A stretch of DNA of 64,000 nt from Anolis carolinensis (lineage: Eukaryota). The stretch is taken from NCBI RefSeq assembly GCF_035594765.1, contig NC_085845.1, positions 25,538,024-25,602,023 of the forward strand, written 5' to 3'. Below, piece by piece: positions 1 to 64,000 of the stretch. The notes under the pieces were generated by a model. It did no database searches. It saw only the letters and a list, made by a program, of their open reading frames with translations, and was not told the origin of the DNA. Numbering within the stretch: position 1 is the first letter of the stretch; each line of letters starts with the position of its first letter. The position numbers and the translations under genes were made by a program.

Positions 1-34
1 AATAAATATGCCTAATCAAACTGAATTAGAACTA

Positions 35-320
35 CAGGAGAGTCTCACTTATCCAACATAAACGGGCAGGCAGAACGTTGGATAAGCAAATATGTTGGAT
101 AATAAGGAGGAATCAAATTAGGTTATGATTTTACAAATTAAGTACCAAAACATCATGTTATACAACAAATTTGACAGAAAAAGTAATTCAATATGCAGTA
201 ATGCTATGTAGTAATTACTGTATTTACGAAATTAGCACCAAAATATCACGATGTATTGAAAACACTGACTACAAAAATGCGTTGGATAATCCAGAATGTT
301 GGATAAGTGAGACTCTACTG
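35..320 (+). mobile_element. Tc1/mariner-pogo (Tigger-like) MITE
   Basis: TIR CAG[G/T]AGAGTCTCACTTATCCAAC at both ends, TA target duplication; near-identical copies at 28585 and 59059. Confidence 0.9.
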
Positions 321-1369
321 TACTTTTTTCTCTAGCTAAATGATCTGATTATAGCTTTTCCATACAAACCACAAAGAACCTTTGATAGACTATATCACGG
401 GCAGAAATGACCCACTGTGCCGCAGTGACATAGATATCCATCTTCTTCCTAGCTTCTCATGAGCCGGAATATACATATTCATTTCTTAGTCACAGAAGGA
501 GGAAAGGGAAGAACAGATTGCCCAACATGTGTTCTTATTGTGGGAGTTCGTCCAGGCTGGCCTCAGGCGGAGCAAGGCAGGGACTGTTTCTCTGCTGAAA
601 TGGTGCTGGTGAGATCTAAGTACAAATAACAAAACTTTGCAGCTAGAGCAGAAGATGCAAAGCAACAATAACAAAAAGCCACCAGATTGTTCTACGTGCC
701 ATGCAGATGGTCCAAGAGATAACCTCCCTGCTACTTCAAAATGACCCTATCTGTTTGGGAATGAAGAATTGTCTCACTTCCAAAAACTGAGTACAGAAAT
801 AATGCTGTTTTAAAAAATCAGCAATATATTTTTGCCTGCCCAATTAGCATGGATGAAACTCTGACTCACTGAAAAGAAAAGAAACTTGGGTTACCTGCTG
901 CAACAGAACAGGAACTAATTACTGTAGATTTGGATGGTCTCCCATGGCTGCTAAAAAGGATTGACAAAAGAAGTGAAAAGCAATCTTGAGGCAGATTGTT
1001 GAGAACGTGTTTTGCACATAAAAGAAAATTAATCACAGAAATGTTGCCTTTCCTTTCAGTAATTAAGCATTAGTCTCAACAAAAATTGGGACAAAATTGT
1101 TCTAAATTATTAGATACTGTTATTGAATTTAATGTAATTCTTAGAGACTAGCTGGTGCTAATAATTTCAAAATTGACATTTTGCAAAATTTAAAAGTGAA
1201 GGAATTTACACCCTGTTCAGGGCGTAAATCATATTCTTTGTGGTTAGTGCATATATTGCAGGAATAGAAAGTGAGTGTTGCATTACAAATCTCATCATCC
1301 CTAACTAGCATAGCTAAGAGATGAAGATCAATAACATTTGGACAGTCACACATTTCCCATCCTAATATG

Positions 1370-1500
1370 CAGTGGGCCCTTGATATTCATTGGTGTTTGG
1401 TTCCAGGACCTCCTTTTGATACCAAAGTCCTTGGAGGCTTATGTGCCATTATATATAATAGCACAGAAAAAATCGTGTCTCTTGTATAAAATAGCAAAAG
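1370..1500 (+). mobile_element. Tigger/MER2-like DNA transposon left-end remnant
   Basis: cagtgggcccttgatattc...tggttccaggacctcc...gataccaaa resembles Tigger/MER2-type termini. Confidence 0.5.
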
Positions 1501-2094
1501 TAATGGCCCCATCTACACTGATGATTTAACGCGGTTTTTAAACCAGCATTGAAGTCACATTCACATCAGTCACATTCTTTTGGAGCAAATAAATGACAAG
1601 ACTTTCCTTTTTTGTGTTGTCAAAAAGAAGGGCCTTTTCTCTCAGCAAAATAGGAAGACAGTAGTGAGACTCTGAAGCAGAGTAATCAAATTGACAAGGC
1701 AGAAGCTGATTACAAACCCGTCCTACACACTGTGCTTGGAGAGAAAACAAATGTGCCTACCAGTCTGTGAAAACATAAAATTAGCTTTACTAACAAATCT
1801 TAGGTATAATCAGATACATTGTCTAATGAATGAGAGAGGGAAGTAAAAATGCCTGAAGATTTCAGAAGGTGCAGGAAGGGATTAGGTGTGGTAAAAGAAA
1901 GGAAATATGCAATATGCAAAGCTTATATGCTTGCCAACGCTAACACTTTTAGGTCAGATTATTTTGGTGTTTTCTTTTTAGCTATTGGTCAAAATACTAC
2001 TACTGCCCCAGGAAGGATTTGTATGAATTGTCTTACTATTGATGACAAAACAGCTGCAAAATCCTGTTATCATTTGTAAAAGGCTTTCACTAAT

Positions 2095-2200
2095 AATCAT
2101 CATCATCATCATCATTATCCTAATTTGTAGACAGCCCTATCTCCCCAAAGGGACTTAGAGTGGCTTCCAATACGTATGGCAAACATTCAATGCCAGAAAA
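2095..2200 (-). mobile_element. L2-type 3' tail fragment with (ATC)n
   Basis: ccctatctccccaaagggacttagagtggctt...ggcaaacattcaatgcc, shared with the SINEs at 51710 and 60433. Confidence 0.6.
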
Positions 2201-2306
2201 GGAAAAACATTCAAAACAGAATTACATCAGGACAAACCATATAAAAGCAACAGTGAAACATTATTCTCAGAAGATGCTATTCTATCTCTGCAGAATACTG
2301 TGAGCC

Positions 2307-2460
2307 ACATGTGTCAAACTGAAGGTCTGCGGGCCAAATCCGACCACCATGTCATCTTATGTAGCCCTCCAGATGCTAGACTACAACTCCTGTATTCTTC
2401 ATCAACAGGCATCAGGACTAGAGCTGATGGGAGTTGTGCTACCATAACATCTTGAAGGTT
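2307..2460. mobile_element. Degraded hAT MITE
   Basis: gtgtcaaactgaaggtctgcgggcc terminus and internal palindrome ctacaactcc...ggagttgtg. Confidence 0.5.
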
Positions 2461-3745
2461 ACAATTTGTTCTGTTTAGTCAGTATAATGGGGTTTAGATA
2501 CAAGGCTTGTGGATATAATGCCTGACTTTAAATGTCATTTAGCCTTTCTCCAACCTCAGAGTCACAAGTGCTGTTGGGTTGCAATTCCCCATATTCCCAG
2601 CCTGCATGGTGGATAATCAAAAGTGATGGTAACAATGACATCTGGGAACCCAAATTGAGTAAAAACTAAGGAGTACTGACCACTATGTAAAAATGTATAG
2701 TTGACGCTTTGTATCCACGGATTCTTCGTCCATGGATTCAATGGCCCTTTGATGGCAATCATAAGGCTGGTGTGGCCTTCAATGATAACGTGTTTGACCA
2801 CTCTGCTGTGAGCCCTTTGAAATATTTCTTGCTTAGGATTATCTGCTCCCTCCAAAGTTTTAAATTGTATTTCTGTTCTTCCTCCTCCCCTCCAATAAAA
2901 GTCACAATGAAATTTCTTTCTGAAGATTTTCAGTTCAGCCCAAGTTTGTTCATTTGGTTATTTGTTTTGCCTTGTTTTTTTAATGTGTAGCCTTGTTTCT
3001 TCCTTATGCTCAAGGCAATGAAAGCTCTTTGTCCTTACAGTACCTTTCTGCAGTGTTCATGTTGGATTGCCAACCATCTCATGGGAGAAGAAGTGGGGAG
3101 GAAAATGGTCTGGCTGCAATTTTGACCTTTGGGCTAGTTTCCAGTATTTTGTGACTAAAAGGCAAAAATTCATGCTATGGTCAACATGATTTTCAATAAA
3201 GCTGGGTTTATTTATTTCTTTAATTGAATAAAAATTCAGTAGCTGCATTTGAGGCTTAAGAAGTAACCTGTTCACTTGGCATTTAATACGTTAACCTGTG
3301 CCTTTGCAGTAATGTTTTTTTTTTTTTTATTGACCTCCAGTGCAAAATATAAATTGAACATTTTCAGATGCAGGGAAGAGAGATGGAAAAAGGATAAGAA
3401 ACAAAATTACTATTTTTTTTAAAAAAAGTTCTTTTTTGTGACTGAATACTATTCCTAATGGTGACTAGCTGGACCTCATTCCCCCATCCCTCAAAATCAT
3501 TTGTGGATATTAATATTCCATGACGATTTGAACTTAACCCATCTGGGAATACTCTGGAATTCATCAAGCTTTTCCATGACCCATGGGGTTTGCAAGTGTC
3601 TTTGATTTTGCCACTACTAAGATCCATATAGCCAACAACAGAGTTTCAGTACATTAGCATTTTGACAATATTTTTAGTCTCAATTAGAATAACATGTAGC
3701 TCTAAGACAGACCTTTTCTGCATTTATTTGTTTTTTAATATGAAA

Positions 3746-3874
3746 TTTCTCAAACTGTGCTTCTCCAGATGTTTTGGACTTCAGCTTCAAGAATTCCTAA
3801 CAGCTGGTAATCTGACTGGGGTTTCTGGGAGCTGAAGTCCAAAACATCTTGAGGGGCACAGTTTGAGAAACACT
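3746..3874. mobile_element. Palindromic hAT MITE
   Basis: tttctcaaactgtg...cacagtttgagaaacactg TIRs; internal inverted repeat gttttggacttcagct/agctgaagtccaaaac. Confidence 0.8.
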
Positions 3875-4876
3875 GATTAATGTGTATTTTCTCCTGAATG
3901 GAACCAACAACCCTGTTTGTGAAGTGTTATCAAAGTTTATGCTGAAAATGAAACAGCCTTTGAAGCCAGTGTTCACTTCCATGTATGTGGAGAACAAGCT
4001 CAGGAGAAGGAGTTCTGACCATCAAAAGAAAGCATTTCATTTTCATAATCTTAACATTGAAAATTTGAGAATTTCCCCAAATCCTTTTTGACCACTCTCA
4101 TTTATTGAGGAAATAGTTATCAGTTTAGCAATGCCCTTTTTGTTTTTTGCTTTTATCTCCCAAAGGCAAGTTTTTCTGCATAATCATTAATTTTTGAATA
4201 CTTTGTCCCAAAAAACTTAACCACACATTTATAGAAGTATGTTTTTTGTTTGCAACGTAAGTGAGGCAAGCCATTGACTAAAGTTTTCTCCATAGTTTCT
4301 CCAAGTTTCTTCCAAACTTCTTGTCAAGTGAGGCTACTTGACCTGTTGACCTGCTCAGAGCCTGGTCACAGGTCTTATTTCAAAGCTATTAGTTTCTGAT
4401 CTTTGAAAATCACTTTCACAGTATCAACAAATTTACCTTTAGAATGTCATGCTCTAGGAGGTTCCTTCCAAAGATACTCTTTATCCAACAGGTACCATCT
4501 GGTGCCATCTGTATCTGCATGTTGGATCCAGCAGAGTCTTGGATGAGCAGAAAGGCATGTAGTTGTTCTCTAATTTCTACCGATAACCTTTATTCTTGTA
4601 CTCCACCCAAGACCTTCTGGAAGGTGCCTGAATTTTCAGAAGGGGATTGAGAATAAAAAGGTCAGGAATTCTCTATTGCATCTATGTACTGATCAGGGTT
4701 CATGAGAGCTGCAGTCCAATAATGTCTGTAAAGTCACAGTCCTGTTGTAGACTATCCCACCAGGGGAGCAAGAAAAACAATGAAAGGAAAAATTAACCCC
4801 ATCAGAATTGTAATCCTCATTTCAGTTGACATCCTAAGGGCTACATTTAACACTTTTACCCTCTAATCCTCTAGAT

Positions 4877-5253
4877 CAGAGATCTCAAACTTTTAAAACA
4901 GAGGGCTGGCTCATGGTCCCTCAGACGTTTGGAGACAAACCGACTATACTGTAGTTTGAAAAAACTTGAATGAATTCCTATGCACACTGCACATATCTTA
5001 TTAGTAGTGTGAAAAATGAAAGAACAATACAATATTTAAAATGAATGATTTTAACAACATAAATTTACTAGTATTTCAATGAGAAGTGTGGACCTTCTTT
5101 TGGCTGATGAGATAGTCAAGTTAATTAGGATTGTTGTTGTTATTGCCTTCAATTTGTTTCAGATTTAGAGCAACCCTAAGTCTAAAGTTTAGGGTGGGCA
5201 CATAACCTTGAAGGGACACATCTGGCCCATGGGACTTAGCTTGGGGACCCCTA
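4877..5253 (+). mobile_element. Non-autonomous hAT (OC1/OposCharlie-like)
   Basis: Degenerate CAGGGGTCCTCAAAC TIRs, 8-bp TSD ctctagat/atctagat, diagnostic core aattcctatgcacactgcacatatcttatt. Confidence 0.8.
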
Positions 5254-5264
5254 ATCTAGATCTA

Positions 5265-5625
5265 ACATGACTCACTAGAAAAGACAATGAGATTTGGTAA
5301 GGTGAAAAGCAACAGGAAAATAAGATGATTGCATTCCAGATGGATAGGCTCAGGGCCCTTCCAGATAGGCCTTTTATCCCAGGATCTGATCCCAGATTTT
5401 CTGTTTATCCTAGATTATCTGGCAGTGGAGATTCATATAATCCAGTTTAAATCAGAAAACCTGGGATCAAATCTTGGAATGAAGAGCCTGTCTGGAAGGG
5501 GCCTCAATCAAGAAAGCGATGGCCCTGATTATACAAGACCTCAGCAGGACTGTGGATAAAGGAGTATCTCCTTCATAGGATTGTCATTGGTGTAAGTCAA
5601 CATGGCAGCAATTAATGACAACAAG
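5265..5625 (+). mobile_element. Old RTE-clade LINE 3' fragment, interrupted by a MITE
   Basis: Translates to HDSLEKTMRFGKVKSNRK...SRWIGSIKKAMAL...QDLSR, an RTE ORF C-terminus. Confidence 0.7.
5353..5503. mobile_element. PIF/Harbinger-type MITE
   Basis: TIR gggcccttccaga/tctggaaggggcc, 3-bp TSD TCA, palindromic interior. Confidence 0.8.
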
Positions 5626-8600
5626 ATATAACTAGTGTAGCCAGTGATGAGGGATGATGGAAGTTGCATTTGGACCATATCTGGAGAAATTGCACTTTGC
5701 CCATCTATGCCCTGCACATGAGGAGAGAAGAGATAAAATCAGAGTTCTACCATGGTCTTGGGTTACTGCAATATCTTCTTCTTTTTCGTCCTAGCTTTCA
5801 TCCCATGAATTCGCAGGGTCCAAATCCAAGTTTGGAGCTGGAATGTGAAATTAATTTGTGTGAAATTATAAGCACAAGCCAGTTTTTGTCCGGTGTGACC
5901 CTATTATGGTATATTTTAAAGAGTTACAAACGAGTGAACTTGGGGAAAGATCTAGTCTCAAGGTTACCTTAGCAACCACTCCCAAAGAACAGAAAGATTA
6001 ATAAAAATCCCTTTTTTATTTTTATTTTGCAGCTACCTGCTACATACTAGAATTTATAGAATAAAGGAAATACTTGAGCAAGATAAAAGTATGTTTGGAA
6101 TACTTCCCACCTTATTTCATGAGTGCATATTGGAATTATTGGTGCATTTTGTAGTTTTTCCTCAACTTAATTTGTTGTGAGATCTCTCCCCCCCCCTCCT
6201 CCTCCCCCCCCCTCCCCCCAGTCATTGCTGATGTAATTTATAAGTGCACATAAAGATGCTATGTTCTGCATTATTTTAATGTTGGTGACAAGACAGTGTG
6301 TCTCCATCAGCTATGGGCTTGTCTTGTTTCTTCCTTCCTCTAAATCTTAATGAATAATATCAGTCTGGTGTATAACCAATTGGCTAGCTACAATCCTAGA
6401 GATGGGAAGGAAGCAAATGAGGATTTGTTTCTCAAATAAGAATACTGTTCCTTCAATCCTTAAATTGCTAGCATCTTAAATTTAGGCCACATACACAAGG
6501 GATAAGTATACAAATAGAAAGAAGTCGGTAACGTAAGCCTTCATAGCCTACTAATAATTCCTCATATTCATCCATGGGTTGATGTAAGTACTGTACCTCA
6601 ACTCTTATCAAGAAAGATAAGAACTGAGTGGTGAAAGGTGAGAGCTTAGTCCATCCTCAGCGAACCTACAGGAAGTTCAAAACTCCTATTTTCTCTGCCA
6701 TGATGCCACTTCTGGTCTTTTTTAAAAGGAGTGGTGACTCTTTGGTGCTTCTCCTTAGAGAAGCTTGGATGGGGGAGGGGGGTTGCATTTCTTTTAGTTT
6801 CTCTTGGGAATTAACCAAGCTCTCAACTTTCTGCACTCAAGGGAATTATCCTTTTCGCTGAGTCCTATGACCAAAGGCCTTTTTGAATACTTCAGTAGGA
6901 AGGTAATGGTGGCAACCAGAAATGGCTGGTCCCTAATAATTTAGGAGTACATTACTTCATGCATTTGATTAAAATGGTTTTGGACTAACATGTAGGCCAT
7001 AATGTTTTTATAATGCGAATTTGAACAGTTTGTTATTTTTAGATAATAGATATAGATGTTTTGAGGAGCCAAAAATTCCCCAAAAGTGCATCATTAATCT
7101 CATCATTTTCACAGTTAATTCACTTTTTCCCATACTGCATCAGACTAAAAATGATTGCTGTGTTCCAACAAATTCCACACACTTTTGGGTTTTACCATGA
7201 CAGACCATGTGGCTTTCAGGAGGCCCTTTTGGAAGCTGTATCTGCCATAGAGTGATGGAGGGAAGACTATCTGTGAAACTTCATAGTGCTTTAAACATGG
7301 TATTTAGGTGTAAGTATCCATGTGGCATCACCATCATGAAAGCATGCCATCATCATGAAGTCTGAGGATGAAACTAAATTATACATTTAACATATGTTTA
7401 GAAGAGGAATTACCACAAGTGCTGAAATATGTCTGTTAGTTATAGCATGTGCTTTTCCTCACTTGCTTTGCTTTGTAATAGATTCTAGGAAGGTAAATGT
7501 AGGTTGAATCTGTAAATTTGATTGCTGAAATGCATATTTCTAAGAGGGAAAGTATGCTGGTGCTGCAGAATAAATATTACTTATGACTTCTAGTCTGACC
7601 CCAAGATGGCAAAATCCAGAAATAATGCATCCTGCTGTAACTCTCAAATCTTTGTAGCAAGAAAGAATGAGAAAACATTGAAGAAGCAGTGCCTAGTAAT
7701 AATGTCACCAGTCTGCCAGAAGAGGTGATAACATTAGTTTGTTGTCCGTGATGCCAAGTGAAGTGAACAGAGATTTATGTCTATGCAGTTTCAAGGCTTT
7801 GGTATCTGCCAGTAGCACGAGCCAGCTGAATGCCTTTGCAAATAGATATGCAAAACATCCAATCAATTGGAGTGACAAAAAAACTCTTTTACTACAGCTT
7901 CCAGCTTGCCCACCCACCCACTTTTCAAAATATGCCATCCTCAACAATACTATTTCCTATTGACCTTTCTGTACCTCTGCATACAGTGAATCCCAAAAGG
8001 CCTCATCAATCCATTGATTCATTGAGGTTGTGGTGGCATCCATGCTAATTACTAAGAATATACTTTGGGGCTTTCCCAGATGTGCCCTGATTAGTCTGTG
8101 GGCACTGAACATCCATCTGTGCTTTCCAAAGCTGCCAGTGAAAAATTGCTTATTGAAGAGGAATGAGTACATTAAGAGCCAAAAGAGAAGAGAAGGGAGA
8201 AAGAGAGAGGATTCAGAAATCACAAAGCTTTAATCCTTATTTTAATAACAAGGTCACGGAAACTCCATCATTCTATCTTCAGTTTATATAACAAAGGGGA
8301 ATCCTAACCTGTTTTACAAATCCACAGGAATTAATATCTATATTTCCGTTATTTAAATTATTGTCACATTTATTGATGGTACTAACAACCAGCCATATGT
8401 TTCTAGATCCACCAGTTCTGGGCCCAGAGGGACAATTAGTATTTTAAGTGACTGAATAAAAACTCTGGGATGTATTAAAAGTATTTTTAATCCTTTTGAA
8501 AGTGTCCCACCTTTAAAGGTGACATGAATGGTAAATGGGACAGGGCATTTCTGTGGTAGCATCCAAAATATGAAACATCAGCCTTAGGCACATTCATTGT

Positions 8601-8779
8601 TTTAAGCACAGTGCTGGTACCAGTTAAGCACTTTTTAAAAAGGTACACTGGAATTTTATATATTTGGTAATTATTTGGTTCTTCCTTCTTCCCTTTTGTC
8701 CCTTCTCGTCCTCTTCCCTCTTTTTTGGTTATTTCTGAGCCTTTTCATTATAATCCATTGTTTAAACTATCACTTTGTG

Positions 8780-8900
8780 AGCCACTTTGCAGGCTTGTAT
8801 TTTTCTACTGACATAACCAAAGAACCCCTTTCTCTTGTTTTTAATCTCTCTAGCAAGTTTGAGCTCATTTTGCACTTTAGCCTTTTAGATCTTATTCTTA
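8780..8900 (-). mobile_element. CR1 LINE internal remnant
   Basis: Minus-strand translation ...AKVQNELKLARE... resembles CR1 ORF2 (KAKAQNELRLARD). Confidence 0.55.
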
Positions 8901-9583
8901 CGTATATTGGTTATTTGTTTCAATTCCCCTTCTTCATTTTTTGTATATTTAATTTAATCTAAGTGAGAATTACATGATCATTTTTATGGGAAATTACATG
9001 CTGAGATGAAACATTCCTGCAGTTCTTCCTTCATTACTTGTTCTTATAAATTACCCTTACATAGTAAAGCATCTCTACTGGAAATGAGCATTGCTGCTTT
9101 ATCAATGATAGTATTCTCTATATCTCTCTTTGGATACTTCTCCCAATAATTACTATGAGGCTCTTTGTGGTAAGACTTATCTATTTTTAAGTTGTTGGGT
9201 AGACCTCCCAAATGTTATGTTGTCCAAATCCCATCAGCCCCATGGCATACTTACTGCTGCAATGTCTCCTAATTGGTCATTAATAATTTTACTATATTGA
9301 CCATACTGTAATATTGTTTTGTCTTATGTGCCCTATGAAATGCTAGAGGTTTGCAAGCAACTGTTTATGCAGGCTGCCCACCATTTTAATCATTTACACC
9401 CTCTGTAATGCAATTTGCTCCACAGTATTATGGAAAGTTAAATTAGGACACCTGTTGATTTGGGCTTAGGAAGTTGTCCATAGTTCGATCAGGGGTCTCA
9501 CCTTAAGATAACAGAGTGAAATGGTGTCCTTAATCATTAAATGAAAGTGCCATGGTATACAATTTCAATTTCAGTACAACCCA

Positions 9584-9663
9584 TGTTTCCATGAAAGTTC
9601 ATGAATGTATCCTCCATGGATAAAGATCCATGGAGGATACATTCATGAACTTCTATGGAAACA
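9584..9663. repeat. Near-perfect inverted repeat (38-bp arms, 4-nt loop)
   Basis: tgtttccatgaaagttcatgaatgtatcctccatggat-aaag-atccatggaggatacattcatgaacttctatggaaaca. Confidence 0.95.
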
Positions 9664-11907
9664 GGATGGTAACATATGCTATTGAAATGAATCATTTCTG
9701 CCAGCAGCTACCTAGAAAATTCATAGAGAGATATTTTCTCTAGGAATTTGTTAGGTTTTCCAGGGTGACTCTTATAATCACTCCAGGTGGAAGCATGGCA
9801 TAGAATCACTTGAAGGACCTAATTCCTAGAGAAAACATATTTTGTTGCATGCAGATAGATCAAACTGTGTATTCTGGTCCTGCAGGTATGGTCAGAGACA
9901 CTATGGGGAATCAATATGGTAGGCAGGATTGCTGTTTGCTACTAACCAGAGCTGGGTACTTCACTTGCTAGATTTTTTTCTTCAAGCCTTCTGAAAACCT
10001 GACATTTATCCTAGGGAGGAAATGTCCAGAAATCTGTATTTTTCATGGGGATGGCCTGATTCTTTTAGGAATTTGAACCATCAAAATTCCTATTTGTGAA
10101 CAAACTGTGATATGAATTTAATCAGTCACCAAGCCATTTTTGCCTGAAGGAAATGCAAACTTTAAAGGCTTCCTACCATTTGGCTCAATGCCAAACGCTA
10201 TTTTCCATGGTCTTTCCGACAGAAGCAGGCTCTTAGACTTGTACTGCTTTCTCCTCTGGCTTACCTGACAAGTTGTAATACTTACACAAGATCTACACAA
10301 GATTATGTAGAATAAGTAGAAGGGTGAGACACTTTTCATTTTTCAGGTTGTAATTTCCTGACAGAGAAACACTGTGGGCTCTTGCCTCACATTTTGGTAC
10401 TGTTTCAGAAGCCGGTGGTGCGCTTTCTCATTTTCCTTTTCTGGGCAAGATTTTGTGTTTACTTGTTTGCCAACAGGTAGCAATCAGTCAGCCAGACCAG
10501 AGGAACACAAAGCCCAATCAATTTTGGGAAAGTGTCCAGACCAGAAAGAAAGGAAAAGAATTCTCTAGAGCCCCTGAAGCACTAGGATTGCATCGATCAC
10601 TTGCAGAGCTTGCTGACCACCTGCAAGAAATAAGCCATTTATAGCTATCAGGACTGCTGTGCACCAAATGGCGTCATGATGGAACAGGCTTCAGAGCTTG
10701 TGGGGATCGATAATTGGCTTCATTTGTCTTTGTAGCAAACGGCATTATTTTGACATCTGACTCCATTGTGGCTCAGGCACGTGTGCTCCTCAGGCCTGCC
10801 AGATCATGAATAAGTCTTGCAGACTCCAAATCACTCACTCCTTTCATTACAGCACTGGGAGTAGCATCTCTCTCGGCACCCTGTTACTGGTTAAGTTGAG
10901 AGGAATTGTGTTTGAGCATTGCAACAGGTCTGACTCTATCCACAAGTGGAGTAAGGCAACAAGTCATACTGGGATACATGGAGCAATGGGAGTATTCAGC
11001 AGTGGTTGGCAACTTTCATATCAATGGAGGGGTAAAAACATTATGGTTTTTAGTCTGAACTGAATGGCTTTTGGAGATAGAATTCAGCTCATATCACTGG
11101 GGCATGAGCCCCTCCTGGCAGACCTCTTTGCAGCTCTGCTGGTGGCCCTGATGGTACCATCGGGGCCTTGTTTGAGATTCGAATACCACTGAGGGGAGCG
11201 GACACGTCTGTATCCTTCCACTAACTGAGACTCTCAAGGGAAGACCATTTTGTGTCCAAGTATGCAAAGCATATTCCACCAGGATTCATTGCAATAAATA
11301 GGACCCCTCGTCAGTGTTCCCTCTTATTGTTATGAGGGCCATTACAAGAGTTAGAAATTAAAACTTTATTTGTCTATCTGAAACATAAATTACCCTGGTG
11401 CAGGGTAAGAATTGATTTTTAAAGAAAGGTTTTACATAATAGGCTCAGTAGCTTTGAAGAATGTCTTTCGTTAATGGTTGATCTATTGTTGCAGAGCCTA
11501 AGGACAATTTTCCTAATTAAGCAATAAATCACCCTTGCAGAAAAATCTGGTACGTCACTATTAGAGCTGTACAGAATTTTTGTAGTTTAATTTACAACAG
11601 CAGTGGTGAGTAAGCCTGTAAAAGCTGGGCCAGTGCTTCAACCCCATTCATTTGGGGTGCCTCCTCCTCAAATACTGTCTCCTCTTTTTTGTGTTTCATT
11701 TCCCAGTATTGTTTTAGCTGCTACTTTAGATCAAGATATTAACTATCCTTATACATTTTGAAAATGGGCAATTTGGGATATGATTTCTCCCGCAATGGAA
11801 ATCTGTGGCCCATTATGGTCTGAAATCAATGAGATTTTTTGAAGTGTTGGATCACCTTTATCAATTGAGTCAATAGGTTTACGCTACTAGAAATTACTAA
11901 CAACAGG

Positions 11908-12185
11908 TATTTATTTATTTATTTCCATCACTTCTATCCCGCCCTTCTCACCCGAAGGGACTCAGGGCGGCTTACAAATTTGATGCCAATACACAACAAT
12001 ACAAAAGAATAAAACATAAGCAGTTAAAAACAGTTAAATAAATTAGCAATATGCAATATGCAGATTTAAAACAATACAAAATACTTGAGCCATTCATCCA
12101 CAAAACCTTGTACATAAACCTTAATCCAGACCAAGTCGAAGCCAACAAAACTTATTCTTTGAATGCTTGCTCACATAGCCAGGTC
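11908..12185 (-). mobile_element. L2 LINE 3' end
   Basis: Minus strand encodes the ORF2 end TWLCEQAFKE* followed by a 3' UTR and the tail tgtaagccgccctgagtcccttcgggtgagaagggcggga. Confidence 0.8.
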
Positions 12186-12511
12186 ATGCACCTTCCAGAA
12201 GTTGATGGACCAAGTCTCATCACAATTTGCCTACATAGCAACTCAACAACATCTGAAGAACTAACTGCCTGAATCCCATGGCAGACAAATATGCTTTTGG
12301 ACTATTAGTCACATTTGAGTATGTATATGACAAACAAACTGGGGTTAAGGAGGTGATTGTGGATGAGCAATGACAATGGGAAGGAAGAAACAATATGTAC
12401 TACATGTCAAAGGCAAAAATAGTGCCGCTATGGTATCTCTCTGCTAAAGTCTCTTTATAAAATCAGGAATTTTCTTCTAGCATTGAGCTGGATAGAGTTC
12501 GGTCAACATTT

Positions 12512-12800
12512 ATTCATTCATTTAAAGCATTTCTGTATCGTCTCCCAGCCCACAAAGCCTCCTGAGGCAATGAACAAATAAAAACCAATTAAAGTAATAC
12601 GAATATAAAACATTTCAAAAACATATTAAAACAGTCTTTTAAAACTCTGATCTTTCAAAGGGAGAGTGTCATTGAGAACAGGCTGTGATCTCAATCCCAG
12701 GTTGGTTTTTCTACTGAACAGCAGCACTTCTTTCTCATCTGGATTAAACCTCAGTCTATTCACCCATATCCAGTCCTGCATGTATGAAGCCAATTCATAT
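12512..12800 (-). mobile_element. L2 LINE remnant
   Basis: ORF 12626..12820 (MQDWIWVNRLRFNPDEKEVLL...QPVLNDTLPLK) matches the L2 RT C-terminal motif WM-N-LKLNPDKTE. Confidence 0.75.
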
Positions 12801-15489
12801 GAAGCTTGAGCATCCTTCATATTGTTAGCCTTTTAATTCAGTCTACATAATGTATATTCAGAGGCTGCAGCAATATTGATTACATGGAGCTTACATTACA
12901 TTTTTACAAGTTAGCACTTTGAAAATTTGCTGACTATGAGTTACTGTGAGTTTTTTGTTGTTATTATTGCCACCATAATTGGCAACTGTCTGTGTTCCAC
13001 AGAAGTGCCCTCAATGACACTTTTTCCACAAACTCATCTCTAAGAGCTGAAAATATTGGTTTTTACAACATATACATTAATACCTCTTCAGCAGAGTTTC
13101 ATTTTCTATTTGATTAAACTTTGTATGTGATTAAACATTCTATGAGAGTAACATTTCTGGAATGATGTGGACGGATGGCTTAGTGACTTATATTCGTCCA
13201 CAGATAGGGTAAGTGTAAGGATGAATTTGTGCAGCTGCTCAATACTAATTTGGTAACAATTCTCATGTTTACACTCTTTCCCGATTTTATTTTCAGAACA
13301 GCCTCTTAAGGTAAGATAGACAGAGAGAAGGTACCTTGCGCTAGGCCATTAATTGAATTAACCCACCCCAACAAAGATTCAAACATAAACCTTCCAAATC
13401 AAATGTCTAACGCTCTTTCCCTAAATTTTTCAAAACATGACCCTTTCTGATGTGTTGGACTGCAAATCCCACCATCCTAAACTGAGGGAGCAGAGTCCAA
13501 GATTTTGGAAAAGTACCCAGTTGGAGAAGCCTGCTCCACATTACAATAACCCTGATTGGCTATGATTATTATTACAAGGCAGCCACAATGCAAAACTGAA
13601 AGGATGGGGCAAAAAGAATACAGAGTACTGTATAATTTTAGTATTTGGGTGCCTTCAAGTTAATTCTGACGTATGCTAACCCAATCATAAGGTTTTCTTC
13701 ATAAGAATTGTTCAGAGATAGTTTGCCATTGCCAGTGTAACATGGAAACCCAAGATCACTTGAATTTCCATGGCTGAGAAGGGATGAAAACTAGTATACC
13801 AGAGTCCTAGTCCAGCACTCAAATCACTGCTCTATGGAGACTCTATGTGCACTTTTAGCAGCTGGACATTACCTGTGTCTTGTTCCTGATCTATTTGCTG
13901 CAACAGCTCAACAGGTTGCCTAGCTAATTGGCAGTCTGCTTCCTGTTTTTAAATTTGTGATCAATTGACTTTCACACTTGTCTGGTTAATTAGTTGGATT
14001 TAACATCAACCTCTTTCTTTCCTGAAGTTCATTTTGGCATGTTTCTCTGTCCTTTCCTATGTCACCAAGGTGTTGAGCTATTGAGAAGGGTATCCTTTGT
14101 GAATCAAATAATAGTTATTTCAAGCATTGTGTAACTTTTGAGTCACAAAACACTGTTCTGTACTCAAAGCCTTCAAATTTGTACTCACTTATCTGGGTTT
14201 AACTTTTGACTTGCCATGAAAACCCCATGGTGATCTTGAGACAGTCACTATATTTCAGTCTAGCCTACTTTACAGGGTTGTTGGGATAATACATGTTGGG
14301 AGAACCACATATAATTATTAATTTCTTCAATAACAAAAGTGACTTGCAATCAAAGGGCATAAGCTAGCTAAAATTTCTGTTTGTACCCATATATATGTCA
14401 AGGCATTTTAGTGAAGAAATGTACACCTCCCATTTTCTTGGGTCATCTCAATCATTGAGCAGGGAGACAGTAAGACAGTGAGACAACTGCATTGGCTGCC
14501 CTCTCCATGGTGTTGAATTCAATCTGCAAAATAGGTTCAGTGCCTTGGATAGCTCTTTTCACATTCAGACTAAACCCTGGAGGAAATTCATCACTCCACT
14601 CACATGGGAGCCAGCAGCTGCCACGAGTGCCCCGTGTCATGTCTGCTGCCCTCAAGTTCATTACAAAATGCTGTCCAACTGCCAATATTGGAATATAATT
14701 AAATTGCCAACCCAGTTAGCTTCTGGAAATGGGAGAAGGCAGCATCTTTTCCTTCACATCATGCAAGAGAAAAAAACACGTGGCTGTCCCTGAGATATCT
14801 ATAATGACATCTCAGTGATCATGAGTCTTGTCTATTACTTCTGGGTAATTTTAAATTGCAGTGACATTTTCTATTTCCTGAATACTAGCTATCCAAAAAT
14901 GCCAGGTACTCATACTCTCATATTATGCAGCCATTGTCATCCCATGGCAATATAATTACATAAAGAATTTGAAGGATACCTTTCCTACGCAACTAATTCT
15001 CTGGGTCTCAGCTCATGATTTCCCTCCGTCTAATATATTTCCATTTTTCCTATGCAACTGATCTCCAGTTGGAGAAGGAAAGAGCCTCCATTTGCAAAAT
15101 CTGATTTGCAATATCCTTTGGAAATACTTTATACTGACATGTGTATATAGGACAGAGATTTTGTCAGGTTGTCAGAATCATGAACATTTTTTAAAGGTAT
15201 GGTATGTGGCAATAGGTCATTTTTTAGGCACTAAAATATAGTCTGCAACATGGATTTAATATGAGTTGACAATGGGCAGAAGTCATTTGTCATCTATTGT
15301 TCTGATCACTTTCTCATTTCCGCCTGTAGAATTTTTAAAAATAGGCAAACAGAAAAGCTTGAAATATTCTGATGGAACAAAACTATCCCAACTAACCTGG
15401 AGACTTAATAAAGTTGCTCTCCTATAAAAATTGTAATAATTAGTATTATACCGCATCTTTCTCCAAATTATTGATTTTATGATCAGAAG

Positions 15490-15660
15490 AGCTAGTGGGT
15501 TTAATGTTGGAAAACAGAGTTCGAAGTCCCACTCTGCCATGGAAACCCACTGGGTGCCTTTGGGCAATTTGTGCTTCTCAGCCTCAGGGAATGTCAATAG
15601 CTACCCACTCCGAAAAAATCCTGCCCAAAAAATCCCAAGATAAGCTTTCTGTGAGTTGCC
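15490..15660 (+). mobile_element. CORE-type SINE remnant
   Basis: B-box gagttcgaagtccc followed by ccatggaaacccactgggtgcctttgggcaa...ctcagcctcag. Confidence 0.55.
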
Positions 15661-16107
15661 ATGGTTGTGGCACAGAAGGGATTTTAGTAATAGGCATTAC
15701 AATGTTTGTTATTTGTTACTGAAAAATTAAGCACTGTGCAAAAGTTGAATAGAGCAAAGCTTGAGAACTTTAATTGACTGCAGCCTCCCAATTCTGCCAA
15801 AGTTCTTGGTGAATAGCCAGGCTATCTGGAAAATTCTGGAAACTATTGTCCAAGAAAGCAGGGTTTCCAGTCTCTGAAAAGAAGAACTGTTGCTCAAACA
15901 CACAAGGTCTTATAACATCCAGATCTCAATAACAGCATTCAGTCAATTTCACTGTACCCTAATTCTCATATTTGCCTCATATCTTTAACCGAACCGACTC
16001 TCTTGTTAAACTTTATCATGTCCATGGCTGTAGAGCAGATTAATCTAAAGACTGAGGAAGAAAGACTCCAACCTTTTATTTATACTGTCAGATGAGGTGA
16101 ATGATTA

Positions 16108-16404
16108 CACTGGCCAACATATATTTTGGTGCCTCAAATGTTAGTCCTATTTTTGGGTATATTCAACCTGCTGATTCCAGAAATGGCACCAATTTTCCCT
16201 TATTGGCTCTAGATTTTGAGATACAGAACATATGTCACATACCAGTCACCATCTACTCACCCATAGAAAATAATAATAAGCATATCTAAGAAACTAGAGC
16301 TGATGTAGTCTAACTTGTACAATTTTCTGAATCAGCACTGCAGATAACTCCAGGAATAGTCTCAGAAAACAAGACATCCAAAAAATTATTTTTGTTGGGC
16401 TGTG
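16108..16404. mobile_element. Chapaev3-like (CMC) non-autonomous DNA transposon
   Basis: CAC...GTG termini (cactggccaaca/tgttgggctgtg), 3-bp TSD TTA. Confidence 0.7.
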
Positions 16405-17585
16405 TTATTTATCACTCTGATGTGAGAACCTTTGCAGTTTAGAACTCATTCAGCACAAAATTTGCATATAGATTATTTTACATAAACAAATACAGCATTT
16501 TCTGTGCGATTCCCTGCACAGAAAATGCTGTTTCCTATTCAAGAAATTCAGTTTCCTGTGCAAAAAAAATAAAAAATCAAATTAATATGTGAATTCTGTG
16601 CAGGCTATGTTTAAAAATGAGAATAGTCTTCAAAAACTGCAGTTTTCAAAGATCAGCAGGAAGAAAGCTGGTAAAGTAATTATTTCATTTGAAAAAGACA
16701 TTTTTGAAGAATTACATCCCTCATAAATAGCTATTCTAACTCACCACCACCTACCTTGGGCAAGCCAAAATGAAGAGTTTAGTGAGGATTTGTTTGTAAA
16801 CAATTATTTAAAATAATTTTCCCATATTTCTCTTTTTAATTATATCACTAAATAACATTTTAAATTATTTGGAAAACAACAGAAAGACAGGACATAAATT
16901 GTCTTAAATCAATACCAAGACCTTAGCTGATCCCCAGTTGACTGTTATCTGTCACATCATTTGTTCAGCAGCTCTGATGTCAGAGAATATTGATGTAATA
17001 CCGATCTCTTTCTTAATTGTCACCAACAACTGTGAGTCCCAATCTGGGAAATACGTAGGATAGAAATAAATAGGAGGTTGCAGAGGAGGAAGAGGAGGAG
17101 GGATGTAGTGTCATAAGCCAAGAAACAGCTCTGCATTGCACCTCTGTCATGAAACCCATTGTGTGGCTTTAGCAAACCAAGTTATCTCAGCTTCAGCTTT
17201 TACGTCAATGAAATGAATATCAATACACATAGCACAGTTATTTTGAATGCATGAAGTGCCTGAATATTTTAAAGTATTATATTGTGATATTATAGTATGT
17301 TCTCAAACCATCCAAAGTGAAAGGCTATAAAACAGAGAGAGTGCTGTGAAGAAGAAGAAGAATCAGATTTAGTGGCAAAATAACTTATAGGGTGTAGGCT
17401 ACATTCTATTAGGAGAAAGGAGCACAGGGACAAGCTCAGGATAGGTTTTATCCTAATAGTTGTAGTTTGGTGATGTACCAGCACCCCTTGGCAAAGAAGA
17501 TAAAGATTACGTAAAACTACAATTTCCATGATTCCATAGCATTGGTTAAAGTGGTTTGAAACTGCATTAATTCTATTGTGTAGAT

Positions 17586-17720
17586 CAGGCATGGGCAAAC
17601 TTTGGCCCTCTAGGTGTTTTGGACTTCAGCTCCCAGAAATCCCAGCCAGCTAGCAGGCTGTTAGGAATTGTGGAAGTTGAAGTCCAAAACACCTGGAAGG
17701 TCGAAGTTTGCCCATGCCTG
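17586..17720. mobile_element. Palindromic hAT MITE nested in a Harbinger-like MITE remnant (about 17445-17733)
   Basis: TIR caggcatgggcaaactt, perfect 8-bp TSD gtgtagat. Confidence 0.9.
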
Positions 17721-18857
17721 GTGTAGATGGACCCTAATTCTTCCCCCTTCCAACAAGCTAGATTTATTGGTTATGATTGGACCGTCAATCAGCAAAAAAA
17801 TTAAAATAAAATAAAATAAAAACCAGAAGTGCTGGGGAAAGGCAGAGAATGCTGCTTTTTGATTTTTGGGTAGCAACAATGGGATCCTGTTGCTTGTTCA
17901 CAAATGGAACAACTTCATTTTGTGGTCTATTCTGCCCAAGCGAAAAAGGAAACCTTTATTTTGCAGAAGTCTTCATCCCGAATCTTTGTTAGCTGTTTCA
18001 ATCAGGGCAGGACTTTGGGGCAAAAGTCCAGGGCTTCACTCAAGAGAATGAACAGGGCTGGTTCACCCCATTGTGAAATAACTGAAGTAATTGATGTTGC
18101 CATCTAAAGAGCCTTTCACACTAATACCATTAAGTCCACAGTTTAAAATTACCCAACTGAACTCCTGCCAGGTTCCTTTCAGCAGGAGAAATAGACAAAT
18201 TCAATGCCCAAACCTGCTACCAGTTGGGGGGAAAGGGAACAGTTACATTACTCACCATTTCCCTTGAATCTTCTGAATCTTTGTACTGATTAGGCTAATG
18301 TGCTCAAGAATATTGCAACTAATGTTAATAAAACGAGGGGGAAATGCTTCAAAATGATGCATGAGTCAGATTTAATATGCTACACTTTACTTGGATACCA
18401 TCGGGATTTAGAACTGCCAGGTTTGCCTTTAATTTTCTTTCCCACATCCTCAAAAGGTTTTTTGATTTTCAGCAAACTTGGCAGAGTGCACTTATCTTCA
18501 GGCACTGAACAATGCACAAGGAGCAAGCAACAGAGTACGTTTCATTGTTCTTGATCTCCCACTAACAAAAACTCAATATGCCAAAATCCTGCATGCAGGG
18601 ATGGGTTTGACTGAAGTAAATTTAAATAGGGGCAGGGGTGTTGCTCTCAAAACTGCAGATGAAATATTTAGTTTGTGCTATTTATATTAGGCAAGCAGTG
18701 GCTAAATCATATCTGTAATATCTCGATATATAAAGAGAAAGACCTTTTGTGTTGCAACAATATTTTGGGTTTGCATAGTCTCTGACAGATCAGAGGGAGC
18801 CCTTATCTTCTTGCTATTGTTATGTGTCTTCAAGTCTATTGAGTTATGGTCATCATG

Positions 18858-19466
18858 TATCATGTTCCGCAGTTGATGGTGGTTGGGATGTCAGGCCTAG
18901 CAGTTGGTGATGGAAGGGGTTAACGTAAGTCTTAGTTCCACAGGGCTGAGTAATCTGTAAGTAGGAGTTACAGGTGAAAGCAAGTAAGGGTGGAGACATG
19001 CAAGAGATGGGTTGCAGCTGGGTTGTACTGGATATAAGGAGCAAGCCTAGAGAAAAGAAATACTTTGGGAGAAAAGTATTTGTTCTCCTTTGGCTGTGGA
19101 TGCTGCTGGGTTTTCCCCAAGGTTTGTGATTTTTGGTATCCTGACCTGTCTCCTTAATTCTTGAATCCTGGAACCTCTGGACTGGCCATTGACTACGATA
19201 TAGACTCTTGATCCTTGGACTTTAATCATTGAGCTCTCTGTGTTTGACCATTGGACTGGACCTTTTTTTTACTACCGTGTCTTCTTGGATCTGCATCAGC
19301 ATTTGATATCAGTTTTGTTTTGATACTGTGACTGAATACTATCTTTATGTTTTACATTGGGACTGAAAACAGCCAGACAGTAAGTGCTGCTTTAATGAAA
19401 CAGTTTAACACAAGCTGGGTATTAGTTTTGTTTCATTTCTGCCAGCGTACTGGCAGAGCCCTGGCA
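18858..19466 (+). mobile_element. Degraded solo LTR
   Basis: Degenerate TGTCA...TGACA termini (tatca/tggca), 5-bp TSD tcatg/ttatg, internal TATA-like gatataagg. Confidence 0.5.
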
Positions 19467-19490
19467 TTATGAAAATGGTGAGCCTCTCAT

Positions 19491-20550
19491 GGAGTATAGC
19501 AATTAGATCAGTTAAAAAATTGTTGTTGTTGTTTATTTGTTCAGTTGCTTCTGACTCTTTGTGACTTCATGGGTCAGCCCATGCCAGCACTCCCTGTTGG
19601 CTGTCACCGCCCCCAGCTCCTTCAAGGTCAAGCCAGTCATTTCAAGGATACCATCCATCCATCTTGCCCTTGGTTGGCCCCTCTTCCTTTTTCCTTCCAT
19701 TTCCCCAGCATCATTATCTTCTCCAAGCTTTCCTGTCTTCTCATTATGTGGCCAATGTACTTTGTCTTCGCCTCTAATATCCTTCCCTCCAGTGAGCAGT
19801 TGGGCATTATTTCCTGGAGTATGGACTGGTTTGATCATCTTACTTTTCAAGGCATTACAAAAGCATCTATCTTCCCTCGCTCAACCTTCCTTATGGTCCA
19901 GCTCTCACATCCATAGGCTACTACAGGGAATACCATTGCTTTAACATTGCCAGTGTGATGTCTCTACTCTTCACTATTTTATTGAGATTAGTCATTGCTC
20001 TCCTCCCAAGAAGTAAACGGGTTAAATAAGAGTTCCACTATATTCTGCTTTTGTGAGATATCACCTGGAACACTGTGTCCAGTTTTTGGTACCACAATTT
20101 CAGAAGGATATTGACAAGCTGGAACAAGTCCAGAGTAGGGCAATTTAAAAGTAAATGGAAATCTTGCTGTATAATGTTTAGGAAGCCGGGTATGTTTAGC
20201 CTGGAGAAGACATGGTTAAAAAGTGACATGAGAGTTTAAATATCTGAAAGCATATCATATTAAAAATGGAGAATGTTGTATATTCCTGCTCCAGATATTA
20301 TGACAGGGAGCAGTGGATTCAAACAACAAGAAAAGGGATTTGACCTAAACATTAGGAAGAACTTGGTGGTGGTAAGATCTGATTGACACTGGAAAATCCT
20401 GCTTTAGAGTGTGGTAGAGTTTTATTTTTGGAGGTTTTAAAACAGAGGATGGATGAGCATCTCTTAGAACTTTTTGGTGTATTTTTGCAAAGGGTTGGAC
20501 CAAATAGTCCTTGGGGTCTCTCCCAATGCTACAATTTTATGATTCTATGA
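19491..20550 (+). mobile_element. CR1 LINE 3' portion, interrupted by RTE
   Basis: ccactatattctgc...cacctggaacactgtgtccag...gacaagctggaa ORF2 end and the CR1 tail attttatgattctatga. Confidence 0.85.
19517..20020 (-). mobile_element. RTE/BovB-like LINE, 5'-truncated
   Basis: ORF 19533..19850 (EGKRKRGQPRARWMDGILEMTGLTLKEL...HEVTKSQKQLNK*), (CAA)n tail, TSD gttaaa. Confidence 0.9.
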
Positions 20551-21549
20551 CAGCCTTAGCATTAATAATAATTATTATTTTATTTTTATACCCCGCCCCA
20601 TCTCCCCAAAGGGACTAGGGGCAGCTTACATGGGACCAAGCCCAGGCAAAACAGACAATGTAAAAACTCAACAACTCTAAGTTGAGATTTTCTTCTAAGG
20701 GGTTGGAAATGATTGGCATGATGGTTTGGGCTTTGGAATTTTACTCAAAAGTGTTTAACTTAAATTGCACAATGTAGGGGTGGAGAAATACTATTACAAT
20801 AACAGGACTTTGAGGACTCAAATGAAGAAAGTTAAACAGAGAGTGGGAGTAAAGGGGGGGCAGCATATACTCACTGGGACTATTCTCTGTACATTGGGGT
20901 AGGACTCAGTATTTTGATATGGGTAGGTGGACAGTAGTTAATTGTTTGTTTGTTCCTTTCTGTTCCGGTGTATTTTGGGAGGCAATTTCTGCTGTTGAGT
21001 GCAAAAGGGAAACTTTAGTTTAGATCATAAGCACATACGGTGAATCATAAGCACAAATGTAAAAAAGAAAGATTTGTGCTTTATAGCTATAGTAATGAAG
21101 CTATAAATTAATAAAATAATGCTGACCTGGTATAATGTAATGCTATTTAATTGCATCCTTTTTAATATACCCAATATGGTTTCACAAATTAACTTCGGCA
21201 ATTCAGTGGAAGCAGAGTGGATTTCACCAAATGGACCAATTCCTGCAGGCATCATTTAGAAGTGAACTTGCCCCATTCATGCCTCCCCAGTTGATTTGGA
21301 GAGTCAGTTTGAAGACTAGCAAGCATTCCTTTTCAAATTAGTCTCAATTTGAAAAGAAAAAAATCTTTATAATATTGCCACATATTACTGACGCTTCCTC
21401 AAGATGTGGCAGCTGATTTTTCAGATCTTGGCAATGTTGATCTTTATGACAACTACCAGAATCCACTGGCCATGTTGGCCGGTGAATTCTGGGAACTGTA
21501 GCCCAATTAGAAATATTTCTAAGTTTGGTGTTCATTGTTCAAACACAAG

Positions 21550-21916
21550 TTTTTCATGTCAGGAGTGACTTGAAAAACTGCAAGTTGCTTCTGGTGTGAG
21601 AGAATTGGCTGTCTGCAAGGGCATTGCCCAGGGGACGCTTGGATGTTTGATGTTTTACCATCCTTCTCTCATGTCCCCACATGAGAAGCTGGAGCTGACA
21701 GGGGGAGCTTGCCCTACTCTCCCTGGATTTGAACCACCAACATGTCGGTCAGCAGTCCTGTTTATTTATTTATTATTTATTTCAATTATTTATACCCCGC
21801 CCTTCTCACCCGAGGGGACTCAGGGCGGCTTACAAGTGGCAATTGATGCCGTTACACTGATATAAAATAAACTAAAATGACACAAGGTTTAACCCATTGC
21901 GCCACTGGGAGGCTCC
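21550..21916 (-). mobile_element. tRNA-derived SINE with Vingi-like 3' end, carrying an L2-tail insertion (21761-21880)
   Basis: tRNA-like head with A/B boxes at the right end; 3' end ...cctgacatgaaaa; TSD gttca[a/c]acaca. Confidence 0.8.
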
Positions 21917-23049
21917 GTTCACACACAGTAAGAACATTTATGTCTTTTGGCTTTATGGGCATCTTCCCCTATTGGCTTTTTTTAACTTTTAAGCATAATT
22001 ATTAAAAATAGAATGAAAGAGATAGCAAGATCTTTTTAACAGGGGAAAATGTATTTTTCCTTTCCACAACAACCATGTAAACCTCCTACCATATTACATG
22101 ACAGCAGTGCAATTTCATAATTTGGGTGGGAGAGAAATGACTTCAGGGCTTTTTTAAAAGGAATTTTCACAGAGGAGGAATGAATTCCAAGCGTACTTTA
22201 AAATCATGTGAAACGGCATTCATAACCTTCATCTTTAATAACGAAAACACACATTTGTTTAAAATAAATAGCATGAATCTTTTCTCCCAACAAGCCTAGA
22301 GGCTAATCTGGATGAACCTTTACATTATCACTTCATCTAATGAACCCCTTCCCTGCAGAGCATTTCACCACATCTGGAAGGCAGCTCACTGACTTTTAAT
22401 GTCAAATCTTTCACTGCTTTCACTTTCCTCCCCTTCACCTGTTTTGAAACATCCTGCCAATCTGCATCAACAATTTCAAACTGGATAGACCAACACAGGG
22501 AGACTAGTGGTCAGTATAAGGCAGTTTCATGAAATCGGGCAACATTTGTGCTGGTCTTCTTCAATTACAAACTTGACATTTGCAGACAGGGTCACTGTTG
22601 CATCAGCAGGTAATGAAGACTGCTAAGCAACTGTACTTGCCAATTTAAGGCATTTTGCAGCAGTTTGTTGACATTCTTATTGTTCCCATATAGCAAGTCC
22701 TTTGGCATTTGGCATTATGCACCCCATTAAACATCAGTATCAGCAGCAGACTAGAATTCCTGGCTTGCACCTTGCCTGCCCTTGCTTTGGTACCATATGT
22801 AGCAATGTCCTGTGCATGATGTGATTTTTAATTAACTCTTATATTGGTCAAGCACCACAACCCCCCATCACACAGGGACAGCACCTGGATATGCTCCGCA
22901 GTAAAAGGTTGTAAGAAATTTATGGCAACTTACAGTCCCTGTTTCTTCTCTTAATACTGGGGAGGGGGTTAAGGAATACATGGCCCTTAAATGTTGATAA
23001 AGTGGTTCATCAGTTGGGGAAACCTAATGAGGGTTTTGATTCTAACTTA

Positions 23050-24340
23050 TTAACTGCTGTCAAGTTGACTTCAATTTATGGCAACCCTATGAATGAAAGG
23101 CCTCCAAGGCACCTTGTCATCAGAAGCCCTGCCCAGGTCTTGTAAACTCAGGGCTGTTTATTTATCGTGTCATAAGCGAACTGAGGGTACTGTTGTAATG
23201 TATTTAAAAACCATAAAGTTAAAAAATTGGCATTATATTAAATGTCCTTTGACCAGTAGCTGGCCACTAGGAGTGCCTCTGGTGTTGCTATAAGAAGGTC
23301 CTCCGTTGTGCATGTGGCAGGGCTCAGACTACATTGTAATAGGTGGTCTGCTCTTCTCCACACTTGCATGTCGTGGACTCCACTTTGTGGACCCATTTCT
23401 GAAGATTGGCTCTGCATCTCATGGTGCCAGAGTGCAGTCTGTTCATCACCTTCCAAGTCGCCCAGCCTTCTGTGTGCCCAGGAGGAAGTCTCTAATTTGG
23501 TATCAGCCATGGTTTAAGGTTCTGGGTTTTAGCTTGCCACTTTTGGACTCTCGCTTACTGAGGTGTTCTTGTGGGTATATCTGTAGATCTTAGAAAACTA
23601 ACTCTTGATTTAAGGCATTGGCATTCTGGCTGATATCCGAACAGGGGATGGTCAGAGATGTCACTGGCTTGGTCTTTTCATTACTGGCTGCTACTTCCCG
23701 GTGGATGTCAGGTGGTGCAATACCGGCTAAACAGTATAATTTCTCCAGTGGTGTGGGGCATAGACATCCGTGATAATGCAGCATGTCTCATTAAGAGCCA
23801 CATCCACTGTTTTAACCTAGTGAGATGTAGTCCACACTGGGCATACGTATTCAACAGCAGAGTAGCAAAGCCAAGAGCAGATGTCTTTACTGTGTCTGGT
23901 TGTGATCCCCAGGTTGTGCCAGACAGCTTTCACATGATATTGTTTCTAGAGCTCAGTTTTTGCTTGATAGTCAAGCAGTGCTTCTTGTAAGTCCGAACAT
24001 GGCCCAGGGTAACTCCCAAGTATTTTGGTGTGCTGCAATGCTCCAGTGGGATTGCACACGACTGTGTTTCAGATGGATTAGGAATCAGCTGGTTTTCTCT
24101 GTAATCGGCAGTAAGAGCACTTAAAGCTTCAGAGAGGGCTGCACTTCCTTAATTGCACTGTGGTCTTCCCTATTTTCTACTGCTTCCGCATTGCCAACAT
24201 AATTGTCTTTTTTAGTGAATTATGTCTTCTCGTGATATGTCCAAAATATGACAGTCTCAGTTAAGTCATCCTGGCTTCTAGGGAAAGTTGTGCTCTCAAT
24301 TGCTTCATTTACCTGTCTTTTTGGCAGTCCAGGGTATTTA
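23050..24340 (-). mobile_element. Old RTE-clade LINE 3' fragment, split by Vingi
   Basis: Same family as 5265-5625; the sequence resumes after the Vingi insertion. Confidence 0.65.
23157..24134 (-). mobile_element. Vingi LINE, 5'-truncated and degenerate
   Basis: Frameshifted ORF pieces PTPLEKLYCLAGIAPPDIHREVAA and HLLQCSLSPATCTTEDLLIATPEALLVASYWSKDI*; tail gacacgataaataaa; TSD agggctg. Confidence 0.88.
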
Positions 24341-24729
24341 CACTGACCTTGGGCCTATCAGTCTTTCTTTAACAAATAAAAGTGTTGTTGCTTTACAAAA
24401 CATGGACAAGAGAAGTCATGCACACTGTTCTCAAGATGCTACAAATCACTGTTGTTTTGCTATAATAGATTAACATTGCATTTCCTCTGAAAATTGGAGA
24501 AATGTGATGAATCATAAACGTTAGGTACTGCACTGAGTTTCTTAAGCAGTGGTGAAAATTTTCCCTTACAACCTAAACCCTCTGTATATAGAATATAGAG
24601 AGACGCTTCAGAGATGGAGCAAAGGTACTATCAACTATGGTAAAAAGACTGTCAACTATGGGCCATATTTAAGATTACAGTAGTCCTCTACACAAGATCA
24701 CCAAACATGCAGATGAGGAATTGTAATGT

Positions 24730-24845
24730 AGAGTGTTCCCTCACTTATTGCGGGGGTTACGTTCCAGGACCACCCGCAATAAGTGAAAATCCGTGAAATA
24801 GGGGCACTATATTTATTTTAATATTTGCATATTATATTAGTAGTT
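24730..24845 (+). mobile_element. Tigger-like DNA transposon end
   Basis: gagtgttccctcacttattgcgggggttacgttccaggaccacccgcaataagtgaaaatcc. Confidence 0.55.
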
Positions 24846-27024
24846 AGGTGGCTTTTCTCCCCTTCACAAGCCTTCTTCCTGTGCTTCTTCTTGGCACCCT
24901 CCTTTCCGGCGCCTGACAGTTTCCCTTTTGTGCATGTGCCTCCCTCTCGTCAGCATCTAGAATGGCCCAGCTGGATGCCAACAAGAGGCAGGGCACATGT
25001 GCACAGAAGTATGCCCACAGAAATTTTCCATATAATCAGAAATCTCAAGTTTTGAAAGACATGAGGGACATAGTAAATGAAGGCCTTTAGGCATTTTCAG
25101 TATGTAAAAAAATAATAAAGTGACATTCTACTAAATCTTGGGATCGGGCCAAAAAGAGGAAGGATCTTCTCATTTAAAAATTGCAGAGAAAGTGCAACAT
25201 GTAAAGGCCAGTAATATTTTCTGGCACTAAATCCCACTTGTATTTCACCGGTCTCATTCCCTTTTTTAACATTTATGAAAATCAAAGTCATCAGTATATC
25301 TGCAGGAAAAGGGCTTTTTTTGAGAAAGAAGCAAAAATTGGATAAATGTTTGATGAACTAATTTAAAAAGAAGCAGAAACTAAACATTTTACTAATTAAG
25401 TGGGGTTCTGGTGAATTAGTTAAGAAAACAGAAGATACAAATATTGAGTTCTCTTTTTATGTGCTGCAGTTATATCAAACAGAGGCCACTCAAGCAGGAG
25501 AAATAGCCTCTTATTTAAACAAATTTCAGATTCCTATAATGTCTTTTAAAGTTAATTGAAAGCTAAATGTGCTAGTTATTCTCTAATAATAAATTGGGTT
25601 AAGTCACTGAAAAAACTAGGAGCCTTTTGTCTTGACAGCTTTACTGCCCCATTTTATCAAAAGTGTACAAAATACTTGCACAACATTTAGTGGATCTGCT
25701 TGGTTACTGACTCTTTGGAACACTATCTTTGAATATTGTAAAGAAGGAAACATTATCTTGATTCTAAGATCCAATAAGAGTTCACATTTACTAATTTATC
25801 AGCGTTGATTATAAAAGCTGATTATGATCTTAGAGTAGATAGAAAGACAGACAGGCATACAAATGATAGATAAAGAGCTATAGATACAGAGTTAGATTTT
25901 TCTTTTTAGATAGAAATTTAGCTAGTATTATTAGAAAATATATTAATGTCAGAAAGCACAGCACAATTACCAGAATACTGGTGGAACTTGAATTCTTTAA
26001 TACATCTTATTAGAGTAGCAATGGTCAAGAGACACCTTGTTTGAAACCTTGATCCATTTTGTGGCTCACCAAAGAAATCAGTGCTGAACAAGCATTTTAA
26101 TGAGAAACAAGCTTCTGGGGAACCTGATTCTTCTCTAAAGTCATATGGTTTTGCTTTATGAAAAAAACCCCTCTTTTAAGAGTTCAAAAATAGGTTTTAT
26201 ACCTTTTTAAAACAAAAAAATAGAAATGCTTCCATTTTATTTTTAAAACAAAGCAAATTACATTTTTGGTGTTCATGTGGCCCACCTAAGCTCCTCGCCC
26301 CTTGGTTTAGAGTGATATAAAGTGATGTCCATACCCATTCATTGTGTCCTTCAGACTTCTCACACAGCAGTCTAATTTAGGGGGAACTAGAAAGATATAG
26401 TAAGTCATACACAGTTGTGTTCTCCAACAAGGGTAACCTCTAAGGAATTCAAGAGGAGCAAGAAGGCTATCATGACTTTCCCTGGTATCTGATACTTAAG
26501 GCAGTTGTCTTTCTTTGCTTAGTGGAGAGCCATTCTTGATGTAAGCAAAATGTTGCAATAGGTATAGTTTGCATGACATTGATGTGCAGATGTTGTACTA
26601 AATAACACAAGGGAGCAAAATGACAATAACTGGTCCCACTCATCTGCTTGCAGCAGCATTTCTGAAAGGTCATATGAATAAAAACAAAATATGTCCAGAA
26701 GGGACAGCTGTGGCAGGTCTAGGTGCTTCTCACACTATTTTATATGGTGAAGCAGCAGTGTGATTTTGTAAATCCATATCTTTATTGAGGAGGTATTTAG
26801 GTACAAGACTTATGTCACAGCAGAGGGTTACACTTATTTAATTTTGAATTGAACTCCAGTTGCTTCATTCAGAAATGTAAGCGGTGAGGGTGTTATTGTC
26901 CTTATGAATGCAATCCTCATTTTCTTAATGCATAATGCCACTTCCATTTAAGATAGCAGTCAGCTAAAAGGGGAGACTTTTTTAAAAAAAAATGACTGGA
27001 ATCCCCTATTACAGTTATAACTTA

Positions 27025-27154
27025 GGCCCCATCTACACTGCCATATAATGCAGTTTCATAATGCAGTTCAAGTGCACTTAACTGCATTATATGGGTTTAC
27101 ACTGCCTTACAATGCAGTTCAATGTAGTTAAACTACATTATATGGGCAGTGTAG
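27025..27154. mobile_element. PIF/Harbinger-type MITE
   Basis: ggccccatctacactgccatataatgcag...cattatatgggcagtgtag with internal repeats. Confidence 0.7.
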
Positions 27155-27218
27155 CATTCCACAGCATGACTGTTATATATTTATGATTTCTACATAGCCT
27201 CTAGTTTAGGAGCTATAC

Positions 27219-27542
27219 AAAGGTAAAGGTTTTTCCTTGACATTAAGTCTAGTCGTGTCAGATTCTGGGGGGTAGTATCACCTCCATTTCTAAGTTGAAG
27301 AGCTGGCGTTGTCCGTAGACACCTCCAAGGTCATGTGGCCGGCATGACTGCATGAAGTGCTGTTATCTTCCCACCAAAGTGGTACCTATTGATCTACTCA
27401 CATTTGCATGTTTTCAAACTGCTAGGTTGGCAGAAGCTGAGGCTAACAGTGAGAGCTCACCCTACTCCCTGAATTTGAACTGCTGATCTTTCGGTCAGCA
27501 AGTTCAGCAGCTCAGCGGTTTAATCTGCTGTGCCACCAGGAG
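27219..27542 (-). mobile_element. Sauria SINE
   Basis: Full-length consensus-like body with (accttt)n tail; TSD ggagctata[c/t]aa. Confidence 0.92.
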
Positions 27543-28584
27543 CTATATAAGGTCCATTAAAGTCCCCCAATCCCAACAATCTTGGCAACAGCTGCTGTTG
27601 TCAGCAGGGCTCTGTTCCTCTATCAGGAAGCACCTGACTGACATGCCCACCACCCTCCTCATGCAAATGATCTCCGACACAAGGGAGAATTGCAACAGGG
27701 ACCCTGTTTATGTGGCTTAAGTCCAGGCTGTCTGAAAGACTGTATCTCCCTATATGAGCCTATCCTAAGATCTTCAGGAGAGGGCTTTCTCTTTGTCCTA
27801 CAATATTCATCTCCCAATGAGCTTCATTCAGAAATGTCAGTGGTGTGGTGTTGGCCCAAAGAAAAATAATTTACCTCTGAAACATGAAGAAAGTGTGTAT
27901 CTTTTTTTAAGTTAATTGTATTCTTGCGGATATCATTTCACTTGAAAGGAGGGTGTGCTCTCCATACATCCTATTCTTTTAAAGCTTTTACGGCCTTTTT
28001 GGCCACCATACCACTAACATTTGGAAGTGCAACAAGTCATTCATGGCCAAAGGCAGCAGGCTGCCACCCCATTTTATGGTATTCTCTTTCATCTAGACAT
28101 AATATGTAAGATTTTATCTTTATCAACAAGATATAACAAATCCTCTTTATTAGATTGTTTTATTTCTCCAGTTCTGTACCCTGCAACTCATAACTTTTAA
28201 AAAACTATTGCAAAATTCCACCATAAACTTATTTAATTTCATGGAAGGACAGTATTTCCCCAACTTGCGATTCTGCTACAATAACTGATACATACTGAGT
28301 TGAGAATTTTTGATATTGCACCTCTTCAATAACATAATTGCACAGTTCCGCCATTCCAGGGTCCTGCCATCATAATTCAGCACCCTCATAATTCGATGAT
28401 GATGATTACTGGAACTGTCAATAACTAGAGATGGGAAAATCACTGGGAAAAGACAAACTGGTAATGGGATGCCAATGGGGTTGTATAAAAGACACTATTA
28501 ACAATGGTGATGGTGCAACTGCAATGCTGGTTTGCCTGCCTTGTTTGATAAAGTCCTAAAGTTAAAGGTGAGTACTAGTTAGTA

Positions 28585-28907
28585 CAGTAGAGTCTCACTT
28601 ATCGAACACTCACTTATCCAACTTTCTGGATTATCCAACACATTTTTGTAGTCAATGTTTTCAATATATCATGATATTTTGGCGCTAAATTCGTAAATAC
28701 AGTAATTACTACATAGCATTACTGCGTATTGAACTATTTTTTCTGTCAAATTTGTTGTATAATATGATGTTTTGGTGTTTAACTTGTAAAATCATAACCT
28801 AATTTGATGTTTAATAGGCTTTTCCTTAATCCCTCCTTATTATCCAACATATTCGCTTATCCAACGTTCTGCCAGCCTGTTTATGTTGGATAAGTGAGAC
28901 TCTACTG
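28585..28907 (-). mobile_element. Tigger-like MITE (family of 35-320)
   Basis: TIR CAGTAGAGTCTCACTTATC, TA TSD. Confidence 0.92.
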
Positions 28908-30426
28908 TATTTCAAAATAAAAATTCACCAACAGCACCAATGTAGTCCTGAGACAAACAACCATTTCCCTCCACAGAAATCTGACCTTGAGCTTCATCGA
29001 CTCTTGAGTTTCCTTGAGTTTCTTCTACCCTTTGCACAGGCTGCCAGATGCATTCTCATATGCCCCGTACCATTTTCTGTGATGCCAATCAAGTTTACCA
29101 ATATACCAACATTAACAAAGAAAAGAAAAAAAACAATTTCTGACCTGAACCATCAATGTATTATATATTTTGAACTTCTGAAAAACAATGAGACAGAGAA
29201 GATTGATGCAAGGTACAGCAAAATAAATTATCATTCATCATTGTAATAACTTTCATTCAATGTACTTGGAAGCTTTCCATGCATTTCCTTCCTATCTGCC
29301 TGTATTGTTTCATTTGGGGAAACAACAGCAGTGGCTAAAGGAAGGAAATGGCAAACATTTAGCTGATCCCTTTAAGAGAGACGGAAATGATCAGCAAGAT
29401 TGTGTGGTTATGAGGTCCTGATTCAGGTCTTTACCCTTTACCCTGTTTAATTCTGAGAAATTTCCTTTCCCTGTTAATTTAAGCAGGCCTCAGATCAACT
29501 TGTGTAGTATATTTGTGCCACTTGCAGTACTTATGTTGCATTTTTCCAATTTTTTGGCTTCAAAGGATCTCCTGACATCAAATCCATTTGCTGATTGCCT
29601 TGATCTTAAGCCAGAAAACAGCAAACATGGCAACCAATTGAACTTAAATTTCAAGAATGCAATTTTTAAAGAGGCACCAAACAACTTTGATACATAAAGG
29701 GGAGGGAGTATTGAAGTCTCTCAAAGGTTTACTCTTTTTAGTAAAAAGCTGGCAAGTGTTTCTGCATTATTTTTAAAGTCCCTTTTATTGCACCAGCTAC
29801 AGATCTGGGCATGCTCTTCCTACATCAGTTGTTTTAACTTGGTCAATATACAGCAAAAAAGAAAGGTTCTTCCTTCAGCAAATTCAGAGAGATAAATCAG
29901 CCCCAGGCCCACCAAAGTGGATCTGCACCTTTCCTAAATAAACCATAAACATATTGGAAGCAAGCAAGCAAATAATGAGGTGATTAATTTCGAATATGGC
30001 ATAGTTATGTTTTCTGCTGCAGTTCATAACAGTTAAAACTTCATGCTGAAATAATCAGGTGATTCATGTAGTACTTATACAACCACCATTGCGTATATGT
30101 GCAATCCTTTTTTGTCCTCTTTCTGCAGAAACAGAAACTGGTTTTACACATACACCCGGTTTCAGTATAATAATTTTCTTAATTTTTAAAATTTGAACAA
30201 TGCAAGAAGACAAATCATACTAACTATTCAAGAAAGAAGAAAAAGAAAAGAAAAATGGATATAAAATCACAGTTGAAATTAATATAAAACTAATGCACCA
30301 TTCTAGACTGAATACTAAGTGCTACTAATTAATATAATAGGAGGCTTTGACCATCCAGTCTAAACTGTAATTTTGCAGCAAACAAATGGTCAAATATAAT
30401 TCTACCTTTATAAATGTAACTAAATA

Positions 30427-30914
30427 CCGTATATACTCAAGTATAAGCTGACCCGAATATAAGCCGAGGCACCTAATTTTACCACAAAAGACTGGGAAAA
30501 CGTATTGACTCAAGTATAAGACGAGGGTGGGAAATACAGTAGCTACTGGTAAATTTCAAAAATAAAAATAGATACTAATAAAATTACATTAATTGAGGCA
30601 TCAGTAAGTTAAATGTTTTTGAATATTTACATAAATTGTGCACTATGTTTTTGTTTACTCTATTTTAATTGTGTCGTCGGGCTTGGCCACATGTAAGCCA
30701 CCCCAAGTCCCCATGTGGAGATGGTGGCGGAATACAAAAATACAGTTATTATAATATTATTATTATAAAACTGTAATTTTAGATGATAAGACTTTAATAA
30801 GATGAGACTATCCAACTCTGATTACCTATATACTCGAGTATAAACCAACCTGAGAAAAAGCCTGCCAGGACCCTCACTCAAGTATAAGTTGAGGGGGGCT
30901 TTTTCAGCTCTAAA
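30427..30914 (+). mobile_element. Tc1/mariner (Tc2-like) MITE, right end lost, with an L2-tail insertion (about 30637-30763)
   Basis: TA-CCGTATATACTC[A/G]AGTATAAG terminus; colinear with the intact copy at 57135. Confidence 0.8.
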
Positions 30915-31217
30915 AAGTCTAATTGTGTCCAACTCTGGGGGTTGGTGCTCATCTCCATTTCTAAGCCGAAGAGCCGTTGTTGTCCGAAGACTCCTCCAAG
31001 GTCATGTGGCCAGCATGACCACCTGGAGCGCCGCTACCTTCCCACCAGAGCAGTATCTAATAATCTACTCACATTTGCATGTTTTTGAACTGCTAGGTTG
31101 GTGGAAGCTAGTACTAACAACGGGGGCTCACCCCGATTCCCAGATTTGAACCACCAACCTTTCGGTCAGTAAGTTCAGCAGCTCAGCGGTGTAACTCGCT
31201 GTGTCACTGGGGGTTCC
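30915..31217 (-). mobile_element. Sauria SINE (tail truncated)
   Basis: Body matches the other Sauria SINE copies. Confidence 0.9.
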
Positions 31218-31317
31218 CCGGTGAGGTTAAACGTCATTATTTCTCCAATATAGATGCACCCTACAACTCCCAAAACTATCTAGTTAGATGGGGGCCCTGA
31301 TAAATTATAATGCTTTT

Positions 31318-31940
31318 TATTTATTTCATATTGAAAGCATTTCATAAATTAGTATAAAAGTCATTAAAAAAATAGCAGCACAAGTGGCTAAATATCTTTT
31401 GACCAAAAACGGGCAACAGCGATTGCATTGTCTGTAGCCTCAAACAATTATTTCTCTGTACATGAGGCAGGACACTGTGGACAAGCATATAGATGCAGAG
31501 TTGTCTGCTCTGCGCCACAGTCGCACAAGGTGGAGGATTCTTTTAGGTAGTGCCAATTGGGCAGGTTGTCTTTTGATCTGCCCACTCCACTTCTGAGTCT
31601 GTTCAGGGACATCCAGGTTGCCCATTCTTGATTTGTTCCTGGAGGCAGACCATGGTGGGGGGCCATCCAACTGAGATTTCCTGGCTTAGCTGCCCAGAGG
31701 GATAGTCTTGCTGTTGCTGGGGGAACGTCAAGAGAAGTGGTGGTCCCCATGAAGCTTTTCCTTGATTTGAGTCTACTTGGGAGGAGGCTGATAGCCATGC
31801 AGTGGATGGCTTTCACAGTGTTCAACCTTATTTCTCTCACAATTAGCAGCAACTTCCTGTCTCACATCGGGGGCCCAATGTCAGCTAGCTTGTAGAGTTT
31901 AACAACAGGTGTACGTTTAAGATATCCTGTGATTATTCTG
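31318..31940 (-). mobile_element. Vingi/I-group LINE 3' fragment (second family)
   Basis: ORF 31448..31852 (WATWMSLNRLRSGVGRSKDNL...LCDCGAEQTTLHLYACPQCP) is a Vingi-type Cys/His C-terminus. Confidence 0.85.
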
Positions 31941-32747
31941 CTGAAATGGTAAAAGATACATAATGCAATTCCAAATCTTGCTGAGAAGAACAAACTTCTG
32001 ATTACATCCTCAACTTTTGTCATTTATTCAATCCTACTTGGTCAGCTTTAGAGGGCCGCTGCATCAGCGCCTCCACAACTCCCTAGAGCTCATTTCAACC
32101 ATATAGATGACAGCCTGACATCCAGTGATGATGATGCTACTATCTTTTCTACCTGAAACAGCAAGAGACAAAGAGGAAAGCAGCAGCAGCTAGAAGTAAA
32201 TCAGTTCCATCTATCTCTATTTTGGTTATTCAGTATAAAATGAATTACTTTTTCTCTATCACCCTGTAATTCACAAGAGCTTCTGAGAAAATGAACAATT
32301 TTTTAAAAAATGAAAGCAATACAAAGTCTACAAACCTCAAAGAGATATAGGGGTACACTGTGATTGCAGACACCCATACAGCTCCCAGAAAACATGATTT
32401 CACTCAGAAATAATGTGGCCAACTCTGACAGCTGAGTTTAATAAAGTACAGGTTGAACATTCAGTAATCCCAAATTGTCCACATAGGTGGCTAAAATAGT
32501 GACATTTTGAGTTTCTGGTGGTTCAATGTCCACAAATGTTGTTTTATGCACAAAATTATTTTTAAATATTGTATAAAATTACCTTCAGGCTATGTGTATA
32601 GGATGTATATGAAACATCAATTAATATGTGTTTACACTTGCGTCTCATCTCATGATAACTCATGATTTACATATATGCAACAACGTAATCCCAAATAAAT
32701 CTGAAATCCAAAACACTTCTGGTTTCAAACATTTTGAATAGGGGATA

Positions 32748-33053
32748 GTAAAGGTTTCACTTGACATTTAGTCTAGTTGTGTCCGACTCTGGAGGGTGGT
32801 GCTCATCTCCATTTCTAAGCCGAAGAGTCGGCGTTGTATGTAGACAACTAAGTCACGTGGCCGGCATGACTGCATGGAACGCCATTACCTTCCCATTGAT
32901 CTACTCACATTTGCATGTTTTTGAACTGCTAGGTTGGCAGAAGCTGGGGCTTATAGCAGGAGCTCACTCCGCTCCCTGGATTCAAACTGACAACCTTTTG
33001 GTCAGCAAGTTCAGCAGCTCAGTGGTTTAACCCGCTGTGCCACTAAGAGTTCC
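32748..33053 (-). mobile_element. Sauria SINE
   Basis: TSD ttgaataggg(g)ata. Confidence 0.92.
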
Positions 33054-33073
33054 TTGAATAGGGATACTCAACC

Positions 33074-33435
33074 TGTCAGGCTCACTTCAAAGGACCAGTC
33101 TGAACGCAGATCAAAGATAGCTGCTCTCAAATCCAATCTTTATTGAAGAATACATGACTTTGGAAAAGTCGAGAATGACCTAATGTTTACATACATCCAT
33201 TTTTATCACCTCTGATGCAACGTAACACCACACGCAAATATCATCATCAAACCCCACCCTCTGGATCACATTACTACTATTCCCACACACTATACCAATT
33301 ATAATTGTTTATACTTTCAACCCTGAGTTCCCAGGCTCATACTATCTTCTCCCGCCAGGTGCTTTCAGGGTTATTTATGTTATGACGCCAGGTCCAGGGC
33401 TCGGAAATTCAGCCCTGGGATCTGGCTCCATGACA
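33074..33435 (-). mobile_element. Solo LTR (362 bp)
   Basis: TGTCA...TGACA termini, perfect 5-bp TSD CAACC, AATAAA on the minus strand near 33140. Confidence 0.85.
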
Positions 33436-33565
33436 CAACCTATATTTTCTGGAACAAAATTAAAGGTGTAATGCAGTTACTCTCTAGATTTCCTTTAAAT
33501 AAAACCCATTGTTATTTCTATTGCAATATTCCACAGGCCAATGTGTTAAAACTGGAAAAGTACTA

Positions 33566-33715
33566 GGCCCCTTCCACATAACTGAATAAAATCCCACATT
33601 TTCTGCTTTGAACTGGGATATATGGCAGTGTGGACTCAGATAACCCAGTTCAAAGCAGATATTGTAGGATTTTCTACCTTGATAGTCTGGGTTATATGGC
33701 TATCTGGAAAGGCCC
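33566..33715. mobile_element. PIF/Harbinger-type MITE
   Basis: ggccccttcca...tggaaaggccc TIRs, 3-bp TSD CTA; second copy at 63909. Confidence 0.8.
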
Positions 33716-35509
33716 CTAGTGTCCACTACAGCTGCAGGAAACCCATACCCATCTCCCACTGTTCTTTCTTGTCAGTATAATAACTTTTTTATCACATTGG
33801 TTTATTTGACATGTATCTTATAGGTTCTTTCAGTGTCATACACTCTGGCTTTGTGGATCCTACCAAACGTTGGCTAGGAATCAATAAACTTAATTAAGAT
33901 GGGATTTACCAAGCCAAGGGTTTTTTTCAATAAACCACTAGATATGGAATATAATCTTGCAGTGTATGATGTGTCTAAATAAAATTGAGCTGCAACAGCT
34001 TCCTTACTCCATTCAGTATTAACAGACTCGATTCAATTTTACTTTCCTTGAGACTGATATTTGTCCTACTGCTTTCTGTATTAGAAAGAAAGGATATATA
34101 ATGCTATCATCTTACAGTGTAATATAATCATCATATCATCTTTCAGACCTGCTGGCACTTGCTCACGCTCTCATATGTCATTCTAAAATGATCAATATTT
34201 CTAGCAAAATCCTGACCATATTTCCCACATATCTCCATTTTAATCATGTCAACACAAAGAATATGACTTTTCTTCCACCTTTTTGGTTCATTTTTCTTTT
34301 CTTCTTTGAAAAATTCTCAAAAAGGCACCCATGTTTCAGAATTTTGTGAATATTTCCAGTAATAATTAAAAAGTGACTAGCTAATTCTAGGTCCTTTAAA
34401 AAAAGCCACATTCATGCTTATCACAGACATGTCTACAACCCATTTGTGGCAAAAGCAGTAAGAAGGAGATAGTTTGGACAAATGCTAAGTAAATTGATTC
34501 ATCATGTCCCTTCTCCAAGAAAATACTGTACTTTTCTTAGAAGAATGAGTTTTCATTATGTGTAGCACTTTGATGAAATATATTACATTTCTATTTTATT
34601 TAAAGTAGATGTAATGTCCAGGATAAACCTTTACCTTTTTACATTGGTGTGAAATCATCTGGGTACAGGACAAGAGGTGTTTTTCAACTTGCAACCAGTT
34701 TTGGCATTTCAGGGGGAACAAATCCAAAAATCATCCAAAAATTGGCCTAGATTTTTTTAAATAGTAAAGGTTGGGATAGTTGGATGTTTCCAGAAGATAT
34801 TAAGGAAGACTATGCAGACCCAAGTCTGCACTTTCTCCACCCTTGAGATACAAAAAATAATAATGTTTTATTCAATCTATGTCCTCTTTTTTCTCTTTTG
34901 TGATGCTGAATGTCTTCTCATTTTCTTTGACAGTGACTGAGCTGTTGTGTAATCTAGTCCCCACCACCACCACCAAGTAGTTCCATCAGTTTCATCCTGT
35001 CCAAAATAGTCTTATGTAACATATAATGGACAAAAATCTTGTACCATGTGTGCTTTTCAGAAACAGTGTTGTTTTAAAGATTGTAGCCTTGGGGAGGCAA
35101 TCTAAATGTTTTAAAATATCACAGAAAGTACTTTGTAGATGTTGGCTTCATTAAGATTCCCCTTTAATGCCCTTTTACAAGATTTTCTTGGATTTTTTTA
35201 AATTAAAAATTTCCAAAGTTAAAAAGAATTCCACAGGGAAGCTATTTACTGCCTGGTACACTGCTGAGAACCATTTTATTCAGTTAGGCAATAAGCATGC
35301 CATACACGATAAACAATGAGGGCACAAGCAATATTGTTGCTACTGATGCACAACAGTTGTCTTAGCATTATGCTGCCTGCCAGATGTGTTAAAGTACAGC
35401 TTCCATCAACCCTAGCAACATGGGCAATTATCATGGAAGATTTAATATGAAGCACCATAAATTGTAAGTTTATGGTGGAGGGATGCATACATTTACAATT
35501 CCAGTCTTC

Positions 35510-36387
35510 TGTTGTATATGAGGATTAGGGAGATTTCTTCTGCTTCAGAGGAAAAGATGTACTCTGTTGTAGTCCAGCCTGAGTCAGTGTCTGATGTGTC
35601 TGATGTCAATGAGGTTTCTGGGCCTATGTCTGATTGCAATGGGAATAATGGTATAGACAGGTCTGACTGCAGTGGGGATAATGGTAGTGACAGGCTTGCC
35701 TTAGAGCTAGAAGTTTCTGCAGAACAGAGATCAGAGGCTCAAGATCACATTCCTGAAAGGGGCTGGTTTTCTGAGGAGGATTTGTCATATGCAGATACAG
35801 GTATAGAGGTCAATGAGCTGGCAGATAGACAGCAAGACTTTTGTAAACAGAAAAGGAAGTTCCCAGGTCCTTTGATGGTCAGTTCGCCTTTGAGAAAAAA
35901 AGGCAGATAAATTATCTGGTGAGAAAGTAAAATGAAATGTTTTTTTCTCACTGCAGGGGGCTTTTTAAGAGAAAGGGAAAAGCCTTTTGCTTCATTGGGG
36001 TCAATGCTGGTGATTGAAGCCAGTCATGCCAAGTTCATGCTTTTAATGGATGTTTTAGCTTCATGGTTCCTGTCCTGCCAAATTTCTGTTCTTTGATTCC
36101 AAGTGTGTTTTAGTTTCATGGTTCCAGTTTACCAAGTTCATGCCTTGACTGATGAGATTTACACTGCCTTGTGCTTTTGGATTTTGCAACCTTGTACCTT
36201 GTGTTTTATTCTTGTATCTTGGAAGTTTTGGACTATTAGTGATATTCTGAAGAATTTTTTTGGGGCTATACTCTAAAATCCTTTTTATTGCTTGGCTTTT
36301 ATATATTCTTCAATAAACTCCTTGTTGATAATACTCAGCTGGCATTGTGTTTTATGGTTAGAGGGGTTCCAGCTCTGGGGTACAAAA
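35510..36387 (+). mobile_element. Solo LTR (Gypsy-like, about 880 bp)
   Basis: TGTTGTA...TACAAAA (TACAACA) termini, 5-bp TSD tcttc/tattc, AATAAA at about 36312. Confidence 0.7.
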
Positions 36388-38449
36388 TATTCTAAGCATG
36401 GAATCAACCTTTTAGCCAGTCATTAGCCAAAGTCATGTCATAGCTACCATTCAGGATATTTCATTTATATGAACATTCTTGCAGCCACTGGGCAGTGGTC
36501 TCCATTGTCTTGCACGAGCTTCTGAGAAAAATAGTAACCGTTTTCCAAATAGGCATCGAAAACTGCAGTTTTTGATTACACTGTTGTGCCAGATAAGAAC
36601 TTCAGAAACTGTTGGTGTGAGTCATTCTCCTGACAAAACATTAGTGCTCCTGAAAAGTCAACCACAGTTTGGCACCCTACTAATAGGATCCCAAGGGGAC
36701 AGGAGACCTTTTTTTGGGTTAAACATAACAAAAACAAATAAAAACAACTTTTTGTGCCTACCTCCTGTGTACCAGGAACAACCAGCATTTGGCCAAAAAA
36801 AGTCCTATTGTGGATTATCCAAATATCTTAAATCATTTTATGTGACTATTGACAGCTTCCACCTTTCTGTTGGCTATGAGATAGTGATTAACTATTAATC
36901 AAATTATTTAAAATATTAATTGATTGTCTGCTGAAGTTTGTAGGAACATTTATCCATTATGCTGTCCCCAGATTTGCATGTATCAGCAATTATTGGCATA
37001 TACACGTTTCTGCTAATTCCTGTCTTTGTTTGTTCCCTTTTGAGATGGGGCATTTCCTCCTTTTGTTAGTGTACAAGTGGCCATCTTAAATGAGGCCCTG
37101 GTGTCTCAAGAAATCTGTGCATTGGTTAAGCATTATGCCACATTACCTGTATGGATCAGGAGACACAAAGAGAATACCCATAATTTGATAAATATGTATA
37201 ACATCCATTACCCTAGTATTGCCATTTTCTGAAGTTCATATCAATAGTTTATTTTTAAAAAATAAATGCAATAGCACAATCAGATGTATTTAACCTGATT
37301 ATGGTAAAAAGAGTTAGCCTTCATTTTTGGATTCATTTCATTTTGTTGAACTAAACCAAATAAAAAACAAGAGACAAAAATGTGGTCATCAGAAGAACAT
37401 GCACTTTAAACAATGCAGTTAAAACTGTTATATTAAAAGGTTACCTTTAACAGGTATTCATAGCACTTACATTTTCGGTGGCAACAACACTGGGAACACA
37501 AGTGAAGCAACACAGCACTACCTACGCAAGACAATGTATGTTCTATATTTAATCCCCCTTCTTTAGTTTATAACTCTCATGTTTCAGCACCATGCATGCC
37601 TCCCACAACACTACTTTGCAACAAATAGCACTTTGTTTTCTAATCTGGTAGAGAATTTTCCAGAATCTGATGCTACAATTTGCAAGTATAAAAAAATAAA
37701 AATTTTATGGTTTACTTTCCAACATTAGTATTCTATAAGTAAAATAAATACAATGCATGACTATAACAGGAGACTGGACATTCCTGGTCCAGTGTCCTCT
37801 GTATTTGACCTCCTTGTGTTTAGTAGGAAAGTATGAATGGGGCTTCTACTCCTGTTAAGCTAGACCAGAGTAGATGTCCCTTGTATTATAAGGGGTCCAT
37901 TCATTCAAGTACACATAACTAGAAGTCCTCTTTAAAGCTGCTTCCTGAATATAGGAAAAACAGGGCCCAGGCTAAGTCATTTAGAGGCACATGGGATGTG
38001 TTCAGCCATGCAGCCCTTTGCCCCACACACGTATTTACTTACCCTGCTTGAGCCTAGTACCTTAGTATGACTTACCTGAACATTGATAACATAGGTGGAT
38101 CTAATAGTTATGAATGAACTATCTAAGTCCCCCTTTGCACATTAAGATTAATATCTGAGTTTTGTGTTCAGATATTGTGTGCATGCTTAGTAGCATCACA
38201 GAGCTGGTGTCACTGAAGGGAGGCCACTCCTGGAACCTGGAAGTCCGCATGGCCCTTGGCTTCTGGAAATTAGGAGTCCAGCCAGTGCTCTGTGGTGTTT
38301 TTTTCTCACAGAGCAGACCTGCATGCTTCATGAATAGGAGGAAAAGAGAGGTCCTGGTCCTCTCCTCAACTGTCATTACAACAATGTGCTTTTTTGTTAA
38401 TCTGATCCAAATAGTTTTATATTTCTGCTTTTAGTTTTTTTTCAACCAT

Positions 38450-38780
38450 TAAAGGTAAAGGTTTTCCCTGACATTAAGTCCAGTCCTGTCTGACTCTGGC
38501 GGTTGGTGCTCATCTCCATTTCTAAGCCGAAGAGCCAGCGTTGTCCGTAGACACCTCCAATGTCATGTGACCATAGGCATGACTGCATGGAGCGCCCTTA
38601 CCTGCCCACCAGAGCAGTACCTATTGATCTACTCACATTGGCATGTTTTCGAACTGCTAGGTTGGCAGAAGCTGGAGCTAACAGCGGGTGCTCACTCCGT
38701 TCCCGGGATTTGAACCTGGGACCTTTCGGTCTGCAAGTTCAGCAGCTCAGTGCTTTAACACACTTCGCCACCGGGGCTCC
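38450..38780 (-). mobile_element. Sauria SINE, full length
   Basis: Perfect 12-bp TSD tttttcaaccat. Confidence 0.95.
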
Positions 38781-38867
38781 TTTTTCAACCATGAGCTCTT
38801 TGAAATTATTAAGCTATGTTTTAGTGGAACTGGCAATAACATCTCTGAGTATTTCCTGCCTAATAAT

Positions 38868-51709: not shown

Positions 51710-52088
51710 ATTCTGCTCTATCTCCCCAAGGGGACTCAGAGCAGATTATAGGTACATATATGGCAAACATTCAATGCCGTTATACAATTGACAGAGATAG
51801 ACAGCACATAAACAGAGGCAAGGCTTCCCTCTTTTCATCTCCAGCATCCAGCTGTGCTTGACTCGGCCATAGAGAGGTGCTGTTGTTTCATTTTCCACAC
51901 TGAGAAGCCTGTCGTCCATGGACACCTTTCCTGGTCAGATTTTTGCTGCCATGTTTTCAGGGCACCTTTTACCTCCCCACCAAAGCAGTAACTATTTATC
52001 TACTCACACAGTTGTTTTCAAACTGCTAGACAAGCAAAAGCTGGGCTGACGGCGGGAGCTCACCCCAACCTGACCTGAGCTGAACTGT
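51710..52088 (-). mobile_element. L2-tailed tRNA SINE, older copy
   Basis: Tail ctctatctccccaaggggactcagagcagattata; body colinear with 44256. Confidence 0.75.
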
Positions 52089-53040
52089 TTCCACCTGGTT
52101 CACCCTGTATAAGGGGCTAGAAGTCCCTGGCTGTCCACATTTGACTTCTTGTCCACTTTGGGCTATAGGGCCGTTACAGACCAGCCTTCTGATGTTGCCT
52201 AATGAATTTAGCAACTGCAAAACATGCAAGTGTAGAAATGTAAGGGAGAGAAATTTTCATTGCATGCAGCACAATATTATATGAAGTGGAGGGATGGGAA
52301 CGAAAGGACCTATAGGGCTACACTCTGGGATTACCTAGCAGCACCGCTGGGTAGAGCTCTTTTCTTCTGCCACTTTTCTGGGTATGTCATATTAGGCACT
52401 TTCACGTAGAGCAGGCACAATGCGTACATCCACTGTGCCTGGTTGCTTGGCAACAGCATAGAAATTCATGGTATTTAATGCGTAGATGTGTATATTTACA
52501 ACACAAGCTGTGTGGCTTTGGGAATATGTGTGGGGAACAACTCAACTGACAATGATGTATAGGCCAAGCCCAGACAAGAGGAAAACAGAGTAATGGGGCT
52601 GATAAATGAGGAACGTCTAGTCTGTAAGAGAGGACATGGATTCTGGTTCAAAAAGCGCGGGGAGTGTGTGTGTAAATATCAGGAGTGTGAATCTCTTTCT
52701 TTCCATTTTGACTTTGATTGAGTTCCATCCACATTTGCTCATTTTGCATTAGATTTTAAAATGCTGTATATTCTTCACACACTGAATATCCACATTTTTC
52801 ATAATGTGTGCATTCTCGTTTTGCCTAGATCCAGTTAGCACATTGCTAGAATGTCAGGCTCATAAAAATACTAAGATGTCAGTTTGACACATAATAAGAA
52901 AAGTTAACTCCAGAAAGTTCACAAAATGTATGTTTCAGTATTCTCCTCTAAAGCTTCTCTTGAACAATGTGAATAAGGAATGGGAAATACTCAAGAAAAA
53001 GGGGACAGATTTTCTTTCCATGGTCCTATAGTTAACAAAT

Positions 53041-53367
53041 GGAGCCCCGGTGGCAAAGTGCGTTAAAGCGCTGAGCTACTGAACTTTCAGACCGAAAGGT
53101 CCCAGGTTCAAATCCCGGGAGCGGCTTGAGCGCCCGCTGTTAGCTCCAGCTCCTGCCAACCTAGCAGTTCGAAAACATGCAAATGTGAGTAGATCAATAG
53201 GTACCGCTCCGGCGGGAAAGTAACGGTGCTCCATGCAGTCATGCCGGCCACATGACCTTGGCGGTGTCTACGGACAACGCCGGCTCTTCGGCTTAGAAAT
53301 GGAGATGAGCACCAACCCCCAGAGTCAGACATGACTGGACTTAATGTCAGGGGAAACCTTTACCTTT
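53041..53367 (+). mobile_element. Sauria SINE, full length and young (CpG-rich)
   Basis: Intact A/B boxes, (accttt)n tail, 12-bp TSD tatagttaacaa. Confidence 0.96.
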
Positions 53368-55074
53368 TATAGTTAACAAGCCTCAAGATTCAAAGACGAT
53401 TTAGGGTGATCTGCACTCTCTCTCCCTTCCATTTTATGTTGTTGGGAAGCACTCCTGAACTCTCAGAGTGACTTTTTGGGGAGGGCCAGAAGACAAAAAG
53501 GAAACTTATATTATGTAATGTTCCTTAAGTTAACTTATCTTAGATTTATCTTAGAAAATATAGCAGCAGTGACACCCCTGGCTGACATTAAGCAGATCTT
53601 AGTGATGATATCATAATTTTGCCTCTGATAACAGAGACATAGCCAGATGCTTCTCCAATCCTGCCTGCTCTACGAGACATTATAGCATGTTGTGGGGAGC
53701 TGTGGAGGCCGTAGAGAAAAAAAGAGAAGACCAATGTCTGCAGCACACCATAATGGACATCCACACAAGGAATACTTATATATTTGTATGTACCTAACAT
53801 AATTCCAATCACTGCCAACCTCATCAGATGGAGGAAAATTCAATGGCATACTCCATTTCAACACTCCTTTAAGCACGGAGCCTGTCAGCTCCCATTACAT
53901 GACATATTACTGTTCTGGTGGGGATCTAAGCTTAAAGAGGTGTCAAAGTGAAGCATGCCACCATGGCAAAAACATGGGAGGCTTCCCATGTTACCTTGGA
54001 TCAATGGGGGGGGGAGGCATAAGGTTGATGCTTCCCCCTATGGGATCGCCCCACCAGTAAGCCAGATGATGTGGGGTGTGGGGCGACAGGTTCTCCATGC
54101 CTCCCAGCGGCAGTCACCAGATTCACCACGATATGTGGCAATTCTGGCAGCCAGTGTAAAGAGGTCCTGAGTCTCTTTGTTCACATGCATATATGTAAAA
54201 TAGTAATTTTTCACAGAATCATTTTTGTGCAAACTATCAAAAGATTAACAACAAAGTGCTCCTTGGTGTATTCACAAGTTTGGAAGTGAGAACTTGCATG
54301 AAGTCATGTGGTCATCTTTTTACTGACAGCTTAAATTTTTGTGAATATTCACCGTGCTAATTTCAGACTATTCTTCTGTAACTTCTACAATATGCGGGAG
54401 GCTCAGATTATGCTAGCCGGGATGGAAAAAACATTGTCTGGAAGATGACATAGTGTAATCTCACTCCTCCTCTGCCATATAAACACAACACACATTTTGA
54501 GGTAGGAAACCTAGGTTTGCTTTCATCTGCTCCTTTAAAAAGCATGTTCCTGTTTCTCTGAGTTAAGAAAGACAAATAATGTGTTACCTTCATTTATTGA
54601 AAATTGCCAAACTCATCTCAGTCACTAGCAGGCAGTCAACTGCAAAAAGGTCAGGGAACCACTCATCATGATTGTACTGTGTTATATAAAAATAATTGTT
54701 CATTTTGTCTTTTCCTGCAACGGGAGAGCTCATTTATTCTCTGTGCTCATGACCCTGCCTACCACATCTATCATTCGTCAGAACAGTGAAGGGAAAATGC
54801 TTAGAACTGTCTTAGCATTGCTATTGTATAACACACATATCAAAATGGGAACTATGTATGATGTTCTTCTCTCTTCTCTCCTTGGAAGTTAGCCACAGAG
54901 CTTTATTTTGACATTATTTTCATGAGGCTGTCAAAGAATAATTACATTTAAATATTTCTAACATTCTTCCTTACATGTTGCAGAATGTATCATTGCAACA
55001 TTACAAAATCCAAAATAGCATTTAGAAGTTGTGAGAAAGTTGAACACTAATACTTCCCCACCATCTGTCACCAC

Positions 55075-55340
55075 ATGCCCTCCAACTGTCCCAGTTTGGC
55101 AAGAACAGTCCTGATTAAACTTCTATCATCCCAATTTCCCAGCTGCTTTTAAAATGTCCCACTTTCTCTCTCCTCCTCCCACTTTCCCCCTTTATCCTCA
55201 GCTTCCTTCAGGTGCTGTAAACTGAGCTCAAATTGGAAAATTAGTTTGCACTCAATTAACCTATCAGGGATGAAGAGAGGGAGGCAGAATCTTGTCCTAC
55301 CCAGTCAGCTCAGGCAAAAGCAAACCGATGTAGCCCCTCC
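55075..55340. mobile_element. Old hAT-like element remnant
   Basis: ccctccaactgtcccagtttggcaagaacagtcc terminus-like sequence. Confidence 0.4.
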
Positions 55341-55811
55341 AAGCTTATCTGTTCTTCCTTATTAATAATGTTTGCTATCTTGACCATGGTGTGATGGTAT
55401 GTGGCCTCATGTGTCCTAATTTTCATTGGTGAGATGTTGGGGCATGCCATTATTAGCTGATGGTATGATGTCAGGAAAAGGGGATTTAAGACACAAGGAA
55501 AATACAAGGTGAGATCTATGGGATATTGAATTGGACACATGGTAGACAAAACAATAACTGTCATTTCCCATCTGGCCTTTAAACAAGCAAACAAAACTGA
55601 TGTATTTGTGATGTTCAACCTGATTGTGCAAAGGCAATAAATGTTTAGCAACAAATCATGACTCATTAAATATCCTGATGGATTTCCACCTACGCTATGA
55701 AAAGATTATCACAAAAGTGTATTACTGAAGAGAGATGTGTAATCTGCTCAAGACAGTATGTATCCACTATCAATGATAACACAACTGTAATGAAATGGGT
55801 TCACATGATAA

Positions 55812-55955
55812 GGTCCTAAGAGTGGTGGAATCTCTTTCTGGATTATCCACAGCTAACTCTTGGGATAATTAGCTGGAGTTTCTGCACTGGAGTGTGGGTC
55901 AGACTCAGTAGCCTATGGGGCCACTTCCAACTCTATAATTTTGTAATACTGTAAT
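55812..55955 (+). mobile_element. Old CR1 3' end
   Basis: gagtggtggaatctc...cttccaactctataattttgtaat tail. Confidence 0.55.
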
Positions 55956-57134
55956 GGACTTCCATCTGAACAGACAAATTATAGAAGATTGCACCGTTAG
56001 CTTTCTTCAGAGAGTTACAGAGAGAACATTTCCTAAGGTGGGGAGAAATAATGACAACAATCAGCTCAAGGTTGTAGCGCTGATTGTTTATTAAAAATGG
56101 TTCTTGGCAGTCTTATATGAATTGCTTAATGCTTCATCTGCTGGGTTGGTACTTGTCAGCAGGATGGATCCCCAAAGAATCTCCTAACCTACTTATTGTT
56201 TACTGTAGACAGCTGTCTCTTCGCAAGAAACTTCCCCATGTGTTCAGCTTTTGGGAATCCGGGCCCATTTACATTGCTGAAGAGTTGTGCCTTGTTTTAA
56301 TTAGACACAGAAACACTACCTTAGGAGGCTTCATTGCCTTCAGCTCAATAGCTAGAAGGAATTAGTTGTCAGAGAAATGTGTTTAAAGCTGCTACATGAT
56401 GACAAGATAACAGAACCCTGTTTAAAAGTTTGTTACCAAGCACAGTTTTTAATTGCATAATCCTTGCTATTATTATTAGTCGCCTTGCTAAAGAACACAA
56501 GTAATAGCCATAAAAATAGACTCTTTTTACCATATTTACTTGATGAAATGCCTCATTCCTTTGTGGAAGTATGGGGAAGTACATCATCCAGAAATTGTCA
56601 TGGCTTTAAGAACACCATTTTTGCCCAAGGTGCATACGGTCCCAGATTCATATAGACCAGAGTGTGGATATGGTGTTCATTCTATTGCAAAAACACTAGT
56701 CAAACAACAGTTTGTACAGAGACTACTAAATAATTGTTGGGCATGTATCCATTCTAATTTGCAAGTAAGCGTTACATAGTTAAAGTTACTTTAAAAAATC
56801 CTGAGGAAACATGTCTCCAGAATAAACCAGGATAAAAGAAAGATTGCTGTGGATTTTTCCAGCTGAATTCATCATATGCTTGTGTGTACTTTTGTCTGTG
56901 TATTACTCTGATTATTTTCAATTTCATTTTTAATTATTTATCCTTGAATTTATCATGGACATCCTACTTATAATGCACCTACAGTGTTAATGCAGTTTGA
57001 AATCACTTCACTGCCATGCATCAATACTATGAATCATGGGAACTGCAGTTTTACAAGATCTTTAGTCTTCTCTGCCAAAGACTGCACTAAACTACAACTC
57101 CTAGGACTACATATCACTCTTCAATTAACACTTA

Positions 57135-57526
57135 CTGTATATACTGTATAAGCCTAGTTTTTCAGCCCTTTTTTAGGGCTGAAAAAGCTCCCCTCGGCTT
57201 ATACTCAAGTGAGGGTCCTGGCCGGCTTCTATTCAGGTCGGCTTATACTTGAGTATATAGGTATTCAGAGTTGGACAGTCTTATCTTATTAAATTTTTAT
57301 TATTATCTTAAATTACAGTTTTATATAAATATTCAAAAACATTTAACCTACTGATGCCTCAAATAATGCAATTTTATTAATATTTATTTTATTTTTGAAA
57401 TTGACCCGTAGCTGCTGGTTTTCCCACCCTCGTCTTATACTCGAGTCAGTACGTTTTCCCAGTTTTTGTGGTAAAATTAGGTGCCTCGGCTTATATTCGG
57501 GTCGGCTTATACTCGAGTATATATTG
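57135..57526 (-). mobile_element. Tc1/mariner (Tc2-like) MITE, complete
   Basis: TA TSD, termini related to CCGTATATACTCGAGTATAAG; sister of 30427. Confidence 0.85.
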
Positions 57527-59058
57527 TATTTATAAAAGTATTACTAATATAATCTCCTGGTCCAATCCTTCCAAATGCATCTTAACATCCAACAGCTGCT
57601 ACAAGTGATAAGTATCTGTTCTATTGGTGATCAGAGCATGACAAGATGATCTTTCTAGCTGCATCCCACCAGAAATCTGTGGTGCAAATAAGGAATTGTG
57701 ATGGGCTCTTACTTCTGATATTGATAACCCGGCCTGTTGGTTTGAGAGGGCTGGAAACAACATCCTGCTGCACCCCAATAGCCAGCACAGCAGATCCCTG
57801 TTCACCGCAGCTTCCTTTTGTTTAAGTTTAGGATTCAGAAGGCATTTCTGATTATGAGAATACTGCTAGTATCATGAGTACATAGTAAAATATGATCCTC
57901 ATCAGAAGGACCAGTATTCCACATTTCATTTATCCATGTTTAACAAAATATGTCATTTCTAGGCATTTTCTAGGTCTTTCAGCATGGCTCTCATAGTATT
58001 CTTGGACAAGATGTCTTTCATTTCAATAAAGTGTGCTATTTTGTATAGCCATTCAAAATTCAGGAACTTATCCCCGTAGATATGAGGATGTCATAATGTA
58101 ATACTGAATATAGTAGGTTACAAATCTGTAACTATAGTACAGGACAATAGCGCATACCTTGTCTTTCTATCTGTGACATTCTGAGAGTTGTAGTGTGAAG
58201 CACTAATTTCACAAAGTTGATCCCACTCAAAATAATGGTCTAACATAGAACAGAGGCAAAAGAAGACAACACTATTATCCTTCTCTTCTCCTGTATTTTT
58301 GCGCACATGGGAAAGCATTGTGTTCATGTCAGTTCTCCTGTGGAACAACTCAGAAATATAATGGAAAGCAAAACCCATCTTCCAAGGCCAGCCTGAATAG
58401 AAAGGTCTTACATGGTATCAAAAAGATGGCTCGGCTTTAACGAATTTCCATGAAAATGAGAGTGCCAGCATAAGCTACTTAAATTCTGGCCTTGAAAATG
58501 TTTCTGAAATCCAAATGCCAGTGACTACATAATGTACTACCTTGTTAAAAAGATACCCTTCCCCTTACAAAACCCTCCGTAGAGTTCTAAAAATGATGTA
58601 ATTGGTACTTGAACTGACAACTGCACAGATTTAAATCAAACACCAAAAATGCAATGTAAATACAAAGAAAAAAAAAAGCAATTTGGCATTGTGGCTCTGT
58701 CCCACTGGATAATAAATACCAGCCGGTGATGCCATAGAAACAGAACAGAGAAGGATAGAATTATTGTTGACTCAATATCCATGAGATTTGTAATTGTAGT
58801 GCTTCTATCCTTTAGAAATTAAAAAAGACGTGATAGCAAGATATCACCACTTTGTTTTTTCCTGCTGTTTCTCCTTTATAGTAATCTTGGCTTTAGAAAT
58901 TGTGTTACTGCTACCTTTTTTTTTCTTTTCTTTTTTTTGACATCTGCAGTTGAAAGTAGTGAGACTGGGAGCAAAGGAGTGGAGCCTCGAGAAGGGAGAT
59001 CTGTCTTAAGTACAATTCCTCCTGTCTCCTCAAGAGTAGTGGATTGGAAAGTCAAGTA

Positions 59059-59366
59059 CAGTAGAGTCTCACTTATCCAACATAAACGGGCCGGCAGAAC
59101 ATTGGATAAGCGAATATGTTGGATAATAAGGAGGGATTAAGGAAAATCCTATTACACATCAAATTAAGTTATGATTTTACAAATTAAGCACCAAAACATC
59201 ATGTTTAACAACAAATTTGACAGAAAAAGTAGTTCAATATGCAGTAATGCTATGTAGTAATTGCTGTATTTACGAATTTAGCACCAAAATATCACGATGT
59301 ATTGAAAACATTGACTACAAAAATGCGTTGGATAATCCAGAAAGTTGGATAAGTGAGACTCTACTC
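59059..59366 (+). mobile_element. Tigger-like MITE (family of 35-320)
   Basis: TIRs and TA TSD. Confidence 0.92.
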
Positions 59367-59924
59367 TATCCCCAAAGTAGTGTCTTGTTTAAGAACAGTG
59401 TCTCAGGTTTACTCAAGAGTAGCAAATTGGAGGAGAAAGTCAAGTATCCCCAACTTTTTTTCAGATTTTTTTAATGAAGTGGGCAGAAACTGCACTTGCT
59501 CCTGTGATAAATCTGAAAATGGATTATTTGGAGAGAAAATGAAAGAAAGAACAGCATGTGATGGTATCTGAGAAATGATATGATTGGCTTTCTAACACAA
59601 CAGGACATAACACCACAGTAATATGATGCCCCCCCCTTCATGGGATGAGGTCCTTAGATGTATCTTTAAGGGTGAGATATCTATAACATGGTAGATCCAT
59701 GTCTGGTAGAGCAATCCGATGATGCAAAATATTAACAGATCACAGTGGAAAAAAAGAACTGCACAATACCTATTTTGCTTCACTCCCCCACCCCCCAAAA
59801 AGTGTGGGCTGTGTGCTTTCATCCATCAGGAAAGACACCTTGGTAAGGAAACCAGGTTGCAAATCAAAATTGCCAATGAGTTAGTAATTACCTAGTTAAC
59901 CTAAATAAATTTATATCTGCAAGG

Positions 59925-61075
59925 AATTTCATCCCAGGATACAGAAGTAGTAGTTACAGAACCACTTAGCACTACTTTTTAGAAATCTTAGAAAATGGTT
60001 GAGGTGCCAGAAGATAGGCAAAGATTGTTCACCTCTTCAAAAAGGGCAAAACAGAATATCAAGGAAACTATAGGTCAGTCAGCCTGGCCTTAATGCCAGG
60101 AAAAATAGTAGAATGAATTATACAGGAGTTCATCTGCAAATATCTTATTTACAATGCAATGATTAGAAAGAATCAGCATGGCTTTGTCAAGAACAAATTC
60201 TGCCAAAAAAATCTTAGATCTTTTTTTGACCAGGTCACTAGTTTAGTAGATGGCAGAAAGGTTGTGGACATAATTTATCTGGGTTTCAGCAAAGCATTTG
60301 ATAAGATTCTGCATGACTTTTATTTAGTAATCTGACTACGGAACAGAAACACCATTAGATGGATACATAACTGGTTGGAAACCTGAGCTGAAAAAGTCAC
60401 CATTAGTTGCTGAGCTTCCAAGTGGAAGGAAGTTTATTTCTTTTATTTACAGTATTTATATTCCGCCCTTCTCACCCCGAAGGGGACTCATGGCGGATTA
60501 CAATGAACACATATATGGCAAACATTCGATGCCAACAGACAAACAACATATATATACAGACACAGAGGCATTTAACTTTTTTTTTCCAGCTTCACGATTC
60601 CGGCCACAGGGGGAGCTGTTGCTTCACTGTCCACTAGTGGCTGTACTTCCTCATTCCTTTCCTCGTGTTTTGCTGGCAGTTTTTATGATGTTGTAAATTA
60701 ATTAAATTAGCCTCCCGCATAAAGCGTACCTAAATTTCCCTACTTGACAGATGCAACTATCTTTCGGTACTGCATAGGTCAACAGCAAGCTGGGCTATTT
60801 AATGGTCGGGGGCTTAACCCGACCTGGGCTTCGAACTCATGACCTCTCGGTCAGCAGTGATTTATTGCAGCTGGTTACTAGCCTGCTGCGCCACAGCCCG
60901 GCAAGTGGAATATCAAAGGGTTCTGTCCTTGGGGCAATACTCTACTTTTATCAATGATTCTGATGAAGTCAGGGGGAAGGAATTCTTATCAGATTTACAG
61001 ATAATACAAAACTGGGAGTGATATCTAACATATTGAATTATAGAAACAGAATTCAAAAGAAAATTGGGCTGAAGT
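59925..61075 (+). mobile_element. CR1 LINE RT-region remnant, interrupted by a SINE
   Basis: Degenerate FKKGK...GNYRSVSL...PGKIVE, QHGFVKNKFC, VDIIYLGFSKAFDK motifs. Confidence 0.88.
60433..60900 (-). mobile_element. L2-tailed tRNA SINE (Anolis SINE2-type), full length
   Basis: Head gggctgtggcgcagc...gagttcgaagccc; L2-like tail; TSD caagtggaa. Confidence 0.9.
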
Positions 61076-61577
61076 TAGTAAAATGTCCTACAGACCTGGT
61101 GGCCAAGATGGGAATCTAAGGGCACCTGTATAGTGAGAAGGTTCTAGGACCAGTAGTGGGAAGGGAAAGAGCTTTTGGGAATAGTTTTAAATATATTATT
61201 TTGGGAATTAGAAAGCTTTACTGGCGTATTTGGCTTAAAATTATCTTGATAGCGCAAGATATGCTAGACATTAAGAAGTTATTAAATATGGAAGACTGGC
61301 ATGGTATGGCTAAGGAGGATTTGTGGAGAACTGCATTCCACATCATCTTGAGTAGCTCTGTGACTGATTAACAATATATTTATAATGTTTATCTAATTTT
61401 TGCATCCCACCTCTTTCTTCTACATTAATGTTTATTATTATCATTATATTTAAGATGGATGTGAGTATACTAATAATTTACATAGAAATAAAAAATGGAT
61501 AAGATCATGGCATGGCTCAGACCTGTGACATCCAATTGCGCTGTTATTAATGTTTCTTAATATGTATATCTCTTCAG

Positions 61578-61686
61578 ATAAATGAAGACAAGAAGGAAAA
61601 AGATAGTCCAGAGGAAGAAGTGAAGGATGAAGATGACACCTATGTGATGATGATGATAAAATCAAAATCTCAATGTAACGAATTTA
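61578..61686 (+). CDS. BANK1: Internal coding exon, putative BANK1 exon 8 (INEDKKEKDSPEEEVKDEDDTYVMMMIKSKSQCNEF, phase 0 to 1)
   Basis: Acceptor tatatctcttcag|ATA and donor TTA|gtaagt; 109 nt, open in frame 0, purine-rich, encoding an acidic peptide. It splices in frame to 63544. The initial Ile, acidic run, TY[V/I] and phases match my recollection of human BANK1 exon 8 (IQEIDINNEQENDYEEDIASFSTYIP). Confidence 0.72.
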
Positions 61687-62246
61687 GTAAGTTTCTAGTA
61701 CAGAAATTTATAATATTCTAAAATGTCTAATCAGATTCTCTCTTGGTAAGAAAATAATCATTTTTATCAATATGACAACAGAAAACCCTTTAAATTTGCT
61801 ACCTGTTTTTAATTATCATGATGATTTAACATGTTCCTTTTTGCTCCTAAAACATCTTCTGTTATGCATGAAGTTTTTGCTATATATATAGAAGTTTCAG
61901 AGTACACCTCAAAAACCCTAATTCTTTATTTGAGTCCAATTTGTTTGGGAAGGTATCTGTTGTAGGAAAATAAAGTTGAATTCAAAACAGGTGAATCCAT
62001 TAGTTCAGAGCAAAACTATCAATCGGTTATAATTGGAGTCAGTGGTTCTAGATTAGTACCCATTGGTGAACAAGATGGAGAAACAGTGAACTCCAGATGT
62101 TATTGGGATACAGTTGCCATCTTTTCTGACCATAGGCAATATTGCACTGGAGGGCCTACAAAACGCCTAGAGAGAATAGCTCTCTAACATTTCTAGGTCT
62201 TCCAGCATTACCTTATGGTCAATCTCCAGCAGAAGCATGCCATAGA

Positions 62247-62710
62247 TTTATTTATTTATTTATTTATTTATTTACAGTATTTAAATTCCGCCCTTCTCAC
62301 CCCGAAGGGGACTCAGGGCGGATCACATTATAACACACATAGGGCAAACATTCAATGCCCATAAACACATCAAACAGAGACTGAGAGACACACGCAGAGG
62401 CAAGTTAACGTTCTTCTGAGGGGATGTTCGATTCTGGCCACAGGGGGGAGCAGCTGCTTCATCATCCACACTGACGGCACTTCCTCATACCAGGTCGTAA
62501 ATTAGTTAATCTTGCCTCCCCACTTTTTATAAGTGGTACCTTATCTCCTACTTGATAGATGCAACTATCTTTCGGGTTGCTAGGTCAGCAACGAGCAGGG
62601 GCTATTTTTTATTTTTAATTGACGGGTGCTCACCCCGCCACGGGCTGGCCTCAAACTCATGACCTCATGGTCAGAGTGATTTAAGGCAGCTGCTCAACAG
62701 CTGCACCACA
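62247..62710 (-). mobile_element. L2-tailed tRNA SINE nested in a MITE remnant (about 62130-62816), within putative BANK1 intron 8
   Basis: Colinear with 60433; (TTTA)n tail. Confidence 0.88.
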
Positions 62711-62852
62711 GGAGGCGGAGCAGGAGGACCTAAAAGTGCCTCTAAGGAACATAATTTTTGGATGAGGGTAATTGAAATCAGAGATACTGGTCCTTTAAAT
62801 ACAGGGACCATACTATATTGATTTATAAATGTAGTTCAGATTTCCATTCCTT

Positions 62853-63062
62853 GTTCTTTGTTCCTCCAAGTAAATTCCAATTTGTAGTAACCCAATCATA
62901 TAGCTTTCTTGGCAAGATGTATTTGGAGGTGGTTTGCCATTGTCTTTCTTTGAATATAGCCTACAACACCTGATATTCCATAGCAATAACCCTTCCAAGT
63001 ACTAACTATGCCTGACCTTGCTTAGCTTCCAAAATTAGACAGGATCTGGTGTCTTCAAAGTG
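62853..63062 (-). mobile_element. 5S rRNA-derived SINE (5S-Sauria type)
   Basis: Minus strand ggaagctaagcaaggtcaggcatagttagtacttgga...caggtgttgtaggc matches the 5S rRNA internal region, followed by a SINE body. Confidence 0.8.
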
Positions 63063-63543
63063 TCTAGATAGTTTCTCCTCCTTATTCCAAGTTAAAAAAA
63101 GTGTCAAACAACCAGTAAGTGAGCCACAGTGTTTTAAGAATAAACGCTTACAAGCTGCATAATTTATGTCCTGCTCTGCTCATGCATAGGTGCTGTGCTG
63201 CATTCAAAGCTGGGCATTCAAAATAGGAAGGGGATTACGGATGCCTGGGGGGAAACAGCATTGCATTACCAGTCATTTGGAGAAAGTCTAATATTATCAC
63301 ACATATGGGCATGTTGTGTGTGGCAAAGATATAGAATCTAATGAAAGCCTCCACCGTCATTTAATAAATATTTTAGATGTTCCTCCACTGGAGTTATAGA
63401 TGTGACAGCTTTCCACTGTATTAGTTCATGAAAGTTTTATTAGCAGTGCTGCTGTTGCTCCTGTGAAAATCTGCAAAATATGAAATGCTTCCAGATGGTG
63501 TATTTTAAATGAAGTAATAATCTAGCTTCCCCAACATTAACAG

Positions 63544-63855
63544 GCACAAGAGAACACCCTGAAGCCTGTAGGAAAATCAAGAACAGAGGCATGGACAACG
63601 AGGCAGAGCAGGAAGAAGATGAAGGGGAAAGAGGAGTACAGAAAGAAGCACCAACACCAGCAGCAGAAGAAGAAGGAAATAAAGTTGAGGAAAAGCTTCA
63701 TTGCTTGGGTGGTAATGACGAGAAATATAACAGCATAATCAACACAGTCTCACAGATACATTACAGAGATTTTAACTACACTGACAGGCCACCATTACCA
63801 CCTCGAATTCAACCTATTACTACAAAACAGGATGAGTTCTCCTATTTGTCTCCAG
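63544..63855 (+). CDS. BANK1: Internal coding exon, putative BANK1 exon 9 (STREHPEACRK...RPPLPPRIQPITTKQDEFSYLSP-G, phase 1 to 1)
   Basis: Acceptor cttccccaacattaacag|GC and donor CCAG|gtatga; 312 nt, fully open, symmetric phase 1. It contains most of ORF 63591..63884. Similar to recalled human BANK1 exon 9 (ST..HHESRK...EMEGEG...RPPLPPPR...LP|G) in length, RPPLPP position and terminal P|G. Confidence 0.75.
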
Positions 63856-63908
63856 GTATGAACATATGGATGGAGCAGGAATAAATTACTCCCAAATGTA
63901 GAGATACA

Positions 63909-64000
63909 GGCCCCTTCCAACAACTGAATAAAATTCCACTTTATCTGCTTTGAACTGGAATATATGGCAGTGTAGACTCAGATAACCCCATTCAAAGCAG
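63909..64000. mobile_element. PIF/Harbinger-type MITE, cut by the window end
   Basis: Colinear with 33566-33715. Confidence 0.8.

What the first reader, a model, noticed from the sequence alone, without database searches (positions are those of the whole stretch)
61641..61652. Putative lizard BANK1 carries a BCAP-like YxxM (YVMM) PI3K-docking motif
Seen: the exon encodes EEEVKDEDDT-YVMM, an acidic run before Tyr with Met at +3. Established: acidic-YxxM is the classic Syk/Src-family phosphosite that binds p85 SH2 domains. The paralog BCAP/PIK3AP1 uses YxxM motifs after its ankyrin repeats, whereas human BANK1, as I recall, has TYIP here. Inference: squamate BANK1 may keep or have regained direct PI3K recruitment that mammalian BANK1 lacks, meaning differently wired B-cell/TLR signalling in reptiles.
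Basis: partly seen in the sequence, partly recalled or inferred. Interest (0 to 1): 0.7.

Follow-up and report, generated by a model that had tools for sequence, protein, structure and literature searches.

The report
Ancestral BANK1 PI3K motif mammals lost
This lizard exon of the B-cell scaffold gene BANK1 encodes a tyrosine motif (YxxM) that is kept in sharks, bony fish, amphibians, reptiles and birds but missing in every marsupial and placental examined, so BANK1 likely still docks the signalling enzyme PI3K outside mammals, as its sister protein BCAP does, while the human lupus-risk version has likely lost that link.

Summary
The motif is real. Window 61641-61652 encodes YVMM in a 109-nt exon (61578-61686) of Anolis BANK1 (Y423), spliced GT..AG to the next exon in contigs of 2 of 4 runs laid. 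It is neither squamate-specific nor regained. A YxxM follows the ankyrin repeats in 128 of 134 non-mammalian BANK1 records (sharks to birds; the 6 misses lack the exon), in 0 of 5 marsupials, and at this site in 0 of 90 placentals. Human BANK1 has no YxxM at all. The exon has the same position and splice phases as the exon carrying BCAP's first two tail YxxM, so the motif is most likely inherited from the BANK1/BCAP ancestor and lost by the therian ancestor. The matching human residue is more likely Y416 (YEED) than the TYIP tyrosine. Phosphorylation and p85 binding are inferred, not shown; no monotreme was found. My paper searches found no report of this loss, although it is visible, unremarked, in a published alignment. 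The scan's notes held nothing on BANK1. Verdict: a known motif in a known gene; the new point is its loss in mammals.

The parts
61578..61686 (+). BANK1 post-ankyrin exon (8th by exon count), 109 nt, phase 0 in and phase 1 out; encodes P0001 residues 402-437 plus one base of S438
   Evidence: AG acceptor at 61576-61577 and GTAAGT donor from 61687; contig ends and joint in X9, X14; exon order
61641..61652 (+). YxxM motif, Y423-V-M-M; the only YxxM in Anolis BANK1
   Evidence: conservation
61611..61640 (+). Acidic run EEEVKDEDDT before the tyrosine (kinase-recognition context, inferred)
   Evidence: positions -2 to -4 are mostly D/E in 127 non-mammalian records
63544..63855 (+). Next BANK1 exon (312 nt): acidic linker and the PPLPPR proline-rich motif
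   Evidence: joint 61686 to 63544 and covered range; PPLPPR at 63789; GT donor at 63856
1..61577 (+). Most of the roughly 64.8-kb intron between the ankyrin exon (outside the window, ends at G000:C5:25534753) and the YxxM exon
19284..19379 (+). Repeat-derived piece with a GTAAGT donor, joined to 61578 in one contig (alternative upstream exon; side finding)
   Evidence: loose end of the X9 contig maps here; 40 scored genomic copies, 82-87% alike apart from itself

Best explanation
The YVMM in this spliced BANK1 exon is a YxxM motif shared with the paralog BCAP and kept across non-mammalian jawed vertebrates, and it likely works as a phosphotyrosine dock: receptor-activated Syk or a Src-family kinase would phosphorylate Y423 and the SH2 domains of PI3K p85 would bind it, a link that marsupials and placentals have likely lost because Met+3 is gone. 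Shown: sequence, splicing to the next exon, conservation, absence in therians, matching exon position and phases in BCAP. Predicted: location in a disordered linker. Inferred: phosphorylation, p85 binding, the idea that DBB-driven dimers would offer two sites to p85's tandem SH2, the Y423 = human Y416 match, and a single loss before the marsupial-placental split.
For: (1) YxxM within 80 aa after the ankyrin repeats: squamates 25 of 27 records, turtles 13 of 17, gharial 1 of 1, birds 73 of 73, amphibians 7 of 7, fish 9 of 9, marsupials 0 of 5, placentals 1 of 90, and that one is a different tyrosine (mole YVFM, 64 aa on). The 6 non-mammal misses lack the exon. (2) The constraint has the p85 pattern: +3 is Met rather than any hydrophobic residue, +1 is V 85, M 21, E 14, I 6, T 1, and +2 is free (2.4 bits) among 127 motif-bearing records. 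p85 SH2 prefers pY-M-x-M with a narrow Met pocket and a hydrophobic +1 patch (PMC7337045); both p85 SH2 bind the single pYVKM of CTLA-4 (PMC2191832 abstract). (3) In this genome BANK1 and BCAP both end the ankyrin exon in phase 0 and carry YxxM at codon 22 versus 24 of a following phase 0/1 exon; p85 SH2 binds BCAP's three tail YxxM in peptide arrays (PMC6937578). (4) Shark, ray, fish and tetrapod rows form one BANK1 clade (100/99) apart from BCAP. (5) Y423 lies in a stretch of pLDDT <50 (411-605) just after the last ankyrin helix. (6) Human BANK1 is phosphorylated after BCR engagement, Syk-dependently in DT40 cells (PMC3608554).
Against: No binding or phosphorylation data exist here for any non-mammalian BANK1. 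Anolis BANK1 has one YxxM, while BCAP has three spaced for tandem SH2 binding, and tandem sites give far higher affinity (PMC7337045). p85 SH2 binding on arrays is promiscuous (PMC6937578 section 9). Zero entropy at Y and M is by construction, because rows were anchored on the motif. Fish and several amphibian rows were picked after viewing; other fish models there lack the motif because they break off or run into intron after the ankyrin exon, and only 1 of 5 sturgeon/paddlefish models has it. Unanchored MAFFT did not put the therian tyrosine on the YxxM tyrosine but 5 columns upstream, and 3 of 9 placentals score better in that register. No monotreme was found, so one loss versus two, and its date, are not fixed. 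Mouse BANK1 dampens Akt (review PMC8151866), so a p85-binding BANK1 could inhibit rather than activate PI3K.
Confidence: 0.65

Rival explanations
1. The site binds p85 but works as a decoy or brake: with one site instead of BCAP's three, non-mammalian BANK1 would hold p85 or compete with BCAP/CD19 without fully activating PI3K.
For: Single YxxM in Anolis; mouse BANK1 loss raises CD40-driven Akt activation (review PMC8151866); tandem sites matter for affinity and specificity (PMC7337045).
Against: The mouse phenotype comes from a protein with no YxxM at this site, so it says nothing direct about this motif; single motifs such as CTLA-4 pYVKM do bring down PI3K activity (PMC2191832 abstract); BANK1 DBB is modelled as a dimer (PMC7128310).
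Confidence: 0.17
2. The conserved motif docks another partner (SHP-2 or another SH2 protein, or AP-2 mu2 as an unphosphorylated YxxPhi sorting signal) rather than p85.
For: YxxM fits YxxPhi, and CTLA-4's YVKM also binds AP-2 and SHP-2 (recalled, from no call). SH2 specificity is loose (PMC7337045).
Against: Those partners accept L/I/V/F at +3 (recalled), yet Met is what is kept from sharks to birds; the paralogous BCAP sites are established p85 docks; BANK1 is a soluble scaffold, not membrane cargo.
Confidence: 0.13
3. The YVMM is a squamate novelty or a by-product of the local ATG/GAT repeat, with no function.
For: The codons form a short ATG run, and the Met run differs in length among squamates; 76 chance YxxM occur in the window's six frames.
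Against: Motif present in 128 of 134 non-mammalian records, most with no Met run (YVLM, YVAM, YIDM, YELM); 29 of 29 versus 2 of 87 control windows; homologous exon in BCAP.
Confidence: 0.02

Closest known systems
BCAP / PIK3AP1 tail YxxM motifs (Y419, Y444, Y459; numbering read from dugong P0150, 805 aa)
   Same: Paralog with the same TIR-DBB-ankyrin layout; the YxxM exon follows the ankyrin exon with the same phases (0 in, 1 out), Tyr at codon 24 versus 22, acidic residues upstream.
   Different: BCAP keeps three tail motifs plus one in DBB and is shown to bind p85; Anolis BANK1 has one, untested. Whether it matches BCAP's first or second motif is not resolved: it is 22 versus 24 codons from the exon start (first motif) and 14 versus 14 from the exon end (second motif).
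Human and mouse BANK1
   Same: Ortholog; the same exon ends 12 codons plus a split codon after a conserved tyrosine in turtle, emu, canid, beaver and lemur isoform pairs; known to be phosphorylated after BCR engagement and to bind Lyn/Blk and PLC-gamma2.
   Different: No YxxM among the 23 tyrosines of human BANK1; the likely matching site reads YEED (Y416); marsupials read Y-[VA]-E-[KT]-[MV].
Single-motif p85 docks such as CTLA-4 pYVKM
   Same: One Y-V-x-M motif; both p85 SH2 bind that peptide (PMC2191832 abstract).
   Different: CTLA-4 is a membrane receptor; BANK1 is a cytosolic scaffold, so membrane delivery of PI3K would need another contact.

Membership tests
BANK1 (B-cell scaffold with ankyrin repeats) | TIR-like, DBB and ankyrin domains followed by acidic/proline-rich tail and coiled coil | tested here: met
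   P0001 carries PF18567 and PF14545; folded N-terminal domains, ankyrin helices and C-terminal helices in the model; exons found in order on G000:C5
BANK1 (B-cell scaffold with ankyrin repeats) | Groups with human BANK1 and not with BCAP; a separate BCAP gene exists in the genome | tested here: met
   BANK1 clade 100/99 on the DBB-ankyrin region, 33 rows; BCAP locus on G000:C3
p85-docking YxxM site (BCAP/CD19/CD28 type) | Tyr with Met at +3, usually hydrophobic at +1 | tested here: met
   YVMM; +1 V/M/I in 112 of 127 records; consensus from PMC7337045
p85-docking YxxM site (BCAP/CD19/CD28 type) | Exposed, disordered, cytosolic location | tested here: met
   Predicted only: pLDDT <50 and no secondary structure over 411-605
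p85-docking YxxM site (BCAP/CD19/CD28 type) | Conserved while its neighbours drift | tested here: met
   128 of 134 non-mammalian records; 29 of 29 versus 2 of 87 control windows
p85-docking YxxM site (BCAP/CD19/CD28 type) | Tyrosine is phosphorylated after receptor engagement | not testable with these tools
   Acidic upstream context only; no phosphoproteome seen
p85-docking YxxM site (BCAP/CD19/CD28 type) | Phospho-dependent binding of p85 SH2 and PI3K activation | not testable with these tools
   No experiment; no complex prediction run
BCAP-type tandem YxxM array | Two or more YxxM 10-30 residues apart | tested here: not met
   One YxxM in Anolis BANK1 versus three tail motifs in BCAP; spacing rule from PMC6937578

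The most novel reading that the evidence does not exclude
BANK1 was a second PI3K-recruiting B-cell adaptor throughout jawed-vertebrate history, and a change of one residue (Met+3) in the therian ancestor turned it into a PI3K-blind partner or competitor of BCAP. That would explain why mouse BANK1 dampens Akt, and it predicts that putting Met back at human position 419 restores p85 binding and flips the sign of BANK1's effect on Akt.
Probability: 0.25. Interest if true: 0.7.

Novelty: new variant of a known kind. Interest (0 to 1): 0.45.

Why it matters
BANK1 is a lupus-risk gene studied almost only in mouse and human, where it has no PI3K-docking motif and restrains Akt. If the ancestral protein docks p85, the mammalian form is the derived, rewired one, and the BANK1/BCAP division of labour is much younger than the gene duplication. 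It gives a one-residue test in human cells and in chicken DT40 B cells, whose own BANK1 sequence carries YVLM, and it warns against reading fish, amphibian and bird BANK1 through mouse data.

Tried and rejected
Squamate-specific gain and ATG-repeat artefact: rejected. TYIP as the human counterpart: best register in 0 of 14 therians, versus Y416 in 11 of 14 and a +5 register in 3 of 14; Tyr at that place in only 51 of the 85 placental records tallied and in no marsupial. Unanchored MAFFT gave the +5 register and did not settle the point. Monotremes: none among the best 120 of 398, the best 120 of 587 or the named representatives (30 looked up). No run was on record as RNA ('no RNA holder listed'); X6 and X13 covered only repeats. 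The ankyrin-exon to YxxM-exon joint was not observed in reads. No complex prediction was sent: no p85 SH2 sequence was in hand and the tool has no phosphotyrosine. No fold search was run, as the motif lies in a disordered part. The original BANK paper (Yokoyama 2002, PMC125810) is not held. Paper searches for a prior report of the motif in non-mammalian BANK1 or its loss gave none; the library lacks most subscription journals. The scan's earlier notes held nothing on BANK1 or BCAP.

Full report
1. Observation. Window 61641-61652 reads TAT GTG ATG ATG (YVMM) after EEEVKDEDDT. It lies in a 109-nt exon, 61578-61686, between an AG acceptor and a GTAAGT donor. A search with the next exon returned three proteins, all named BANK1, the best (98%) from Anolis carolinensis; the exon equals residues 402-437 of that record, P0001, with the tyrosine at 423. 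The other BANK1 exons lie in order on G000:C5; the ankyrin exon ends about 64.8 kb upstream, so the window is almost all one intron. Of 4 runs laid, 2 from different studies (X9, X14; RNA status is the tool's guess) have contigs that cover only the two exons and join 61686 to 63544 across a GT..AG intron; the other 2 covered only repeats. The joint to the ankyrin exon rests on the gene model.

2. More than chance. The window's six frames hold 76 YxxM, so the motif needs conservation to count. I gathered orthologs from the best 120 of 398 hits with P0001, the best 150 representatives (30 named) and the best 120 of 587 hits with an amphibian-plus-tenrec profile. A YxxM within 80 aa after the ankyrin repeats was found in 25 of 27 squamate records, 13 of 17 turtle, 1 of 1 crocodilian, 73 of 73 bird, 7 of 7 amphibian and 9 of 9 fish records (lungfish, bichirs, teleosts, sawshark, sawfish): 128 of 134. 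The 6 misses are gene models without the exon; for Varanus and Pseudonaja another model has the motif, for Pelusios and Terrapene I have no evidence. Records are clusters and isoforms, not species, and three unnamed records were grouped by similarity. The fish and some amphibian rows were chosen after viewing, where further fish models stop or run into intron after the ankyrin exon; 1 of 5 sturgeon/paddlefish models has the exon, with YELM. As a control, 29 of 29 one-per-lineage records have the motif in the first window against 2 of 87 other tail windows. Among 127 motif-anchored records, +1 is V/M/E/I/T (85/21/14/6/1), +2 takes at least 9 residues and -2 to -4 are mostly acidic. Most lineages have no Met run, so the ATG repeat is not the source.

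3. Mammals are the exception. None of 5 marsupials has the motif; they read Y-[VA]-E-[KT]-[MV]. Of 90 placental records one has a YxxM in range, at a different tyrosine; the usual reading is YEED. Human BANK1 (P0389) has 23 tyrosines and no YxxM; Y416 is YEED and Y426 is YIPS, matching the alignment in PMC9695028 Fig. S4. A tree of the DBB-ankyrin region (33 rows) puts shark, ray, fish, amphibian, sauropsid and mammal rows in one BANK1 clade (100/99), apart from BCAP. The simplest history is retention everywhere and one loss at or before the marsupial-placental ancestor; no monotreme was found, so the date is open.

4. Which human residue matches. In exon-skipping isoforms the exon ends 12 codons plus a split codon after the YxxM tyrosine in a turtle and emu, and after the YEED tyrosine in wolf, fox, beaver and mouse lemur. 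A profile of 25 non-mammalian motif blocks scores the Y416 register best in 11 of 14 therians (5 of 5 marsupials, 6 of 9 placentals), a +5 register in 3 and the TYIP register in none. Against this, unanchored MAFFT chose the +5 register, and without the tyrosine column the +5 register leads in most placentals. I favour Y416 with Met+3 replaced (ATG to ACG or AAG is one base; inference), but a one-codon insertion in the marsupial form is not excluded. Human Y416 is listed as a predicted SH2 site but was not mutated in PMC3608554.

5. Relation to BCAP. The genome's BCAP gene (G000:C3) ends its ankyrin exon in phase 0; the next exon (63 codons plus 1 base, phase 1) holds YESM at codons 24 and 49, and the third motif straddles the following joint. 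BANK1's exon is also phase 0/1, with the tyrosine at codon 22. Lamprey BCAP has YMAM at the same place. So the motif predates the duplication (inference).

6. Mechanism. Shown: a conserved YxxM in a spliced exon. Predicted: it sits in a disordered linker right after the last ankyrin helix (pLDDT <50 over 411-605; model mean 63, pTM 0.34). From the literature: p85 SH2 domains select Met at +3 and a hydrophobic +1 (PMC7337045), bind BCAP's three tail YxxM (PMC6937578) and bind a lone pYVKM (PMC2191832); BANK1 is phosphorylated Syk-dependently after BCR engagement (PMC3608554); its DBB domain is modelled as a dimer (PMC7128310). Inferred: phospho-Y423 docks p85, a dimer would supply two sites, and PI3K is drawn into the BCR/TLR complex (0.65). 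Rivals: p85 decoy (0.17), another partner (0.13), no function (0.02).

7. Novelty. The motif class and both genes are known. Eight searches found no paper noting a YxxM in non-mammalian BANK1 or its loss in mammals. The alligator and chicken motifs are visible in PMC9695028 Fig. S4, not aligned to BCAP's, and the passages I saw do not remark on them; its motif table lists the YESM block as unique to BCAP. The library lacks most subscription journals.

8. What I saw of each paper. PMC6937578: passages, section 9 and a search of one of two supplement files; the array figure is a picture, so per-peptide results were not seen and may bear on how well the first tail motif binds. PMC9695028: passages and supplement parts 1-3 of 4. 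PMC5241739, PMC8151866, PMC3608554, PMC7128310, PMC7337045, PMC5837976: passages. PMC2191832: abstract passage. Yokoyama 2002, Aiba 2006 and Okada 2000: not read, known only through citing papers. AP-2 and SHP-2 binding to CTLA-4 YVKM and their +3 tolerance are recalled.

9. Verdict. New variant of a known kind, interest 0.45; about 0.7 if the one-residue switch explains the inhibitory role of mammalian BANK1.

Noticed in passing
window 19284-19379: One contig (X9) joins a repeat-derived piece ending in a GTAAGT donor to the YxxM exon instead of the ankyrin exon. The piece has an in-frame stop and at least 39 other genomic copies at 82-87%, so it may be a transposon-driven 5' exon of a short tail-only transcript; seen in one contig only.
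   Followed up: partly
DBB domain of BANK1 orthologs (P0103, P0105, P0268, P0124, P0134, P0408): Caecilians, salamanders, lungfish and sturgeon keep a second YxxM (YTAM/YTSM) matching BCAP's DBB motif Y263 (YTDM); the amniotes checked mostly lack it, suggesting stepwise loss of BCAP-like motifs.
   Followed up: partly
P0149 (Talpa) and P0298 (Echinops): Both have YVFM at the tyrosine matching human Y488 (YVFI), a possible separate gain of a YxxM in two placental lineages.
   Followed up: no
P0164 (Pristis) and P0177 (Boleophthalmus): Records named 'PIK3AP1-like' look like BANK1: P0164 falls in the BANK1 clade and P0177 hits BANK1 references best.
   Followed up: partly
P0036, P0118, P0043, P0059, P0064, P0101, P0403, P0408: Several gene models skip the short YxxM exon or read into the long intron before it, likely annotation errors caused by the very long intron.
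   Followed up: partly
P0127, P0130, P0133 (frogs): Frog BANK1 models are 980-1108 aa against about 770 in amniotes, with an expanded acidic tail.
   Followed up: no
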